Below are positions 1-64,000 of a stretch of DNA of 64,000 nt, one piece after another. The stretch is taken from positions 8,808-72,807 of the forward strand of contig CANNFC010000001.1 of NCBI GenBank assembly GCA_947503755.1. The letters run 5' to 3'. The position numbers and the translations under genes are program-made. Source of the DNA: Rickettsiales bacterium. Its GTDB lineage: Bacteria > Pseudomonadota > Alphaproteobacteria > Rickettsiales > UBA1997. Positions within the stretch are counted from its first letter, which is position 1. The number at the start of each line of letters is the position of its first letter. Below the pieces are notes generated by a model, which was given only the letters and a program-made list of their open reading frames with translations, made no database searches and was not told the origin of the DNA.

Positions 1-1
1 A

Positions 2-3000
2 ATTCGTTTTCATGTTATTATAAGAACAAATCATCAAAATAAAATTGAAACAGATAGTGTTGTTATTGAAAAAGAAATTACCAAGCTTACCAAAGTGTGG
101 AGCGATGAGCTACTTGAGTCTATCAAATCAAACTTTACTGATGAAAAAAGAATATTCTTGCATAGTCGTTATAAAAATGCTTTTTCGGTGAGTTATAGAA
201 ATCGTTTTGATGCCAGAATTGCAACTCTTGATATTGAGAAAATAGAAGAAAGTTTGCAAAAAAAAATGCCTATTTTTAATTTGCATAAATTAGCAGACGA
301 TCTTTGCGAAGATGTTTCTGAGTTAAAAATCTACTCACCGTCTCAAGAAATCAGCCTATCTAAAATTATGCCGATACTTGAAAGTTTTGGCTTTAATGTT
401 ATTCAAGAGCATACTTATATTGCCAATATCGAAGAAGAAAGCAAAAACCGTTCTATTCAAAAAGTTTGGATACATTATTTTAATTTAAATTTAAGCAAAA
501 ATAAAACTCAATTTAATGAAATTATTAAGCTTAATTTTGAAAAAATTATCGAAAGAATATGGTATAAAACCTCTGCAGTTTCTGGTTTGAATAAATTAGC
601 TATTTTATGTTTATTTTCTTATAAACAAGTATATTTGCTTTCTGCTTATACTAAATATTTAGTGCAAATAGGCTTAAAAAACGATATTATTGATGCTTTA
701 ATTTGCTACCCAGAATTATGTAAAAATTTAATTGCTTTATTTGAAGCTAAATTTGATCCCAGCCTAAAAAATCAGCATCGTCGTTCTATTTTGCAAGATA
801 TTGAGCATTCTATTCAATCTAATCTTGATTTGGTGCAAGATGCTTATTGTGATTTAATAATAAAAAAACTACACAACCTAATTAAGGCAACACTTCGTAC
901 CAACTATTATCAAAAAGATGCTGATGGCAATTTTAAAAATTATCTTTCTTTTAAATTTAATTCCAAAGCAATAGATGGTCTGCCATTGCCTTTGCCGTTC
1001 GCCGAAATTTTTGTTTATTCAACCAAAACCGAGGCTATTCACCTTCGTTTTGGTAAAGTGGCAAGGGGCGGTTTGAGATGGTCAGATAGATTGGATGATT
1101 TTAGAACCGAAGTTCTTGGTTTGGTAAAAGCGCAACAAACTAAAAATGCTGTAATCGTGCCGGTTGGCTCAAAGGGTGGTTTTGTGGTAAAAACAGATGT
1201 TAGTTTAATGACCAGAGGCGAAATTCAGCAAGAAGGAATAAATTGTTATCAAACATTTTTGTTTGGTTTGCTTGATATTACCGATAATGTTGTCAACGAT
1301 AAAATAGTTCATCCTGATAATGCAGTGCTTTATGATGAAGTAGATCCATATTTAGTGGTGGCTGCCGATAAAGGAACGGCAACTTTTTCAGATATTGCCA
1401 ATAATATTTCAAAACAATACAATTTTTGGCTAGGAGATGCCTTTGCTTCTGGCGGTTCTGCTGGTTATGATCATAAAAAAATGGGCATTACTGCAAAAGG
1501 TGCTTGGATTTCGGTGATGAGACATTTTCGTGAAATGGGTTTTGATACTCAAACACAAGATTTTACTTGTGTCGGCATTGGCGATTTAGCGGGCGATGTT
1601 TTTGGCAATGGTATGTTGCTTTCTCCTCATATCAAGTTGGTTGCTGCTTTTAATCATTTGCATATTTTTCTTGATCCTAATCCAGATACTAACCAATCTT
1701 TTTTAGAAAGAAAAAGAATGTTTGAGCTACTAAGATCTACTTGGCAAGATTATAACCAGCAACTTATTTCAAAAGGTGGCGGTATTTTTCTTAGATCAAG
1801 CAAATCTATCGATATTTCTTTAGAAATGCAAAAAGTTTTAGGCATTACTCAAGATCAGCTTGCTCCTAATCAATTAATTTCTGCTATTTTAAAAGCTCCT
1901 GTCGATTTATTATGGAACGGTGGCATCGGCACTTATGTTAAGGCTACAAGTGAAAGCCATCAAGATGTAGGCGATAAAAGTAATGATAGTTTAAGAATAA
2001 ATGGTTCTGATCTTCGTTGCAAGGTGGTGGGTGAGGGTGGTAATTTGGGTTTTACTCAAAAAGGCAGAATAGAATATGCTCAAAATGGCGGTAAAATCAA
2101 TACCGATGCTATCGATAACTCTGCTGGTGTAGATTGCTCAGATCACGAAGTTAATATTAAAATAGCTTTAATTTCTGCCATGAGAAGCAAAAAAATCACT
2201 TTGCAAGAAAGAAATTTATTGTTAGAGCAAATGACTAACCAAGTTGCTGATTTGGTTTTGCAAGATAATCGTTTGCAAACCCAAGCAATTTCTATTGTTC
2301 ATCATCAAGGTTATTTGTTGTTGCCAGAGCAGAGTAAGTTTTTAGATCGATTAGAAGATAATCAAATATTAAATCGCCAACTCGAATTTTTACCTTCCAA
2401 AAGCGAAATTGAAAAATTGCAACATAATAAACAAGCATTAACTAGGCCACAACTTTCGGTGATGCTAGCCTATGCTAAAATGGAAATTTACAATGCTTTA
2501 TTGCAATCCGATTTAACTTCTGATCGTTATTTTGAAAAAGATCTTTTCTCTTATTTCCCAACTATTTTACAGCAGAAATTAGCCTATGAAATCAATAATC
2601 ATCAACTCAGAAAAGAAATTATTGCCACTCAAATAACTAATTTTGTTATCAATCGTGTTGGTATTACCTTTGTTGGTAGAATTTGTCAAGATAGCGGTTT
2701 TAATATTTCTGAGGTGGTAAAATGCTTGATTATTGCCTACGATTCTTTTCGATTAAACGAATCTTGGTTAAAAATAGAAGAATTAGACGGTAAAATAGCT
2801 TTAGATCTGCAAATGTCAATGTTTTTAAGTGCTAATAAACTACTAGAAAGATCAATAATGTGGCTACTGCATAATCAAATTAAAGGCGATATTTCTTCTG
2901 CGGTGTTGAGATTTCAAACTATCGCCGATGAAATATCTACTGATTTGCCTTTGGTTTTAGCTCAAGCTTCTAAAGAATCTTTCCAAAGAAAGATAGATCA

Positions 3001-3463
3001 TTATTGTTTGCATCAAATAGAGCATAATTTAGCAACTAAAATTGCCTCAATGGATCCTATTGCTTCTTCTTATGATATTGCCGAAATTACCTCTCTTTCT
3101 AAACACGACATTAGAACTATTGCCACCATTTATTTTGCCGTTGGTAATAGACTTTCTTTAAAGTGGTTAAGAAATAAAGTGGCAGAATTATCGCTCACTA
3201 ATTATTGGCAAAAATTAGCTAGCAAAACTTTGTTAGAAGATTTATATTTCTATCAAAGACAAATTACAAAAATAATCACAGAATTAAGTGAAGAAAATAA
3301 TGACTATAATAATGTCGATTATTTTATAACAAATTGGGAAAAACATTATCAGTTTTTAATTACCCGATTCGATAAATTTATTGCCGAAATAAAAAATGAA
3401 AGCAACCCAGATTTAGCAATGTTTATTGTGGCACTTAACCTCATTAAACCTCTTTGCAATTAA
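2..3463 (+). CDS. gdhB: NAD-specific glutamate dehydrogenase of the large (~1600 aa) bacterial GDH family; the 5' end lies upstream of the window
   Basis: The frame is open from base 2 with no stop before the listed start at 95, so the window edge truncates the gene. The translation carries the family hallmarks RFGKVARGGLRWSDR, VPVGSKGGFV and GEGGNLGFTQ...DNSAGV. Confidence 0.85.
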   Translation: MRFHVIIRTNHQNKIETDSVVIEKEITKLTKVWSDELLESIKSNFTDEKRIFLHSRYKNAFSVSYRNRFDARIATLDIEKIEESLQKKMPIFNLHKLADDLCEDVSELKIYSPSQEISLSKIMPILESFGFNVIQEHTYIANIEEESKNRSIQKVWIHYFNLNLSKNKTQFNEIIKLNFEKIIERIWYKTSAVSGLNKLAILCLFSYKQVYLLSAYTKYLVQIGLKNDIIDALICYPELCKNLIALFEAKFDPSLKNQHRRSILQDIEHSIQSNLDLVQDAYCDLIIKKLHNLIKATLRTNYYQKDADGNFKNYLSFKFNSKAIDGLPLPLPFAEIFVYSTKTEAIHLRFGKVARGGLRWSDRLDDFRTEVLGLVKAQQTKNAVIVPVGSKGGFVVKTDVSLMTRGEIQQEGINCYQTFLFGLLDITDNVVNDKIVHPDNAVLYDEVDPYLVVAADKGTATFSDIANNISKQYNFWLGDAFASGGSAGYDHKKMGITAKGAWISVMRHFREMGFDTQTQDFTCVGIGDLAGDVFGNGMLLSPHIKLVAAFNHLHIFLDPNPDTNQSFLERKRMFELLRSTWQDYNQQLISKGGGIFLRSSKSIDISLEMQKVLGITQDQLAPNQLISAILKAPVDLLWNGGIGTYVKATSESHQDVGDKSNDSLRINGSDLRCKVVGEGGNLGFTQKGRIEYAQNGGKINTDAIDNSAGVDCSDHEVNIKIALISAMRSKKITLQERNLLLEQMTNQVADLVLQDNRLQTQAISIVHHQGYLLLPEQSKFLDRLEDNQILNRQLEFLPSKSEIEKLQHNKQALTRPQLSVMLAYAKMEIYNALLQSDLTSDRYFEKDLFSYFPTILQQKLAYEINNHQLRKEIIATQITNFVINRVGITFVGRICQDSGFNISEVVKCLIIAYDSFRLNESWLKIEELDGKIALDLQMSMFLSANKLLERSIMWLLHNQIKGDISSAVLRFQTIADEISTDLPLVLAQASKESFQRKIDHYCLHQIEHNLATKIASMDPIASSYDIAEITSLSKHDIRTIATIYFAVGNRLSLKWLRNKVAELSLTNYWQKLASKTLLEDLYFYQRQITKIITELSEENNDYNNVDYFITNWEKHYQFLITRFDKFIAEIKNESNPDLAMFIVALNLIKPLCN

Positions 3464-3476
3464 AAATTTCTAATTT

Positions 3477-3516
3477 CAAAAAAAGCTAAGGGGGCAAAAA
3501 CCCCGTTCGCTTTTTT
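3477..3516. terminator. Putative bidirectional rho-independent terminator between convergent gdh and the kinase gene
   Basis: An A8 run is followed by an imperfect 10-bp stem (gctaaggggg / ccccgttcgc, 2 mismatches), a caaaaa loop and a T6 run. It lies exactly between two convergent stop codons. Confidence 0.5.
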
Positions 3517-4882
3517 AAATCGGCAAGGTAACAATAACTTTTAGCCCGCCTAGTGTTTTTGATTGGTCGAGAGTTATTTCTCCGCCGTGCGAACCTATGG
3601 CATCTTTGGTAATTGCCAAACCGAGTCCTGAGCCAATTTTAAAAGAGGTGCTGTCGAGATTTCTGGCTTGATTTAGCCTGATAAATGGTTTAAAAACATT
3701 TTCTCTTTCTGTTTTCGGAATGCCAGGGCCGTTATCTTCTATGGTAATAACAATATTTTTTTGCTGGCAAATCGCTGTAAAATCAACTTGTGTAGCATAA
3801 TGAAAAGCATTGTCAATAAGATTTTTTAAAGCTCTATTTAGAGCAGAAGGTTTGATGGTTATGTTGAGATTTTTAGAAATTTGACAGTTAAAATGAATGT
3901 TTTTCTGCATTTTTTGATAATAAATAAAACAATTTTCTTCTAAAAAACTGGCAATATTGCTATTAGTGCTTTTTTCTTTATCGTTGCCTTTGGCGAAATC
4001 TAAATATTCACCAATAAGATTTTCCATATCAGAAATATCAATATTTAGATTTTTTGTTTCTTCACTTTCTGGCATCAAAGCAAGTTGTAGCTTCATTCTG
4101 GTAAGAGGAGTGCGAAGATCGTGCGAGACTGAAGAAAGCATAAAGGTTCGTTGATTTATTTGTCTAGTGATTCGTTCTTTCATTTTAATAAAAGAAATTG
4201 TGAGAGAGCGAATCTCTTGCGAGCCAAGAATTTTCGGGTTGGCAACGGCAATGCCTCGGCCAAATTTTTCGGCCCAAGAACTTAAATTGCCAATCAACTT
4301 AATTTGGTTACGAAAAAAAATAACCGATAGCAAAGAAGTTAAACAAACCGTAATAAACAGCCAAAAAGTAAAAACATAACCACTGGAGCTGGTGATTTTC
4401 TTGATTGGCACCTCAAAAGTAAGTAGACCTTGTTTTAGCTGAATACTTACATTGATGGTTTCTTTTTTTTCTTGGTCGGTAAAAATTTGATAAGGTGCAA
4501 GATGATGATTTTCTAATTCTATTTTAAAGCGATTATAAGGATCAAGCACTGGCTTAAAGTATTGATAAAGTTTATTTTGTTGCCAATTGCTATCGGCAAT
4601 TTTAATAGTGTTAAGTTTTTTGCGATATTTAAAGCTATATTTTAAGCCAGTGCTTTCGGTTAAATCTTTTAATAAATTTTCATAACCGGGTTTATTCGCA
4701 GAATTTTTGACAAAAACCATTTCAACAACCACACTTCTTGCCATATGTTTGCTGATAACATCGAGATGACCATAATAAAATACATAAATAGAAACCAACT
4801 GCACTATCAAAGCCGAAAGCAGAATAATCAACAAAGATCTGCCATATAAAGAATGTGGAATAAATTTTTTTAGTTTTTGCAT
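3515..4882 (-). CDS. Two-component sensor histidine kinase, EnvZ/PhoR-like, with 2 TM segments, HAMP, HisKA and HATPase regions
   Basis: H-box SHDLRTPLTRM, N-box LKNLIDNAFHYA and G-boxes DNGPGI / GSGLGLAI are present, with two hydrophobic segments in the N-terminal half. No response regulator gene is adjacent. Confidence 0.85.
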   Translation of the reverse strand: MQKLKKFIPHSLYGRSLLIILLSALIVQLVSIYVFYYGHLDVISKHMARSVVVEMVFVKNSANKPGYENLLKDLTESTGLKYSFKYRKKLNTIKIADSNWQQNKLYQYFKPVLDPYNRFKIELENHHLAPYQIFTDQEKKETINVSIQLKQGLLTFEVPIKKITSSSGYVFTFWLFITVCLTSLLSVIFFRNQIKLIGNLSSWAEKFGRGIAVANPKILGSQEIRSLTISFIKMKERITRQINQRTFMLSSVSHDLRTPLTRMKLQLALMPESEETKNLNIDISDMENLIGEYLDFAKGNDKEKSTNSNIASFLEENCFIYYQKMQKNIHFNCQISKNLNITIKPSALNRALKNLIDNAFHYATQVDFTAICQQKNIVITIEDNGPGIPKTERENVFKPFIRLNQARNLDSTSFKIGSGLGLAITKDAIGSHGGEITLDQSKTLGGLKVIVTLPI

Positions 4883-4890
4883 TTAAAAAT
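4862..4890. repeat. Left copy of the direct repeat bounding the Type III R-M cassette; it contains the kinase ATG and its first 5 codons
   Basis: aaatttttttagtttttgcatttaaaaat matches 9670-9696 with an identical 18-nt core. The only differences are a T7/T5 run length and one A/T change. Confidence 0.8.
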
Positions 4891-4920
4891 GAGAAATATT
4901 GTTAGTTAAAATGAATTGTC

Positions 4921-5165
4921 GGTTTTTTTCTGTGCAGTTCGAGATTAGATCGAGTGCGATCTGCATCGCTCCCCCTGTGCAGTTCTCGATCTAAATCGCC
5001 CCCTCTTTTACGGGAGGGCAAGAGCTACGAAGTAGCTCTGGGAGGGGTAAATACTATTAACACAACTCGAATTTGAGTTTGTGATGTAGGTCTTCTGACC
5101 CCCCCACCGAAATTGCTATGCAATTTCGACCCCCTCCCGTAAAGCGGGAGGGTGATTAGATCGAG
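4921..5165. repeat. Palindromic repeat cluster A: fragments plus one full R2-type element at 4985-5165
   Basis: Termini are ctcgatctaaatcgccccctc... and ...ccctcccgtaaagcgggagggtgattagatcgag. The internal sequence matches 11098-11255 in the opposite orientation. There is a GC-rich 8-bp stem-loop (ccctcccg taaag cgggaggg). Confidence 0.85.
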
Positions 5166-5242
5166 CACAATCTGAATTGCTTCCCATTTTTTTTGAGTGG
5201 GAGAAGAAGATAGATATAAAATTGATTTTAATGTCATAGCCA

Positions 5243-7162
5243 CTACACAATAACAACTCTCTTTTGCTCAAAATGTTGGTATAAATTGTGGATTATCTCA
5301 ACATTTAAGCAGGCATCTTGTGCAAAAATTTGGCATTCTTTTAAGTGATCAGAATATAAAACAATTTCTGCAAGAGTTTGGTTGTTCATTTGCTCTTCGC
5401 CCAAAATAATTAGGGCTTGGCGGTTATTGCCTTTAAGGTAGGTTATGCCTTTACCTAAATTATGCAAATCACGATATTGATAATTTAAGCCATAGCCATA
5501 GCTACATGCAATTTCGGCAAAAATTTCTTCTTTTGTGGCAATGCTTTTATTCATCAATTTACGATCGATTGCCGACTCGGTGAGTTCTAAAACCTTAAAA
5601 CCATTATCAACCGATTTATATTTTTCGCCAGCACGTCGAATTCTCTCAATGGTAATATTTGAAATAACAGGCTCTAGATTGTTATTTTTGCAAAATTTAA
5701 AAGCCTCTTTTTTGTTATCAATTTTTTCGGGCAGTTGCACTAAAATAAACCTTCGCCCGCCGACTTCCGCCTCTTTATCTGCCAAAAGCCCATCTTTTGC
5801 TTGTTTATCAATTTCTTCTTGATTGAGTTCCATAACCGCTTGCCCTGTGGTGCCACTACCTGCAAAAAAATCAAGAATGAGATCGTTTGGTGCGGTAGAG
5901 ATTTGGAGAAGGTGTTTTATGAGTGAGACAGGTTTGGGGTTGGTAAATAAGTCCTTATTTGTATTAAATAACTTTCGCAACTCAAATGTCGCACTAGTAG
6001 AATCACCAACAAAATCCAAAATATTAGATATTGATATCTCGTTGTTCGATTTAGAGTATTGAGGAATGCCTTTTGAATTAAAAAAAATCTCATTATACTG
6101 CTGACCTTTTTTATCAAACGCCTCTTTCCCTGAGAGTAAAGTGTTAATGATGTTAGGTGAAGACCATTCCGCACTTAACTCACAATCATTTTTCAATAAT
6201 CCATTTTCAAAAATCATTTCTTTTGAGATAATTTCAATTGGTTCAGATTGTCCACCTATAGTTCCAGAAAAAATTTCATTATTTATACCTTCAATTCTAA
6301 TACCGCTAGGAAAAACAATGTTAAATTTTCTGTGCTTTACCTTTGTAATCCTTGAAGACACTTGCTTTACTTCATCAAGTTCTAGCTTGAATTTTGCAAT
6401 ATCTTTATTTTTAGAATACACAAAAATATATTCTTTTAAATCCTTAATTGCTCCATAATTAATTGCTGAATTTTGCACATGAATAAAACACCCCACAAAC
6501 TCCTCCTCGCCAAATATCTCATTCATAATTTGCCTTAAGTGGTGAACTTCGTTATCATCGATGCTTACAAAAATAACACCATCTTCTCGCAACAGCTCCC
6601 TTGCCAAAACAAGCCTTGGATACATAAACGAAAGCCAATTTGAGTGCTTTCTCCCTGTGTTTTTTTCTTTTGCATTTTGCCCCGAAATATCTTGCCCATC
6701 TTCAATTTGCCCGCTTTCAAGCAAATAATCAAGCTCGCTTGTGGCATAATTATCGGGGTAGATAAACTCGTGTTGAGTGTTATATGGAGGGTCAATATAA
6801 ATACACTTAACCTTGTTTTTATAAGATGGCACCAACAGTTTTAAAACTTGCAAATTATCGCCTTCGATAATTAAATTTTGTGTTGTTTTAAAATTTTTAC
6901 TGCGTTCTTCGTCAAATTTTAATGCAAGTTTTATCTCGCTTTGTTTAAATGACAAACCTTTTGCTTTTTGCTTGCCTGCCCAGCTAAAACAAAACGGCTC
7001 TTGCTTTTCGGTTGTATAGCCAGTGACAAAATTTTCAAGCTCGGCTTTAATTAAATTTCCGTCTTTATCAAATAAATTTGGCAATAGTTTTTTTAACTCT
7101 GCCATTTTGTCATGGTGCAGACTTTGCAAACCTTCGTTAAATTTGATAGTTTTTTCATTCAT
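5243..7162 (-). CDS. mod: Type III restriction-modification methyltransferase (Mod), beta-class N6-adenine MTase
   Basis: Motif IV YIDPPYNT near residue 124 precedes motif I DFFAGSGTTGQA near residue 433, which is the beta-class order with a variable region between them. It starts 15 nt downstream of the res gene on the same strand. Confidence 0.85.
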   Translation of the reverse strand: MNEKTIKFNEGLQSLHHDKMAELKKLLPNLFDKDGNLIKAELENFVTGYTTEKQEPFCFSWAGKQKAKGLSFKQSEIKLALKFDEERSKNFKTTQNLIIEGDNLQVLKLLVPSYKNKVKCIYIDPPYNTQHEFIYPDNYATSELDYLLESGQIEDGQDISGQNAKEKNTGRKHSNWLSFMYPRLVLARELLREDGVIFVSIDDNEVHHLRQIMNEIFGEEEFVGCFIHVQNSAINYGAIKDLKEYIFVYSKNKDIAKFKLELDEVKQVSSRITKVKHRKFNIVFPSGIRIEGINNEIFSGTIGGQSEPIEIISKEMIFENGLLKNDCELSAEWSSPNIINTLLSGKEAFDKKGQQYNEIFFNSKGIPQYSKSNNEISISNILDFVGDSTSATFELRKLFNTNKDLFTNPKPVSLIKHLLQISTAPNDLILDFFAGSGTTGQAVMELNQEEIDKQAKDGLLADKEAEVGGRRFILVQLPEKIDNKKEAFKFCKNNNLEPVISNITIERIRRAGEKYKSVDNGFKVLELTESAIDRKLMNKSIATKEEIFAEIACSYGYGLNYQYRDLHNLGKGITYLKGNNRQALIILGEEQMNNQTLAEIVLYSDHLKECQIFAQDACLNVEIIHNLYQHFEQKRVVIV

Positions 7163-7177
7163 AAATAAAGTAATAAA

Positions 7178-9592
7178 TTATTGCCAATTACTTGCGTCAA
7201 TTGTGGCGAACGAATCTTTTGCAAGCCTTAAAAAATCTGCTTGATCGCTGATATTTTTAGTTTCAACATCAAAGCCTAATGCTCTAAAATGCTCAATTGC
7301 ACATTTGATTTTAAATTCTTCGCTTTTCTGCACAAGCTCGTGACTTGCTCTATCTTTTACCTCAAAAATCATATACAGCTTGTCGTTTTCGCCAACAACA
7401 ACGGCAAAGTCAGGGTAATATTTGCCAATTGGGGTATTGATATGAAATTTTTCATCTCCACCTTTTGGCAACTTCATAAACAACTTAATTTTATCAAGTT
7501 TATCTGCGGTTTTTATAAAGTTTTGTTCTGGTGCCGAATCGTATTCTACCAAATCGTATAAAGATTTTTCTGCTGTTTGTGTGCTTGCTGTTGTTGTCTT
7601 TTCATCTTCATAAAAAGCTTTATCGGGCCATTTATTATTGGTTAATTGATATTCAACTCTGGCAATTGTGAGAATGGCATTTTGAATTTGTTCTTTTATG
7701 GCAAAAACCGCTCTTGATAGCCACATTTGTTGATTTTTTTTAATTGCATTTTCATTGCAACAATCAAGAATTTTATTAACTTCCCATTTTGTAAGCCAAG
7801 TTTCTTGGCAAATTTTTTGAATTATTTCTGGTTTGTTATAATCAGATTCAAGTTTTGCACCAACATCAGCATCAGCAAGACTTGCATTGTAAGCATCGGT
7901 AAAGACTGCTTTTTCTATTAAAACTCGCTTTTCTTGTATATCTTTTTCAAAAGATTTTATTGCGGTTATAATATTTTCGTAAAGCTTTTCTTTTTCATTA
8001 AAATGCACAAGATATTTTGACTTTCTTGAAATTTTTTGCCATAAAGGCCTCGCTTCAGCAATTTTTTCTTTGCGAATTTTCATTATTTTTGTTGCTTTTA
8101 ACCTTTTTTCTGCATCATCTGGAACCGCTATATCGTATCCATCTTTTTTAGCATCGTTTTGATAATTTTTGACAAAATCATCCCATTTTTCGCCACCAAT
8201 TACAGTTAATAAATTTATTATTTCATCTTTTGGAGTGCTAAAATTATCTTTTATTCTGTCGCCATTCTGATTTACCGCTAAACGAAGCCCGCGACCAATA
8301 AACTGACGTCTTGAAATATCGCTACCGATATCTCTTAAAAAGCAAATTTGAAAAACATTAGGGCAATCCCAGCCAACACCAAGTGCCGAATGAGTAAATA
8401 TGTATTCTACTGGTTCGTTTAGAGACAATAATTTTTCTTTATCTTTCATTATCAAATCAAACTTTTCTTCGTCATTTTCAATGGCTTTAGTTGTTGATTT
8501 ATCGCTAAAATAAGCTCCATATTTTTGTTGCGGATTATTGTGATATTTTGTTAATTCTTCCTCAAAAATTGTGCGAATTTTTTCAAAATTTGGCACATAA
8601 TCGATAAAAAACAAAGATAAAACTTTGATTTCTTGCTGGTTTAATTTTTTTTTCTTCTGCTCATGAATTGCAATTGTTCTTTTAATTTGCTCAAGTCGAA
8701 GCTCAAAATCATGATTTTCGTTAAAATTGATCTGGCTAAGTTTATTGCCATTATCAAACAAAATATCTTCTGGCAGAACTCTTTCAATTGTCAAATTGCC
8801 GATTTTATCTCCATCTTTTACCTTCTTTTTTTTATCATTTTCTAAAATTGTCGCAACCCATTTTTTACCTTTTTGTTGTGATTTTATAAATTTAATATTG
8901 AAACCAAAGCCGTCTTTAATGTAGACTCCGTAATATTCAACTTGTTTAACAAGTTTTTTTTCATAAGCATCGCTTGGAGTTAATTTATAAATAGGTTCAT
9001 ATTTTAAATTTTTATGAGTTGCAGAATATTTTAAAATAAACTTTGGTTTTAAACTGGCAATAGCTTGTTTTGATTTTTCGGCATCCATCATTTGTGGCTC
9101 ATCTATTATAATGATCGGCTTGGAATTGGCAATTTTATCAATATATTTTTCGCTTTCAAAAAGCCCAACCGAAAGGCCATCTCTGTTTTGTTTTAATATA
9201 TTTGTATCTTTATTAAACCCATGAATTCCTATAATCAAAATTTGCAAAGTCTCTTTATCGCAAAAGTTTTCAATATTTCTTAATTTTTTAGAATTATAAG
9301 AATATACATCGTATGCAATGCTTGGATATTTTTCTTGCAAGTGTTCTTGTAAGCTTTCGAAAGACTTTTTGATTCCTTGGCGAACTGCAATGCTTGGTGC
9401 AACAATAATAAATTTTGAAAGTTTTTGCTGTCTATAAAGTTCAAAAATTGTTCTTATGTAAGTATAAGTTTTGCCAGTTCCAGTTTCCATCTCAATTGAA
9501 AACTCCTCTTGACCTTGATTTTCAAAAATAGCATTAGTTGTTGCATTTATTGCATCAACTTGATAATCTAATTCTGTAAATTTTAGCTTCAT
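7178..9592 (-). CDS. res: Type III restriction enzyme Res subunit (SF2 helicase-like ATPase plus C-terminal PD-(D/E)XK nuclease)
   Basis: Walker A METGTGKTYTY, motif II IIIDEPQ and a SAT-like YSATH motif are present. The C-terminal nuclease motif is YYPDFAVV...MIFEVKD. It is adjacent to mod. Confidence 0.85.
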   Translation of the reverse strand: MKLKFTELDYQVDAINATTNAIFENQGQEEFSIEMETGTGKTYTYIRTIFELYRQQKLSKFIIVAPSIAVRQGIKKSFESLQEHLQEKYPSIAYDVYSYNSKKLRNIENFCDKETLQILIIGIHGFNKDTNILKQNRDGLSVGLFESEKYIDKIANSKPIIIIDEPQMMDAEKSKQAIASLKPKFILKYSATHKNLKYEPIYKLTPSDAYEKKLVKQVEYYGVYIKDGFGFNIKFIKSQQKGKKWVATILENDKKKKVKDGDKIGNLTIERVLPEDILFDNGNKLSQINFNENHDFELRLEQIKRTIAIHEQKKKKLNQQEIKVLSLFFIDYVPNFEKIRTIFEEELTKYHNNPQQKYGAYFSDKSTTKAIENDEEKFDLIMKDKEKLLSLNEPVEYIFTHSALGVGWDCPNVFQICFLRDIGSDISRRQFIGRGLRLAVNQNGDRIKDNFSTPKDEIINLLTVIGGEKWDDFVKNYQNDAKKDGYDIAVPDDAEKRLKATKIMKIRKEKIAEARPLWQKISRKSKYLVHFNEKEKLYENIITAIKSFEKDIQEKRVLIEKAVFTDAYNASLADADVGAKLESDYNKPEIIQKICQETWLTKWEVNKILDCCNENAIKKNQQMWLSRAVFAIKEQIQNAILTIARVEYQLTNNKWPDKAFYEDEKTTTASTQTAEKSLYDLVEYDSAPEQNFIKTADKLDKIKLFMKLPKGGDEKFHINTPIGKYYPDFAVVVGENDKLYMIFEVKDRASHELVQKSEEFKIKCAIEHFRALGFDVETKNISDQADFLRLAKDSFATIDASNWQ

Positions 9593-9669
9593 ATTCTAAA
9601 TAATTAATTCTTTACACTTTTTATCTTTAAATATAAAATTTTTTATAATAATATCACTATCAATAAAAC

Positions 9670-9696
9670 AAATTTTTAGTTTTTGCATTTTAAAAT
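9670..9696. repeat. Right copy of the direct repeat bounding the Type III R-M cassette
   Basis: aaatttttagtttttgcattttaaaat matches 4862-4890. On the minus strand it starts a 30-codon mini-ORF (9688->9596, MQKLKICF...) that ends 3 nt before the res ATG. Confidence 0.8.
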
Positions 9697-9745
9697 AAAG
9701 AAGATTATAATTTAGATATTTGGCAAAATACAAGCAAAAGTTTTT

Positions 9746-10516
9746 ATGAATAACAAAATATCAGCAATTAACATTAACTTGTTTTATAATAAAAAACAAA
9801 CACTTTTTGATATTAATCTTACTTGTAAAGAAAAAACAGTAACCTCTTTAATTGGGCCTTCTGGCTGTGGTAAATCTTCTTTTTTAAGATGCATCAACCG
9901 AATGAACGATACTATCGAAAACTGCGAAATTACAGGCTCTATTTTGCTTGACGGTCAAGATATTTATAGCAAAAATTACGGCAAAGATATCGATTTGGTT
10001 CGGCTTCGTGCCTTAGTTGGTATGGTTTTTCAAAAGCCCAACCCTTTTCCTAAATCTATTTTTGATAATGTTGCTTATGGTCCCAAAATTCATGGTCTGT
10101 ATAGCAATAAAAGAGAATTAGCCGAAATAGTCGAATCTAGCCTCACAAAGGCAGGTTTGTGGCAAGAAGTTAAAGATCGTTTGCACGAAAATGCCTCGGG
10201 TCTTTCTGGCGGTCAACAACAAAGGCTTTGTATTGCACGATCTATTGCTATTTCTCCGCAAGTGATTTTGATGGACGAGCCTTGCTCGGCACTTGATCCT
10301 ATTGCCACAGCTAAAATTGAAGAATTAATAGATAAATTAAAAATTAATTTTACTATCGTGATTGTTACTCATTCTATGCAACAAGCTGCGAGAGTTTCTG
10401 ATTATACTGCTTTTTTTCATTTGGGTAAAATTATCGAATACAACACTACAAATCATATTTTTACTAACCCTAGCAATCAACAAACTCAAGACTACATCAC
10501 AGGTAGATTTGGTTAA
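9746..10516 (+). CDS. pstB: Phosphate ABC transporter ATP-binding protein PstB
   Basis: Walker [10 protein letters not shown], signature [13 protein letters not shown] and Walker [12 protein letters not shown] are present. The PstB-typical C-terminal [10 protein letters not shown]-like tail reads [10 protein letters not shown]. Confidence 0.9.
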
Positions 10517-10527
10517 ATTATTTTTTT

Positions 10528-10920
10528 ATGTTTGGTTTTTCTTTAGCAGAATTTATTTTGGTGATTATTGTGGCGATTATTTTTATTAAACCGCAAGATT
10601 TGCCTGAATTAGCCAGAATGCTTGGTAAAATTGTGGCAGAAATAAAAAAAATCTATCAAAATTTACTTGCCCAATTTAAAGAATTGTCGCAACAAGAAGA
10701 AATCGCCAACCTAACCAAAGAATTTCAGCAACAAGTTTCTTTATCTGAAAAGCAAAAACCGATACAAAAAACAACAAACACAGAAGCAGTTATTATCGAT
10801 ATGTATGGCAAAGAGCATATTGTTAGCAATATTTTTGAAGTTCGCCCCGATTTAAGTAGTGAAGAAATCGAACAGCAAGTAAATAATTGCAATCAAGAAA
10901 ATATTGTTTCTAAAAAATAA
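10528..10920 (+). CDS. Twin-arginine translocase TatA/TatB-family protein (TatB-like by length)
   Basis: The N-terminus MFGFSLAEFILVIIVAIIFIKPQDLPELARMLGK shows a TM helix, a hinge and an amphipathic helix. It is 130 aa long. Confidence 0.7.
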   Translation: MFGFSLAEFILVIIVAIIFIKPQDLPELARMLGKIVAEIKKIYQNLLAQFKELSQQEEIANLTKEFQQQVSLSEKQKPIQKTTNTEAVIIDMYGKEHIVSNIFEVRPDLSSEEIEQQVNNCNQENIVSKK

Positions 10921-11305
10921 AATCTAAACTTCGATCTAAATTCCCCTTTTTTAGAAGGGGTGGCGACCGAAGGTCGACGGGGTAGTGTCGGCAACACACG
11001 GTAGGATCTTTTCGAAAAGACATCGGCGATCGGGCTCCCAACACTACCTTGGTCTTTTTGCATAAGTTATACCATTTACACAAATAAATATCGCATTTCG
11101 ATCTAAATCACCCTACCCATTGCAAAGCAATTTCGGGGAGGGGTAAGAAAAGCACATCACAACATCGATTTTGCATAATGATTTTTTTTAACCACCCACG
11201 AAGCTAACAAGCTAGCTCCTGCTCCCCCGTAAAGCGGGGGAGCGATTAGATCGAGGTAATATTATCGCCCCAGAATAATGCGGTATTTATTAGTGAAAAT
11301 GGTAT
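10921..11305. repeat. Palindromic repeat cluster B: a truncated R1 element (about 10931-11066) interrupted by an R2 element with outer inverted termini (11069-11305)
   Basis: The R1 left end is tcgatctaaattccccttttttagaaggggtgg. The R2 core at 11098-11255 matches 4985-5165 inverted. The outer termini ataccatttacacaaataaata / tatttattagtgaaaatggtat match those of the 41866-42159 element. Confidence 0.85.
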
Positions 11306-12438
11306 TATACCCAAGGGCGTTCATATTCGGGCGACTGTTGCGAAAGCGGTGCAGACGGAATATCGGCATAAACTTGATTATGCATTTTAATAATCACTCT
11401 ACCTGTGTTGGTAACTTCGCCTATCACAGCAAAATCTAGTTGCCACTTGTCAAAAACTGCTTTGGCAAAATCTTGTTGTTCGGGTTTAATTATCATCAGC
11501 ATTCTTTCTTGACTTTCAGAAAGCATAATTTCGTATGGAGTCATATTGGTTTCTCTTTGCGGAACTTTTTCAAGATGCAGTTCAATGCCTGTGCCACCTT
11601 TGCCCGACATTTCAAAAGAAGAAGAGGTAAGACCGGCAGCCCCCATATCTTGAATTGATAAAATGCAATCAGATTGCATTAATTCAAGACAAGCTTCGAG
11701 CAATAATTTTTCGGTGAAAGGATCGCCAACTTGCACTGTTGGTCTTTTATCTTCGTTGTTATCAGAAAATTCGTCAGAAGCCATAACGGCACCGTTAATG
11801 CCATCTCGACCAGTTTTTGAGCCAACATAAACAACACTAGCACCAATTTGTGAAGCGGCGGAATAAAATATTTTATTAGTATCTGCTAAACCAACAGTCA
11901 TGGCATTAACAATGATGTTGCCGTTGTAACTTTCGTGAAAAGTTATTTCGCCTCCTACCGTTGGCACACCAACACAATTACCATAAAAACCAATGCCAGA
12001 AACCACCCCATTAACCAACTGCTTAGTTTTTGGATGATTAATATCGCCAAATCGTAAAGAATTTAAATTGGCAATTGGTCTTGCTCCCATAGTAAAAACA
12101 TCTCTCAAAATGCCACCAACACCAGTAGCGGCACCTTGAAAAGGCTCAATAAAAGAAGGATGATTATGGCTTTCCATTTTAAAAACTATTGCTTGATTAT
12201 CGCCAATATCAATGATTCCTGCATTTTCACCTGGCCCACAAATTACCCAAGGAGCAGTTGTGTGCATTGTTTTTAGCCATTTTTTAGTTGACTTGTAAGA
12301 ACAATGTTCAGACCACATGGCAGAGAAAATACCTAACTCGGTGATTGTTGGTTCTCTGACAAGAATTTCGAGTATTTTTGTATATTCTTCTTGTGTTAAA
12401 TTATGATCTTTGATTAATTTAGCAGTGATTTTCGTCAT
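11305..12438 (-). pseudogene. purL: purL (FGAM synthase II), N-terminal half only; truncated at the repeat junction
   Basis: The 377-aa ORF has the PurL N-terminus ([33 protein letters not shown]). It stops at ...SPEYERPWV, roughly halfway through the ~740-aa family. The stop codon at 11305-11307 sits at the outer terminus of the repeat element. Confidence 0.75.
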
Positions 12439-12440
12439 AG

Positions 12441-14111
12441 TTAGTTTTTGGCTTTAGCTCTGGATACCAAAGACTTTTTGCCTTCAGATTTTTGTTGAAA
12501 TATTTTTAAAACTTTTTCTGCTTCTTCATAAGGCACAGCAAAAAATGAAAAACTATCCATAACTTTTACATCGTCAATGTTTTTTTTGCTAATGCCTGTG
12601 CTTTTTTCAAGAAAATCGAGCAATTTATGAGTGTCAAAATTATCGACTTTACCTTTGGCAATAAACAAGCGAGCTGTTCCTTTGCGATCGACATAACTTC
12701 TTTTTTCTTGCGAACCCAACGGGCGATAGCCTGTAAGACCGTGATCGTCGTAGTAAAAATCTTTGTTTTTTTTGTAAGATTCAGGATCGTGAATTTCGCT
12801 GTAGCTTTTTTCACTTAATTCGTCTCTAAATGCCAATTTTAATAGTGCAGAAAAAAGATTTTCATTAAGTTCGAATTCTTTCAACAAATCTTTGGTTATG
12901 GTTGCTACATCAGATAAATCGTTGTTAGCAATAATATCGACAATAGCAGATTTAATTCTTTGTTTTTTGCTATCAATTACTGCTGAAACATTTGGCACTT
13001 TTTGTTTGGTGATTTTAGTGTTAGCAACTCGTTGTAAAGAAGTAAGTTTGCGATATTCAGAAGGAGTGATAAGAGTAATGGCGGTGCCGGTTTTTCCTGC
13101 TCTACCAGTTCTGCCGATACGGTGAACATAACTTTCGGGATCTTGTGGTAAAGAATAGTTGATAACATGAGTTAAATTATCGACATCAATGCCTCTGGCA
13201 GCTACATCGGTGGCAACTAATATAGTGATTTGTTTGCCTCGAAATTTTAGCAATACTTTTTCTCGTTGACCTTGTGATAAATCGCCATGGATTGCCTCAG
13301 CTCTACAGCCTCTGTTGGCTAATTTATGAGCAATTTCATCGGCATCAACTTTGGTGCGACAAAAAACCATACCATAAAAACTTTCTTCGATATCGATGAT
13401 GCGAAACAAAGCTTCAAATTTATCGGCTTGAGCTACTTCGAAGTAAATTTGATGAATGTTATCCCGGCTAATTTGCTCGCCAGAAACCGAAATTATTTCG
13501 GGATTTTTCATATATTTCTTGGCAAGCCTTTCGATGTTGGCAGGCATTGTTGCCGAAAACAAAACTGTTCTTCTAGAGGCAGGAGTTGATTTTAAAATTT
13601 CTTCAATGTCGTCGACAAAACCCATGTTAAGCATTTCGTCTGCTTCATCAAGCACTAAATAAGATATAGAATCGAGTTTTAAAGTTTTTCTGTTGATATG
13701 ATCAATAACTCGACCTGGAGTGCCAACAACAATATCAACACCTCTTTGTAATCTAGAAATTTGTCTTTCAATTGGCTGACCACCATAAACTGCAATGATG
13801 TTGGTTTTTTGATTTTCGGCGAAAGAACTGAGTTCTTCAGTTACTTGAATGGCAAGCTCACGAGTAGGAACCAAGATGATTGCTTGCACTTTTTTTAATT
13901 GTGCCACAATGCTTTCGATGATAGGAATGCCAAAGGCTGCGGTTTTGCCTGTGCCAGTTTGGGCTTTACCAATAAGATCTTGTTTTTTTTGCAACAAAAA
14001 TGGTATGGTTTTTGCTTGTATTGCAGTTGGTTCTTCAAAACCTTTTTTTTGTAAAGCATCAAGCATTGCTTCGGACAACCCCAATTCGCGGAATTTAGCT
14101 AGATTTGACAT
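12441..14111 (-). CDS. DEAD-box ATP-dependent RNA helicase (DeaD/CsdA-like, with a C-terminal DbpA-type RNA-binding extension)
   Basis: Q-motif PTAIQ, motif [12 protein letters not shown], motif II DEADEM, SAT and [10 protein letters not shown] are present. The start is placed at MSNLAKF (ATG at 14111) rather than at the ORF-track upstream extension. Confidence 0.9.
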
Positions 14112-14417
14112 AAAAAATTGATAATTTAGAATTAAGGCTTCAAAAAGATTATTGAAACCCAAATTAAATTGAGATTCAATATTTTCTTAAACTTTATTAT
14201 GACACAACAAAAAATATAAAGCAAGTATTATAAATTTAAAAATTTATTTTTTTTCGATGATTAGATAAAGACAAGAAAAGAAGCGAGAAGTAAAAAGAGA
14301 GTATTAGTGAATTTTCAAAGAAAATTATGTTGTAAATTTTAAATTTATATCAAAAACTCACTAAATTTATTGATTAGTAGAAGTTTTTATTATTTTGTGG
14401 TGCAAAATAATAAAAAA

Positions 14418-14690
14418 CTATTTTACTGAGTCTTTTAAAGTTTTACCAACGGTAAATTTAACTCTTTTAGAGGCTTTAATGCTGATTTCTTTGCCAGTTT
14501 GAGGATTTCTGCCTTTTCTAGCTGCGGTTTTCATGGTTTTAAAAGTGCCAAAGCCAATAAGAGCAACAGGGTCTCCTTTTTTAAGAGCTTTAGTTACAAC
14601 TTTAATGAAAGCATCTAAAGCGGCACCTGCATCTTTTTGCGAGATATCGGCATTGTTTGCTATTTCTTTAATTAAATCTGTTTTATGCAT
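14418..14690 (-). CDS. hup: Nucleoid-associated DNA-binding protein HU
   Basis: The 90-aa protein has the typical HU sequence: GFGTFKT...[12 protein letters not shown]. Confidence 0.9.
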
Positions 14691-14848
14691 ATAGATTTTA
14701 TTATTTATGATTAATAAAGAAACTGTTTTATGACAAGCATAAAATCAAGTTAAATGAGATTGTAAAAGGCATTTTTACTAAATGCAACTAGTATTTTAAA
14801 CTTTTTGTAATTAAATTTAAAATGACACATCATAGAATTTATTATTAA

Positions 14849-15421
14849 CTATACTTTTTTATGCTTTCTTAAGATTTTGCTTTCAGTAATAACATAATCA
14901 AGTTGATGATCATGTTTTTCTTGTGGAAAATTTTGATGATAAACTTGCAAATCAAAAGCCAAACCAATAGAAATTGCAGATATTTTATTTAAAGTTCTGT
15001 CGTAATAACCTTTTCCCATACCTAATCTGTTTAACGATTTATCAACAGCGACTAATGGAACAATAACAAGGTCTGGCAAGCATTTGTTGTTGCTTTGTGG
15101 TTCTAGTATTTGTGGAAACTTTTTGTTAGCAATTAATTTGATTTTTTGATTAAATTCATAAAATTCTAGTACAAGATCTTTGATTTTTGGTAAATAATAT
15201 GTTATTTTTTCTTGTTGCAAATATTGTTGTAAAATAGCGGTTGAAACCTCGTATTTAGTATGTTGATAAAGAGCGATTTTTTTTTGTTGCCAATCAGCTA
15301 AATTTTCTTCTGCAAAAGATAAAAAATTTTCACAAATTTGTTTTGATAATTTAATTATATCTTGTGTTGTAAGTTGCTTTCTTTGTTGTAAATAATGGTT
15401 TCGTAGCTCTTCTTTTTGCAT
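14849..15421 (-). CDS. 5-formyltetrahydrofolate cyclo-ligase
   Basis: The 190-aa protein carries the family motif RLGMGKGYYDR near the C-terminal third. Confidence 0.75.
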   Translation of the reverse strand: MQKEELRNHYLQQRKQLTTQDIIKLSKQICENFLSFAEENLADWQQKKIALYQHTKYEVSTAILQQYLQQEKITYYLPKIKDLVLEFYEFNQKIKLIANKKFPQILEPQSNNKCLPDLVIVPLVAVDKSLNRLGMGKGYYDRTLNKISAISIGLAFDLQVYHQNFPQEKHDHQLDYVITESKILRKHKKV

Positions 15422-15498
15422 AAATAAATTAGTTGTTGAAATTTGTAATTTAATCTAGTATTATTTTAGAATATCTTTAAAAAAATTAAAGTCATAAA

Positions 15499-17331
15499 AT
15501 GAAAAAAAATCTTATTATTTGGGCAATAGCTTTAATTGCTTTATTTGCATTGTCAGCATACCTCGATGGCACTAACAACTCAAAAAATAACATTAATTTT
15601 TCTGATTTCATCAATAAAGTCGAAAATTCTGAAGTAACCGAAGTAAAAATCAAAGGAAATGATCTTAATGGTGTTTTAAAAGACGGTTCTACCTTTTACA
15701 CTTATTTGCCTTATTATCCAAATTTAATCGAAAAACTTTATGCAAAAGGTGTTGCCATTAATTCTTTACCATTAATCAGTAAATCCGAAAAAATCACTTC
15801 TGGTTTGTTGGGTTGGTTGCCTTTTTTAATTATGATTGGTTTGTGGATCTTTTTTGCCAAAGGAGCTTCTGGTAAAGGTGGTGGCGGGGCTTTTGGTTTT
15901 GGCAAATCAAGAGCAAAATTATTGCAAGAAAATAAAAATAAAATTACTTTTCAAGATGTCGCGGGCATCGATGAGGCAAAACAAGAGCTAAGTGAAATTG
16001 TTGATTTTCTTAAATCTCCTAAAAAATATCTTGAAGTTGGTGCAAAAATTCCTAGAGGTTGCTTGTTAATTGGCTCTCCTGGAACTGGTAAAACATTGTT
16101 GGCAAGGGCAATTGCTGGTGAAGCTGGGGTGCCATTTTTTTCTATCTCTGGCTCTGATTTTGTTGAAATGTTTGTTGGTGTTGGTGCTAGTCGAGTGCGA
16201 GATATGTTTGAGCAAGCAAAAAAATCGGCTCCGTGCATTGTTTTTATTGACGAAATAGATGCGGTAGGTAGGCATCGCGGTTCTGGTTATGGTGGTGGAA
16301 ACGATGAAAGAGAGCAAACTCTCAATCAAATGTTAGTAGAAATGGACGGTTTTTCTGATAACGAAGGTGTGGTGGTTATTGCTGCCACTAACAGACCAGA
16401 TGTTTTAGACAAAGCCTTATTAAGACCGGGCAGATTTGATAGGCAAATAACCGTGCCTAATCCAGATATTTTAGGTAGAGAACAAATTTTAGTTGTGCAT
16501 ATGAAAAAAATAAATGCAGCTTCTGATATTAATGTAAAAATCATTGCGAGAGGCACCCCTGGTTTTGCTGGTGCCGACTTAGCAAATTTAGTAAATGAAG
16601 GGGCGATTATGGCTGCCAGATCTAATCAAAAAATGGTTACCATGAAAAATTTAGAAGATGCTAAAGATAAAATCTTGATGGGCACCGAAAGAAAATCTAT
16701 TATAATGCAAAAATCTGAAAAAGAACTTACTGCCTATCACGAGGCTGGTCATGCCATTACTGCTATTAATTCTCCTAATTCCGACCCAATTCATAAAGCA
16801 ACCATTATTCCTAGGGGCAGGTCTTTGGGCTTGGTTATGCGATTGCCAGAAAATGATTGTTTTTCTGTCACTAGAGCGAAGCTACAAGACGATTTGGTGG
16901 TTGCTATGGGCGGTAGGGTTTCCGAAGAAATAATTTTTGGTTACGACAAAATAACCACAGGTGCCTCTTCTGACATTTCGCAAGCAACTTATATGGCAAA
17001 AAATATGGTTACCAAATGGGGTTTGAGCGATAAATTAGGAACGGTAGATTTGTCAGAAGATGATTCTAGCAAAATGTTTAGTAACAAAAGTTATTCTGAA
17101 GCTACCAGTCAAATGATCGATCAAGAAGTAAGAAGAATTATTGAAGAAGCTTATAACAAGGCAAAAGATATTTTGCTTGCCAAAAACAGCGATCTGCATT
17201 TGTTGGCAAAAGCATTGCTTGAGCACGAAACTCTTACAGGAGAACAAATTAAAATTTTACTTGCTGGCGGTGAAATAAATAAGCCAAATCAAGAGCAAAG
17301 CTCTATGACAAGCTCTTTATCCTCTATATAA
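15499..17331 (+). CDS. ftsH: ATP-dependent zinc metalloprotease FtsH
   Basis: An N-terminal TM segment, AAA Walker A GSPGTGKT, Walker [30 protein letters not shown] and the zinc site HEAGHA are present. Confidence 0.95.
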
Positions 17332-17425
17332 AAATCGTCAAAATTGCATTAAAATTATTGATTTAAAACTTTTTATTGTTAAAATTTCCGTTACTTCTTT
17401 TGTTTTATTAATTTGAATTTTTACC

Positions 17426-20215
17426 ATGAATCACACTCAACAACCACAAAATTTACCAACCAAAGATGTTTTGCCAGTTTCGCTAGTAAGTGAAATGAAA
17501 AAATCTTATCTCGATTATGCCATGAGTGTTATTGTGGCAAGAGCAATCCCAGATGCCTGCGACGGCTTAAAGCCAGTTCACAGAAGAATTCTTTTTGCGA
17601 TGCATGAAGGTGGCTACGATTTTAATAAACCGTTTAAAAAATCTGCCAGAATAGTAGGTGAAGTGATGGGTAAATATCACCCGCACGGCGATTCTGCCAT
17701 TTATGAATCTTTGGTAAGAATGGTACAAGATTTTTCTTTAAGAGTGCCACTAATTGATGGTCAGGGTAATTTTGGTTCAATCGATGATGATCCTCCCGCC
17801 GCTATGCGATATACCGAATCTCGCCTAAAAAAAATTACCCACACTATGTTGTCTGATCTCGACAAAGATACTGTCGATTTTATGCCAAACTACGATGGCA
17901 ACGAGCAAGAACCAAAAGTTTTACCCGCTAGATTTCCTAATTTATTGGTAAATGGCTCTGGTGGCATTGCAGTTGGTATGGCAACCAATATTCCGCCTCA
18001 TAATTTAGGAGAGGTTATCGATGGTTGTATTTCTTATATCGACAACAATAATGTAACTATCGAAGAACTTATTCAAATAATTCCTGGTCCAGATTTTCCG
18101 ACAGGTGGTATTATTTTAGGTAGATCGGGTCATCATTTAGCCGCAACAACTGGTAAAGGTCCGGTTGTGATGAGGGGTAAACATAAAATTGAAAAGAAAA
18201 ACAATCAAAAAACCAGTATCATTATTACTGAAATTCCTTATCAAGTTAATAAAGCTAAATTGGTCGAAAAAATTGCCGATCTTGTGAAAGAGAAAAAAAT
18301 CGAAGGCATTTCCGATTTAAGAGACGAATCCGATCGAGACGGCATTAGAATTGCGATTGAATTAAAAAAAGATACTCCAGAAGATGTTATTATCAATCAA
18401 CTCTATAATTTTACCGAACTGCAATGCAATTTTAGTGTTAACACTTTGGCTCTTAATCATGGTAAACCGCAATTACTAAATTTATTGCAAATTATCACGA
18501 TTTTTGTTGATTTTCGTTTTGAAGTAACCACCAGAAGAACTAAATTTTTACTAAACAAAGCACGAGATAAAACTCATATTTTAATTGGCTTGGCAGTGGC
18601 AGTTAATAACATCGATGAAATTGTTAATCTAATTAAATCATCGGCAGATACTGCCGAAGCTAAAGCCAAACTATTAGCAAAACCTTGGTCTGTTGGCAAT
18701 ATCGAGCATATCATTAATTTGGTGCAAGATAACGGTAATGTGGTGATAAATCAGCAATTTTATTTCACCGAAGTGCAAGCAAAGGCAATTTTAGACATGA
18801 GATTGGCGAGATTAACTGGTCTTGAAATGAACAAAATCAATGCCGAATTGCAAGAATTAACCAAAGAAATTAATCAATATTTAAGCTTGCTTTCTAGCAA
18901 GCAAGCTATGATGAACCTGGTTAGACAAGAACTTCTTGATATTAAAAACGAATTTGCCACTCCGCGTAAATCAACCATCGAAGATGCCGAATTTGAAATT
19001 GATATCGAAAGTTTGATTCCTAAAGAAGAAATGGTGGTGGTTTCCACCATGAATGGCTACATAAAACGAGTTCCGCTAGATTCTTATCGCACACAAAAAA
19101 GAGGAGGCAAGGGCAGATCTGCCATCGATATTCGAGACGAAGATGTTACTACCGAAATTTTTGCCACCAATACTCATACTCCAATTTTGTTTTTTTCTAC
19201 CAAAGGCAAAGTTTATCGTCTTAAAACCTATAAATTACCGCTAAATAATCCGCAAGCAAGAGGCAGAGCATTAGTTAACTTATTACCGCTTGAACCAGAC
19301 GAAAAGATTAGCACCATTTTAGCTTTACCGCAAGATGAGTCTACTTGGGCAGAATTAAGTATTGTTTTTGCCACTTCTAACGGCGATATTAGAAGAAATT
19401 CTATGGATCAATTTACCGATATTAGATCAAGCGGTAAAATCGCCATGAAACTTGAAGAAAATCAAGCTTTAATTGGTGTTGCTTTATGCAATAGCAACGA
19501 CGATATTTTACTTTCCACTTATAATGGCAAATGCATTCGCTTTCCAGTTAATAAATTAAGAGTTTTTCAAAGTAGAAATTCTACTGGTGTAAAGGGTATG
19601 AATCTTGAGGAAAAAAATAAAGTAATCGCTTTATCTATTCTAAAACATGCCAGTGAAGAAATGGAAACCAGAGAAAAATATTTAAAACTAGATGTTGAAA
19701 TTCGCTTACAATTAAAACAAGCCTTGCTCTTTAATCAACAGCTTGCAGAAAATCGCTCAGACTTATTGCAAACAACAAAACCATTGCCAGAAATCGGTAA
19801 TTCTGAATTAAATTTAGAGACAATTTATAAAATGGCTAGCAATGAACAGTTTATTTTAACTATCACCGAAAATGGCTTTGGCAAAAGAACTTCTGCTTAC
19901 GAATATCGCATCACTAATCGTGGGGGCATGGGCATTACCAATATTATTACTTCTAAAAGAAATGGCAATGTTGTTGCTAGTTTTGCGGTTGAAGATAAAG
20001 ATCAGGTAATGTTAATAACCAACAAAGGCACCCTAATTCGCACTGATATAAATTCGGTTCGCATTGTTGGCAGAAATTCACAAGGTGTTACCCTAATTAA
20101 AACACAAGAAGAAAATGTGGTTGCGGTAGCCAGAATAGCCAATAACGAAGCAGATGTCGAAGACGATTTAGATCTTGCAATAGAAGAGCAAATCGATTCA
20201 ATAGAAAATTCATAA
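17426..20215 (+). CDS. gyrA: DNA gyrase subunit A
   Basis: DGLKPVHRR, the QRDR-like [18 protein letters not shown], the active-site AAMRYTE and C-terminal beta-pinwheel repeats are present. It is 929 aa long. Confidence 0.95.
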
Positions 20216-20216
20216 T

Positions 20217-21458
20217 ATGGTGGTTAGCAATATTTATAAAAATCGTAAAATTGTTTGTTGCTTAGATCTTTCTTCTTCTAAACTAATTTGTATTATTGCT
20301 AATATTGGTATTGATGCTATTGAAATACTGGGTTATAGCCACACAGAAGCCAAAGGTATTTCTGTTGGGGCGATTTCTGATGTTAAGTTGGCACAAAAAT
20401 CTATTGCCAACAGTGTGGCAGAAGCCGAAAAAATGGCGGGCATCAATATCGAAGAAATCATAGTTTCTTTAAACGAAAGCCAATTATCTTCTAGTTATCA
20501 AAATGCAACAGAAAAAATTCAAAAAGAGGTGGTGCAAAACTCAGCTATTCATAATTTAGTTAATAAAATCAGAGTTTCTTGCCTGAAAAATCATAAAGAA
20601 CCAATACATCTTATTCCGCTACAATATCGTATTGACGATGCAAATATAGTGGCAAATCCGCGATATATGAGTGGTGAAAAATTATTTGCTAAATTTCATG
20701 TAATTACCGCTTCACGAACTACTATTTTAAACATTGAGAACTGTTTTAAAAAATCTAAATTGTCGATTAACGATTATATTTCTTCTACTTATGCTAGCTC
20801 GCTTTCTTGTTTAAAAGAAAATGAGCTAAAAATAGGAACTCTGTTAATCGATATTGGCAGTGAATCTACCAGTTTTTGTTTGTTTTATGATGATAAACTA
20901 TTTTATCGTTCTTCTATTTCATTGGGCGGTTTAAACATTACCAAAGATATTGCTAGCATATTGGGAATTAATTTTTTAACCGCAGAAAAAATTAAAATTC
21001 TTAATAGCGCCATTATTTTATCGCCAATAGAAGAGCAAGAAGTGATAAAATATCGCAATCTAGAAATGCTAGAAGAAATAATGGCAAAACTACCAACCAG
21101 AATAGAATTATCAACCATTGTGCAAGCTAGGTTAGAAGAGATTTTTGAAACATTGAATAATAATTTAAAATTAGCGAAAATTCCGTTAGAAATAATCTCA
21201 AATATTGTCATTATCGGAGGATCTTCTAATATTCTTGGCATCGATAAGTTAGCAAAACAAATTTATCAAAAAAATACACGCATCGGCTACTCTTTAAAGC
21301 CAAACAATATTCCTTCTGATTTTCTCAATATCACTAACATCAATGTTTTAGGTATGCTTATCTATTTACAAAATGAATTTATCAAATATCAAGGGGTGAA
21401 TGTTGAAAATAATGATAATTGGTTAAAAAAAATTCTCAGCAAATTTATTAAAGAATAA
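20217..21458 (+). CDS. ftsA: Cell division protein FtsA (actin-fold) with non-canonical phosphate loops
   Basis: The 413-aa protein has FtsA-like architecture and the SLGGLNITKDIA motif. Phosphate loop 1 reads LDLSSSK and loop 2 reads DIGSESTS, where DIGGGT is expected. Confidence 0.7.
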   Translation: MVVSNIYKNRKIVCCLDLSSSKLICIIANIGIDAIEILGYSHTEAKGISVGAISDVKLAQKSIANSVAEAEKMAGINIEEIIVSLNESQLSSSYQNATEKIQKEVVQNSAIHNLVNKIRVSCLKNHKEPIHLIPLQYRIDDANIVANPRYMSGEKLFAKFHVITASRTTILNIENCFKKSKLSINDYISSTYASSLSCLKENELKIGTLLIDIGSESTSFCLFYDDKLFYRSSISLGGLNITKDIASILGINFLTAEKIKILNSAIILSPIEEQEVIKYRNLEMLEEIMAKLPTRIELSTIVQARLEEIFETLNNNLKLAKIPLEIISNIVIIGGSSNILGIDKLAKQIYQKNTRIGYSLKPNNIPSDFLNITNINVLGMLIYLQNEFIKYQGVNVENNDNWLKKILSKFIKE

Positions 21459-21461
21459 AAT

Positions 21462-22700
21462 ATGCAATTTAATTATAATAATTTTCAGCAACGAAAGAAA
21501 AAAGAAGCTTTATTTAAGATCTTGACAATATCTTGCATATTTTTTGCTATTATTTTTTTATTAACTTTATTTTTATTAATTACACATAAAGCCCAACCAG
21601 CTTTTTTGAGAACAAAAATCGCTCTCGAAATTGATCTTACCAATCAAACTAATTTAAAAAATATAGATTATCGTCAAATAATTAAAGATGCTTTAATTAA
21701 ACAATTTTCCCACACAATAAACAACGATAAAGCCAGCGATCAAAACATTGTTAACACTAATTCTCTTTATCAATTAATTAGCAAAATTAGCAATCTAGAG
21801 CTAAAACAAGCTATCGAAAAAAATCAAAATTTGTTAGGTAGTAAGTTTTTATTTTGGCTTTCGGCAAGTTCAAAGCTTGATATAGCATTTAAATATCATA
21901 ATCAGCATCATCTTAATTTGTTGCAACAAAAAATTCTATCTCAATTGCAAGAACAGCAAAAAATTAAAACCTACTTTAACTGGCAATTTTGGCAATACGG
22001 AGACTCTCGAGAACCAGAAATTGCGGGCATCGCTTCTAGTTTAGCTGGTTCTTTTTTAACTATGTTGGTATTTTTATTGTTGGCAATGCCTCTTGCAGTG
22101 GCTTGTGGTTTTTATCTAGAAGAATTTGCTCCAAAAAATACTTTCACCAATATCATAGAGGTGAGTTTAAATAATTTGGCGGCCATACCATCAATCATTT
22201 ATGGTTTGCTTGGTTTAATTATTTATTTGCAAATATTTAAATTGCCACGATCTTCTAGTTTAGTTGGCGGTCTTACTTTGTTTATGTTGGTTTTGCCAAT
22301 TATTATTATTTCAACAAGAAATGCTATAAGAACAATTCCAAAAAATATCAGAGATGCCGCTTTGGGGCTTGGAGCATCTTCTTTTCAGGTTGTTTTGCAT
22401 CATTTATTGCCACTGTCTTTGCCAGGAATTATGACAGGCACAATTTTAGCAGTTTCGCGAGCATTAGGCGAAACCGCCCCTTTGTTGATGATTGGTATGG
22501 TTGCTTTTATTGTTGATATACCTAAAAAATTCAGCGATCCTACCACGGTTTTGCCAGTGCAAATTTATTTATGGTCAGACTCTCAAGAAGTTGGTTTTGC
22601 CGAAAAAACTTCGGCAGGAATTTTGGTTTTATTGTCTTTTTTGATTTTACTCAATTTAACCGCAGTTTTAATTAGAAGAAAGTTTGAAAAAAAATGGTAA
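21462..22700 (+). CDS. pstA: Phosphate ABC transporter permease (PstA-like)
   Basis: The 412-aa protein has multiple TM segments and the EAA-type loop DAALGLGASSFQVVLHHLLPLSLPGIMTG. It has a long periplasmic N-terminal loop. It lies 11 kb from pstB. Confidence 0.7.
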   Translation: MQFNYNNFQQRKKKEALFKILTISCIFFAIIFLLTLFLLITHKAQPAFLRTKIALEIDLTNQTNLKNIDYRQIIKDALIKQFSHTINNDKASDQNIVNTNSLYQLISKISNLELKQAIEKNQNLLGSKFLFWLSASSKLDIAFKYHNQHHLNLLQQKILSQLQEQQKIKTYFNWQFWQYGDSREPEIAGIASSLAGSFLTMLVFLLLAMPLAVACGFYLEEFAPKNTFTNIIEVSLNNLAAIPSIIYGLLGLIIYLQIFKLPRSSSLVGGLTLFMLVLPIIIISTRNAIRTIPKNIRDAALGLGASSFQVVLHHLLPLSLPGIMTGTILAVSRALGETAPLLMIGMVAFIVDIPKKFSDPTTVLPVQIYLWSDSQEVGFAEKTSAGILVLLSFLILLNLTAVLIRRKFEKKW

Positions 22701-23485
22701 AAATAGTTGGAATTCTCAATTTAACTCCCGATTCTTTTTTTGATGGTGGCAAGCACAATACTTGGGAATTAGCCTTACAACAAGTGGCAAAAATGCTTCA
22801 AGCAGGTGCTTGTATTATTGATATTGGGGCAGAATCTACCAAGCCAAATTCTCAACCTCTCACTTTACAACAAGAACAAGAAAGATTGTTAAAAATTTTA
22901 CCGTCAATTATTGCTTATATTAAAACATTTAATAAAGAAAATCAAAAAAACATCAAAATTAGCTTAGATTCTTATCATTTTCACACTATTAAAATGGGTT
23001 TAGAAATGGGTATCGATATAATTAACGATGTTAGTGGCTTGGTTGATGAAAAAATAGTTGATTTAGCCCTGCAATATCAATGTCAAGTGATTTTGATGCA
23101 TAATTTAGCTATTCATTCTAATCCAAATTTAATTATTAATACAAATCTCAACATTAATTCTGAAATTTTTAATTGGGCTAAACAAAAAATAGCTAAATTA
23201 CTTGCTAAAGGTGTAAAAAAAACTAACATTATTTTTGATCCAGGCTTGGGATTTAGTAAAAATACCGCACAATGCATAAAAATTTTAAAAGAAATTGCCA
23301 TTTATCATAATTTAGGAGTAGAAATTTTAGTTGGCCATTCGCAAAAAAGTTTTTTAGATGCCATAGAAATTGAAAATTTATCTAGATCTCAAAAAACCTT
23401 GCTTATTTCTCAATATTTAGCTAAAAAACAAGTGCAATATTTAAGAGTGCATAATGTTTATGAAAATTATCAAGTGTTGAAGTGA
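22694..23485 (+). CDS. folP: Dihydropteroate synthase
   Basis: GILNLTPDSFFDGG, IIDIGAEST and DPGLGF motifs are present. It overlaps the pstA end by 7 nt. Confidence 0.85.
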   Translation: MVKIVGILNLTPDSFFDGGKHNTWELALQQVAKMLQAGACIIDIGAESTKPNSQPLTLQQEQERLLKILPSIIAYIKTFNKENQKNIKISLDSYHFHTIKMGLEMGIDIINDVSGLVDEKIVDLALQYQCQVILMHNLAIHSNPNLIINTNLNINSEIFNWAKQKIAKLLAKGVKKTNIIFDPGLGFSKNTAQCIKILKEIAIYHNLGVEILVGHSQKSFLDAIEIENLSRSQKTLLISQYLAKKQVQYLRVHNVYENYQVLK

Positions 23486-23509
23486 TGCCATTTCCCATCT
23501 TTAAATGCA

Positions 23510-24424
23510 TCAAAATACTAAACTAAGCAAAGTAACTGTTATTATTGAGGTAAAACAACTTATGATAATGGCGATTTTAATGGCTTCATCATTTGCTTGA
23601 TATTGATTGGTGAGTACATAAATTAAAAATGCAGTTGGTGCGGAAGCTATAATGATTAAGCTTTTTAACCAATAATCTGTCAGATGAAACAAAAAATAGC
23701 CAACACATAAGGCAAATAATGGGTGTATTAAATTTTTTACCACAACGATTTTGATAACTTTAATTTTTTGCAGTTTGTCATTAAACTTTATTGCAGCGCA
23801 GTTTAAGCCAAAAATAAATAAAGCCATCCCCGTGCCAGCATTTCCTAAGATTTTAATTGATTCATATAAAAAATTATTTTTAAAAGAGTGTAATTGCCAA
23901 TAATTTAAAAATAAGCCAAGAAACGGCATAAAAACAAGTGGAGTTTTTATGACCTGTAAAAAAACATTCTTTTTTTGAGCTTCGTTGTTGTTAAAAAATG
24001 TAAGAATTGCTATCATAATAGATTGTATAATCATAACTTGAACTAAATTAGCAATTATAGCAGAAACGGAGTTGCCAAATAAAAAAAATGTGATGGGCAC
24101 AGAATATAGGGTGGTATTTGAATAGCTAGAGGCGAAAGATAAGGCGAATCGTTGTTTAAGAATGCTGTTTTTATGAAGCAACATTGCCAATAAAAAAGTA
24201 AAAAACCAAGTTGCTAGATAGGCAAAGATAAATTTAATATTGAAAATCGTTTTTAATTCAGAAGAAAATGTAACCGAAAAAAGAAAGCACGGAAAGGCTA
24301 TTTTAAATAAAAAAATCTCAAAGCTTTTAACATTATGATCGTCAAAAATTTTAATATTTCTCGCTACACAACCAATAAAAATTACTCCAATGGCCGGCAA
24401 TAAAGAAAAAAATAAAGAATTCAT
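23510..24424 (-). CDS. AEC (auxin efflux carrier) family membrane transporter
   Basis: This is a polytopic membrane protein of about 304 aa. The start is placed at MNSLFFSLLPAIG (ATG at 24424). The 46-codon upstream extension in the ORF track is a translation of repeat cluster C. Confidence 0.6.
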   Translation of the reverse strand: MNSLFFSLLPAIGVIFIGCVARNIKIFDDHNVKSFEIFLFKIAFPCFLFSVTFSSELKTIFNIKFIFAYLATWFFTFLLAMLLHKNSILKQRFALSFASSYSNTTLYSVPITFFLFGNSVSAIIANLVQVMIIQSIMIAILTFFNNNEAQKKNVFLQVIKTPLVFMPFLGLFLNYWQLHSFKNNFLYESIKILGNAGTGMALFIFGLNCAAIKFNDKLQKIKVIKIVVVKNLIHPLFALCVGYFLFHLTDYWLKSLIIIASAPTAFLIYVLTNQYQANDEAIKIAIIISCFTSIITVTLLSLVF

Positions 24425-24498
24425 AGATATTGTGAGAACTTTGTTATAAAATAGTTTATAAAATTTTAAATAATAAAAATTAATTAAGCAAGCAGCTC

Positions 24499-24714
24499 TC
24501 GATCTAAATTCCCCTTCTTGTAGAAGGGGTGGCACGAAGTGCCGGGGTAGTGTCGGCAACACACGGTAAGATCTTTCTTCGAAAAAACATCTGCGATCGT
24601 CTCACAAAACTTCCCCTTCTACAAGAAGGGGAATTCTGACCGAGAAATGCTTGCCGACATTGCCTCGACACTTCGTTCTGCTCTGCACCAGAAGAGGGGA
24701 AATTTAGATCGAAG
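24499..24714. repeat. Palindromic repeat cluster C (R1-type element)
   Basis: 24499-24568 is identical over 70 nt to 41901-41970. The right end is ggggaaatttagatcgaag. Confidence 0.9.
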
Positions 24715-24737
24715 TTTGGTTTACACACAAGATTTTA

Positions 24738-25145
24738 TTAATTTGGATTGGTAACAAAAACAACATTGACTAAATTATGTTTTTGCAACAAGGCAAGTAG
24801 TGCAGTGATGTTGCCGTAGCTAGTGTCTTTATCGGCATTTAGATGTATTTCTTGACTGCTATTATGCATTGCAATATCAATTAAATGATTGTTTAAATCT
24901 AGCAAACTACTAGCTTTTTCTTCTAAAAAATACTCTCCGTTTTTGGTGATGGCAATGACAATTGGTTGAGTATTGCCAATTTGCTGAGCTTTATCTTTAG
25001 GAAGTTCTAGCGAAATTGCCGAGTGCACACTTGGAGCGCAAACCATCAGCACAATTAAAAGCACCAACAACACATCAACCAAAGGAGTGATGTTGATTTC
25101 GGTGAGCGGGGCATGCAGATTTTCGTTATCAAAAGAATTTAACAT
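24738..25145 (-). CDS. exbD: Biopolymer transport protein ExbD/TolR
   Basis: The 135-aa protein has the INITPLVDVLLVLLIV TM motif. It is downstream of and overlaps exbB. Confidence 0.85.
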   Translation of the reverse strand: MLNSFDNENLHAPLTEINITPLVDVLLVLLIVLMVCAPSVHSAISLELPKDKAQQIGNTQPIVIAITKNGEYFLEEKASSLLDLNNHLIDIAMHNSSQEIHLNADKDTSYGNITALLALLQKHNLVNVVFVTNPN

Positions 25146-25819
25146 TTTTTTGTCAATAAACTAAAACAAATATTTTCAGATAAATGTCTTAAATGTTGCA
25201 TCAATAATTTGTTATATCTCACAATGCCATTATAGGCAAGCATTGCTGGTATTGCCACCGCCAGACCGATGGCAGTGGTAACCAACGATTCGGCAATTGG
25301 GCCTGCCACCACTGAAATAGAGGCGTTACCGCTTGTGGCGATTTTTGCAAAACCGTGATAAATGCCTAAAACCGTGCCAAACAAGCCAATAAAAGTTGAG
25401 CCAGAGCCAATAGAACCAAGTAAAGTGAGGCCTTTATCGAGTTGGCAACGAATGTTATCGAGCTTTTGCACCAGCTGAGTGATGATAAATTCTTTTTGCA
25501 AATCAATATCTAGTTCTAAATTTTTATTTTGCTCTAAACTAGGTATTGCAGAAAACAAAGCAAAAACAGCAGAATGTTTAGGTAAAGATTGATATTTTTG
25601 ACTTTTAAGAAAATTTTGCCCAAAATTTTGCCCAAAATTTTGCCAAAAATTTTGCCAAAAATTTTGATGATTAACAAGTTTTAAAGCTTTGAATTGGCCA
25701 TAAAGTTGATAAGTTTTGTAAAAAATGAGATACCAACTAAATAAAGAGGCGAACAACAAAATTGCCACCACCACATTGGCAACAAAATTATTTTGAGCAA
25801 GAACTGCAAAAAGATTCAT
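25139..25819 (-). CDS. exbB: MotA/TolQ/ExbB proton-channel protein
   Basis: The 226-aa protein has three TM segments and the conserved GLFGTVLGI...AESLVTTAIGLAVAIPA. It lies in a tonB-exbB-exbD arrangement. Confidence 0.85.
   Translation of the reverse strand: MNLFAVLAQNNFVANVVVAILLFASLFSWYLIFYKTYQLYGQFKALKLVNHQNFWQNFWQNFGQNFGQNFLKSQKYQSLPKHSAVFALFSAIPSLEQNKNLELDIDLQKEFIITQLVQKLDNIRCQLDKGLTLLGSIGSGSTFIGLFGTVLGIYHGFAKIATSGNASISVVAGPIAESLVTTAIGLAVAIPAMLAYNGIVRYNKLLMQHLRHLSENICFSLLTKKC
25620..25676. repeat. In-frame 12-bp tandem repeat (about 4.75 copies) inside exbB
   Basis: aaaattttgccc x2 and aaaattttgcca x2 plus a partial copy encode QNFWQNFWQNFGQNFGQNF on the minus strand. Confidence 0.95.
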
Positions 25820-25821
25820 AG

Positions 25822-26400
25822 TTAAGTGAGTTGAAATTTAATAGGCACCAAAACAGAAGCCTTAACATTGTGACCATTTTGTTTTGCCGACACAAATTGC
25901 CATTTTTTCACTGCCAAAATTGCTGATTGATCTAAAACATCAAAACCACTGCTTTGATGAATATTAATTTCGGCAGGCAAGCCGTTTTCTTGCACCGTCA
26001 CTAGTAAAATTACTTCGCCTTCTATGCCCATTCGTTTGGCAGAAAGAGGATATTGCGGTGGGTTGTTATTGAGATATTCTGCTTCAAATTGTGGAGCGAT
26101 AATGCTAGAATTGTTGCTGTTGCTGTGTTTAGACTGATTAGTTGCTTGATTTACCAAACTATTTTTATCATTTTTTGTAGGTGATTTTGCTTTTTTTACA
26201 TTTGATGTTGTTGCTGTATTTTGTTTTAAGATGTTTGTTTGAGTGGCTATTTTAAAGCTTAAACTCGTGGCAATTTGCGGCTTGATGGCATAATTTGAAA
26301 CAGCAATTGAATTGCCAGGAAAACCACCAAAAACTAACAAAAAGTGCAAAAAAATAGAAAAAGCAAAAGCAAAATGTTTAAAATTGACAGATAAAGACAT
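25822..26400 (-). CDS. tonB: Energy transducer TonB
   Basis: An N-terminal anchor, a low-complexity linker and a C-terminal TonB domain (YPLSAKRMGIEGEVILLV...NGLP) are present. It is immediately upstream of exbB. Confidence 0.8.
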   Translation of the reverse strand: MSLSVNFKHFAFAFSIFLHFLLVFGGFPGNSIAVSNYAIKPQIATSLSFKIATQTNILKQNTATTSNVKKAKSPTKNDKNSLVNQATNQSKHSNSNNSSIIAPQFEAEYLNNNPPQYPLSAKRMGIEGEVILLVTVQENGLPAEINIHQSSGFDVLDQSAILAVKKWQFVSAKQNGHNVKASVLVPIKFQLT

Positions 26401-26582
26401 AATAAATTAATGACTATTTTTTAGCAAAAAAAAATTATAAAATATATTTCTTTGATAGTCAATATCATTTTCAATTGAAAACAATATTTTACCAAGAAAA
26501 AATCATAAATAAAGACTTGATTATATTTGTTGGCTGAATTAAAATAATCAAAATATTATCCAATTTTAACATAAAAAATCAT

Positions 26583-27515
26583 ATGAAATTGTTAGCTTGT
26601 AATAGCAACAAACAACTGGCTTCTCAAATAGCTTCGCATCTTAAACTTGATTTGGTTTTGGCAGAGGTAAAAAAATTTGCTGATCACGAAATTTTTGTTG
26701 AAATAGCCGAAAATGTGAGGGGGCAAGATGTTTTTATTTTACAGTCAACTTCTTATCCTGCCAACGATCATCTAATGGAGCTTCTTATTGCTATCGATGC
26801 CCTAAGAAGAGCTTCTTCTAAACGAATTACTGCGGTAATGCCCTATTTTGGCTATGCCAGACAAGATCGTAAAGTTGCCCCGCGTACACCAATTTCTGCC
26901 AAATTAATTGCCAATCTCATCACTTCTGCTGGGGCAGATCGAGTTCTTACTCTCGATTTACATGCTGGTCAAATACAGGGTTTCTTCGATATTCCTGTCG
27001 ACAATCTCTATGCTTCTCCTTTGTTTATCGATCATATTTTACAAAATTTTGATGTTAACAATTTAACCATTGTTTCTCCCGATGTGGGCGGTTTAGTGCG
27101 GGCTCGTAATGTCGCTAGCAAAATTTCTGCCGATTTAGCCATTGTCGACAAAAAAAGAGTTAAGCCAGGAGAAAGCGAAGTGATGAACATTATTGGCAAT
27201 GTTGCTAACAAAAATTGCATTATTGTTGATGATATGGTTGATTCTGGTGGCACTTTATGCAATGCCGCCTCTGCCTTAATTAATCAGGGTGCCAAAACTG
27301 TTTCTGCCTACATTACACACGGTGTTTTATCGCAAAATGCTTGGCAAAAAATTGCTAATTCGCAATTGCAAAAATTAATTATCACCAATTCTATCAATCC
27401 AACCGCACAAACTTTAACAGCATCAAACATAGAAATTATCGATATTTCTTTTCTTTTGGCAACTGCAATTAACAGCATTGCTTGCGAAAAATCTTTATCT
27501 GCTTTATTTAATTAA
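26583..27515 (+). CDS. prs: Ribose-phosphate pyrophosphokinase
   Basis: [27 protein letters not shown] and the PRPP-binding [12 protein letters not shown] motifs are present. Confidence 0.95.
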
Positions 27516-27527
27516 TTTTTTTGCCAA

Positions 27528-28073
27528 ATGAAAAAACTTTTATTAAAACTGTTTCTTCAACATAAAAAACAAATTTTTAACATTTCAGCAATTTTAGTGT
27601 TTACTTTAATAATTTTTGTTTTGGTTTCTGTGGTTGCAAATGTTTTATATCGTTATAAAAATATCAATCAAAGAGGCTTTTTTATTGAATTTGCCACCGA
27701 TGGCAAACCAGTTGTTAAAGAGCCAGAAAAAATCCCCGATCTTAACGAATTACTTGCCTCTGCCGATTTTTCTCGAGGCGAAAAAATTTTCAAAAAATGC
27801 TCTTCTTGTCATAACATAAATCAAGGCGAAGGGGCAAAAGTTGGCCCAAATCTTTATGGTGTTGTTGGTAGAAAAAAGGGTTCGACAATGGGTTTTGCTT
27901 ATTCTGAAAGCTTAATTGCCAAAGGCGGGGCTTGGAGCAAAGATGAAATTAATCAATTTATCACTAAGCCAAAAAACTATATCGCAGGCACTAAAATGGC
28001 TTTTGCTGGTCTAAAAAAACCACAAGATCGAGCAGATGTTATTTCATATCTTGAAAAAAAATCGAACAACTAA
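27528..28073 (+). CDS. Membrane-anchored class I cytochrome c (CycM-like)
   Basis: An N-terminal TM anchor, the heme-binding CSSCHN and a distal KMAFAGLKK methionine region are present. Confidence 0.85.
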   Translation: MKKLLLKLFLQHKKQIFNISAILVFTLIIFVLVSVVANVLYRYKNINQRGFFIEFATDGKPVVKEPEKIPDLNELLASADFSRGEKIFKKCSSCHNINQGEGAKVGPNLYGVVGRKKGSTMGFAYSESLIAKGGAWSKDEINQFITKPKNYIAGTKMAFAGLKKPQDRADVISYLEKKSNN

Positions 28074-28076
28074 ACT

Positions 28077-30117
<2,041 letters not shown>

Positions 30118-30121
30118 ACTT

Positions 30122-30589
30122 ATGCAAAAATTTCTCATCACCGAAAATGGCTATGCAAAACTCAGAGAAACCCTCGAAAATTTAAAAAATCACGAAAGAC
30201 CAAAAGTGATACAACAAATCGCCGCCGCGCGAGAATTGGGCGATTTACGCGAAAATGCCGAATATCATTCTGCCAAAGAAAAACAAGGCTTTATCGAGGC
30301 ACAAATTGCCGACTACGAAGACAAAATCAACCGAGCAGAAATTGTCTATATTTCTAAACTTTCTGGCAATAAAGTGTTGTTTGGTGCCACCGTTTTGCTT
30401 GACAATGGCAAAAAAGAAATATCCTATCAAATTGTTAGCGATTTTGAAGCCAATCTAGATCTTGGCCTAATTTCTGCCAATTCTCCAGTTGCCAAAGCCT
30501 TGCTTGGCAAAGAAGTTGGCGACGAAATCGAAATCAACACTCCTGGCGGAATAGTTTTTTACGAAATCTTGTCAATCAAGTTTGTTTAA
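30122..30589 (+). CDS. greA: Transcription elongation factor GreA
   Basis: The 155-aa protein has AAARELGDLRENAEYHSAKE and a C-terminal SPVAKALLGK. Confidence 0.95.
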   Translation: MQKFLITENGYAKLRETLENLKNHERPKVIQQIAAARELGDLRENAEYHSAKEKQGFIEAQIADYEDKINRAEIVYISKLSGNKVLFGATVLLDNGKKEISYQIVSDFEANLDLGLISANSPVAKALLGKEVGDEIEINTPGGIVFYEILSIKFV

Positions 30590-30592
30590 ATT

Positions 30593-31366
30593 ATGCAAGT
30601 TAATCAAATAATTTGCGGTGATTGTCGCGATGTTTTATCTGGTTTTCCCGACAAAACATTCGATTTAATTTTTGCCGATCCTCCATATAATTTACAACTA
30701 CAACAAACCCTTACTAGACCAGATAACAGTATTGTTGAGGGTGTTGATGATGATTGGGATAAATTTTCTAGTTTTGCCGAATATGATGAATTTTGCCAAC
30801 AATGGCTCACTCAATGTAGAAGAACTCTAAAAGACGATGGAGCAATTTGGGTTATTGGTAGTTATCACAACATTTTTCGAATCGGTAAAATGATGATGGA
30901 TATGGGGTTTTGGATTTTAAACGATGTGCAGTGGTATAAAAAAAACCCTATGCCAAATTTTCGAGGTGTAAGATTTACAAATGCTACAGAAACTTTATTG
31001 TGGTGTAAAAAAAGTTCCGATCAAAAAAAATATACTTTCAATTATCAGCTTATGAAAGAACTTAACGGTGGCAAACAAATGAAATCGGTTTGGGAGATTG
31101 GTTTATGCACTGGAAAAGAAAGATTACGAGATGAAAATGGCAATAAATTACATTCCACTCAAAAACCGCAAGAATTATTACGCCGAGTTATTTTATCATC
31201 TTCAAAAGAAGGCGATTTAATTCTCGATCCTTTCTCTGGAAGCGGGACAACCGCAATGGTTGCAAAAACTTATAATAGAAACTTTATTGGTATAGAAAAA
31301 GAACAAAAATATGTTGATATTTCTTTAGCTAGATTACAAGATGCAATACAAGATTACTTATTATGA
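30593..31366 (+). CDS. Beta-class N6-adenine DNA methyltransferase, short CcrM/HinfI-like form (257 aa)
   Basis: IFADPPYNLQL...RPDNS...DDDWDKFSSFAEYDEF...DDGAIWVIGSYHNIFR...GFWILNDVQWYKKNPMPNFRGVRFTNATETLLWCKK...HSTQKP...DPFSGSGTT closely follows the CcrM/M.HinfI sequence pattern. It lacks the roughly 90-100 aa C-terminal extension of CcrM. Confidence 0.85.
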   Translation: MQVNQIICGDCRDVLSGFPDKTFDLIFADPPYNLQLQQTLTRPDNSIVEGVDDDWDKFSSFAEYDEFCQQWLTQCRRTLKDDGAIWVIGSYHNIFRIGKMMMDMGFWILNDVQWYKKNPMPNFRGVRFTNATETLLWCKKSSDQKKYTFNYQLMKELNGGKQMKSVWEIGLCTGKERLRDENGNKLHSTQKPQELLRRVILSSSKEGDLILDPFSGSGTTAMVAKTYNRNFIGIEKEQKYVDISLARLQDAIQDYLL

Positions 31367-32166
31367 TAACACAATCAGATTTAGAAAATATTATTAGAGA
31401 CTCTATTATAAAACTTGTCAATGAAAGTTTATCTAATAAAAATATCGCAAAACAATATAATAAACATCAAGAAAAAATTCATTTTATTCCTATTCAATAC
31501 AGAATTATAGGCGGTATATTACAATCTCTAAACATTAAATTTGGTAATTTTTTACAAAATCTTTTATCGGCAATCATTTTAAAAGAAGAAAATCTAATAC
31601 TTCATCAGTTATCGGGCAAAAGAATTGCATCTTCTTTTTCAAAAGAAGTTAATAACATTATAGAAGAATATATTTATGATAGAGAAAATAAAGAAGCGAC
31701 CGAATTGGAATTAAATTTAAATTTTACTAAGTTAAAGGAAAATATTACCAATAAAAACAAAATTAACAATGAAGCAATTTTCTTTAAGCAAGATATAGAT
31801 TTATTATTTGAAACAAAAAATCAGATAATTTATTTAGAAATTAAATACAACGACGATCACGATACAGGAAAATTTGCCGATATTAATCGTAAATTTATAA
31901 AAACATTCTTATTAATACAAAATCATATTTCTCCATCTTCAACAAAACCAATAATGCCAATAATTTATTATTTTAATAAAAAAATAAGATGGCAATCTCA
32001 TTATATTCCAAAAGAAAATGTGTTAAGAGGCGGACAGTTATTTGATAAATACTTTTCAACGAAATTTGAACTGTTAGAAGATGCAATAAAAAATATTTCT
32101 CATAATCAAGAATTTATAAAAATTTTTGATGAAATGTCTGAAAATGTAAAAAATCTTTCTTTATAA
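31363..32166 (+). CDS. Uncharacterised protein, candidate Type II restriction endonuclease cognate to the upstream methyltransferase
   Basis: Its start overlaps the methyltransferase stop (ATGA at 31363-31366). It has a PD-(D/E)XK-like motif (DIDLLF...IIYLEIKY). It is 267 aa long. A 100-nt sample (31701-31800) hand-counted at 19% GC, against 36% for 30801-30900 in the methyltransferase. Confidence 0.45.
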   Translation: MITQSDLENIIRDSIIKLVNESLSNKNIAKQYNKHQEKIHFIPIQYRIIGGILQSLNIKFGNFLQNLLSAIILKEENLILHQLSGKRIASSFSKEVNNIIEEYIYDRENKEATELELNLNFTKLKENITNKNKINNEAIFFKQDIDLLFETKNQIIYLEIKYNDDHDTGKFADINRKFIKTFLLIQNHISPSSTKPIMPIIYYFNKKIRWQSHYIPKENVLRGGQLFDKYFSTKFELLEDAIKNISHNQEFIKIFDEMSENVKNLSL

Positions 32167-32280
32167 AGTTTGATAGCAAAAATTTAAAAAAATATTAGAC
32201 CATTTTTTTAATGCAAAAAACAAAAATTATTTGTTGCTTTATTAGAAAAAGCTGTTAGCATAAGTTTTTTAAAAATTTAT

Positions 32281-32311
32281 TACATCTAAAATTCATTTAG
32301 TTTTAGATGTA
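32281..32311 (+). terminator. Perfect 11-bp stem-loop downstream of the R-M pair and upstream of tig
   Basis: The stem is tacatctaaaa / ttttagatgta, with a 9-nt loop (ttcatttag). It is followed by the T-rich sequence tttgtctta. Confidence 0.35.
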
Positions 32312-32340
32312 TTTGTCTTAATTTTAACATCAAAAAAAAT

Positions 32341-33654
32341 ATGAGCATTTCCATTACACAACTATCTAATCAAGGTTTAAAATACGAGTTTTTTGTTAAT
32401 ATTGCTTGGGATTTAATCGACCAAAAAATAGATAAAAGAACCGCTAAAGATCAAGAAAACTTTTCACTCAACGGCTTTCGTAAAGGTCAGGTTCCATTAA
32501 ACATTATCAAAGAAAAAAATTTCACCCTATATTTAAGATCAGAACTAGAAACATTGGTCGACAAAACCGTCAATAAAATCTTAGACGACAACAAAATTCA
32601 GCCAGCTTCCTACCCTAAAACTTATATTGAAAAGGCAAATCCAAACGAAAATGCCGAAATTAAAATCATCATCGAAGCAATGCCAACAATACCAGAAGTA
32701 GATTTAACTAAAATAAATCTCACTAAATACGAACTTATCTTGCAAGATGACTTGGTTGAAACTTTTGTTAATAGAAACTTAAAAGGTCTATTAAAGCAAA
32801 CCAAACAACAACCAGATTATCAAGCAAAAATTGGTGATATCGTGGTTATTGATTATGCTGGCACAGTAGAAAATAACAAGTTTGAAGATGGTTTATACCA
32901 AAATCAAAAAATCGAGCTTGGTTCAAAAACTTTGGTTGCCAATTTTGAAGAACAAATGGTTGGTGCCAAAGAAGGCGATAAATTAACAGTGCAAGTTGCT
33001 TTTCCTGCCGATTATTTTAGACCAGTTTATGCTAATAAAAACGGTTCTTTTGAAGTTTCCATAAACGAAGTTTATTCTTACGAAAATCAAGAACTAAACG
33101 ACGATTTTATTAAAGAAAAACTAGGTTTTGAAACAAAAGAAAAACTTTTTAAAAACACTCAGCAACAAATGAAAAAAGGCTACGAAATTACCTTAAAAAA
33201 CATTGTTAAAAAAGAACTATTCGATCAGCTCGATTCTCAATACAAAATTGATTTACCAAAATCTTTATTAGAAAATCAATTAAAAGTAGTTGAAAATCAA
33301 CAAGGTATCGAAAAATTAAATCAAGAACAAAAAACTAAACTAGCAGAAAGAATGGTTCGTTGTGGCATTATCATCAACGATATCGCTAATAAAAACAACA
33401 TTAAAGTTGAAAAAGACGAATTCAATGCCAAAATAAGCGAAATTTTATCTTTCATACCAAATCAAGAAGAAGCAAAATTTTTCTTAGACGAATTGCAAGA
33501 AAATGATGAAATGGCAAATCAAATAGGAGGTTCAATCGTCGAAGAAAAAGTTCTCGATTTTATCAGTAATTATGCCATCATCACCACAAAACAAGTGCAA
33601 GATAAAGAAGTCGATCAAATCTGGTACGATCTTAATAACAATCCTAATTTCTAA
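32341..33654 (+). CDS. tig: Trigger factor
   Basis: The 437-aa protein has the N-terminal ribosome-binding GFRKGQVP motif and a central FKBP-like region (GDIVVIDYAG). Confidence 0.9.
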   Translation: MSISITQLSNQGLKYEFFVNIAWDLIDQKIDKRTAKDQENFSLNGFRKGQVPLNIIKEKNFTLYLRSELETLVDKTVNKILDDNKIQPASYPKTYIEKANPNENAEIKIIIEAMPTIPEVDLTKINLTKYELILQDDLVETFVNRNLKGLLKQTKQQPDYQAKIGDIVVIDYAGTVENNKFEDGLYQNQKIELGSKTLVANFEEQMVGAKEGDKLTVQVAFPADYFRPVYANKNGSFEVSINEVYSYENQELNDDFIKEKLGFETKEKLFKNTQQQMKKGYEITLKNIVKKELFDQLDSQYKIDLPKSLLENQLKVVENQQGIEKLNQEQKTKLAERMVRCGIIINDIANKNNIKVEKDEFNAKISEILSFIPNQEEAKFFLDELQENDEMANQIGGSIVEEKVLDFISNYAIITTKQVQDKEVDQIWYDLNNNPNF

Positions 33655-33657
33655 AAT

Positions 33658-34338
33658 ATGAACGATTTTGTTAATGCTTTAAAACTTGTAGCCTTTCCTA
33701 TTCATAAAGAAGGCTATAAATTTATTATAATTTTCGCCCTTGTAACTGCTTTATTGGCTATATTTAGTAGCAATTTAGGCTTGATAGGTTTGGTTCTTAC
33801 TGCTTGGTGCATTTTTTTCTTTCGCGATCCAGATCGTATTTCACCAATTCAAGATAATGTCATCATTAGCCCAGCAGATGGTGTAATCACTAGGGTCGAA
33901 TACAATGCAGATGCTCCAGAAGAGCTTGGCTATAACAACACCAAATTTAATAAAATCAGCATTTTTCTTAATGTATTTAATGTTCATGTCAACAGAGTGC
34001 CATTTTCTGGTTCGGTAATTAAAATCATCTATAAGCCAGGCAAATTTTATAGTGCCAATGCCGAAGAAGCTAGTTTTGATAACGAAAGAAACTCGGTAGT
34101 CATCAAAACTGCCAGTGGTCACGAAATAATTTTTGTGCAAGTGGCGGGTTTGGTAGCCAGAAGAATAATCTCTGATCTCAAAGAGGGTCAAGAAGTTATC
34201 GCAGGTCAAAGATATGGCATAATTCGTTTTGGTAGCAGAGTTGATATGTATCTACCAGAAGACATAGAAATTCAATCTTTACTTGGTCAAACCATGATTG
34301 GGGGCGAAACTGTTCTTGCCAAAATCAACCATAAATAA
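33658..34338 (+). CDS. psd: Phosphatidylserine decarboxylase proenzyme (short form)
   Basis: The 226-aa protein has an N-terminal TM segment and the self-cleavage motif RFGSRVD. Confidence 0.85.
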   Translation: MNDFVNALKLVAFPIHKEGYKFIIIFALVTALLAIFSSNLGLIGLVLTAWCIFFFRDPDRISPIQDNVIISPADGVITRVEYNADAPEELGYNNTKFNKISIFLNVFNVHVNRVPFSGSVIKIIYKPGKFYSANAEEASFDNERNSVVIKTASGHEIIFVQVAGLVARRIISDLKEGQEVIAGQRYGIIRFGSRVDMYLPEDIEIQSLLGQTMIGGETVLAKINHK

Positions 34339-34355
34339 AATAAAGTTTCTTAAAT

Positions 34356-35891
34356 ATGACTTCTGCAAATATTTTACAACTTATTGCTAAAAGAGAAGAG
34401 GCAACAATTGGCGGTGGCCAAAAAAGAATCGATATTCAGCATTCTAAAGGAAAACTCACCGCTCGAGAAAGAATCGAAGTTTTGCTCGATCCAAACTCTT
34501 TTGAAGAATATGGTTTATATGTTGAGCATCGTTGCATAGATTTTAATATGGATGATAAAAAACACCCAGGAGATGGTGTGGTTACTGGTCATGGCACAAT
34601 TAATGGTCGATTGGTTCTTGTGTATAGTCAAGATTTTACTGTAATGGGCGGTTCGTTAGGCGAGGCACATGCCAAAAAAATCTGCAATATTTTAGATAAG
34701 GCAATGCAAGCAGGTGCTCCAATTATTGGCATCAACGATTCTGGCGGAGCTAGAATTCAAGAAGGGGTCGACTCTTTAGCTGGTTATGGCGAAATTTTTC
34801 AAAGAAATATCGATGCCAGCGGGGTTGTTCCGCAAATATCTCTAATTATGGGCCCTTGTGCTGGCGGGGCGGTTTATTCGCCTGCTCTTACCGACTTTGT
34901 AATTATGGTCGAAAACTCTTCTTATATGTTTGTAACTGGTCCAGATGTGGTTAAAACAGTAACTCATGAAACCGTTTCGCAAGAAGATTTGGGCGGTGCT
35001 TCTGTGCATGCCGTTAAAAGTGGGGTTGCTCATCTATCTTTTAAGAGTGAAATAGAAACCTTGTTGCAAACTAGAAGACTAATTAATTTTTTACCACTTT
35101 CCAATACCCAAAAAGCTCCGCAAGTGCCCGTCAACGACAACCCCGATCGTGTCGATATTGCCCTTAACACTTTGGTGCCAGAAAACCCAAATCAACCCTA
35201 TAATATGCGAGAATTGGTAGAAAAAATTCTCGATGAAAGTAATTTTTTAGAAATTCAACCAAATTATGCCAAAAATATTATGGTTGGCTTTGGCAGAATG
35301 GAAGGCTCAACAGTTGGCATTGTTGCGAACCAACCAATGCAATTAGCTGGCTGTCTAGATATCAAAGCAAGCGAAAAAGCGGCACGCTTTATTCGTTTTT
35401 GCGATGCTTTTAACATTCCGATCATTACTTTTGTTGATGTGCCAGGTTTTTTACCAGGAACCGATCAAGAACACAACGGCATCATTAAACACGGAGCAAA
35501 ATTGCTCTATGCTTATGGCGAGGCTACCGTGCCAAAAATCACCATCATTACCCGAAAAGCTTATGGCGGTGCCTATATTGTGATGAATTCAAAACACTTA
35601 AAAGGCGATGTTAATTATGCTTGGTCAAATGCCGAAATTGCTGTAATGGGCCCCGAAGGTGCAGTTGAAATTATTTTTCGTGAAGATGCCAAAAATCCAG
35701 AAGCAAAAGCTAAAAGAGTGGCAGAATATCGTCAAAAATTCGCTTCTCCTTTTGTGGCTGCATCAAGGGGTTTTCTTGACGAAGTTATCTATCCGCAAAA
35801 CACCAGAAAAAGCATTTGTTTAGCTCTACAAATTTTAAAAAACAAAAAAGTCAATAAAATCTGGAAAAAGCACGACAACTTGCCTCTATAA
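34356..35891 (+). CDS. pccB: Propionyl-CoA carboxylase beta chain / carboxyltransferase
   Basis: The 511-aa protein has the carboxyltransferase pattern [23 protein letters not shown] and [11 protein letters not shown]. Confidence 0.9.
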
Positions 35892-35925
35892 AATCACCAC
35901 AAAACCCTAAAAATAAACAAAAAAA

Positions 35926-36843
35926 ATGACTCAGCAAAACAACGAAAAACAAAAACATGGTTTAGTCGCAATTGTTGGGGCTCCTAATGCAGGAAAATCA
36001 ACCATCACCAATGCTTTAACTGCTGTTAAGCTTGCCATTGTTTCACCAAAAGTGCAAACCACCAGAACTTCTCTTAAAGCCATTATTAATCAAGAAGAAA
36101 ACCAATTAATCATTATTGACACCCCTGGTATTTTTATTCCTCAAGATCATAGAATTTTAGAAAGAATAATTGTTAAAACAGCTTGGCAAGCACTAAGAGA
36201 AGCCGATCACATTTGTTTTGTGGTTGATGTTTCTTGTGGCATAAATAAGCAAAATCAACAAATAATTTCTGATCTCAAAAAAGAACAATTGCCCATCACT
36301 GTGGTGCTCAATAAAATTGATTTAGTAAAAAAATACAAACTTTTACAAATTATTGCCGATCTACAAAATTTAGGTTTAGATCAAATCATTCCAATTTCTG
36401 CCCTACAAAACGACGGCATAGAGCAACTAAAAAGCTTTTTATTTACACAATGTCAACAACCGGGTTGGCAATATCAACAAAACGAAATAACCACCGCTTC
36501 GCATCGTTTTTTAGCTAGTGAAATCACCAGAGAGCAATTATTTTTACATCTCAACCAAGAAATACCTTATCAACTCAATGTTTTAACCGATTCTTATCAA
36601 ATTTTTGATAATAAATCAATTAAAATACATCAAACAATTTTAGTAAGTAAAAACAATCAAAAAACCATTATTTTAGGCAAAAATGGCGAAATGATAAAAA
36701 AAATCGGTATGCTCGCCAAGCAAGAAATTGCCAATCTTGTCAAAACAAGAGTTCATTTATTTTTATTTGTGAAAGTCAACGAAAACTGGATGAGAAATAT
36801 TGACAATTTTGAAAATATCAAACTAGATAAACTACCACTATGA
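35926..36843 (+). CDS. era: GTPase Era
   Basis: G1 GAPNAGKST, G3 DTPG and G4 NKID motifs are present, with a C-terminal KH domain. Confidence 0.9.
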   Translation: MTQQNNEKQKHGLVAIVGAPNAGKSTITNALTAVKLAIVSPKVQTTRTSLKAIINQEENQLIIIDTPGIFIPQDHRILERIIVKTAWQALREADHICFVVDVSCGINKQNQQIISDLKKEQLPITVVLNKIDLVKKYKLLQIIADLQNLGLDQIIPISALQNDGIEQLKSFLFTQCQQPGWQYQQNEITTASHRFLASEITREQLFLHLNQEIPYQLNVLTDSYQIFDNKSIKIHQTILVSKNNQKTIILGKNGEMIKKIGMLAKQEIANLVKTRVHLFLFVKVNENWMRNIDNFENIKLDKLPL

Positions 36844-37568
36844 AAACACTGCTCGGAGTAAATATCGATCATGTTGCCACCATCAGAAATGCCAGAGGTG
36901 GCAATCATCCTTGTGTGGTTGAGGCGGCAATTATGGCTGAAAAATCTGGTGCCGATGGCATCACCGTGCATCTTCGCGAAGACAGAAGGCACATCAAAGA
37001 CCTCGATTTAATAGAAATAAAGCAAAAAATTAATTTGCCAATCAACCTCGAAATGGCTGCCACCGCAGAAATGTTAACAATAGCTCAAAACATTAAGCCA
37101 CACAGTGTTTGTTTGGTTCCAGAAAAAAGAAACGAAATCACCACCGAAGGCGGTTTAAATTTGGTAATGCATCAACAACATTTTGCCGATTTTATTTCTG
37201 TTCTCAAAAAGCAAAATATCTTGGTTTCTTTGTTTATCAATCCCTATTTGTCTCACATTGAAATTGCCAAAAATATTGGTGCCGACATTGTCGAGCTACA
37301 TACTGGCGAATTTTGTCATAGTTTTGGCTCACAAAAAACCGCAGAAATCTATCAACAACTAGTTGCTTCGGCAAATTTTGCTAAAAAACTCGGTTTATCT
37401 TGCCATGCCGGGCATGGGCTAAACTATCAAACTGCTTTTGAAGTGGCAAAAATCAAAGAAATTACCGAATTAAACATTGGGCATTTTATCATCGGCGAAG
37501 CCATATTTTATGGGCTTCCTTATGTAATACAAAAAATGCAAAGAATTTTAAAACAAGCAAGAGAATAA
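36840..37568 (+). CDS. pdxJ: Pyridoxine 5'-phosphate synthase
   Basis: LGVNIDHVATIRNARG, HLREDRRHI and ELHTG motifs are present. It overlaps era by 4 nt. Confidence 0.95.
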   Translation: MKTLLGVNIDHVATIRNARGGNHPCVVEAAIMAEKSGADGITVHLREDRRHIKDLDLIEIKQKINLPINLEMAATAEMLTIAQNIKPHSVCLVPEKRNEITTEGGLNLVMHQQHFADFISVLKKQNILVSLFINPYLSHIEIAKNIGADIVELHTGEFCHSFGSQKTAEIYQQLVASANFAKKLGLSCHAGHGLNYQTAFEVAKIKEITELNIGHFIIGEAIFYGLPYVIQKMQRILKQARE

Positions 37569-37577
37569 ATAAAAAAC

Positions 37578-38108
37578 ATGAAAAAATTATTGTATTTTTT
37601 GGTTTTTATTTGTTTTTCTTTTGCTAATTTGGCGGTCGCTCAAAATATTGCTATCAAACAAAATATTCCACAAGCCAAAATGGTTGGCAGTTATTGTTTT
37701 AATGCTTTTGGTTTTAAAATTTATCACATCGAATTGTGGAGTAAAAATGGCAAATTCAACTACGAGCAACCTTTGGCATTAAGCATAACTTATCATAAAA
37801 ATTTTTCTGCTTCGCAATTAGCAAACAAAACCGCTACCGAAATGCAAAAAACCAACCAACTCACTCAACAGCAACTTGCAAAATATATGGTTTATATCAA
37901 TAAATTATTTGTTGATGTTAAGAAAAACCAAAATAAAACAGCAATTTTTATGCCAAACGGCAACTTAACAATTTTTCTTGAGCAGCAAAAAATTTCTGAA
38001 GTAGACAGTTTAGAATTCGCCAAAGATTTTTTAAACATTTGGCTTAGCCCAAAATCTAGCTACCCAAAAATGTCTTCTGCCCTCACTAATACCATTTCTA
38101 CTAATTAA
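37578..38108 (+). CDS. Hypothetical exported protein (possibly chalcone-isomerase-like fold family)
   Basis: A signal peptide (MKKLLYFLVFICFSFANLAVAQ) is present. The pattern GFKIYHIELW...PLALSITYHKNFSA resembles that family, but I cannot confirm it. The stop codon (38106-38108) lies in the first bases of repeat cluster D. Confidence 0.5.
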   Translation: MKKLLYFLVFICFSFANLAVAQNIAIKQNIPQAKMVGSYCFNAFGFKIYHIELWSKNGKFNYEQPLALSITYHKNFSASQLANKTATEMQKTNQLTQQQLAKYMVYINKLFVDVKKNQNKTAIFMPNGNLTIFLEQQKISEVDSLEFAKDFLNIWLSPKSSYPKMSSALTNTISTN

Positions 38109-38410
38109 ATTCCCCTTCTGTGGCGGGCGAAGCGATGGAGGGGTAGTGTTTGCAAGCAAAACTCGGTCATAATTTCCTGCACTAATGAAGGGGTAGCACG
38201 AAGTGCGGGGGCAGGGTCGGCAAGCAAAACTCGGTCAGAATTCCCCTTTTTTAGAAGGGGTGGATTTTTTTGCGACAGCAAAAAAAGACCAAGGTAGTGT
38301 CGGCAAGCCACCTTAGGATCTTCCTCGAAAAAACATCGGCGATCGTCTCCCAACAATACCCCGCACCAATTCGCAGCCACCCCTTCGTTAGTGCAGGGAA
38401 TTGAGATCGA
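38106..38410. repeat. Palindromic repeat cluster D: nested or composite R1-type elements that fill the whole intergenic gap
   Basis: Variant ends aatttcctgcactaatgaagggg / ccccttcgttagtgcagggaattgagatc enclose a second element. 38239-38300 is a perfect 62-nt inverted match to 42009-42070. Confidence 0.9.
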
Positions 38411-38416
38411 TTAAAA

Positions 38417-41400
38417 TTAAATATTCTCTACCGTTGAGATTTCTTCTTCGGTGAGTTGATACAGGGCATAAACCATTTCGTCGATTTTGGCATCTGTTTG
38501 GTTGAAAGTGAGTTGCAATTTTTTGACTTCGGCTTGCTTTTCTTTTAATCGAGCAAGCCACTTTTCTTCTTGTTTGGCAGTGAGATTTATTTTTTGTAAA
38601 GTGATGGCTTGCAAAAACTCTCCCCAAGAAAGTTCGCTCCACCTAGCAAGCTGTTTATTGATGTTTATTGTGGCAAATTCTCCTGTAAGTAATTCAAAAA
38701 ATTGAGTGTTAATAAAATCAATTTGGCTGTTAATTTGCATCATCAACTCAACTTTTTGAACAATTTCGGTTTGTTGTTTTTGGCTTGCAATGATGATTGG
38801 TATTTTGCACAGCGGTTCAATATCTAGCTGATAGTTTGAGCCTTGCATTTTACCTTTATTTTTTAAATAAAAAGCGACAAGTTTTGAGTTTAAAACCCCA
38901 GTAAGATATTTTAGGTTTATATCGTTTGGTTTGACGATATTAAAAGTTCTGTCAACATAAGAATCAAAATCAATATAACTAAAACGAGGTCTTAATGTTG
39001 ATTTTCTAACGACTAATATTTTTTTCCCTAAAAATATTATTTCTTTTCTAGCACAATGTAAACCATAAGGCTTATTCATTGAGGTTATAATTTTTTTAAA
39101 TTTATCTAAATGTTTTTTGATGTTTGGATAATTGTTAATTTTATTTGGTTTTTTAAAGCTGGAATTTGTATAAATTGCCCATCTAGTGTTTTTATTATTG
39201 GCAAAATATCTGTCAATTTCTTTGGTGGTATATTCTGGTTTGATAATTTCAAGCTCTTGTGTAGTTAAGTTTAAAGCATCTTTTTCTGCTGTGGTGATGC
39301 TAAAAATTCCGTCGCCAATTTTAAAATCTTTACCAAGAATCTTTTTACTTTTTTTATTAACAATATCTTGCGAATAATCTATTGTGCTAAAAATATCATC
39401 TTTTTTCAATCTATAGTTACCTACTTTTTCGAGTTTATCAAAAAGTGGTTTTAAATTATCACTTACAAAGTGAATGGTTTTATCAAGTAAATCAGCGGTT
39501 GCAAGCTCTATTTTTTCAAAAGTGCTTTTTGTGAGGCTTTCAGAAATTGCCACTTGCTTTTGGGTAAATAATTTTTCGGTTGTGTTATTTAGTTTGCAAT
39601 ACTCTACAATATGTGTGGCGGTTGGTGTTTTTTGCAAGCAAAATATCATAGTTTGAATTTCGGCGGTTTTAAAAACTTTGTTATCGTTAAAATCAACATA
39701 CGAAATCAGTGTTGCTTCTTGCAAAATTTTGTTACGAGTTTTTGAGGCTCCGTGGTTGGTAAGTAAGCTGTTTGGGGCAATATAAGATAAGTAGCAGTTT
39801 TTGTTTAATAAATCAAGCCCAAGACAAGCAAAAAATTGCCAAAAATCCATTTTGCCTTGATAATATTGCGAAGCAAAAGGAGGCTTGTTTTGTTGTGGCG
39901 AATGTTTGGTTGATTTATACTTTTTATTAGCAGGGTTTAGTGGCTCAAAAATTTCTCGGTGCTTGTCTTCTTTAATGTAGGGCGGGTTGCCAATAATAAC
40001 ATCAAATTTAAAATTAAATTCTTTTTGCCAATCAAATGCTAGCGACTTGCTAAATATATTAGCTTGCCTTTCTTTGTAAATATCGCCAATCATGTCGTTG
40101 GCGGTGCCTGTTAATTCGTAAATAACTTTGCCTTCGTATTCGTCATATCGACCAGCGATGTTTTCATCTTCTATTAAACTGTTGCCGATTTTGATGTTAT
40201 CGTTGAGATTTAATAGTTTTTCTTTGTGATGGGCGGTTTTTAGCCACAGTGAAAGCTTGGTAATTTCAACCGAATTTGGGTTGATGTCGACTCCATAAAT
40301 ATTATTTTGTAAAATAAACTGATGATGATTGCTGATGCCTAATTTTCTGGCTTCGTTGGTTAAAAAATCAAAAACCTCTACTAAAAAAGCTCCACTTCCG
40401 CAAGCGGGATCGAGCACTTTTATAGAGAGCAAAGCTTTTTTATATTCTTCTAAAAACTTTGTTGAACCTTCGTAAAAAATTGTGGCAATTTGTGTTTTTT
40501 TGTCGTTTAGCCATTTGCCAATTGTTTGACTTACGATATATTTGGTAACATAAGAAGGGGTGTAGTAGACTCCAAATTTTTCTTGCTCGTTTTTTTCTGT
40601 TGTGGCAAAGTTTATGTCTTCTTGGGCTTCGTTTTGTAGATCGGAAATTGATTTTTCAAAAATATGCCCCAAAATTTCAACATCAAGATCGCTTCTAAAT
40701 GCATAATCGATAACAAACAACAACTTATCAATTTCTTCATCTTCAATGCAAAGCTCATCAAGAAATTTATCTTCTTTAAATAGCCCGCCGTTAAATGCTG
40801 GCACTTGCGGATTGCTTTTATTGTTGCCAATATTAAGAGAACGAAAAATATCTTTTAGATGATTATATTTAGAGCCATAAACCTGCTCTTTAACAAATTT
40901 ACTTAATGTATTGTGCGGTATTAGGCCCCTTTCTTGGCAAAATACAATAAAAATTATTCTTCTTAACAGTTTATCTGATGCATAAAGGCAAAAACCTTTG
41001 CGAGATTGTAATTGATTAACCTCAATTAAATGCTGTTTTAACCTTGTTCGATTGTGTTTGTATAAATTATAAAAATCTTCTTGAATTCTTTCTTTTTCTT
41101 CTTCGCGATCAACAATAATTTTATGCACCGGCGATTGTTGATTTTGCTTGGTAAACAGCCTGTCAAAAGATAGTAAAAAGTGGAATTCTTTTAGTTTGTT
41201 GGCATTTTTGGCAAGCTCGGTAATAAAAAACGAGTGATATTTGCTAGAGTCAGATGCCTTATAAAGCCGAATTTCGGCAAAGTTGCTCACAATTACCCAT
41301 TCGCACTTGCCACCAACTTTTGGGGCATATAAAAAACCCTGCTCAATGGGAGTGATGGCAAGGCCTTTGCGGTTTTGATTTTTATCAAGATTAACATTAC

Positions 41401-41767
41401 TTGCTTTCAGCTCAATTACTGCTCGAATATCGCCTGCTTTGATATTGCTTGTGGTGATATCTTGATTTTGGTAGCTTTGCAAATTAAAGCCCAAAATGCC
41501 ATCTGGTCTTCTGCCGTCGTTGGTGCCAGATTCCCACCATAAAGTATTGTGTTGATTGCCTGTTTCGCCTTGATAACCAAGGATTTTAACAAAAAAATCT
41601 TGCAAAAAATTGTGTTGATGCTGTATTTCGTTTTCTATGCCACAAGAATTTTCGCAGGCATTTTGCCATCTTGCTAAAATATTGTTTTGGATGTTTGAAA
41701 TATCGTCATCGGAGAGCTGGTGATAACTAGTAACATCGAGTGATTTTTGATTAAAGAGGCTGTTCAT
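38417..41767 (-). CDS. Single-polypeptide Type IIG/IIL restriction-modification enzyme (N-terminal nuclease, gamma-class N6-adenine MTase, C-terminal specificity region)
   Basis: The 1116-aa protein has N-terminal RRPDGILGF...AVIELKAS (PD...ExK). Motif I VLDPACGSGAFL precedes motif IV IIGNPPYI. The C-terminal tail ALYQLTEEEISTVE is typical of this enzyme class. Confidence 0.8.
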   Translation of the reverse strand: MNSLFNQKSLDVTSYHQLSDDDISNIQNNILARWQNACENSCGIENEIQHQHNFLQDFFVKILGYQGETGNQHNTLWWESGTNDGRRPDGILGFNLQSYQNQDITTSNIKAGDIRAVIELKASNVNLDKNQNRKGLAITPIEQGFLYAPKVGGKCEWVIVSNFAEIRLYKASDSSKYHSFFITELAKNANKLKEFHFLLSFDRLFTKQNQQSPVHKIIVDREEEKERIQEDFYNLYKHNRTRLKQHLIEVNQLQSRKGFCLYASDKLLRRIIFIVFCQERGLIPHNTLSKFVKEQVYGSKYNHLKDIFRSLNIGNNKSNPQVPAFNGGLFKEDKFLDELCIEDEEIDKLLFVIDYAFRSDLDVEILGHIFEKSISDLQNEAQEDINFATTEKNEQEKFGVYYTPSYVTKYIVSQTIGKWLNDKKTQIATIFYEGSTKFLEEYKKALLSIKVLDPACGSGAFLVEVFDFLTNEARKLGISNHHQFILQNNIYGVDINPNSVEITKLSLWLKTAHHKEKLLNLNDNIKIGNSLIEDENIAGRYDEYEGKVIYELTGTANDMIGDIYKERQANIFSKSLAFDWQKEFNFKFDVIIGNPPYIKEDKHREIFEPLNPANKKYKSTKHSPQQNKPPFASQYYQGKMDFWQFFACLGLDLLNKNCYLSYIAPNSLLTNHGASKTRNKILQEATLISYVDFNDNKVFKTAEIQTMIFCLQKTPTATHIVEYCKLNNTTEKLFTQKQVAISESLTKSTFEKIELATADLLDKTIHFVSDNLKPLFDKLEKVGNYRLKKDDIFSTIDYSQDIVNKKSKKILGKDFKIGDGIFSITTAEKDALNLTTQELEIIKPEYTTKEIDRYFANNKNTRWAIYTNSSFKKPNKINNYPNIKKHLDKFKKIITSMNKPYGLHCARKEIIFLGKKILVVRKSTLRPRFSYIDFDSYVDRTFNIVKPNDINLKYLTGVLNSKLVAFYLKNKGKMQGSNYQLDIEPLCKIPIIIASQKQQTEIVQKVELMMQINSQIDFINTQFFELLTGEFATININKQLARWSELSWGEFLQAITLQKINLTAKQEEKWLARLKEKQAEVKKLQLTFNQTDAKIDEMVYALYQLTEEEISTVENI

Positions 41768-41865
41768 TTTACTATTTTAAAGCTGTTTTTTAAAAAAAAT
41801 GATTTTATAGCTGGCTACTTAAAAATCTAGATTTATTTTGGTTGAATGAAAGATGGTATAAACTT

Positions 41866-42159
41866 CGATATAATACCATTTACATAAATAAATACCACAC
41901 TTCGATCTAAATTCCCCTTCTTGTAGAAGGGGTGGCACGAAGTGCCGGGGTAGTGTCGGCAACACACGGTAGAATCTTCTTCGAAAACACATCGGCGATC
42001 GTCTTCCAACACTACCTTGGTCTTTTTTTGCTGTCGCAAAAAAATCCACCCCTTCTAAAAAAGGGGAATTTTGCACCGCATTCGATCTAAATTTCTCTTC
42101 CAGGGGATGGGGAATTTAGATCGAAGTGTGGTATTTATTTATGTAAATGGTATTATATC
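41866..42159. mobile_element. MITE-like non-autonomous element (294 bp) with perfect 51-bp terminal inverted repeats; repeat cluster E
   Basis: 41866-41916 is the exact reverse complement of 42109-42159 (gatataataccatttacataaataaataccacacttcgatctaaattcccc). The interior is a full R1 module plus a mini-palindrome. It encodes no protein. Confidence 0.85.
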
Positions 42160-42163
42160 ATCT

Positions 42164-42511
42164 TTAAAAAAAGTTTTTGTGGTGTCGAAAAGAAAAAGGC
42201 GAAAATTCAACAAAATCGAATCTTCGTAACAAGTCAGATAAATGAAGGTTTTTGCCTACAAAATAATCGGCGGTAGATTTTATGCGATTAATTTGTTTGA
42301 CAAGCAATATTTGTTCGATGTTGTGTTGTTTAGATCTTGCTTTGACCTCGATAAAAACTAGTTGCTTTTGGTGTAAAGCGATGATGTCTATTTCGCCAGC
42401 AAAACATTTATAGCGGTTGGCTAAAATTTTATAGCCTTGGCAAAATAGCAAAAAAAGACAAATTTTTTCGGCAATAATGCCAAATTTATAGCTATTTTTT
42501 TTCTTGTTCAT
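42164..42511 (-). CDS. yraN: YraN-family (UPF0102) endonuclease-like protein
   Basis: The 115-aa protein has GEIDIIA...LVFIEVKAR, the D...E.K core of the family. Confidence 0.8.
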   Translation of the reverse strand: MNKKKNSYKFGIIAEKICLFLLFCQGYKILANRYKCFAGEIDIIALHQKQLVFIEVKARSKQHNIEQILLVKQINRIKSTADYFVGKNLHLSDLLRRFDFVEFSPFSFRHHKNFF

Positions 42512-43418
42512 TGTTGGTTTTGGTTTGGGTTTGGGTTTGGTGTTGGTGTTGTAAAATTAATTGATAAATCGTTTTTTTGTTGGTATGAAATTTCACAGCC
42601 AATTGAGTGGCTAAATCTTTGCTTGATTTGGCAGAAGGCAAATATAAAGAAATATCTTGCAAAATATCATTTTCGCAATATTGATTTTGGCTAGATTTTT
42701 CGAGTAATAGCACTATTTCGCCCTTGATTTTACTTGGGTTTTCCTGAAGATAAGTTAAGACTTCGCTGATTGTGCCTGTAATAATTTGTTCGTGTATTTT
42801 GGTGAGTTCTTTGGCAACGGCAATTCTTCTGTTGCCAAGAGTTTCAAGCATAATGTTGAGGCTATCTAGCAATCTTTTGGCGGTTTCAAAAAAAATTAAA
42901 CTGAAATTGTTGGGAAATTCTTGCAAAAAAGTGGTTTTTGCTTGGGTTTTTTCGGGTAAAAAGCCTGCAAATAAAAACTGATCGCAAGCAATGCCCGAAA
43001 TAGAAATTGCTGAAACTGCCGAACAACAACCGGGTATGGTGTAGATTGGATAATTTAGTTGTTGTAAAAAACGAATTAGTTTATAGCCGGGGTCAGAAAT
43101 TAGCGGAGTGCCAGCATCAGAAACCAAGGCTACAATTTGTTGATTTTGCAAGAGATCGACAATGTTTTGCCTAGTTTTTTCGTTGCTATGGTCGTTGTAG
43201 GTGATGGTTTTTTTATTTTTGATGCCAAAAAAATTAAGCAAGGTTAAGGTTTTGCTGGTGTCTTCGCACACAATGGTATGGCAATTTTCAAGCACATATA
43301 AAGCACGAAAAGTGATGTCGGCCAAGTTGCCAATTGGGGTAGAAACCACAAACAGACCGCTAGTTAATTGTTGTTGTTGCGAAAAAAGTTGTTGATATAA
43401 TTGTTTAAACATTGCCAC
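42492..43418 (-). CDS. rsmI: 16S rRNA (cytidine1402-2'-O)-methyltransferase RsmI
   Basis: The TP-methylase fold shows GLFVVSTPIGNLADITFRAL, CEDT and SDAGTPLISDPG. The C-terminal QHQHQTQTQTKT tail is encoded by a hexanucleotide repeat. Confidence 0.85.
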   Translation of the reverse strand: MAMFKQLYQQLFSQQQQLTSGLFVVSTPIGNLADITFRALYVLENCHTIVCEDTSKTLTLLNFFGIKNKKTITYNDHSNEKTRQNIVDLLQNQQIVALVSDAGTPLISDPGYKLIRFLQQLNYPIYTIPGCCSAVSAISISGIACDQFLFAGFLPEKTQAKTTFLQEFPNNFSLIFFETAKRLLDSLNIMLETLGNRRIAVAKELTKIHEQIITGTISEVLTYLQENPSKIKGEIVLLLEKSSQNQYCENDILQDISLYLPSAKSSKDLATQLAVKFHTNKKTIYQLILQHQHQTQTQTKTNNEQEKK

Positions 43419-44343
43419 CCGAAATAATTATTAGAAATTTTTGTTGTTGATAATGCTGGTTTTGTGCTAAAAAATCGGCACAGCCCGCCATTGCCAAAGC
43501 AGATGTGTATTCGATATTTTGTTGTAAATACAAAGTGAGTTGTTGTTGCCAAAAAATAATTTTTTCTTCAGAAATTTCTAAAATTTTATGTAATTGTTTT
43601 AGATAAAAAAAACATCGATCAGAAACTTGCAAAGTTCTTGCCCCATCGGCTACGGTGTTGGGCGATTGCTGAAAGCCGATAATTTTATTTTGCTGAACCG
43701 ACAGGCTGGCATCGTTTGCAATGTTTGGCTCGCAACCAATAACTTTTGTTTGTGTGTAAACTTTTTGGCTTGCTAAAAAACAGCCCGAAAGCAAACCGCC
43801 ACCGCCACAGCTGGCAAAAATTGCCTCAAAATTTCGTGCTGTAACGAGGGCATCTTCTAAAATGCAGGTGCCTTGCCCTGCAATAATTTGATCGTTATCG
43901 GATGGATGAAAAAAAACATAACCTTCTTGCTCTTTTTGTTGGCAGGCCAAAATGGCTTCGAGCCTAGTGTTTAGCAAAACCAGATCTGCATTTTGCGATT
44001 TTACTGCTTCTAATTTGCTTGCAGTGCAGTTTGTGGTCATAAAAATTAGGGTGGGAATGCCAAAAGTTTTACCAACCAAAGCCAAAGCATAACCGTGGTT
44101 GCCAGAGCTGTAAGCGACCATTTTTTTAGGAAAAAAACCAAATTTTTCGCGATAGGCAAGCACGGCATTAAAAGCCCCTCTGGCTTTGAAAGAATTGGCT
44201 TTTTGTTGATTTTCCATTTTAAATAAAATGGTGTTTTTGAGTAGTTCGTTTAATTTTTGGCTACTAAATATTGGAGTGTGGTTAATGTAAGGAGCGATGC
44301 GATTTAGAGCTTGTTGAATGCTATCAAAATTAAGATCACTCAT
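43405..44343 (-). CDS. PLP-dependent threonine/serine dehydratase-like enzyme (PALP fold)
   Basis: The PLP-lysine motif [14 protein letters not shown] and the glycine loop CGGGGLLSG are present. The start is placed at MSDLNF (ATG at 44343), 2 nt after the carB-fragment stop. Confidence 0.8.
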
Positions 44344-45985
44344 AAGTTGAATAAAAATAAGAAGTAGTAGTGGCAAACTCGGCAGAACAAGAATCGACCC
44401 TTTTATAGATGGGATGAATGTTAAATTGATATCGTAATAGCCTAATCTCTTGCTCAGAAGCATTGCAAAGTTTGGCGATTCGCTTGTCAGAAAAACCTTG
44501 TTTTTTGAGGCTAAATAAATATTGCGGATCGTTTGGAATGCCGTTTCTGCTGATTTGTTTTTCGGTTTGCACTAAATTGTGGATTTGCTCTAAAAACCAA
44601 GGATCGTAATTAGAAATTTGGTTGATTTCTGTGGCGGTTAGGCCTTCGCGAAAGGCTTGGGCGATAACTAACAAACGATTTGAAGCGGGAATTTTTAATT
44701 GTTGTTTGATGATGTGTTGTCTTTGTTCGTGATTGTCGGAGTTAATAAAAACATCTTCTAGGCCACTGAGGTTGTTTTCGAGAGATCGCAAGGCTTTTTG
44801 CAAGCTTTCGGCAAAACATCGGCCAATTGCCATTACTTCGCCTACCGATTTCATTGAGCTTGATAAAACATTGGTGCTACTTTTAAATTTTTCAAAAGTG
44901 AACTTAGGAATTTTGGTGACGATGTAATCTATGGTTGGCTCAAAAGATGCCGGTGTTTTGTGATTGGTGATTTCGTTGCTGATTTCATCTAGAGTAAAAC
45001 CAACCGCCAACTTGGCGGCCACTTTGGCAATAGGAAAGCCAGTTGCTTTTGAGGCGAGGGCGGAAGATCGAGAAACTCGAGGATTCATTTCGATTATGGT
45101 CATTTGCCCGTTTTCTGGATTGACCGCAAACTGCACATTGGCACCGCCTGTTTCAACCCCAATTTCACGAAGCACAGCCAAAGAAGCATTTCGCATATGC
45201 TGATATTCTTTGTCGGTGAGGGTGAGAGCAGGGGCAACGGTGATAGAATCACCAGTGTGCACCCCCATTGGATCTATGTTTTCTATCGAGCAAATAATGA
45301 TGCCGTTATCGTTTTTATCACGTACAACCTCCATTTCGTATTCTTTCCAGCCGATAATTGATTTGTCGATTAACACTTCTTTTACTGGCGAAATAGATAA
45401 ACCATATTGAATAATTTGCAAATATTCTTCGACTGTGTAGGCGACACCGCCACCTGCACCTCCCATAGTAAAGGAAGGGCGAATAATGGCGGGCAAGCCG
45501 ATTTCTGCCAAAGCTTCTTTTGCTTGCTCTAAACTGTTGACTAATTTATTTTTGGGAGTAGATAGGCCGATTTTATCCATTGCTTGTTGAAACAAAGCAC
45601 GATCTTCGGCTTTTTTGATGGCATCGATAGATGCCCCGATAAGCTCAACATTGTGTTTGGCAAGAACCCCCTTTTTAGCTAGTGCCAAGGCACAATTAAG
45701 AGCGGTTTGCCCGCCTACGGTTGGCAACAATGCACAGGGTTTTTCGATTGCAATGATGGTTTCAACAACTTCGGGGGTGATGGGCTCAATATAAGTGCGA
45801 TCGGCAATGTTGTGGTCGGTCATTATGGTGGCGGGATTGGAATTAACCAAAATCACTTTATAACCTTCGTTTCTTAGGGCTTTGCAGGCTTGAGTGCCCG
45901 AATAATCAAATTCGCAAGCCTGCCCAATAACAATTGGCCCTGCACCGATGATGAGTATAGATTTGAGATCTGTTCTTTTTGGCAT
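44336..45985 (-). CDS. carB: Carbamoyl-phosphate synthase large subunit, N-terminal half only (carboxyphosphate and oligomerisation domains)
   Basis: [37 protein letters not shown]... runs to ...[17 protein letters not shown] followed by a stop. This is the boundary where full-length CarB (~1070 aa) continues into its second ATP-grasp half. No carA or second half is adjacent. Confidence 0.8.
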
Positions 45986-46115
45986 AAAATTTGCTTGATA
46001 AGATAATAGCACTGTTTCATGGCGAAATTTGGAATGCAACAGTGCCATAAAAAATTTGCAATAATTTTAGCAATAATTCTTTAAAAAAGCAATATAATTT
46101 TATGGTGAAAAAAAA

Positions 46116-46532
46116 TCATTGTATAAAACAACATTCTTCTTGTTGCATAGGTTGTCCATCAGGTGATTGAAGATTTGTTTGCGGAGAAAGCGGTGTTATT
46201 CCCATTTCATTTTTTATTGCATTTATTAAATTCTCAACTTGAAATTGAGCACCAGCATTTTTAGTTGGATCTGAAGGTTTACTTATGTTTAAAAACTTTT
46301 TTGTATCTAATTTTAATTTTTCAATTGTTTTTGTCGTTTGTGTAGAATCGCTATAAGTTGGACCTAATGAATCTCTCAATGTATCCGTCCAACTAGTAGA
46401 AGGTTGAAAAAGCCGTTGACTTTCTTCTAGAACATACAAATATTGTTCGATAAATTTAGGTTTTATTGCTTTTATTTTATTTAATGATTCTAAAATACTG
46501 TTTATAGATTCTTCTTGTGTTGTTGTAGGCAT
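46116..46532 (-). CDS. Orphan hypothetical protein ending in a CaaX-like box (CCFIQ)
   Basis: The ORF is 138 aa from the ATG at 46532 (the ORF-track TTG extension is discounted). I recognised no motif. The C-terminus is ...QQEECCFIQ followed by a stop. Confidence 0.5.
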   Translation of the reverse strand: MPTTTQEESINSILESLNKIKAIKPKFIEQYLYVLEESQRLFQPSTSWTDTLRDSLGPTYSDSTQTTKTIEKLKLDTKKFLNISKPSDPTKNAGAQFQVENLINAIKNEMGITPLSPQTNLQSPDGQPMQQEECCFIQ

Positions 46533-46694
46533 ATAAATTTTGGTTGTTTTTAATATAAAAAGAAATAGTCTTTTAAAATATTTATAAAACAAAATACAAT
46601 TTTATCTAAAAAACACAAAATATGAAATTGCTTTATGAAATTTATTTTTTCATTTATAATTTTAAATTTCAAGAATTATTGTAGTTTTAGCGAA

Positions 46695-48560
46695 TTATTT
46701 TTTTGATACTTTTTGCTGAAAGAGTAGTCGTAGACTATTAAAAATAGCGATAACATCAATAATTTGTTGCAAAACCGCCCCTTGAGCTGGCGAAATATAG
46801 CCAAAACTTGCCAAAATCATACCAAATAAACTAAATAACATACCGCCAACAGCGCTTTGCAGGGCGATTTTTCGGGTGTCGAGGCTTAAATGTATTAGTT
46901 TATCTACTTTTAATAAATTATTTTCTAAAATTATCGCATTTGCCGATTCTCCTGCAATTTGATTGTGTTTAGCAAAAGCGATAGAAGCGGTTGCCAAAAG
47001 CAGAGCAGGAGCATCGTTGATGCCGTCGCCAACAAATAGTGTTGGTGATTTTTGGCTATAATTTTTGACAATAGCTAATTTTTCTTCTGGCGATTTTTCG
47101 GAATAGCATTTATGAATGCCAAGTTTTGCCCCCAAATAATTCACCTGCTCTCGCTGATCGCCAGAAAGCAAAATAACTTCAGAAAAATTATGTTCTAACC
47201 CTAAATGACTAATAAAAGAGCCGGTTTCGGGCCTTTCGACATCTTCAAAAACTAATATGGCAGAAACTGTGTTGTTGATAATAATTACACATTCTAAACC
47301 GATTTGTTTTGGCGGTAAATTTTGATGATTGGCAAAATTTTTGGCATTATTTCTGTTGGTGATGACAAGATGAAAATTATTAACAATTCCGCTGATGCCA
47401 TAACCAGGTTTTTCGCTTACTTGACTAGCATTGGTTAAAATAATTTTTTGCTCTTTGGCATAGTTTAAAACCGCCGATGCCAAAGGGTGGCGAGAATGTC
47501 TTTCGAGGCTGGCAACTTTTTGAATAATTTGCGATTCGGTGTAGTTGCTGATGTTGGCAATTGTGGTGAGTTTTGGTTCTCCGTAGGTGAGAGTGCCGGT
47601 TTTGTCAAAAATGGCGGTTGTGCAAGTTGGTAAATATTCGAGTATTCTGGCATCTCTAATAATTATTCCTTGTTTTGCGGCTATAGAAATGGCACTAATA
47701 ATGGTTATTGGCACCGCGATTAATAACGGGCAGGGAGTGGCAATGGTAAGAACTGCTAAAAATCTCACTAAATCGGAAGTAAAATAATAGCATAAACCAG
47801 CGATTAACAAAGTGAGAGGCACGAAAAAAACAGCAATTTTGTCGGTGAGTTTTTGCAGATTAGGCTTTTCTTGTTGAGCTTTTTTCATAATGTCAACAAT
47901 TTGGGCATAGCGAGAGTTTTCTGCTAATTTGCTGGCCTTAATAACAATGGTTGATTCGCCATTTATTGAGCCAGAAAGCACTTGCGAACCAGTAGTTTTG
48001 CTGATTTTATAAGGCTCGCCAGTTAAATAAGATTCATCCATATTGCCATAACCCTCAACAACTTCGCCATCAACTGGGGCGGTTTCAAAAGGAAAAATGG
48101 CAATAAGATCGTCAATTTTGATGTCGTTAAGTTTGATATCAAAAAAATTATCTTCTTTTTTAAGATGGGCTAAAGCGGGTATTCTTTGCATTAAATTTTC
48201 GAGAGCAAAAGAAGCTTTATGAGAGGCGAATTCTTCGAGAGCTAAACCGCTTACCAGCATTAATAAAATCAGGGTTGCAGTGAAAGGTTGTTGTAAATAA
48301 ATTGCCAAAATAAAAGCGAGTAAAGCGATGAGATCGGCGGTGAGATTGCCGGTGATTAATTTTTTTAACATTTGCCAAAAAAAAGGCATAAAGCCAACAA
48401 AACTAACAATGTAAAGCAGGATTGTGGAGAATTTTTCTAGATTGTATAAAGAGCAAATTCCATGAAAAACTAGAAGAAATAAAATGGTTAGCAATAATAG
48501 ATGAGGCCATTTTTTGCAATAATTTATAAAAGAAGTGAATTTTGTTTGTTCTTTTTTCAT
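46695..48560 (-). CDS. P1B-type (heavy-metal) P-type ATPase lacking an N-terminal metal-binding domain
   Basis: TGEP, the transmembrane TPCP motif, the phosphorylation site DKTGTLT and the hinge GDGINDAP are present. The start is placed at MKKEQ (ATG at 48560). A TTG at 48575 is an alternative. Confidence 0.85.
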   Translation of the reverse strand: MKKEQTKFTSFINYCKKWPHLLLLTILFLLVFHGICSLYNLEKFSTILLYIVSFVGFMPFFWQMLKKLITGNLTADLIALLAFILAIYLQQPFTATLILLMLVSGLALEEFASHKASFALENLMQRIPALAHLKKEDNFFDIKLNDIKIDDLIAIFPFETAPVDGEVVEGYGNMDESYLTGEPYKISKTTGSQVLSGSINGESTIVIKASKLAENSRYAQIVDIMKKAQQEKPNLQKLTDKIAVFFVPLTLLIAGLCYYFTSDLVRFLAVLTIATPCPLLIAVPITIISAISIAAKQGIIIRDARILEYLPTCTTAIFDKTGTLTYGEPKLTTIANISNYTESQIIQKVASLERHSRHPLASAVLNYAKEQKIILTNASQVSEKPGYGISGIVNNFHLVITNRNNAKNFANHQNLPPKQIGLECVIIINNTVSAILVFEDVERPETGSFISHLGLEHNFSEVILLSGDQREQVNYLGAKLGIHKCYSEKSPEEKLAIVKNYSQKSPTLFVGDGINDAPALLLATASIAFAKHNQIAGESANAIILENNLLKVDKLIHLSLDTRKIALQSAVGGMLFSLFGMILASFGYISPAQGAVLQQIIDVIAIFNSLRLLFQQKVSKK

Positions 48561-48588
48561 AAAATTTGAGACCAATTTAATTTTGTTG

Positions 48589-50070
48589 CTAATTTAACAA
48601 AGAGATGGTGACAGGCAACAGATTATTTTCTTTTTTAATTAAAAAGGTGATGTTTTTTTCGCTAGTTTGAGCGGTTTTAATAATTTTTTGCATTTGAGTA
48701 AAATTAGTGACAATTTGTTGATTAACACTCACCACAATATCGCCAACCGCAATACCTTTGTAATAGGCATCATATCTGGGGTCGACTGCACTTACCACCA
48801 AATAATTGTCGATATTTGTTTTGTTGGTAATTTTTTCTTCAGCAAAACTCATTCCTAAAAGCTTGCCTATGGTTTTTGCAATTGGTTTTATAGTGGTTTT
48901 TTTATCGTCTTCTTTGGGAGTTTTTTCGATAATTAAATTGACAGTTTGAGTTTTGCCATAGCGAAAAATCAGCACTTTAACGATTTTGCCAATGGGTAGT
49001 TTATTTACTACTTTTGGTAGGGTTTTAACATCGGTAATTTCTTGCTCATCGAACTGCAAAATAACATCCGAAGGAATGATGCCCGCCTTGTCTGCAGGAC
49101 CATTTTTTGTGATATCGCTAACGAAAGCACCTTTTAAAGTGTTTAACTTGATAGAATTAGCCAAATCTTGATTTAAATCTTGTGCCATCACACCGATCCA
49201 ACCTCTAACAACTTCGCCTTGCTCTTTGAGTTGCTTGAGAATTTGAAAAGCATTGTTAGAAGGAGTGGCAAAAGCAATGCCAACATTGCCACCAGAAGGA
49301 GAAAAAATAGAAGTGCTGATGCCTACAACTTCGCCCTTGCTGTTAAAAAGAGGGCCACCAGAATTTCCTTTGTTTATAGAAGTGTCTGTTTGCAAATATT
49401 CGTCTGATTGAGAAGAGCTAACATCTCTGCCTCTGGCAGATAATATGCCAAGAGAAACCGAACTGCCAAAACCATAAGGATTGCCAATGGCAATTAACCA
49501 ATCGCCAATTTTTACTCTCGAAGAATCGCCAAAACGAGCAAATTTTAATTCTTTGGTTGGGTTAATTTTTAACAAAGCTAAATCAGATTTGCGATCAAAA
49601 GCCACTAAATTTGCTTTATAAAAAGTTTTGTCTTGCAAGCTAATGCTGATTTCAAGGGCATCTTCGATAACATGATAATTGGTGGCGATGTAGCCATCTT
49701 TAGAAATTAAAAAACCAGAACCAATAGAGATTATTTTTTTCTTATCAATAATTTGTTTGTCTAGTTGTTTTTTTAGCTCTTCAAAAATAGGGGTGGGCGG
49801 AAAGTTGCCTAGCATATTGCTGTCTAACACGATGGAGTTTTGATTTTTAGAGCCCTGAGTGGCAGAAATATTAACGACACTTGGCAATAAATTTTCGATT
49901 AAATCGGCAAAACTAGGAATTAATTGAGATTTGTTTGGAACTTCTTCGAGATTATTAAATTTGTTTTCTGTTTTATTGATTTCTGGCTTGTTAACTTCTT
50001 GTGCAAAAGATTGATTTAGATTGGCAAAAATAAAAAAAGAAAAGAGTAAAAATAATATTTGAAATAACAT
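48589..50070 (-). CDS. htrA: Periplasmic serine endoprotease DegP/HtrA with two PDZ domains
   Basis: A signal peptide and the catalytic TNYHV, D(L)ALLK and GNSGGPL motifs are present. Confidence 0.9.
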   Translation of the reverse strand: MLFQILFLLFSFFIFANLNQSFAQEVNKPEINKTENKFNNLEEVPNKSQLIPSFADLIENLLPSVVNISATQGSKNQNSIVLDSNMLGNFPPTPIFEELKKQLDKQIIDKKKIISIGSGFLISKDGYIATNYHVIEDALEISISLQDKTFYKANLVAFDRKSDLALLKINPTKELKFARFGDSSRVKIGDWLIAIGNPYGFGSSVSLGILSARGRDVSSSQSDEYLQTDTSINKGNSGGPLFNSKGEVVGISTSIFSPSGGNVGIAFATPSNNAFQILKQLKEQGEVVRGWIGVMAQDLNQDLANSIKLNTLKGAFVSDITKNGPADKAGIIPSDVILQFDEQEITDVKTLPKVVNKLPIGKIVKVLIFRYGKTQTVNLIIEKTPKEDDKKTTIKPIAKTIGKLLGMSFAEEKITNKTNIDNYLVVSAVDPRYDAYYKGIAVGDIVVSVNQQIVTNFTQMQKIIKTAQTSEKNITFLIKKENNLLPVTISLLN

Positions 50071-50933
50071 TATTTATTACCAAAGTATTTAAAAAATTCT
50101 CCATCAGAAGAAATTATCATTTTTGTTTTGTTATTTTCGTTTAACATAGATTTTTGATAGGCTTGCATTGAGCGATAAAAATCGGCAAATTCAGGATCTT
50201 TACCAAAAGAAGAGGCATAAATTTTATTAGCTTCCGCTTCTGCTTCACCTCGAACAATATCGGCATCTTTTTTTGCTTCTGCCTCAATGATGGTTTTTTG
50301 TTTATCGGCTTCTGCCCTGATTTTTTGGGCTTCTTGAGCACCTTTTGCTCTGATTTCTTTGGCTTCTTTTTCTCTTTCGGTTTGCATTCGACCATAAATT
50401 GCATCGGAATTTTCTTTTGGTAAATCGGTTCGCATAATGCGTACATCAACAATTTCGATGCCAAAAATTTCTGAAGAACTGCTAACCACATCTTTGATAT
50501 CTTTCATAATGCTACCACGATTTTCGGTGAGAAGCTCGTTTAAAAAAATTTCACCAATTACTTGACGAAGGCTAGAATCAAGAATGCCGGCAAGTTTATT
50601 GGCTAAGCCCTGATTATTGACAACTGTGGTATAAAACTTGACAGGATCAACTATTTTATATTTGGCAAAAGCATTGATAAGCAATCTTTTTTGATCGGAA
50701 GCAATAACTTCTTGCTCGGGCAAGACAAGATCAATAATTCTTTTATCAAAAAAAATAGCATTTTGCACTAAAGGAATTTTATGAGAAATGCCAGCGGTGT
50801 TGACAGTTTTAATGACCTTACCAAACTGTAAAATCAATGCTTGTTTTCTTTGATCGACAATAAAAAAAGTGTTAAAAATCAACAAGAAAAAAGTAAAAAC
50901 AATGGCAGAAATTTTTATTTGCAAACTAGACAT
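50070..50933 (-). CDS. hflC: Protease modulator HflC (SPFH/band 7)
   Basis: The 287-aa protein has an N-terminal TM segment and an SPFH domain. It follows hflK. Confidence 0.85.
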   Translation of the reverse strand: MSSLQIKISAIVFTFFLLIFNTFFIVDQRKQALILQFGKVIKTVNTAGISHKIPLVQNAIFFDKRIIDLVLPEQEVIASDQKRLLINAFAKYKIVDPVKFYTTVVNNQGLANKLAGILDSSLRQVIGEIFLNELLTENRGSIMKDIKDVVSSSSEIFGIEIVDVRIMRTDLPKENSDAIYGRMQTEREKEAKEIRAKGAQEAQKIRAEADKQKTIIEAEAKKDADIVRGEAEAEANKIYASSFGKDPEFADFYRSMQAYQKSMLNENNKTKMIISSDGEFFKYFGNK

Positions 50934-50939
50934 AAAAAG

Positions 50940-52142
50940 CTATTTTTTTAAATTTTGATTATCAAAGAAATATGGCATAACCATATTTTTGCTGATGTTT
51001 TTATCGATATAAATTTTTTCATTTTGGCTGTAGATTTTTTCCATAGTTTCGAGATAAATTCTTTTTTTCGTCACTTGCTTAGACTTAGCATATTGATTAT
51101 AAACCGCTAAAAACCTAGATGCTTCACCTTCTGAATTTGCTACCACTTGTTTGGCATAGGCTTCGGCCTCTTCTTTCATTTGTGATGCCAAGCCCTTGGC
51201 TCTTGGAATGATATCGTTGGCATAGGCCTGAGCTTGATTGATTTCTTTTTCTTTATCGGCTTTGGCGGTTTGCACATCTAAGAAAGAATCTCTTACTTGC
51301 GAAGGCGGATCGACCCTTCTTAGTTGAACCTTAACAATTCTGATGCCAGAAGCATAAGAATTAAGAACTTCTTGTAGTAAGTTTTTGGCATCGTCTTCGA
51401 TTTGTAATTTGCCATCAGAAAGAGCATTGGCAATTGGGTTTCTGGCTATAATTTCTCTCATAGAGCTTTCGGCTGATTGCCTGATTGATTGATAAGGATC
51501 GGCGATATTAAAAACAAAATCTTTGATATCAGAAATTTGCCATTGTATTTGAAATTCTACATCAACAATATTTTCGTCGCCTGTAAGCATTAGGCTTTCG
51601 GCATTAAGATTGCGATTTAGATATTTGTTTTCAAGAGAAGAAAAGCCAAACTCTTCGATGTTGACGGCGGTGACATTTTTTTTGATTAATTGACCAACGG
51701 GATAGGGCAGGTAATAGTTTAGGCCAGGGCTTGCCACTTGTGAAAATTTGCCAAAATATAGCACTACCCCATTTTCGCTTGGGTTGACTTTATAAACACC
51801 AAGCGACAACCAAATAGCAAAAACAGCAATGGCAATGTTGCGATAGTTTGGCTGGTTGTTATGATAAAATTTTTTGATGATTTGTTGTAAAATATCGTCA
51901 AGATTATTAAAAAAGAAGGGATCTTTTGGATTTTTCGGTGGTTTTTGCTGATTATTTTGATTGTTTTGTTTGTTGTTGCTTTGATTATTTTGTGTTGGTT
52001 GTTGATTATTTTTTGGTGGTTGCCATGAGGAACCCCAAGGATCTTGCAAACAAAGTTTTTGCCCCAAAGATTTAAAAAAAACTTTTTTAGTAGCAACAAA
52101 AGCAAGTAAAATATAGGTAAAAAAAGATTTAATAGTAAACAT
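50940..52142 (-). CDS. hflK: Protease modulator HflK (SPFH/band 7)
   Basis: The 400-aa protein has a Q/N-rich N-terminal region, a TM segment, an SPFH domain and a coiled-coil tail. Confidence 0.85.
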   Translation of the reverse strand: MFTIKSFFTYILLAFVATKKVFFKSLGQKLCLQDPWGSSWQPPKNNQQPTQNNQSNNKQNNQNNQQKPPKNPKDPFFFNNLDDILQQIIKKFYHNNQPNYRNIAIAVFAIWLSLGVYKVNPSENGVVLYFGKFSQVASPGLNYYLPYPVGQLIKKNVTAVNIEEFGFSSLENKYLNRNLNAESLMLTGDENIVDVEFQIQWQISDIKDFVFNIADPYQSIRQSAESSMREIIARNPIANALSDGKLQIEDDAKNLLQEVLNSYASGIRIVKVQLRRVDPPSQVRDSFLDVQTAKADKEKEINQAQAYANDIIPRAKGLASQMKEEAEAYAKQVVANSEGEASRFLAVYNQYAKSKQVTKKRIYLETMEKIYSQNEKIYIDKNISKNMVMPYFFDNQNLKK

Positions 52143-52278
52143 TGAGTTGTGATGAATAATTTATAACTAAAAATATCTTAACAAAAAACACTAAAAAAGC
52201 AAGATGTTTTTCTTAATTTTTTCAATATAGTTTTTTAGGGATTTTTCTATGAAAAAATTTATTGATAAAGTAGAAATA

Positions 52279-52564
52279 ATAACATTTCCACTAATTAAAA
52301 CCACACTTCTATCTAAATTCCCCATCCCGTGGAAGGGAAATTTAGATAGAAGTGTGGTGCAAAATTCCCCTTTTTTAGAAAAGGGGTGGCGACCGAAGGT
52401 CGACGGGGTAGTGTCGGCAAGCCACGGTAGGAATTTGACTTGAATTAGCATTTTTCCTTGTTTCACAACACTGCCTTGGTCTTTTTTGCTATCGCAAAAA
52501 AGACACCCCTTCTAAAAAAGGGGAATTTAGATCGAAGTGTGATTTTAATTAGTGGAAATGGTAT
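52279..52564. repeat. Palindromic repeat cluster F: a MITE-like element with 45-bp terminal inverted repeats (42/45 match)
   Basis: The left terminus ataacatttccactaattaaaaccacacttctatctaaattcccc matches the reverse complement of 52520-52564. It contains a mini-palindrome (52301-52357) and an R1 module. Confidence 0.85.
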
Positions 52565-52574
52565 AAAAATTCTA

Positions 52575-53066
52575 TTATGCATTTTTAACTGGATATAAAG
52601 AAACAGAATCGGTTTGTTTTTGTCGATATTCTTGTAATTTTATAGCAAGTTTTTCATCTTGTAAAGCCAAAATAGCAATTGCCAACAAAGCAGAGTTTTT
52701 TGCCCCCGACTCACCAATTGCCAAGGTGCCAACCGGAACTCCTGCAGGCATTTGCACAATAGAAAGCAAAGAATCGAAACCAAACATATTTCGACTAACA
52801 ATTGGCACCCCCAAAACAGGCAAATCGGTGAGGGCAGAAGCCATGCCGGGTAGGTGAGCGGCACCACCAGCGGCAGCGATAATAATTTGAAAACCTTGTT
52901 GTTTGGCGGTTTGGCAAAATTGATATAGCCTGTGCGGAGTGCGATGAGCAGAAACTATTAGAGTTTCAAATGCAACATCAAATTGTTGCAAAATTTCTTC
53001 GGCATGGTGCATCACAGCATAATCAGATTGGCTACCCATAATGATAGCTATTGATTTTTTGTTCAT
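52575..53066 (-). CDS. purE: N5-carboxyaminoimidazole ribonucleotide mutase
   Basis: The 163-aa protein has [14 protein letters not shown] and [10 protein letters not shown]. Confidence 0.9.
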
Positions 53067-53069
53067 AGA

Positions 53070-53867
53070 TTAAGATTTGCGATCTGCGATTTTTTGTTTA
53101 ATTTTGCCAATTATTTTTGCAGGATTTAAGCCTTTCGGACAACTTTGAGTGCAGTTCATAATGGTGTGGCAACGATAAAGTTTGAAAGGATCTTCGAGAT
53201 CGTCGAGCCTTTTTTCTGTTTCTTCGTCTCGAGAATCAAAAATCCACCTACCAGCTTGCAACAACACAGCTGGGCCAAGATATTTTTCGGAGTTCCACCA
53301 ATAGCTAGGGCAAGAAGTAGAGCAACAAGCACATAAAATGCATTCATATAAACCATCGAGCTGTTCTCTTTCTTCTGGTGATTGTAATCTTTCAGAGTTG
53401 AGATTGCTTGGTTCTGGCGATTGCATCCATGGTTTTATAGATTTGTATTGCTCATAAAAATGGCTAAGATCTGGCACTAGATCTTTGATAACGGGCATAT
53501 GAGGCAATGGGTAAATTTTTACCACATTAGATTTGCAATCAGAAATTGATTTGGTGCAAGCAAGAGTATTGCTACCATCAATGTTCATAGCACAAGAACC
53601 GCAAATACCTTCGCGACAAGATTTGCGAAAAGTTAAAGAAGAATCTTGCTCGGATTTGATTTTGATGAGAGCATCAAGCACCATTGGGCCACATTTATCG
53701 ATATCGATTTCGAAACGATCGATGTAGGGATTTTGATATTGGGGATCTTCGGGATTGTAGCGATAAATTTCAAGAGTGCAAATGTTTTTGGCATCAGCAC
53801 TAGCTTTGTGAGTTTTGCCTTTGGTTTTATCTATTTGGGAATTTTTAGGAAGAGTAAATTCGGCCAT
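53070..53867 (-). CDS. sdhB: Succinate dehydrogenase iron-sulfur subunit
   Basis: The Cys clusters [21 protein letters not shown] and [12 protein letters not shown] are present. Confidence 0.95.
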
Positions 53868-53914
53868 ATATTTGTTATGTTGATTAATAAGTTTATTTTT
53901 TTGATGTTTTTTTG

Positions 53915-54808
53915 TTATAGTTCTAATATTTTTGGTTCTGAGGAAAGAGGTTTTGCATTTGCTGAAGATAACTGATGATATTGAATAGATTCAAGCATAA
54001 GAGTTTTCTGATTAAATATTGACATTTCATTTAGCCAGTTTATGACTTCCTGAGAACTAATTTGATTGATGGTAATCTTTCCATCTTGGAAGTCTAAAAT
54101 TTGGTTATAGTTATCTTGATTTTTAAAAAAAGATTCTATGACACGATTTGTTGTTGCTTGTTTAATTAGTTCTATTTTTTCATCAAATATTGTTTTTATT
54201 TCTGCTTTTGTTTTTTGTGGAAAGATTTTTTGTAATCTTAATAAAGCTATTTTTTTTAAATCATCATCTTCTAAGGATTGTAAACTAGTTTCAAAAGCAT
54301 CTACACCGTATAAAAAAAATTCTAATGGTTCTATTTCAAGACTAAGATTATCAATATCTAATATTTTAATTTTTTTACCATAAACAACAGCATTAACCTC
54401 GCCAGGATATTCTGGAGTATTTGTGGGAGCTAAATCTCCAGCTACACCCATAATGCTTGCTAAAGCTAAATCATTTTTCAGCTGTTGAGAAGATTTTTTC
54501 TTAAGATGTTTTATTAATTGAATATATTCTTTTTCTGGATCGTTAATAGTATGTAATATAGAAATGATAGCATCATTGGTAATTGTTTTTATTTGTGGTG
54601 GTAATAATGTTAAAAACAAATTTTGTTTTTGCAAAAATGTAAGACATTCTAAGTTAGATTTTGTTATTCTTGCTGTAAAATCACCCAATGGCGGAGTCAA
54701 AAGTCTGATATGTTCATTACTTTCTTTATTAATAGAAGAATAAGTTCTGTCTGGGTCATGACTAGATGCGGATGTCAAAACAAATAATCCTAGGAGAAAT
54801 TTATTCAT
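53915..54808 (-). CDS. Orphan hypothetical exported protein inserted between sdhA and sdhB
   Basis: The ORF is 297 aa with an N-terminal signal-like [17 protein letters not shown] recognised no motif. It is visibly more AT-rich than the flanking sdh genes. Confidence 0.55.
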
Positions 54809-54825
54809 AAAAAATCATTAAAAAA

Positions 54826-56625
54826 TTAATAAACTCTTTTTTTAGGAGGGAAAGCAGAAACCTCGTTGGTAAGAGGTTTTAAAATCACCTCGCGATAATC
54901 GATTTTTAAAGAACCAACCTCGTTGCACCACATAATAGTGTGTTTTAGCCAGTTTTCATCGTCTCTTTCTTTAAAATCTTCTCGAGCATGGGCACCCCTG
55001 CTTTCTTTGCGATTTAAAGCAGAAGCGATAGTTACCAGTGCTTGTGATCTTAAATTATCGAGTTCTAAGGCTTCAATTAAATCGGAGTTCCATATCAAAC
55101 CTCTATCGCTGATGGCAAGATCAGAAAAACTATGAAAAATTTCTTGCATTTTAGTTTGACCTTGTTGCAATAAACTTTCGGTGCGAAACACTGCAGCATG
55201 TTTTTGCATACAGTTTTGCATTTCTGACTTAATTTTTGCAGTCGATAAAGCACCTTTGGCATATCTGATTTTATCGAGTCTGGCAATAGATTGTTCTCCT
55301 TCGTTGCCTGTGAAATGCTCTTGTTTGGTATTTGGTTTAACGATTTCAGAAGCTCTAATGGCTGCCGATCTGCCAAAAACCACAAGATCAAGCAAAGAAT
55401 TTGAGCCGAGCCTGTTGGCACCGTGCACAGAAACACAAGCCGCTTCACCAATTGCCATAAGGCCCGGCACCACGGTTGCTTGACCGTTTTTGATGTTAAG
55501 AACTTCGCCTTTGTAGTTGGTTGGAATGCCACCCATATTGTAATGGACTGTTGGCAATACTGGTATTGGTTGTTTGGTAAGATCAACTCCGGCAAAAATT
55601 TTAGCAGTTTCAGAAATACCTGGTAGTCTTTGATGTAAAACAGCGGGATCGAGATGGTTTAAATGTAAAAAAATATGATCTTTGTTTTCGCCAACTCCTC
55701 TGCCTTCTATAATTTCCATGGTCATCGCTCTAGAAACCACATCGCGACTGGCTAAATCTTTAGCAGATGGAGCATATCTTTCCATAAATCTCTCGCCAGC
55801 AGAATTAACTAAATAACCACCTTCGCCCCTTGCCCCTTCGGTAATTAAGCAACCAGATCCATAAATGCCTGTTGGGTGAAATTGCACAAATTCCATATCT
55901 TGTAAAGGCAAGCCAGCTCTTAAAGCCATAGCATTGCCGTCACCAGTGCAGGTGTGAGCGGAAGTGGCAGAAAAATAGGCTCGACCATAACCGCCAGTTG
56001 CCAACACAACCAATTGGGCTTTAAAACGATGAATATTACCATCAACCATAGAAATGGCAGTTACTCCTTGACAAACACCATTTTCCATAATTAAATCGAG
56101 GGCAAAAAATTCGATAAAAAATTTTGCATTATGTTTTAAAGACTGCTGATAAAGAGTGTGCAAAATGGCATGCCCAGTGCGATCGGCGGCGGCACATGTT
56201 CGTTGAGCTGGCCCGCCCTCGCCATATTTGGTGGTCATGCCACCGAATGGTCTTTGATAGATTTTGCCTTCTTTTGTGCGAGAAAATGGCACACCGTAGT
56301 GCTCAAGTTCAATGATAGCATCGGGTGCTTCTTTGCACATATATTCGATGGCATCTTGATCGCCAAGCCAATCGGAGCCTTTGATAGTGTCAAACATATG
56401 CCATCTCCAGTCATCTTCGCCCATATTGCCAAGAGCTGCCGAAATGCCACCTTGAGCAGCCACAGTGTGAGAGCGAGTTGGAAAAACTTTGCTAATGCAA
56501 GCGGTGTTTAGACCTTTTTGAGCCATACCAAAAGTTGCTCTTAAGCCAGCACCACCAGCGCCGACAACTAAAACATCGAATTGATGATCGGTAACAGAAT
56601 AATTGGCAATTTTTTTGTCAGACAT
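54826..56625 (-). CDS. sdhA: Succinate dehydrogenase flavoprotein subunit
   Basis: The FAD-binding [11 protein letters not shown], the covalent-FAD His region [10 protein letters not shown] and HPTG are present. It is 599 aa long. Confidence 0.95.
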
Positions 56626-56627
56626 AA

Positions 56628-56990
56628 TTAATTAGTAATATGAAGTTTTAAAATGGCAATGCAAACAGCAACAGAGGTGGTGATAGAAATAAAGTTAACC
56701 AGCATTACATAAAAATGCACCTTAGCTTTGTTGGTGATATAATCTTCGATGATAACTTGCAAGCCTAGTGAGCCGTGATAAAAGCCAAAACAGAAAAATA
56801 ATATTCCCATAAAAGCATTAAGAGGGTAAGAAAAAAAGATTGGTAAATAACCTTGTGGATCAAGACCAATATTGACAAAAGAAAGGATTAGCCAAATAAC
56901 CAAAGGAATTAAAGCTACAGCAGAAACTTTTTGTAATAACCAGTGCTGAAAGCCATGTTTGGTGGAAGGAGCGATTTTTGTTTTTTTCAT
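56628..56990 (-). CDS. sdhD: Succinate dehydrogenase membrane anchor subunit SdhD
   Basis: The 120-aa protein has three TM segments. It lies between sdhC and sdhA. Confidence 0.8.
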
Positions 56991-56993
56991 ATT

Positions 56994-57404
56994 TTAGAAA
57001 AATTTAAGATAAACAGCGATAGAAACCGTGATTATAGTGAGTAGGAGAGCTAAAAAAATAACTAAGTAACCAGTTTTTTTGGCAGTTTTTAGTTCAAAAC
57101 CTTTGCCGATATCCCAAAATAAATGACGAATGCCGTTGCAAAAATGATAGTATAGACAAAAAGCAGAACTAATTATTGCTCCGCAAAATAAAATGTGAAC
57201 TATTTGAGTAAAAAAACAGTCGCAATCAAGTTTGTTGTTTGGGCTGGTGTTGTAAGTGTAATAAAAAATGCCCCAAGCCATAAAAACCAAAGCAACATAA
57301 AGAGTAACACCAGTTAAACGGTGCATAATAGAAGTGAGAGAAGAAATATTCCAACGATATATTTGCAGGTGAGGCGATGTTGGTTTTGCTTTGTTTGGTT
57401 GCAT
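56994..57404 (-). CDS. sdhC: Succinate dehydrogenase cytochrome b556 subunit SdhC
   Basis: The 136-aa protein has SPHLQIY and the HRLTG motif. It is the first gene of the sdh cluster. Confidence 0.85.
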   Translation of the reverse strand: MQPNKAKPTSPHLQIYRWNISSLTSIMHRLTGVTLYVALVFMAWGIFYYTYNTSPNNKLDCDCFFTQIVHILFCGAIISSAFCLYYHFCNGIRHLFWDIGKGFELKTAKKTGYLVIFLALLLTIITVSIAVYLKFF

Positions 57405-57518
57405 GAAAAAAATAATTATAATGTTTTATAAAAAAATATTTTGCTTTTTTAAAAGTTAATTTTAACATCGATTTTTTTTTTGGCAACTAAAAATTTGTAA
57501 AATTTTATTTTATATTGA

Positions 57519-58571
57519 TTATGGAAAAATTGGCAGTAAATTTAGGCCAGTTCTTTCGTCGATGCCAAAAATATTGTTAAAATTTTGCACTGCTTGCCCC
57601 GAAGCTCCTTTTACCAAATTATCTAGCACCGACACAATAATTGCTTTGTTTTTATTGTTGCCAGCAGAAATATTGATGAGGCACATATTGGTGTTGACGA
57701 CATCTTTTAAACTCGGCAAATGCTCAACTAAATGTACAAAATATTCGCCGTCATATTTTGTGGCTAGGCAATTTTTGAGATCTTGATGGGTAAAATTTGG
57801 TAAAATATCAACATAAATAGTAGAAATAATGCCTCTATTTACTGGCAATAAATGTGGGGTAAATTCTGGATTAACTTCTTGATTACAAGCCAAGCTAAGT
57901 TCTTGCGAAATTTCGCCTAAATGGCGGTGGTTGCCGATGCTATAAGCCTTCACCGATTCGTTGACTTCGCAAAATAAATTGTTGGTTTTTAAAGATCGGC
58001 CAGCCCCAGAAGTGCCCGACTTGGCATCGATAATAATGTTGTGTGGGTTGATTAAATTATTAACTAACAGCGGATACAAGGGCAACAAAACCGAAGTTGG
58101 ATAGCAACCAGGGCAAGAGATTATTTGTTTTTTAGCAAGTTGGTGGCGATAAATTTCGGTGAGAGCATAAACCGCTTTTTCTTGCAAGTGCTTGGCTAAA
58201 TGCTGATGTTGATACCATTTTTGATAATCGTCGGTGTTTTTTAGGCGAAAATCTGCTGATAAATCGATGATTTTTAGATGCTGATTTTTCTTATTGACAA
58301 GTAGTTTTAGGCAAGTTTCTTGGGTTGTGGTGTGGGGCAGGCACATAAAAACTGCTTGTATTTTGCTAAAATCTACTGCTTCAATGTTTTGCATAATTGG
58401 CAAATTTTGCAAAGCTAAATGCTGATAAATAGAGCTAATTTCGCAATTGGCATAGCTGTTGGCAACAAGAGCCGAAATTTCGACCTGTGGATGTTGCAAA
58501 AGCAAGCGAATAAGCTCAACACCAGTGTAGCCCGAAGCCCCAACAATGGCAATTTTAATTTTTTCTGACAT
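57519..58571 (-). CDS. argC: N-acetyl-gamma-glutamyl-phosphate reductase
   Basis: The NAD-binding IVGASGYTG and the catalytic Cys motif CPGCYPT are present. Confidence 0.9.
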   Translation of the reverse strand: MSEKIKIAIVGASGYTGVELIRLLLQHPQVEISALVANSYANCEISSIYQHLALQNLPIMQNIEAVDFSKIQAVFMCLPHTTTQETCLKLLVNKKNQHLKIIDLSADFRLKNTDDYQKWYQHQHLAKHLQEKAVYALTEIYRHQLAKKQIISCPGCYPTSVLLPLYPLLVNNLINPHNIIIDAKSGTSGAGRSLKTNNLFCEVNESVKAYSIGNHRHLGEISQELSLACNQEVNPEFTPHLLPVNRGIISTIYVDILPNFTHQDLKNCLATKYDGEYFVHLVEHLPSLKDVVNTNMCLINISAGNNKNKAIIVSVLDNLVKGASGQAVQNFNNIFGIDERTGLNLLPIFP

Positions 58572-58679
58572 TTTTTTGTGACTTATTTATAAATTTAAAT
58601 TTATATCATTTTAATTTTCTAAAATTTTTTTTGCAAGTTTTGTAATTAAATATTTTTTCTTAAATAACTTTTTTAATGT

Positions 58680-60086
58680 CTATAACATATCTCGATGTTG
58701 TTCTTTTAAAGCTTCGCCACTAAGCCATCTTTCTTCTGCTGCTTGATAAGATCTATTTGCTTGCTCATAAGCTTTTTGCAAGGCTGAAAGACGAGCAAAT
58801 TCATCCATCGGGAGATCATAATTATCTTTGGCTCTTTTGAGAATTTTCATTGTAAGTTTTTCTGTTTGCTCATGGGTAAGGTGCAGTCCTTCGCATAAAT
58901 ATTCTAAACAAATGCCGTTAACATTGCTAGTATCGGTTATGTTATGCAGTAAATTATAATAATAACCTCTTGTTTGTGGATTATGTGTCGCATGTTTTGG
59001 ACTATCTTCTTTTAAAATAAAAGATACAGCTTGTAAAACTTCTGATAAGAAACTAACTTCAAATATACTATAAAAATTAGCTTTCTTAGGTAAAGAGCAA
59101 GTTGCGCTAGGAGTTGTTGCTGGCTTTGAACCAGATGAAGATACTTGAGAAGAGGCGGTTTTTGTATCGCTATCTTGAGATGGTGCATAATCCATTTATG
59201 TTAAGAATGCCCTAGTTAAATTTGCGGCAAATTCTTTAATTTCGCGTGCCTGAGATATTTTGATAGTTCCTTTAGGAGTTCTTTTTTCTTTTGTGTTAAA
59301 TTGTTGACAAAGTTTTTGTTGTTGTTCATAAAATTGTTGCACCAAAGTATCTGCATCATCATCCACATCTATTGTTGATGGTGATGAATTCTTAGTTGGT
59401 TATTTTTCTGCTGGCATTGTTTTAGTTGCGCTTGAAGCGGATAATTTTGTTTGACGAGCTTTTAATGCATCTTGAAGAAAACTTTTTCGACCATCAATAG
59501 ATTCAACCAAATCATCGATATTTCTTGCATCTTCTTCTTTTGTTTTTGCTGTTTCCCCTTGTTTTTTTGATTCTCCTCTGTTTCTTTTAGTTTTCGCACC
59601 CATTTTTCGTGCACTTTGAAGAGGCAAATTAGTATTTTCGACTTTTTTTTGCACTTCTTTAATACAATTTTCTCGAAACGTATCAATACAATTCAAATTT
59701 TTAGCTCCAATAGAAAGAGATTTTGGTATTTGTGTTGAAAATTTTTCTGCAACTTCTTTAATATTAACTTCATGTTTTTTTCCTTTTTGATAAGATTTTA
59801 CAGAAGATTTTTGTGTATTTTCAAAATCAAAATACGATTGTATCGTTACCTCATTTTTTTGAAAATAATCTAACATAGAAACTATTCTACCATCTTTTAC
59901 AGTAATTTTTGTATAATGTTCTTGTTGTTTATATTCAATTACACCATTTAATAAAGTAGCTTTTTCATCTAGATGTTTTTCATCAAAACTCCCTCTAAAA
60001 ACAACTTCTTTACCAGTAGTAGGTGATTTTAAACTTTGTAAAGTTAATATTCCATGATCATTATCTACTCTATAAATATGTTTCAA
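58680..60086 (-). pseudogene. Orphan reading frame broken into three collinear, same-frame pieces by two TAA codons (59400-59402 and 59196-59198)
   Basis: The pieces of 228, 67 and 171 codons all share one frame. I translated the 67-codon middle piece by hand and found no stop and no ATG. The first piece begins with TTG directly beside repeat fragment G. Confidence 0.6.
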
Positions 60087-60107
60087 GCATACTTTGCAAT
60101 CTTCAAT

Positions 60108-60179
60108 ACACTACCTTGGTCTTTTTCCATAAGCTATCGCTTATGAAAAAATCGACCACTTCTAAAAAAGGGGAATTTT
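60108..60179. repeat. Repeat fragment G (right half of an R1-type element)
   Basis: acactaccttggtctttttccataagctatcgcttatgaaaaaatcgaccacttctaaaaaaggggaatttt parallels 42009-42072. Confidence 0.8.
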
Positions 60180-60202
60180 ATTTCCAGTGCTTTTGTGTAT
60201 TT

Positions 60203-61114
60203 TTAGATTTTTTGAAATTGCAAAACCCTGGTGATGCCAGATAAATCTTTGTAGTTGTTGATGTGTTGCCATTTGCCAGATTGTTGAAAAATTTCTAGTA
60301 CCGATTTTGCTTGTTGATAGCCAATTTCGGTAAATAAATGACCTTTTGAGGTTAAAAAATCACTAGCTAGCTTCGCAATTTGTTGATAAAAATATAAACC
60401 ATCTTCTTTGCCATCTAAGGCAAGAAATGGCTCAAAATTTTGTACTTCTGCTTGTAAAGTAGTGATTTTTGCTGTTTCAATGTAGGGCGGGTTGGTGATG
60501 ATTAAATCAAAAAAATCAACATATTTTGGGAGGCCAGAAAATAAATTGCTAGTAATAAATTGGCAACGATCTTTTAATAGATGAATTTTAGCATTTTTTC
60601 TTGCTATTGTCACAGCATTTTTATTGATGTCGCAAGCAACTAATGAGCTGTTAAAAATATTTTTTAGCAATGCAATCCCTAAGCAACCAGAGCCACAGCA
60701 TAAATCTAAAACTTGCCAATGATTATTTGATGTTGGTAAATTATCTTGACAATATTTTATTGCCTGTTCTACTAAAATTTCTGAATCCGGTCGAGGAATT
60801 AGGGTGTGTTTATTGACAAAAAAATCGAGATTAAAAAATTCTTTATGCCCCAATAAATAAGCTATGGGCTGATGATTTTTTCTTTTTGCAACTAATTTAC
60901 AGAAGATGTTGAATTGAGAAATAGAAATTGGTTGATCTTGATTAAAGATAAGGTGTTCTTTTGAAAAAGAAGTGGCTTTTTGCAAAAGCAAAATGCAATC
61001 TAGATAAGAATTTTCGATATTCTCTAACTGTTGTTTGGCTTGTTGTAAAGCATAACCAACAGTTAGAGAATTGATTTTATTTAACAGCATCAACAATTTT
61101 TTGGGCAGCATCAT
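60203..61114 (-). CDS. prmC: Release-factor glutamine N5-methyltransferase PrmC/HemK
   Basis: The SAM motif [12 protein letters not shown] and the catalytic ITNPPYI are present. The exact start is uncertain (Met at 61114, 61111 or 61090). It overlaps the sucC 3' end. Confidence 0.85.
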
Positions 61115-62246
61115 CTAGATCGTTAGCAGGAATAATTGCTAAACCAGATTTTGCCAATATTTCTTTGCCTAAATCAACATTAGTGCCTTCAAGACGAACC
61201 ACCAAAGGAATATTTAAACTCACTTCTTTAGCGGCTTCGATAATGCCATTGGCAATAATATCGCATCGCATAATGCCACCAAAAATATTTACCAAAATAC
61301 CTTTGACATTTGGATCGGAAAGAATAATTTTAAAGGCCGCGGTTACTTTTTCTTTGGTTGCACCACCGCCAACATCAAGAAAATTAGCAGGTGAAGAGCC
61401 GTAAAGCTTGATGATATCCATAGTTGCCATCGCCAAACCGGCGCCATTAACCATACAACCGATTTTACCATCCATTTTTACATAGTTAAGGTCATATTTG
61501 GAGGCTTCGATTTCAAGAGGATCTTCTTCGTCGAGATCTCTTAAAGATTTGATTTCTTCGTGGCGATATAGGGCATTATCGTCGAAGTTAATTTTGGCAT
61601 CAAGAGCGATAATATCGCCTTCTTGAGTTTCAACTAACGGGTTGATTTCGACTTGTGAAGCATCTTTGGCTAAAAATAAATTATATAAAGAAACCACTAA
61701 TTTGCTGAATTTTTTGAGAGTTTCGCCAGAAAAACCAAGAGCGAAACCTAGTTTGCGAGTGTGGCAAGGTTGAATGCCTGTAGCAATATCAATAACGGTA
61801 CTTACAATTTTTTCGGGATGATGAATGGCAACTTCTTCAATTTCAACCCCGCCTTCGGTGGAAGCCATAAAAACAATGGTTTTGCTTTTTCTATCGACAA
61901 CCGCAGATAGGTAGTATTCTTGTTTAATATTTGAGCCAGACTCAATGTAGAGTCTTTTTACTTCTTTGCCTTCGGGCCCTGTTTGGTGAGTAACCAAAAT
62001 TTTGCCTAAAATTTCTTTGGCTTTTTCATTAACTTCGTCGATGGTTTTGACTACTTTTACTCCGCCAGCTTTGCCTCTGCCACCAGCATGAATTTGAGCT
62101 TTTACCACAAAAACTTTATAACCTGATGCTTGTAATTTTTTGGCAGATTCTACCGCTTCTGGCACAGTGAATGCAGGATAGCCTTCGGGCACTGCGATGC
62201 CAAATTCTTTTAATAAAGACTTGGCTTGATATTCATGAATGTTCAT
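61077..62246 (-). CDS. sucC: Succinyl-CoA synthetase beta subunit
   Basis: [17 protein letters not shown], an ATP-grasp domain and the C-terminal [14 protein letters not shown] are present. Confidence 0.95.
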
Positions 62247-62324
62247 TTGGTTGAAAAATTTAAAATTAAAAAATTAAAAAAATTTTAGTTCTCAAAAAAT
62301 TAAAAGCAATATGTTTTTGATGAA

Positions 62325-64000
62325 TTAAATTAAAAAATTGACGAGTTTTTTGGGTACGATGATGGTTTTTTTGATGTTGCTATTGGTTAAAAATTTTGCT
62401 ACATTAATATTTGCCAAACATAATTTTTCGAGCTCTTGGTTAGTTATTTCGGCATCAACATCTAGAACTGCCCTTAATTTTGAATTAACCTGCACTGCAA
62501 TTTTGATGGTATTATTTTGTAATAAATTTTCATCAAATACAACGAAAGACTGGTTGGCAAGCAGGTTGGTTTTGCCTAATATTTGCCATAATTCTTCGGT
62601 GAGATGCGGGGTGACTGGATTGAGTAAAATTAACAAAGATTCTAAAGCGAAAGCCATTAAATTGGCATCAAGAGGGCTTTGCACAACAAATTTTTCGAGA
62701 TGGTTTGAAAGTTCTCGAATTTTGGCAATTGCTGAATTAAACAATATTTTTGAATATTGCAACTTTACTGCATAAATGGTTTTGTGAATTAATTCTAATA
62801 ATTCTTGTTGTGTGCTGTTGAAATTTTGATTGTTGGTGCTATCAAAATAAGTGATTTTGGCTGGTAAATGAGGCAAGAAACCTTGATAAAGCTTAAACAA
62901 GCGAGTTAAATAACGAAAACAGCCTTCAATGCCAGCATTTGACCAGTCTAGATCTCTTGAAACTGGGCTATCAGACATCATAAATAGCCGAGCGGTATCG
63001 GCACCGTATTGCTCTATTATTTCGGCTGGTTCAACGACATTTTTTTTTGATTTACTCATTTTTTCGGATCGACCAACTATCGCTGGTTGTTTGGTGGCAA
63101 TTTCAAGTGGTGGAGTGCTAGAAAAATCAACTTGTTTAGGATGCAACCATTTGCCTTGCTGGTTTTTGTAGGTGGCATGGCAGACCATACCTTGAGTAAG
63201 TAAGTTTAAAAAAGGCTCGGTTAAATTAAGGTAGCCACATTTTTTGAGGGCTTTTACAAAAAATCGAGCATAAAGCAAGTGCAAAACTGCATGCTCAACT
63301 CCACCAATGTATTGGTCAACTGGCAATGTTTGGGATATTTCTTGGCTATCAAATGGTTTGTCTGGTGTAAGAGAAGCGAACCTTAAAAAATACCAAGAGC
63401 TTTCAAAAAAAGTATCGAAAGTGTCGGTTTCGCGAATGGCAGGAGAAGTTTTGCCACAAGGAGAAGTGTAGGTGGTGTATTTCCAGGTTGGGTGATTGGC
63501 AAGAGGGTTGCCGGGCTTAGAAAAATCGATATCTTCGGGCAGTTCAACAGGTAGTTGATTTGACGGAACTGGCACTACCGAACCATCGGATAAATATAAG
63601 ATAGGAATAGGACAGCCCCAATATCTTTGCCGAGAAATGCCCCAATCACGAAGGCGGTAATTGGTTTTTTCGCAAGCGATGCCCAGCTTAACAAAGTGTT
63701 GATTGATTTTTTGCTTGGCTTCTTGACAATTTAAACCATCAAGAAAACCAGAATTGATTAGGGTTCCTTCGCTTTGACAATAGGGCAGGGTGGTTGCTTG
63801 TAAATTTTCGCAGAAAGTGTTTTGCACCACTTGTTTGATGGGTAAATGATATTTGGTGGCAAATTCAAAATCTCGCTCATCATGGGCGGGACAGGCAAAA
63901 ATTGCTCCTTCGCCATATTCAAGTAAAATAAAATTAGCAATAAAAACTGGTAATTCTTGTTGATTGGCAGGGTTGATGGCTACTAAACCAGTGTTGATGC
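62325..64000 (-). CDS. leuS: Leucyl-tRNA synthetase, C-terminal part; the 5' end lies beyond the window
   Basis: The KMSKS loop (KMSKSKKN) is present. The frame stays open through the listed GTG at 63830 to the window edge (…[38 protein letters not shown]…). Confidence 0.9.

What the first reader, a model, noticed from the sequence alone, without database searches (positions are those of the whole stretch)
4862..9696. Type III R-M cassette is delimited by a 27-29 bp direct repeat that duplicates the start of the sensor-kinase gene
4862-4890 (aaatttttttagtttttgcatttaaaaat) and 9670-9696 (aaatttttagtttttgcattttaaaat) are the same sequence. They differ only by a T7/T5 run length and one A/T change, and the 18-nt core tttttagtttttgcattt is identical. 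The left copy holds the kinase ATG (4882) and its first five codons (MQKLK). The right copy lies 4.8 kb away, just outside res. There it opens a 30-codon mini-ORF (9688->9596, MQKLKICFIDS...) that ends 3 nt before the res ATG. Everything between the copies (repeat cluster A, mod, res) therefore looks like one insertion with target duplication. Deleting it in silico leaves the kinase divergent from pstB, which is a Pho-regulon-like layout. It also suggests res may now be driven by a copy of the kinase 5' region.
Basis: seen in the sequence. Interest (0 to 1): 0.68.

Follow-up and report, generated by a model that had tools for sequence, protein, structure and literature searches.

The report
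Swappable restriction-gene slot at kinase start
The repeat is real: a restriction-modification gene pair sits between two copies of a sensor-kinase gene's first codons. Close relatives carry an empty site or other cargo at the same junction, a strain-variable insertion pattern already described for restriction-modification genes.

Summary
The 18-mer TTTTTAGTTTTTGCATTT occurs only at 4867-4884 and 9673-9690, inside the reported 29/27-nt repeat.

The predicted empty site exists. Conspecific metagenome contigs with 97-99.9% identical flanks (L064/L099, L091, L095) have pstB and an intact kinase back to back. They are 57 nt apart and carry one copy of the repeat.

The interpretation needs three corrections:
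- The pstB-side copy is the kinase's original start. Its ATG lies at the same short distance from pstB (57 nt) as the kinase start in the conspecific empty sites and in several of the 46 relatives. Its ATGCAA is the reverse complement of the -35-like TTGCAT of a pstB promoter-like site.
- The duplication was probably not made by this Type III cassette. The same junction (ATGCAAAAACTAAAAA-TTTG) fronts two Type IIG-like cargos in the same species and thiC-hda-tRNA-Glu in a sister species. The window allele also shares a unique 58-nt kinase-side frame with one Type IIG allele.
- The kinase is EnvZ-like, not demonstrably PhoR.

No integrase or transposase lies in any allele. The best fit is the known "insertion with long target duplication" plus allelic substitution of R-M systems (Furuta et al. 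2010). This is a new member of a known kind.

The parts
3515..4882 (-). EnvZ-like sensor histidine kinase (455 aa), displaced 4.8 kb from its ancestral position next to pstB
   Evidence: Pfam HisKA + HATPase_c. NCBIfam best hit is EnvZ at 199 bits, below cut-off. Orthologue in 63 loci.
4862..4890 (.). Left, kinase-side copy of the direct repeat. It holds the working kinase ATG (4882) and codons MQKLKK. A7 run (T7 on the + strand).
   Evidence: Window 4867-4889 aligns to the single copy L064:5916-5938.
4883..4940 (-). 58-nt kinase-side frame (GAACTGCACAGAAAAAAACCGACAATTCATTTTAACTAACAATATTTCTCATTTTTAA). Unique in the window. Shared with the Type IIG 'B2' allele. Its last ~26 nt look like an old, diverged copy of the end of the pstB-kinase spacer.
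   Evidence: unique; found only upstream of the kinase in alleles A and B2. (similarity to native kinase upstream sequence).
4941..5215 (.). Cluster of nested G+C-rich palindromic elements (termini TCGATCTAAAT / ATTTAGATCGA), 48% GC. Part of the insert. Its length varies between strains.
   Evidence: (RNA fold z = -6.5). Absent from empty sites.
5243..7162 (-). Type III mod (639 aa). The central target-recognition region differs between strains (alleles of 615, 639 and 659 aa).
   Evidence: Pfam N6_N4_Mtase. PADLOC MTase_III 1.6e-126..
7178..9592 (-). Type III res (804 aa), upstream of mod (res->mod order)
   Evidence: Pfam ResIII + RE_endonuc. PADLOC REase_III 1e-150. NCBIfam type III endonuclease 1.7e-75.
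9596..9688 (-). 30-codon mini-ORF that begins with the fossil kinase start (MQKLK...) and stops 3 nt before the res ATG. Not conserved in the other alleles (6 or 11 codons).
9663..9696 (.). Right, pstB-side copy of the repeat (9670-9696; fossil of the original kinase start; A5 run) plus the conserved junction TTTGTTTTAT (9672-9663 read on the - strand)
   Evidence: The same junction is present in L065, L085 and L088, and as far as TTTG in L058 and L087.
9683..9711 (+). pstB promoter-like site TTGCAT-17 nt-TATAAT. The -35-like hexamer is the reverse complement of the kinase's first two codons.
   Evidence: 10 of 12 match; the tool's register is TTTGCA-18-TATAAT, starting at 9682. By my own reading of the spacer printed, the L003 clade has TTGCAT-16-TATAAT. 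The spacer is nearly invariant in L058 although genes there are ~86% identical.
9746..10516 (+). pstB, the ancestral divergent neighbour of the kinase
   Evidence: NCBIfam PstB 2.5e-118, above cut-off. Synteny in 46 loci.

Best explanation
The repeat marks a strain-variable insertion slot at the first codons of an EnvZ-like kinase gene in a freshwater Rickettsiales population.

Ancestral layout. The kinase and pstB were back-to-back neighbours, 57 nt apart in this species. The kinase's ATGCAA doubled as the -35-like hexamer of a pstB promoter-like site.

Origin of the repeat. At some point DNA was inserted just after codon 5-6, with duplication of the kinase start. At least 17-23 nt were duplicated, probably about 45-50 nt. 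The pstB-side copy stayed as a fossil, which keeps the pstB promoter-like site intact. The other copy keeps the displaced kinase gene whole.

Later history. The content of the slot has since turned over. In the window it holds a Type III res-mod operon, a cluster of palindromic elements and a 58-nt frame. Other strains of the same species hold Type IIG-like genes or nothing. A sister species holds thiC-hda-tRNA-Glu.

Inferred mechanism. Cargo exchange most likely goes through homologous recombination in the conserved flanks and frames. Empty alleles are either ancestral or arise by precise deletion between the two repeat copies. No recombinase is encoded in the slot.

Shown versus inferred. 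Shown: the presence/absence polymorphism, the identical junctions, the shared frames and the fossil's position. Inferred: how the duplication first formed, the direction of each gain or loss, and that res-mod is read from the kinase's native promoter.
For: - Empty sites with one repeat copy. L064: window 4867-4889 and 9673-9695 both align to L064:5916-5938, with flanks ~97% identical over 16 kb. L091 and L095 also have a 57-nt gap. L091's flanks are 99.83-99.88% identical to cargo-bearing L087.
- Fossil position. Its ATG is 57 nt from the pstB ATG. The kinase start is 57 nt from pstB in the conspecific empty sites and 48-58 nt in several of the 46 relatives (overall range 48-248 nt), and the kinases there start MQ(R/K)LKKFIP.
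- Same junction, different cargo. ATGCAAAAACTAAAAA-TTTG is found in the window, L065/L085/L088 (Type IIG-like + TaqI_C + DUF559), L087/L089/L093 (Type IIG-like + 502-aa ORF) and sister-species L058 (thiC, hda-like, tRNA-Glu).
- Shared frames. The window and B2 share TTTGTTTTAT and the unique 58-nt kinase-side frame. The B1 leader is 48/50 identical to L058.
- pstB promoter-like site overlapping the fossil ATG (the L003-clade equivalent is my reading of the spacer).
- No integrase or transposase among the called genes of any allele.
- Assemblies break exactly at the repeat, as expected for a polymorphic locus.
- The pattern matches published cases. Repeats flanking R-M insertions often span a translation start or stop, and allelic substitution between R-M types is known (PMC2853133).
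Against: - All comparators are metagenome contigs or MAGs, so strain mixing or misassembly at a repeat is conceivable. Against that, four assemblies from different samples give the empty site.
- The direction of change is unresolved. Empty could be ancestral everywhere, with repeated site-specific gains.
- The clear repeat (23-29 nt) is shorter than the >30 bp that Furuta et al. used to define 'long target duplication'. The extension to ~50 nt is only 67% identical.
- The sister-species cargo is housekeeping genes, which is odd for a mobile slot and implies extra rearrangements.
- Promoter assignments are consensus matches only.
Confidence: 0.72

Rival explanations
1. One reading: the Type III res-mod cassette, with the palindromic cluster, inserted once and recently into an empty pstB/kinase site. 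That event itself produced the 27-29-nt target duplication.
For: - Empty sites with a single copy exist in genomes 97% identical.
- All Type III-bearing contigs have identical junctions.
- Related res->mod cassettes (67-81% identical Res) occur in unrelated contexts, so the cassette family is mobile.
Against: - The same pstB-side junction, including the shared A5 run and TTTG(TTTTAT), fronts unrelated cargo in the same species and in a sister species.
- The kinase-side 58-nt frame is shared with the Type IIG B2 allele.
- The part of the repeat upstream of the ATG is ~33% diverged while the core is perfect. A recent duplication would not give that.
Confidence: 0.14
2. Site-specific integration. 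The repeat is the core of an attachment site (attL/attR). A tyrosine or serine recombinase supplied in trans, or lost from the element, inserts and excises circular cassettes at the kinase start.
For: - A 17-29-nt repeat is a typical att-core length.
- Junctions are nucleotide-precise and reused by several cargos.
- Empty and occupied states occur on nearly identical backgrounds.
- A related res-mod cassette sits between two phage-type integrase genes in L102.
Against: - No integrase or recombinase gene lies in any of the four cargo versions or within ~10 kb on either side.
- One cargo consists of core genes (thiC, hda-like, tRNA-Glu).
- No inverted core-type or arm-type sites were seen.
Confidence: 0.1
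3. The two copies are unrelated in origin: a chance match in A+T-rich DNA, or a shared regulatory or translation-start motif.
For: The DNA is A+T-rich, and short similar strings such as TTAGTTGTTGCATTTA at 9534 exist.
Against: - The exact 18-mer occurs only twice in 64 kb.
- Both copies collapse onto one sequence in empty-site relatives.
- The fossil lies at the ancestral kinase-start position.
Confidence: 0.01

Closest known systems
R-M 'insertion with long target duplication' (Nobusato et al. 2000, Gene 259:99; Furuta, Abe & Kobayashi 2010, NAR 38:2428, PMC2853133)
   Same: - R and M genes without any mobility gene, in an insert under 20 kb.
- Flanked by direct repeats that are a single copy in an empty-site relative.
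- The repeat spans a translation start, so the target gene stays intact.
- Type III examples are known.
   Different: - The clear repeat is 23-29 nt, below their >30-bp working threshold.
- The repeat here frames a multi-allelic slot and seems older than the present cargo.
- The host is an uncultured freshwater Rickettsiales lineage. It is not among the taxa listed in the passages of that survey read here.
Allelic, cassette-like substitution of R-M systems at a fixed chromosomal locus (Sibley & Raleigh 2004, E. coli hsd/ICR; Furuta et al. 2010, Type III replaced by Type I + IV)
   Same: The same two flanking core genes hold a Type III system, Type IIG-like systems or nothing in conspecific strains. 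Conserved frames could serve as recombination arms.
   Different: - Here the slot lies inside the 5' end of a gene and is kept harmless by a duplicated start.
- One end is also a promoter-like element of the neighbouring gene.
Integrase-borne genomic islands that restore the end of their target gene (attL/attR core repeats)
   Same: Direct repeats of att-core length at the end of a gene. Precise empty and occupied states.
   Different: No integrase in or near any allele. The cargo is only 3.8-5.4 kb. One cargo consists of housekeeping genes.
Classical Type III R-M operons (EcoP1I, EcoP15I)
   Same: A Mod with N6_N4 methylase motifs and a variable central domain. A Res with an SF2 helicase and a C-terminal endonuclease domain.
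   Different: - Gene order is res->mod instead of mod->res.
- Res is short (804 aa).
- There is no promoter of its own visible by the consensus scan.

Membership tests
R-M insertion with long target duplication (Furuta et al. 2010 criteria) | Both an R and an M gene homologue lie in the inserted segment | tested here: met
   res 7178-9592 and mod 5243-7162. Pfam, NCBIfam and PADLOC hits.
R-M insertion with long target duplication (Furuta et al. 2010 criteria) | Insert shorter than 20 kb, with no mobility genes | tested here: met
   4806 nt between the two ATGs. The only sizeable ORFs are mod, res and a 72-aa ORF with no Pfam hit.
R-M insertion with long target duplication (Furuta et al. 2010 criteria) | The flanking direct repeats align to a single copy at an empty site in a related genome | tested here: met
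   L064:5916-5938 is matched by both window copies. L091 and L095 are also empty.
R-M insertion with long target duplication (Furuta et al. 2010 criteria) | Target duplication longer than 30 bp | tested here: inconclusive
   The clear repeat is 27/29 nt (23 nt against the empty site). A further 24 nt are 67% identical, p about 0.0006-0.002.
Allelic substitution of R-M systems at one locus | Conspecific genomes carry different R-M types between the same flanking genes | tested here: met
   Type III (window, L066-L071, L083). Type IIG-like B1 (L087, L089, L093). B2 (L088, L090, L065, L085). Flanks are 97-99.9% identical.
Integrase-mediated island (att-site integration) | A site-specific recombinase gene in or beside the element | tested here: not met
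   None among the called genes of any allele or within ~10 kb.
Integrase-mediated island (att-site integration) | Excised circular form with a single att core | not testable with these tools
   Needs outward-facing PCR or read-level analysis of metagenomes.
Transposon / insertion sequence with target-site duplication | Transposase gene, terminal inverted repeats and a short (2-14 bp) duplication | tested here: not met
   No transposase. No inverted repeats at the insert ends among the reported pairs. The duplication is 23-29 nt.
Type III restriction-modification system | Mod methyltransferase plus Res helicase-nuclease encoded side by side | tested here: met
   PADLOC MTase_III 1.6e-126 and REase_III 1e-150. 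The order is res->mod, unlike the classical mod->res.
Pho regulon pair (PhoR next to pst genes) | The kinase is a PhoR orthologue | tested here: not met
   The NCBIfam PhoR model scores 86 bits against a cut-off of 334. The best hit is EnvZ at 199 bits, against a cut-off of 415.

The most novel reading that the evidence does not exclude
The repeat-framed slot may work as a reversible, recombinase-free docking site. R-M cassettes would loop out by recombination between the two 17-29-nt copies, leaving a perfect empty site. They would re-enter relatives by a single crossover at the same short homology. Once docked, they would be read from the kinase's native promoter. If so, this natural population would show the 'release and re-invasion' steps of the R-M life cycle that Kobayashi's group proposed but never observed.
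Probability: 0.15. Interest if true: 0.6.

Novelty: new member of a known kind. Interest (0 to 1): 0.38.

Why it matters
- It is a clean, population-level example of how defence genes come and go in a small, A+T-rich genome without any dedicated mobility enzyme. At one pair of core genes there are an empty site, one Type III cargo and two Type IIG-like cargos in one species, plus a different cargo in a sister species.
- It shows how a duplicated gene start lets an insertion sit inside overlapping divergent control regions without harming either neighbour.
- In practice, the locus breaks metagenome assemblies, and it could serve as a strain marker.
- It offers a tractable place to look for excised R-M circles.
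- It does not reveal a new kind of element.

Tried and rejected
- **RNA genes:** Rfam (gathering threshold) and the tRNA scan of the whole window found nothing relevant.
- **Type III cleavage distance:** I considered a link between the repeat length and the 25-27-bp cleavage distance of Type III enzymes (a figure from my own knowledge). I rejected it because the junction is shared with non-Type III cargos and the repeat length differs between alleles.
- **Mosaic recombination in L066:** The apparent 97% versus 99.5% split came from indels in the palindromic cluster and the mod variable region. The flanks are 99-100% identical throughout.
- **B1 kinase-side junction:** Its similarity to the spacer of the L003 clade rests on only 5 nt (CACAA) in my own by-eye comparison of the sequences printed, so I dropped it.
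- **Spacer haplotypes:** Three SNPs in a T-run pair empty alleles with occupied ones. That is too few sites, in hypermutable sequence, to polarise gain against loss.
- **Type IIG-like ORF of L065:** A protein search found no exact entry. The contig context was instead recovered through the kinase cluster members.
- **thiC, hda and tRNA-Glu:** These are not in the window or near the kinase in the other relatives. Their origin in the sister species stays open.
- **Consensus scans:** They found no sigma-70-like promoter for the displaced kinase and no intrinsic terminator in the palindromic cluster.


Full report
**1. The observation**

Their 18-nt core, TTTTTAGTTTTTGCATTT, is exact at 4867-4884 and 9673-9690. 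It has no other match in the window, even allowing two mismatches; 0.2 matches are expected by chance.

- The left copy carries the ATG (4882) and the first codons, MQKLKK, of a 455-aa histidine kinase on the minus strand.
- The right copy opens a 30-codon ORF whose stop lies 3 nt before the res ATG.
- Between the copies lie a G+C-rich palindrome cluster, a Type III mod (639 aa) and a Type III res (804 aa). The typing rests on Pfam, NCBIfam and PADLOC.
- The gene order is res then mod, the reverse of the classical order.
- Similarity between the copies continues more weakly for 24 nt upstream of the ATG (16/24). In the fixed register only 0.06% of all window 24-mers, or 0.18% of A+T-rich ones, do as well.

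**2. Organism and ancestral layout**

The kinase has orthologues in 59 contigs of uncultured freshwater Rickettsiales or alphaproteobacterial MAGs.

- In 46 of them, with 50-62% kinase identity, pstB and the kinase are divergent neighbours. The spacer is usually 48-85 nt, and the kinase starts MQ(R/K)LKKFIP.
- In the window, the ATG of the right copy lies 57 nt from the pstB ATG. This is the ancestral kinase-start position.
- The pstB-side copy is therefore a fossil of the original start. The working kinase gene has been moved 4806 nt away.

**3. The empty site exists**

A metagenome scan with the fossil sequence returned L064, part of a 114-kb contig that is about 97% identical to the window over 16 kb.

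- In L064, pstB and an intact kinase are 57 nt apart. L064:5916-5938 is matched by both window copies.
- Two more empty sites turned up through variants of the kinase protein: L091 and L095.
- L091's flanks are 99.83-99.88% identical to those of a cargo-bearing contig, L087. Gain or loss is therefore very recent and nucleotide-precise.
- Several assemblies break exactly at the repeat, as expected for a polymorphic locus.

**4. The slot is older than the Type III cargo**

The same pstB-side junction, ATGCAAAAACTAAAAA-TTTG, recurs with different cargo. In every case the fossil has an A5 run where the kinase copy has A7. It precedes the following:

| Allele | Contigs | Cargo | ATG-to-ATG distance |
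|---|---|---|---|
| A | window and about nine other contigs | Type III res-mod | 4806 nt in the window; 4636 nt in L066; 4866 nt in L083 |
| B1 | L087, L089, L093 | 722-aa N6_Mtase/Eco57I-type gene plus a 502-aa ORF | 3792 nt |
| B2 | L088, L090, L065, L085 | the same pair at 85% identity, plus TaqI_C and DUF559 genes | 5370 nt |
| sister species (L058) | L058 shows the fossil junction; L001 and L002 also carry orf210 (hda-like) and tRNA-Glu, and L001 thiC, upstream of the kinase (kinase ~86% identical) | thiC, an Hda-like gene and tRNA-Glu(UUC) | about 3.1 kb |

- Alleles A and B2 also share the next 10 nt (TTTGTTTTAT) and a 58-nt kinase-side frame. That frame is unique in the window and occurs only upstream of the kinase in these two alleles.
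- The first 50 nt behind the fossil ATG in B1 are 48/50 identical to L058.
- These shared derived features argue for one origin of the duplication, or very few, followed by replacement of the cargo.
- No integrase or transposase appears in any allele or within about 10 kb.

**5. Why the fossil is kept**

- On the plus strand, TTGCAT (9683-9688), 17 nt and TATAAT (9706-9711) form the best promoter-like site in front of pstB.
- The -35-like hexamer is the reverse complement of the kinase's ATGCAA.
- By my reading of the spacer printed, the L003 clade has the same arrangement (TTGCAT-16-TATAAT).
- The 57-nt spacer plus fossil is almost invariant even in L058, although the coding DNA there is only about 86% identical.
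- By inference, an insertion here is tolerated only if the kinase start is duplicated. One copy then stays with pstB, and one stays with the kinase.
- Both R-M cargos point in the kinase direction, so they may be read from the kinase's native promoter. The mini-ORF is not conserved between alleles (30, 11 or 6 codons), so it is a by-product. In the window its stop, 3 nt before the res ATG, could still couple translation.
- None of this was tested.

**6. Mechanism and rivals**

The best-supported account has four steps:
- An old insertion duplicated the kinase start.
- Cargo was later exchanged through homologous recombination in the flanks and frames.
- Empty alleles are either ancestral or made by deletion between the repeat copies.
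- The direction of each change is not resolved.

The rivals are:
- A single recent Type III insertion that made the duplication. The shared junctions and frames weaken this.
- Integrase-mediated att-site integration. The repeat length and the precision fit, but no recombinase was found. A related res-mod cassette does sit between two integrase genes elsewhere, in L102.
- Chance similarity, which is refuted.

Res homologues at 67-81% identity, always in res->mod order, occur in unrelated contexts. The cassette family itself is therefore mobile.

**7. Comparison with known systems**

- The pattern is the one the Kobayashi group called "insertion with long target duplication". R-M genes with no mobility gene are flanked by direct repeats that are single-copy at an empty site. 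The repeats often span a translation start or stop, so the target gene survives. The same survey reported allelic substitution between R-M types (PMC2853133).
- Differences here: the clear repeat (23-29 nt) is below their 30-bp threshold, the slot holds several alleles and seems older than its present cargo, and one end doubles as a promoter-like element of the neighbouring gene.
- The "Pho-regulon-like" label is not supported. The kinase is EnvZ-like by score and fails the PhoR model. The gene after pstB is TatB-like.

**8. Verdict**

The empty site is real, but the Type III cassette is a tenant of the slot, not its maker.
- This is a new member of a known kind.
- Interest is moderate. It is a tidy natural system for studying R-M turnover in a reduced genome, but it would not surprise a specialist.

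Noticed in passing
window 5500-6750 (mod central region); L066, L068, L069, L083: The target-recognition part of Type III mod is swapped between otherwise 99-100% identical strains. Mod alleles are 615, 639 and 659 aa, and identity drops to 57-59% over 6001-6500. This implies different methylation specificities within one population.
   Followed up: partly
window 4941-5215, 10930-11260, and about 41874-42152 and 52280-52566; L064:13333-13444: A dispersed family of nested G+C-rich palindromic elements (termini TCGATCTAAAT...ATTTAGATCGA) lies in intergenic DNA of this A+T-rich genome. It is reminiscent of Rickettsia palindromic or REP-like elements. The copy cluster beside the kinase varies in length between strains, and its RNA fold has z = -6.5.
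   Followed up: partly
loci L011, L014-L016, L018-L020, L027, L037, L040, L042, L043, L053 (about 15-20 nt upstream of the kinase ATG); window 4882-4900 (-): A conserved 20-mer, AATATTTTTYCATTTCTAAA, lies upstream of the kinase in one subclade of relatives. The window has a 19-nt variant abutting the displaced kinase ATG, one of only two hits in the window at edit distance <=3. It may be a kinase promoter or operator element.
   Followed up: partly
L058:5551-8110; L001:1316-3871; L002:917-1644: In the sister species the slot holds housekeeping genes: thiC, an Hda-like gene and tRNA-Glu(UUC). These lie behind the fossil and a 50-nt remnant of a Type IIG leader. This implies a translocation of core genes into a former R-M slot. 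Where these genes lie in the window species is unknown.
   Followed up: partly
L023:7574-7774: The 187-nt pstB-kinase spacer contains a second kinase-start-like string (ATGCGACTAAAAAAATTTAGACC..., MRLKKFRPSSL) about 30 codons before KRKFIPRSL. This may be an independent small duplication or insertion at the same gene start in a distant relative.
   Followed up: no
L015:12812-16837: A relative in the 60%-identity clade carries a different Type III pair (43% identical, in mod->res order) about 1.4 kb downstream of the same kinase gene.
   Followed up: no
L102:4536-12284: A res-mod cassette whose Res is 67% identical to the window's sits with a Fic gene between two phage-type integrase genes. It looks like an integrative island version of the same cassette family.
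   Followed up: no
window 95-3463 and upstream; L066, L074: The GDH ORF at the window start is the C-terminal 1122 aa of a 1599-aa NAD-glutamate dehydrogenase that runs off the window. Its adjacency to the kinase is specific to this species. No GDH was found near the kinase in the other 60 or so relatives.
   Followed up: no

Follow-up and report, generated by a model that had tools for sequence, protein, structure and literature searches.

The element studied here is very probably a non-autonomous cut-and-paste transposon (MITE) whose ends are those of an IS630-family IS, whose interior is built of hairpin modules and whose arms have been perfected in place. We observed that it shares its termini with an IS present in related metagenomic contigs, that the triplets on the two sides of family members match far more often than not, and that members of the family are present in some strains and absent from others. 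The two arms of the studied copy also show a compensated change. The family is an ordinary one with an identifiable IS630-type partner, and IS/MITE pairs of this type are already known. Its less usual features are a 3-bp T-W-A (TWA) target duplication and the perfection of the arms in place.

Results

The locus and the anatomy of the element

By the window we mean the whole 64-kb stretch of DNA analysed, densely coding bacterial DNA with 34% GC. The element lies in the 396-bp gap between two minus-strand genes, a UPF0102/YraN gene (yraN) lying upstream of it, with its stop codon at 42164-42166, and a gene for an MmeI/Eco57I-type restriction-modification protein of 1116 aa starting at 41767. 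The SdhA encoded in the window is of the proteobacterial 'forward' type, the window proteins have identical or near-identical counterparts labelled 'Proteobacteria bacterium' MAG, and the related contigs come from freshwater metagenome samples. The host, uncultured and living in fresh water, appears to be an alphaproteobacterium similar to Rickettsiales or Pelagibacterales. Related contigs are designated by L-numbers. A degenerate terminus pattern, scanned against the JGI metagenomes, gave 110 stretches, some of them syntenic with the window at 96-100% identity. The element occurs in three independent assemblies (the window, L001 and L002) and is therefore no assembly artefact.

The features of the element and of its relatives in the window are collected in Table 1. 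A first description, made from the letters alone (the sequence-only reading), had reported a 294-bp element with perfect 51-bp inverted repeats. The repeats are real, with 41867-41917 and 42109-42159 pairing at 51 of 51 positions, but the left arm had been placed at 41866-41916, where only 16 of 51 positions pair. The palindromic unit measures 293 bp and the element proper 279 bp. Nor are the 51 bp transposon termini, as had been assumed: the terminus accounts for no more than about 29 bp of each arm, which also holds 7 bp of flank plus duplication and some 15 bp of a hairpin module. With mismatches allowed, the inverted repeat reaches 63 nt at 92%. If the arms are read as 45 bp (41873-41917 and 42109-42153), TATA indeed stands on both sides, at 41869-41872 and 42154-42157; this TATA is itself palindromic and part of the same inverted repeat, and its interpretation as a TA-type target duplication has to give way to the 3-bp duplication described below.

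Table 1. Coordinates of the element, its parts and its relatives in the window
Feature	Positions	Strand	Remarks
Element proper, non-autonomous transposon (MITE), 279 bp	41874..42152		TACCATTT to AAATGGTA; terminus logo (conservation from TWA+TACC) and pair analysis
Left target-site triplet TAA	41871..41873		Family-wide T-W-A duplication
Right target-site triplet TTA	42153..42155		Inverted-repeat partner of left TAA; no direct-repeat match
Left terminal inverted repeat TACCATTTACATAAATAAATACCACACTT	41874..41902	+	27/29 to both ends of the L129 IS; also matches the L107 left end; putative transposase-binding end
Right terminal inverted repeat	42124..42152	-	Exact reverse complement of the left one
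Perfect 51-bp repeat, left arm	41867..41917		7 bp flank and duplication, 29-bp terminus, ~15 bp internal module
Perfect 51-bp repeat, right arm	42109..42159		Ends 4 nt short of the yraN stop codon (42164-42166)
Internal module TTCGATCTAAATT and hairpin CCCCTTCT-TGTA-GAAGGGG	41901..41932	+	Also present outside such elements
Small hairpin GGCAC-GAA-GTGCC	41934..41946	+	
Internal module GGTAGTGTCGGCAAC...CCAACACTACC, long-range stem	41949..42016	+	Recurs in clusters B, C, D, F (family D2)
A/T hairpin TTTTTTTGC-TGTC-GCAAAAAAA	42023..42044		
Intrinsic-terminator-like hairpin CCCCTTTTTTAGAAGGGG then TGGATTTTTT	42039..42066	-	Same direction as upstream yraN
45-bp palindromic module TTCGATCTAAATT...AATTTAGATCGAA	42081..42125		Source of the inner part of the right arm
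Family member B, 235 bp	11070..11304		Flanks TTA and TTA; extra element beside B in some strains
Family member F, 284 bp	52280..52563		Flanks TAA and TAA; arms 42/45; in every strain recovered for the site
Cluster C, internal-module array without transposon termini	24498..24720		Holds the 70-mer identical to 41902-41971

The 293-bp unit folds end to end, as had been proposed, with -85.8 kcal/mol and z = -16.4 as DNA and z = -16.3 as RNA; an equally good fold was found in 0 of 200 shuffles. The lack of coding capacity was likewise borne out, the element holding no ORF of at least 100 aa and a longest stop-free stretch of 83 codons. The window contains the terminus motif 4 times and the core motif 9 times, where 0 are expected.

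An outer inverted pair, AAAGATGGTATAA / TTATATCATCTTT, surrounds the element at window positions 41849-41861 and 42157-42169 and looks like degenerate transposon ends. The copy of this pair beside yraN is found in all strains, even those devoid of the element, and may have been left behind by an older insertion.

A family of MITEs with an IS630-family partner

Approximately 1 Mb of related contigs contains 257 termini, which form 97 head-to-head pairs of 48-533 bp, 94-95 of them non-redundant, plus two longer pairs. Sizes form a series: pairs of 48-55 bp are two termini only, those of ~101 bp add one hairpin, and those of 160-533 bp carry more modules. None of 93 pairs falls within an ORF of at least 120 aa, all being intergenic. 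Three copies lie within the window, and what had been said of two of them stands: the arms of F match at 42 of 45 positions, and the outer termini recur in B, at 11069 and 11305. The family presents the traits by which MITEs are recognised, being short and non-coding, with terminal inverted repeats, a target duplication, many copies, a cognate autonomous element and polymorphism between strains, although the triplets TAA/TTA make the studied copy an imperfect fit to the duplication. In a collection of species-representative genomes, the core motif TCGATCTAAATTCCCC, a 16-mer, gave 54 matches, essentially all of them due to chance and leaving only similarities of 21-38 nt; the species of this lineage is apparently absent from that collection.

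A tblastn search found no transposase within the 64-kb window, in agreement with the sequence-only reading, which had advised looking elsewhere for an autonomous element with the same terminus. Such elements exist in the related contigs, where three copies of 1.11-1.13 kb (L129 181-1292, L107 108-1217 and L197 69-1200) have these ends and ORFs matching HTH_32/HTH_33 and DDE_3 of Pfam. The L129 copy, of 1112 bp, has ends TACCATTTCCATAAATAAATAC..., each of which matches the studied element at 27 of 29 positions. Its N-terminal HTH_32/HTH_33 and C-terminal DDE_3 parts are in two frames that overlap at an A8 run, and against NF033545 ('IS630 family transposase', cut-off 100) the fused protein reaches 220.6 bits. 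The L107 copy, 81% identical to it in nucleotides, has the identical A8 junction; the L197 copy, of 1132 bp, has an A9 run and is flanked by TTA/TTA. These IS copies come from short metagenomic contigs, and their assignment to the same population is made via common flanking repeat modules and samples only. A truncated IS copy was also found on a 297-kb contig that bears several MITEs of the family.

The closest full-length relatives of the transposase among the matches listed are Wolbachia IS630-family proteins with 44-49% identity. Since most of the 120 homologues listed are DDE_3-only proteins of ~180-200 aa, a split transposase would be the usual state in this clade. L201, from a 'Pelagibacterales bacterium' MAG, and L124, a second and more distant relative, also contain IS630-type elements, with variant termini.

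Several observations on these elements deserve mention. The frame split at an A8/A9 run recurs at L129 742-749, in L107, at L197 652-660 and at L201 1566-1573, in copies down to 81% nucleotide identity, and this constancy suggests programmed frameshifting or transcriptional slippage. At L192 23-922, a gene for an IS4/IS5-type transposase (DDE_Tnp_1) directly adjoins an IS630-type copy, which suggests that ISs nest in this population. We also considered as a possible autonomous element a 1.6-kb terminus pair in L133, and discarded it as it contains a pilin-like gene and not a transposase. The termini of this segment (4946-6554) are correctly inverted and its TAA/TAA triplets match, and the 356-aa protein encoded between them bears the prepilin-type N-terminal methylation motif PF07963. 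The segment could be cargo flanked by MITEs in a composite-like arrangement, or else two partial elements with no relation to each other.

Target duplication

In a logo of 237 distinct termini, conservation starts with T(-2), W(-1) and A(0) before TACCATTT, and there is no signal farther out. Paired flanks read TAA[TACC...GGTA]TAA in 31 pairs and TTA[...]TTA in 28, with 19 mixed pairs, so that the central base of the triplet is the same on both sides in 59 cases and different in 19 (p = 6.4e-6). The class of duplication is independent of the orientation of the interior. One copy that inserted in another repeat module is flanked by TCA...TCA. Within the window, B is TTA/TTA, F is TAA/TAA and the studied copy is TAA/TTA. 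Insertion at TA with duplication of TA, the hallmark of the IS630 family, is not what these flanks show: the unit is of 3 bp (TAA or TTA, each holding a TA). The RUP elements of pneumococcus are reported to duplicate TA. The duplications that the sequence-only reading suggested checking at all copies are consistent across the family, but they are of TWA and not of TA/TATA, and the studied copy departs from them.

These data are best read as a duplication of 3 bp, T-W-A, next to an element whose first bases are TACC. Two other placements of a TA duplication were rejected. Outside the TWA it would leave positions -4 and -3 conserved as TA, which they are not. Placed on the TA that opens TACC, it would call for an 8-bp target that is not palindromic and whose W bases are correlated, and would fit the empty site of L096 (see below) only via a 5-nt indel. 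A further parse, in which TA is duplicated inside a TAA target and one extra terminal base is added, would give the same sequences; of the pairs with heterotypic termini 11 fit it and 5 do not, a non-significant trend in its favour. The weak point of the duplication model lies in the IS itself, where only one of four full-length copies has matching triplets (L197, TTA/TTA), the others being TTA/TGA in L129 and TTA/TAA in both L107 and L201. Recombination between IS copies could explain these mismatches. An IS630-family lineage thus appears to duplicate a 3-bp TWA in place of the canonical TA.

Polymorphism between strains

Members of the family differ between strains, as the sequence-only reading had proposed to look for. 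A single TAA stands in L096 where L103 and L145 have TAA[291 bp]TAA. Beside copy B, L179, L180 and L116 carry an extra element of 156-300 bp with TTA...TTA flanks, which the window and L181 do not. The partner IS, the consistent duplications and this polymorphism therefore support the reading of the element as a MITE, and the pattern named beforehand as favouring an old, immobile repeat was not what we found. The shared IS630 termini, the duplications and the polymorphism likewise favour the earlier proposal of a MITE that would be moved in trans, its transposase being encoded elsewhere.

The studied copy has no clean empty-site allele, and strains without it also have a different restriction-modification cassette. 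At the yraN locus, homology between window-type and L003-type alleles stops exactly after GGTA-TAA, i.e. at the element end. We set aside L156 as a clean empty site for L162, because it has an extra 12-13 nt; it shows the absence of an element and not the length of a duplication.

Interiors vary in length at orthologous sites (101 vs 253 bp; 102 vs 291 bp; 175, 241 and 274 bp). In alignments, these changes correspond to the copy number of a 33-nt tandem repeat and to a 189-nt indel between 25-nt direct repeats. Transposition of modules was considered as their source, and the alignments point to slippage or recombination instead. One insertion site (L080 3007-3280, L095 5815-6055 and L096 9202-9376) has 3, 2 and 0 copies of the 33-nt repeat ATTATATTCAGTCGTGCTAGACGCAACGACATG.

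A 27-nt terminus-like segment, TACCATTTCCCATATTTATATAGCTTA, lies between adjacent elements and is each time delimited by TWA (L066 836-866, L116, L136 9660-9684 and L180 at about 1300), and neighbouring elements often have one TWA in common, e.g. L098 3390-3651 and 3653-4134. Sites beside existing copies thus seem to be preferred for insertion.

Age of the studied copy and origin of its perfect arms

Long perfect termini invite the idea that the copy inserted very recently and that their perfection reflects its youth. Such an insertion would account for arms pairing over their full length, for the 70 nt identical to cluster C, which no other sampled copy approaches within 4 mismatches, and for a family that is polymorphic among strains and so active on a within-species timescale. 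Yet the same site is occupied in all three assemblies (window, L001, L002), between which the flanking core genes differ by ~0.3-1%, and the best full-length paralogue in ~1 Mb has 82-87% identity, far from the near-identical one that a recent event would lead one to expect. The perfect repeat passes 7 bp beyond the transposon end, taking in the duplication and 4 more flank bases, and the triplets are TAA/TTA where a fresh insertion would give TAA/TAA. The strain differences 41917 C>T and 42109 G>A fall on repeat partners, so that the arms have undergone a compensated change. Being shared by strains and distant from its best paralogue, with a repeat that runs 7 bp past its end and arms that have changed in a compensated manner, the studied copy is not a recent insertion, and we regard such youth as quite unlikely. 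Of the two causes suggested by the sequence-only reading, very recent mobilisation fails for this copy and gene conversion fits better. We also considered whether the copy is less diverged than its flanks, and rejected this: between the window and L001, 4 of 396 positions of the element region differ, this 1% is the core background, and the 4% average is due to the restriction-modification gene.

The identity with cluster C is complete over the 70 nt, at 41902-41971 and not at 41901-41970 as first given, with 24499-24568 as its counterpart. Still, the near-identical relative announced in cluster C shares only an internal module with the studied copy, cluster C lacking the transposon termini. 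Cluster C is moreover identical in three strains, one of which is without the studied copy. The common 70-mer suggests conversion or common descent of the module.

How did the arms become perfect? The perfect terminal run has a median of 8 nt in the family, and at 44 nt inward plus 7 nt outward the studied copy is among the top 3 of 94. A repeat that continues through the duplication and into the flank is beyond what transposition can create, and the TAA/TTA 'mismatch' is precisely what perfect pairing demands. At 42158 the window alone has T where seven other assemblies have C, and this T adds 2 bp to the repeat. Correction of quasipalindromes by template switching is a well-established route of mutation. 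With one compensated pair, one extending change and the geometry of the duplication to go by, homogenisation of one arm by the other is the best account of the 51-bp perfection and may have acted through correction of this kind. Long perfect termini need not signal recent transposition; here they pass the transposon end and change in concert.

Interior modules and the terminator-like hairpin

The sequence inside the 29-bp termini is unrelated to the interior of the IS, and its modules are also found free of transposon termini, both in clusters C, D and G and as tandem arrays. One of them, the terminator-like hairpin at 42066-42039 on the minus strand, points in the direction of yraN and may be a Rho-independent terminator. 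In clusters D, F and G the same module lies downstream of genes that share its orientation, and the three window modules found in tandem gene contexts are all (3/3) in terminator orientation. A general bias in orientation (15 of 17 modules) was considered and dropped: most of these modules are between convergent genes, and tandem gene pairs give 3 vs 2.

Such data might be taken to describe a palindrome that does not move and that selection maintains for a structural or regulatory role, as an RNA element, terminator, insulator or cruciform; its likeness to a transposon would then be historical only. The strength of the fold (z about -16), the compensated arm change, and the hairpin with its T-run in the direction of yraN and its consistent orientation in the window are what such a palindrome would show. 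But correction at the level of DNA equally predicts the compensated change, and the orientation bias is non-significant once gene configuration is controlled for. The whole window gives no Rfam family at gathering or relaxed thresholds, the best sub-threshold score being 21.3 bits for a cut-off of 55, and interiors that differ so much between strains at orthologous sites argue against a conserved RNA. As termini, duplications and polymorphism show transposition at the level of the family, we consider selection on an immobile palindrome very unlikely.

It is extremely improbable that the element belongs to another palindromic class, either REP/REPIN moved by a RAYT tyrosine transposase or the Rickettsia-type palindromic elements (RPE): the window's GyrA is 76% identical to that of a 'Rickettsiales bacterium' MAG, the closest full-length transposase homologues among the matches listed are from Wolbachia and the free or tandemly arrayed hairpin modules resemble REP/BIME clusters, but the outer termini are IS630-family IS ends, REPINs have no target duplication such as the one seen here, and the absence of copies from ORFs (0/93) is unlike the in-frame insertion of RPE in protein-coding genes. 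Such a class could still hold for the internal modules.

Discussion

We propose that the ~29-bp ends TACCATTTACATAAATAAATACCACACTT function as the terminal inverted repeats of the 1.11-kb IS630-family IS. The transposase of this IS, with its HTH domains and DDE_3, would be read from two frames joined at the conserved A8/A9 run. Working in trans, it would attach to the ends, cut the element out and insert it again at T-W-A with duplication of the 3 bp, an activity that may persist to the present day. The stack of hairpin modules in the interior would grow or shrink when its repeats recombine or slip. The arms would be homogenised in place by template switching or gene conversion within the hairpin, i.e. 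by quasipalindrome correction.

Systems of this kind have precedents. In Orientia tsutsugamushi, the MITEs mISOt2a and mISOt2b have a cognate IS, ISOt2, of the IS630/Tc1-mariner family (PMC2575882). As here, the host is of Rickettsiales type, and the elements are short and non-coding, have the termini of an IS630-family IS, far outnumber that IS and are inferred to be mobilised in trans. The present family differs by its 3-bp TWA, its interior of unrelated hairpin modules and a transposase split at an A-run. The RUP element of pneumococcus, of 107 bp, has termini like those of IS630-Spn1 and is also a hairpin-forming, multi-copy MITE with IS630-type termini that pair together; the ~101-bp form of our family is of similar size. 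RUP is fixed in size, whereas our elements span 48-533 bp and have TWA flanks (PMC3049150). In modularity, the closer parallel is the BOX element of S. pneumoniae, an intergenic element of 67-637 bp with a variable number of interior modules and extensive secondary structure, but its termini resemble ISSpn2 and not IS630, and boxA, boxB and boxC are unrelated in sequence to the modules found here (PMC3049150).

For the mechanism, the model is the biochemically characterised ISY100 (ISTcSa) of Synechocystis, whose transposase alone performs excision and integration (PMC2170065). That transposase is of the same family and binds the terminal repeats with its N-terminal HTH. ISY100 has a single ORF and inserts nearly always at TA, which it duplicates (PMC2170065), in contrast with the TWA and the frameshifted ORF in our case. 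Duplications of TAA are known from the eukaryotic Fot elements, of the pogo superfamily in the IS630-Tc1-mariner group (PMC7386202). Fot elements share with ours the 3-bp TAA and the broad transposase group, but they are eukaryotic and have different transposases, and bacterial IS630 elements are classically described with TA (PMC7386202).

One might speculate that the interior modules, namely the TTCGATCTAAATT-hairpin units, the GGTAGTGTCGGCAA stem module and the terminator-like hairpin, are a separate, undescribed class of self-propagating intergenic elements that colonises both MITEs and bare DNA, and that they and the transposon ends might jointly form the boundaries at which recombination swaps restriction-modification cassettes. 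We hold this for unlikely. The idea of boundaries comes from the divergence of the MmeI-like gene, ~10% where the flanks have <1%, and from alleles that break at the element end.

The repeats of this lineage also affect the assemblies in which they are found. Many independent metagenome contigs, among them L005, L007 and L008 and those of several other loci, stop 11-40 nt from the yraN stop codon or at repeat clusters. The repeats break short-read assemblies of the lineage, many metagenomic assemblies being broken in this way, which is of importance for the quality of its MAGs.

The genes next to the element are themselves variable. Between the window and L001, the restriction-modification gene (window 38185-41784, between repeat clusters D and E) shows 343 differences, a divergence of ~10%, and the flanks on either side of it diverge by <1%. 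At the same place, L009 and, partly, L004, L006 and L010 have a 1007-aa MmeI-like gene with 34% amino-acid identity, and L003 may be without any MmeI-like gene there. What lies between the repeat clusters here is a hypervariable defence slot. A second sharp peak of divergence between the window and L001 coincides with a minus-strand ORF at 46116-46592 (window 46185-46584), with 58 differences per 400 nt and 0-3 in the adjacent bins.

Follow-up and report, generated by a model that had tools for sequence, protein, structure and literature searches.

A hypervariable 138-residue protein with a conserved CaaX box in an uncultured alphaproteobacterium: a candidate host-prenylated effector

Known CaaX effectors and the protein at 46116-46532

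Prenylation by the host, at a C-terminal CaaX box, is required by Legionella AnkB, the Pel effectors and Salmonella GtgE (PMC2916131, PMC13081727, PMC13423502). In AnkB and the Pel effectors the cysteine is lipidated by the host farnesyltransferase (FTase) or geranylgeranyltransferase-I (GGTase-I), which is needed for anchoring to vacuole or host membranes (PMC2916131, PMC13081727). The Salmonella type III effectors SifA and GtgE associate with host membranes with the help of a CaaX-type motif at the C-terminus (PMC13423502). It is mainly in Legionella and Salmonella that bacterial proteins are established to be prenylated by the host after injection, and literature searches found no paper tying CaaX motifs to the Rickettsiales, the Holosporales or other alphaproteobacteria that associate with protists. 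Of the CaaX residues, a1 is exposed to solvent and a2 fits into a hydrophobic pocket; X determines whether FTase or GGTase-I acts.

The window (the whole stretch of 64,000 nucleotides that was analysed) contains a minus-strand ORF at 46116-46532, with an ATG at 46532 and a TGA stop at 46116-46118. The first-pass annotation of this DNA had reported the ORF and its CCFIQ ending directly before the stop, and translation confirmed both. The 138-aa product ends in ...QQEECCFIQ, with C135-F136-I137-Q138 (46119-46130, minus strand) as the predicted farnesylation site. A run of 138 open codons at 34% GC has a chance probability of 3e-5, and at least 18 divergent alleles, with identities down to 25%, keep the frame open; the ORF is a genuine gene encoding a small modular protein. 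Its family consists of 18 distinct full-length relatives, all metagenome-derived. The maximum Kyte-Doolittle value over 15-residue windows is 0.46, so that, with no hydrophobic window of this length, the 138-aa protein has no signal peptide (as first annotated) or transmembrane segment. Delivery by a Sec-independent route would fit this lack of a signal peptide.

AF2 predicted helices at residues 6-21, 27-41, 46-56, 64-78 and 99-110 (mean pLDDT 69.7), which make up a five-helix N-terminal domain of residues 4-110 (46203-46523, minus strand). This domain appears to be the main target of the diversifying selection described below. The invariant residues belong mostly to the hydrophobic core (I13, L14, L17, Y31, L32, L35, F80, F97, L102 and I106), and variation among alleles is greatest in H3, H4 and the loops. 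The domain is followed by a Pro/Gln-rich linker of residues 111-134 (46131-46202, minus strand), predicted to be disordered from its length variation and from its pLDDT, which is about 60 at residues 111-120 and below 50 from residue 118 to the C-terminus. A second, non-conserved cysteine (C134) is located within this linker. Across the family, the predicted flexible segment ahead of the CaaX box is part of a Pro/Gln/Ser-rich tail of 26-65 residues (from the I106 column), and linker length differs by up to 39 residues between alleles. The predicted succession of domain, flexible linker and CaaX box is the layout usual for prenylated proteins.

The protein resembles AnkB and PelA-K of Legionella pneumophila in having no signal peptide and a CaaX cysteine at position -4 and, like several Legionella CaaX effectors, has no other recognisable domain. 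Its C-terminal-proximal glutamates loosely recall the Dot/Icm E-block, a comparison of our own. However, it has no sequence or fold similarity to AnkB or the Pel effectors, and it belongs to an uncultured alphaproteobacterium, not to the Legionellales. Hypervariability within a species, with dN/dS well above 1, is found here; we know of no such report for the Pel effectors. In SifA an upstream cysteine is acylated, a model that the first-pass annotation had invoked for this protein. Unlike in SifA, the upstream cysteine (C134 column) is present in only 3 of the 18 members and is not conserved, which does not favour it as an acylation site. There is no homology to SifA or GtgE, and no type III system was seen in the examined contigs.

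The order of folded domain, variable linker and CaaX box is shared with eukaryotic CaaX proteins (Ras/Rho GTPases, PRL phosphatases, DnaJ), and X is Q, S or L in those proteins as in the family here. PRL phosphatases end in CCIQ or CCVQ, and we take the CCFIQ end of the window allele to resemble the CCIQ of PRL-1. DnaJ proteins end in CASQ or CAHQ. In contrast to these proteins, the one studied here has no GTPase, phosphatase or J domain and lacks a polybasic second signal, and its gene is bacterial and lies in a bacterial gene neighbourhood. The residues directly before Cys(-4) are mostly acidic or neutral, with no polybasic stretch.

Searches of Pfam, NCBIfam, PADLOC and PHROG gave no match common to the family members, and no PDB fold matched the domain of the 138-aa protein. 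The label 'orphan' in the first-pass annotation is correct as far as known domains are concerned, but a small family does exist in a narrow clade. A match to the phasin PhaP_Bmeg (PF09602; 17.1 bits, E = 0.0057) was under the 28.3-bit gathering cut-off and was rejected; it looks like similarity of helical composition only. In giant NB-ARC-TPR proteins, positions 26-90 of a profile built from the close alleles matched 6-10 TPR_12 units in tandem, including an 'LGPxxxxT'-like turn. This likeness to the TPR_12/TPR_10 (kinesin-light-chain-type) repeats of NB-ARC/STAND proteins is a helical-hairpin match with weak repeat scores, and it suggests a helical-hairpin protein-binding scaffold. We treat it as a weak lead and not as family membership: each repeat scored only 3-13 bits, with no single unit significant, the broader family profile brought the total down from 65.8 to 21.6 bits, and a Pfam scan at E <= 10 matched no TPR model to the 138-aa protein.

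A constant C-terminus in a hypervariable gene

In a control set of 2951 ORFs of at least 100 aa from 1.4 Mb of proteobacterial DNA, three (0.10%) had a CaaX-like ending and 2.2% had a cysteine at -4. One to a few CaaX endings are therefore expected by chance per genome of 1000-2000 genes. The window holds a single one among its 56 ORFs, at 46116-46532. A single CaaX ending is not above chance, but its conservation across the family is: Cys(-4) is present in all 18 full-length members, despite 25-80% identity and indels in the tail.

Twelve different tetrapeptides were found (CFIQ, CVIQ, CVIL, CSMQ, CSTQ, CSIQ, CTIL, CVIT, CLIS, CRIS, CLLS and CPVS), and all fit prenyltransferase rules, which bears out the CaaX assignment of the first-pass annotation. 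Among the 18 members, a1 is one of seven residues (F, V, S, T, L, R or P) with no constraint seen, a2 is isoleucine in 14 and otherwise L, V, M or T, and X is Q in nine members, S in six, L in two and T in one. Both a2 and X fit FTase or GGTase-I and a1 is permissive, a pattern that is, judged from the alleles, the one expected of prenyltransferase specificity. The conservative a2 pattern is partly an effect of the genetic code: a single-base change in ATA mostly gives a codon for L, V, M or T. A yeast reporter showed full geranylgeranylation of two of the family's endings, CVIL and CTIL, by human GGTase-I, and farnesylation of CASQ and CAHQ, which are C-x-x-Q endings (PMC11152559).

The distance from this cysteine to the stop codon is constant while repeat indels change the length of the tail, with PQTNLQSPGGQPMQQE-type duplications in the linkers of P0006, P0007, P0009 and P0039. 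Cysteines other than Cys(-4) are rare and not conserved (0.3%). Invariance extends to 2 of the 28 tail columns and 15 of the 138 reference positions, and that of one pre-specified column is only moderately improbable. Taken with the residue pattern, the CaaX box looks to be under functional constraint. Six alleles have TGT and three have TGC as the Cys(-4) codon; this synonymous change stands in a gene with almost no other synonymous changes.

Between strains, the neighbouring proteins are 97-99% identical and the 138-aa protein 34-75%. Identity of the ORF among alleles ranges from 26 to 94%, and the divergence is confined to the ORF, with identity back to 98-100% directly past the stop codon. 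Counts of nonsynonymous to synonymous changes were 39:0, 42:0, 25:0, 68:6 and 94:9; the flanks gave 7:31 (Fisher p = 4e-15). In a sister species they were 39:1 in the ORF and 0:6 in carB' (p = 7e-7), so that dN/dS is well above 1 in two species-level lineages. The substitutions involve all base-pair types and the whole ORF and are concentrated at codon positions 1 and 2, and all indels between alleles are in-frame. From these counts, the protein is apparently under intense diversifying selection, as expected of a host-conflict protein. About 40 replacements with no synonymous change, between 97-100% identical DNA on both sides, would place it among the more extreme diversifying signals known to us for a bacterial gene. 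Close alleles have zero synonymous differences. Distant allele pairs have a raised dS (0.26-0.46, compared with 0.03-0.17 for the flanks), which makes some allele exchange likely. Hypervariability between near-identical genomes is the most striking feature of the locus and was absent from the first-pass annotation.

Comparison of the alleles delimited a conserved 5' leader and putative promoter region (46533-46617, minus strand). Only two positions vary among alleles in the ~65 nt next to the ATG on its upstream side; the distal ~20 nt before the junction are deleted in L005 and conserved in the other four of the five loci. At the junction (46617/46618), other alleles carry an inserted element of 160-294 nt with inverted repeats on both ends. 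Promoter-like hexamers at 46626-46599 are consensus matches only. The conserved 3' untranslated region (46008-46115, minus strand) ends in a hairpin at 46008-46046 (GGCACTGTTGCAT...ATGAAACAGTGCT) related to the inverted repeats of the upstream element; a motif search found no significant repetition of GGCACTGTTGCAT in the window. The gene lies between two housekeeping neighbours, a P-type ATPase gene and carB', both 99% conserved. Another copy (P0046) is present at a different genomic site (L091), adjoining EF-Tu, with the same leader, 3'UTR and element. No relatives were found in phage records, plasmid records or viral contigs, and a mobile-element origin was rejected.

Candidate function and alternative explanations

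The reading that we prefer, with a probability of roughly 0.55, is that of an effector which the host prenylates, which is anchored in a membrane and which is engaged in an arms race with a factor of a eukaryotic host. The eukaryotic host, the translocation, the prenylation, the membrane anchoring and the nature of the target are all parts of it that we infer. The eukaryotic host would probably be a freshwater protist, and the bacterium would deliver the protein into its cytosol by a Sec-independent route. There, Cys135 would be lipidated by the host FTase (alleles ending in Q, S or T) or GGTase-I (alleles ending in L), after which host Rce1 and ICMT would trim and methylate the protein end. 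The lipid would anchor the helical domain either on an endomembrane of the host or on the membrane that surrounds the bacterium, and there the domain would bind, or be recognised by, a host factor. Reciprocal adaptation with this factor could lead to very fast replacement on the domain surface, while the hydrophobic core and the lipidation signal would be unable to change. The first-pass annotation had also proposed a host-targeted effector, and the conserved CaaX box, the layout of domain, linker and CaaX box and the diversifying selection speak for it; on the other side, no type III, IV or VI secretion genes were seen in the contigs examined.

That last result also counts in favour of a different kind of conflict protein. 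The product could act inside or on the bacterium in a conflict unrelated to a eukaryote, for example in phage sensing or against phages or competitors, with the cysteine kept for disulfide, metal or covalent chemistry and the CaaX likeness a coincidence. A dN/dS above 1 is also typical of genes in phage-bacterium conflict, about 0.1% of ORFs have a CaaX-like ending by chance, the locus has variable restriction-modification genes and small mobile repeats nearby, and the contigs examined give no evidence of a host. However, no PADLOC or PHROG match is common to the family members, and there are no partner genes, the neighbours being the conserved P-type ATPase gene and carB'. A redox or metal role would need neither a cysteine at exactly -4 nor an aliphatic a2, a free a1 and a disordered spacer of 26-65 residues, and the rarity of other cysteines also argues against it. 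We regard such a factor as unlikely.

The strictly kept motif and register would also suit an exported or surface protein of the bacterium itself, whose C-terminal cysteine is lipidated by a bacterial enzyme and whose variable domain faces grazers, phages or neighbouring cells. Variation of the surface type around a conserved core resembles that of variable surface antigens, and bacteria encode Rce1-like CPBP proteases. Against this, the protein has no signal peptide or other known export signal, and no prenyltransferase, CPBP protease or methyltransferase gene was found within ~10 kb at any locus. We know of no bacterial prenyltransferase acting on a CaaX cysteine, and consider this explanation improbable.

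Extreme allelic polymorphism between conserved flanks in otherwise identical strains, together with a lipidation-type motif, is also what a strain-specific signalling or pherotype determinant would give, like the polymorphic comQXP with its isoprenylated ComX, or fungal a-factor. A co-varying receptor would be needed, yet the neighbours (the P-type ATPase gene and carB') are invariant, and no ComQ-like modifying enzyme or receptor kinase is adjacent. Moreover, the product is a folded helical domain of 125-170 aa and not a short propeptide, and ComX is modified on a tryptophan and not on a CaaX cysteine. A pherotype is accordingly very unlikely.

Equally slight is the chance that targeted mutagenesis or cassette exchange, by a diversity-generating retroelement or by gene conversion between paralogues, makes the variation. 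The sharp, ORF-limited boundaries of divergence, the second copy with the same leader and 3'UTR at L091, the inverted-repeat-bounded elements flanking the cassette and the raised dS of distant allele pairs would agree with it. However, the search of 40000-52000 found no template repeat of the ORF within 12 kb, no gene list of any locus contains a reverse transcriptase, and the changes (all base-pair types, whole ORF, codon indels) have the wrong pattern; the ORF was rejected as the target of a diversity-generating retroelement. Gene conversion from diverged copies would not give zero synonymous differences in close alleles, and any mutational mechanism accounts for the variability only and not for the fixed CaaX box.

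A spurious ORF in AT-rich intergenic DNA, to which the absence of an obvious Shine-Dalgarno sequence and of a known domain could point, is effectively refuted by the comparative data: the frame open in all these alleles with in-frame indels only, the conserved hydrophobic core, the predicted helical fold and the changes at codon positions 1 and 2.

If the preferred reading, a host-prenylated effector, is true, the strategy of using host prenylation extends to an uncultured alphaproteobacterial lineage. We know of no use for a strictly conserved CaaX box without a eukaryotic prenyltransferase, so its conservation would mark bacteria known only from metagenomes as eukaryote-associated. The family would also be a natural experiment, in which surface changes under positive selection next to a fixed lipidation signal and fold core pinpoint the indispensable parts, and it supplies 12 natural CaaX variants. 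A more specific version, which we consider rather doubtful, is that of a strain-specific determinant of host compatibility, moving as an inverted-repeat-bounded cassette, with alleles that set the colonisable protist genotypes in a matching-allele manner. Uncultured freshwater alphaproteobacteria with a fairly complete metabolism would then be Legionella-like facultative intracellular associates of protists. On a more radical reading the bacterium itself may perform CaaX-type cysteine lipidation, of which, to our knowledge, there is no bacterial example.

The organism and its relatives

The first-pass annotation had described the genome as looking like that of an intracellular symbiont. The window contains purL, purE, argC, folP, pdxJ, TonB/ExbBD, Pst and restriction-modification genes, and this content, with biosynthesis of purines, arginine, folate and PLP, does not look like that of a strongly reduced obligate symbiont. 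The search for secretion systems that it had recommended returned no type III, IV or VI genes, either in the window or in those overlapping and extending contigs that were examined.

A family-alignment search of the GTDB species-representative genomes found no relative of the 138-aa protein, and a scan of JGI metagenomes found two family loci only, one of them already known. With SdhA, the GTDB scan gave only distant genomes (at most 76% identity). The best of these (L007) is GC-rich and has gene order in common only at sdhAB. The clade is not usefully represented among the GTDB species representatives. The nearest SdhA relatives are from Rickettsiales-labelled MAGs (75-76% identity). GyrA has one relative at 87%, followed by many at 74-79% with the labels Proteobacteria/Pseudomonadota or Rickettsiales bacterium. 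Beyond the edges of the window, only housekeeping genes were seen, encoding IF3, ArgRS, RecR, LeuRS and an AddB-like protein.

The CaaX gene and its family

The ORF at window positions 46116-46532 (- strand) runs for 138 codons from an ATG to a TGA, and its product ends in ...QQEECCFIQ; translation confirmed the coordinates and the CaaX ending described in the first-pass annotation. A version starting at a TTG would be 158 aa long, but its extra residues are translated leader only. It is flanked by a P-type ATPase gene (46695-48575, - strand) and by the 5' half of carB (carB', 44336-46048, - strand). No segment of the protein is hydrophobic (maximum 15-residue Kyte-Doolittle value 0.46), and Pfam gave no above-threshold match. 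Among control ORFs 100 aa or longer from 1.4 Mb of unrelated proteobacterial loci, 0.10% had a CaaX-like ending and 2.2% had Cys at -4, and therefore one or a few chance CaaX endings are expected in a genome of 1000-2000 genes. This ORF is the only one of 56 (>=100 aa) in the window with a CaaX ending, and a single ending, taken alone, is within chance. The weight of the finding rests wholly on comparative evidence.

A search of 5.8 billion proteins yielded 8 relatives at 61-79% identity, a profile search of 1.84 billion cluster representatives brought in small, distant relatives, and a second profile search contributed 5 more. The family comprises 18 distinct full-length members (125-168 aa), all of them unannotated and drawn from metagenome assemblies or MAGs. 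All 18 have Cys at exactly -4, across 12 different tetrapeptides (CFIQ, CVIQ, CVIL, CSMQ, CSTQ, CSIQ, CTIL, CVIT, CLIS, CRIS, CLLS and CPVS). Position a1 is occupied by seven different residues, R and P among them; a2 is I in 14 of the 18 and otherwise L, V, M or T; X is Q in nine members, S in six, L in two and T in one. From the last helix to the Cys the tail spans 26-65 residues, its length being varied by duplications of PQTNLQSPGGQPMQQE-like units, and despite this the distance from Cys to stop is constant. Of the tail columns shared by all 18 members, P117 and the Cys alone do not vary. Six sequenced alleles encode the Cys as TGT and three as TGC, a synonymous switch in a gene otherwise almost without synonymous changes. 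The additional upstream Cys, first thought a possible acylation site, occurs in just 3 of the 18 members.

Since invariant columns make up 2 of 28 in the tail and 15 of 138 reference positions, the invariance of one column is only moderately improbable, and the conservative a2 pattern is partly a genetic-code outcome of single-base changes to ATA. The strongest arguments are the fixed register and the free a1 combined with constrained a2 and X. In a yeast reporter, human GGTase-I geranylgeranylated CVIL and CTIL to completion, and the C-x-x-Q endings CASQ and CAHQ were strict farnesylation substrates (PMC11152559); CVIL and CTIL both occur exactly in the family.

AlphaFold2 modelling with the 18-member alignment (mean pLDDT 69.7, pTM 0.65) predicted helices at residues 6-21, 27-41, 46-56, 64-78 and 99-110, followed by a low-confidence tail (pLDDT <50 from residue 118). 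Residues M1, P2, I13, L14, L17, Y31, L32, L35, T77, F80, F97, L102, I106, P117 and C135 are invariant in all 18 and, P117 and the Cys apart, are mostly at helix-core positions, while variation peaks in helices 3 and 4 and in the loops. The model thus suggests that the fold is retained and the surface replaced across alleles. Foldseek against the PDB found nothing with E below 1 for either of the two models. A profile built from the close alleles matched tandem TPR_12 units in giant NB-ARC-TPR proteins (3-13 bits per unit), with a summed score that collapses under the broader family profile; TPR-like helical hairpins are a lead only.

Hypervariation confined to the reading frame

The gene order hflK-hflC-degP-ATPase-[CaaX gene]-carB' is conserved in five loci from different samples. 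Between these loci ATPase, CarB' and DegP are 97-99% identical and the CaaX protein 34-75%. DNA identity is 96-100% as far as the 5' leader, drops to 26-94% inside the ORF and is back at 96-100% from the very next base after the stop. Counted by the Nei-Gojobori method, nonsynonymous:synonymous differences in the ORF were 39:0 (window versus locus L086) and 42:0 (window versus locus L094), and 25:0, 68:6 and 94:9 in other allele comparisons. The flanking genes had dN/dS values of 0.01-0.28 at dS 0.02-0.17, and the excess of replacements over the flanks (7:31) was highly significant (Fisher p = 4e-15). For the closest alleles, synonymous divergence of the ORF does not exceed that of the flanks, so the replacements are recent and reflect selection, as opposed to long-standing alleles maintained by balancing selection. 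In the most distant alleles dS is raised as well, making some exchange between alleles likely. The other variable spots over ~20 kb of shared sequence are presence/absence differences and an MmeI-type restriction gene, and no other gene examined there had a comparably dense replacement pattern. This signature of positive selection, which was not part of the first-pass annotation, is unusually clean.

The pattern was repeated in a second subfamily (proteins P0051 and P0173-P0177), which shares 25-29% identity with the window protein and whose genes also lie directly upstream of carB'; carB' in that genome has only 81% DNA identity to that of the window. Two of its alleles differ by 39 nonsynonymous and 1 synonymous changes, whereas the adjacent carB' has 0 and 6 such changes (p = 7e-7), and identity over the 200 nt upstream is 99%. 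The hypervariation is therefore a property of the gene family rather than of a single population. In place of the ATPase, a sequence resembling by eye the 3' part of a tRNA gene precedes the second-subfamily gene; ARAGORN called no tRNA on that contig end.

The first ~65 nt upstream of the ATG are nearly invariant between alleles, and the distal leader up to 46617 is deleted in locus L005. Other alleles carry a MITE-like element of 160-294 nt, absent from the window (insertion point 46617/46618), with the perfect inverted repeat GGCACTGTTGCAT...ATGCAACAGTGCC, also written GGCACTGTTGCAT[T/C]CC...GGGATGCAACAGTGCC. It lies upstream of the CaaX gene at L086:9622-9914, where it contains three tandem units of ~45 nt each, and equivalents are found in L005 and L088. 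A short version forms a hairpin just downstream of the CaaX gene (46008-46046). A divergent member, P0046 (L091:1-966), ends in CVIT, adjoins the 3' end of an EF-Tu gene and shares leader, 3'UTR and inverted-repeat element with the CaaX gene; the L088 allele was found in the same sample. The unit therefore appears to act as a cassette present at a second genomic site, as a paralogue or a mobile cassette, and the P0046 copy may be a paralogue that could donate sequence in allele exchange.

A candidate host-prenylated effector and its rivals

The fixed motif and register, the motif grammar, the flexible linker, the lack of a signal peptide and the extreme diversifying selection lead us to propose, at slightly better than even odds (about 0.55), that the CaaX protein is a membrane-anchored effector in conflict with a host factor. 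Host prenylation of the CaaX box would anchor the protein on a membrane, and diversifying selection on the folded domain would reflect the conflict. The original suggestion of a host-targeted effector agrees with motif, register and selection, whereas host association, secretion and prenylation are what we infer. With the comparative data, what might have been a chance motif becomes a specific hypothesis that can be tested.

Organism and lifestyle are the weak point of the effector reading. Source labels read only 'MAG: Proteobacteria bacterium'. No species-representative genome exceeds 76% identity in SdhA, and the best matches are labelled Rickettsiales; for GyrA a single relative reaches 87%, followed by a large group at 74-79% that carries the labels Proteobacteria or Rickettsiales bacterium. 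The window (GC 34%) encodes sdhCDAB, sucC, NAD-GDH, purL, purE, argC, folP, pdxJ and PCC, together with TonB/ExbBD, PstB, a CcrM-like methylase, a prepilin peptidase and two restriction-modification systems. Such content would suit a facultative associate or some Rickettsiales families and is not proof of intracellularity. The search for secretion systems suggested at the outset revealed no type III, IV or VI genes in the window or in overlapping and extending contigs.

These points leave room for the main rival, an unlikely one in our estimate, in which the protein is engaged in conflict without a eukaryote and the terminal Cys is kept for another reason. Less likely is self-lipidation of the Cys by the bacterium: we know of no bacterial enzyme that reads a C-terminal CaaX box, and to our knowledge a CaaX box on a bacterial protein has only one established use, namely to be lipidated by the host once the protein has been delivered. 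The variable protein as a pherotype-like signal is also less likely, as is a mutational mechanism behind the variation; the differences lie at codon positions 1 and 2, include all base-pair types and cover the whole ORF, alongside in-frame indels. A diversity-generating retroelement is unsupported, because no template repeat was found within 12 kb of the gene and no reverse transcriptase in any of the loci. A spurious ORF is excluded, given that the frame is conserved, the indels preserve it and the core residues keep their pattern.

Host-prenylated bacterial effectors are already known as a kind, including Legionella AnkB and seven to eleven Pel effectors (PMC2916131, PMC13081727) and the CaaX-type Salmonella effectors SifA and GtgE (PMC13423502). 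If the effector reading holds, the CaaX family would be new and unrelated to these; we found no literature report of host-prenylated effectors in this lineage.

Other features of the window

The carB' gene covers just the N-terminal half of carbamoyl-phosphate synthase (549-570 aa, CPSase_L D1-D3) and overlaps a downstream PALP-family gene. It is under strong purifying selection (dN/dS ~0.03) and so appears to be a functional split or truncated carB, not a pseudogene. The hairpin at 46008-46046 overlaps its N-terminal extension, which is probably mis-called, the true start likely being MPKRTDLKS at 45985.

The MmeI/Eco57I-type restriction-modification gene (38417-41767, - strand; counterpart region L086:14529-19751) is 87% identical to L086 and 96% to L087. 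Beside the L086 gene are two ORFs missing from the window (259 aa and 95 aa), the former with a sub-threshold ankyrin match. A CcrM-like N6-adenine methyltransferase gene and a 267-aa ORF without a Pfam match overlap by 4 nt (30593-32166, + strand), and the pair may be a restriction-modification system instead of a cell-cycle methylase.

Between sdhA and sdhB lies an ORF of 297 aa (53915-54808, - strand) whose N-terminus resembles a signal peptide and which has no Pfam match. L098 has this ORF too; L086 and L087 lack it, their sdhA directly adjoining sdhB, and it thus appears to be a strain-variable insertion within a core operon. Two hydrophilic ORFs without significant Pfam match, one of 171 aa (58680-59195, - strand) and one of 228 aa (59400-60086, - strand), separate prmC from argC; the equivalent region of L098 is annotated as 228, 56 and 158 aa. 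An inverted repeat of 63 nt, 92% complementary with arms 167 nt apart (41867-42159), is part of a ~165-nt dispersed repeat that other strains also carry between purE and hflK (L086:3719-3883, L001:5-171 and L098:13125-13289).
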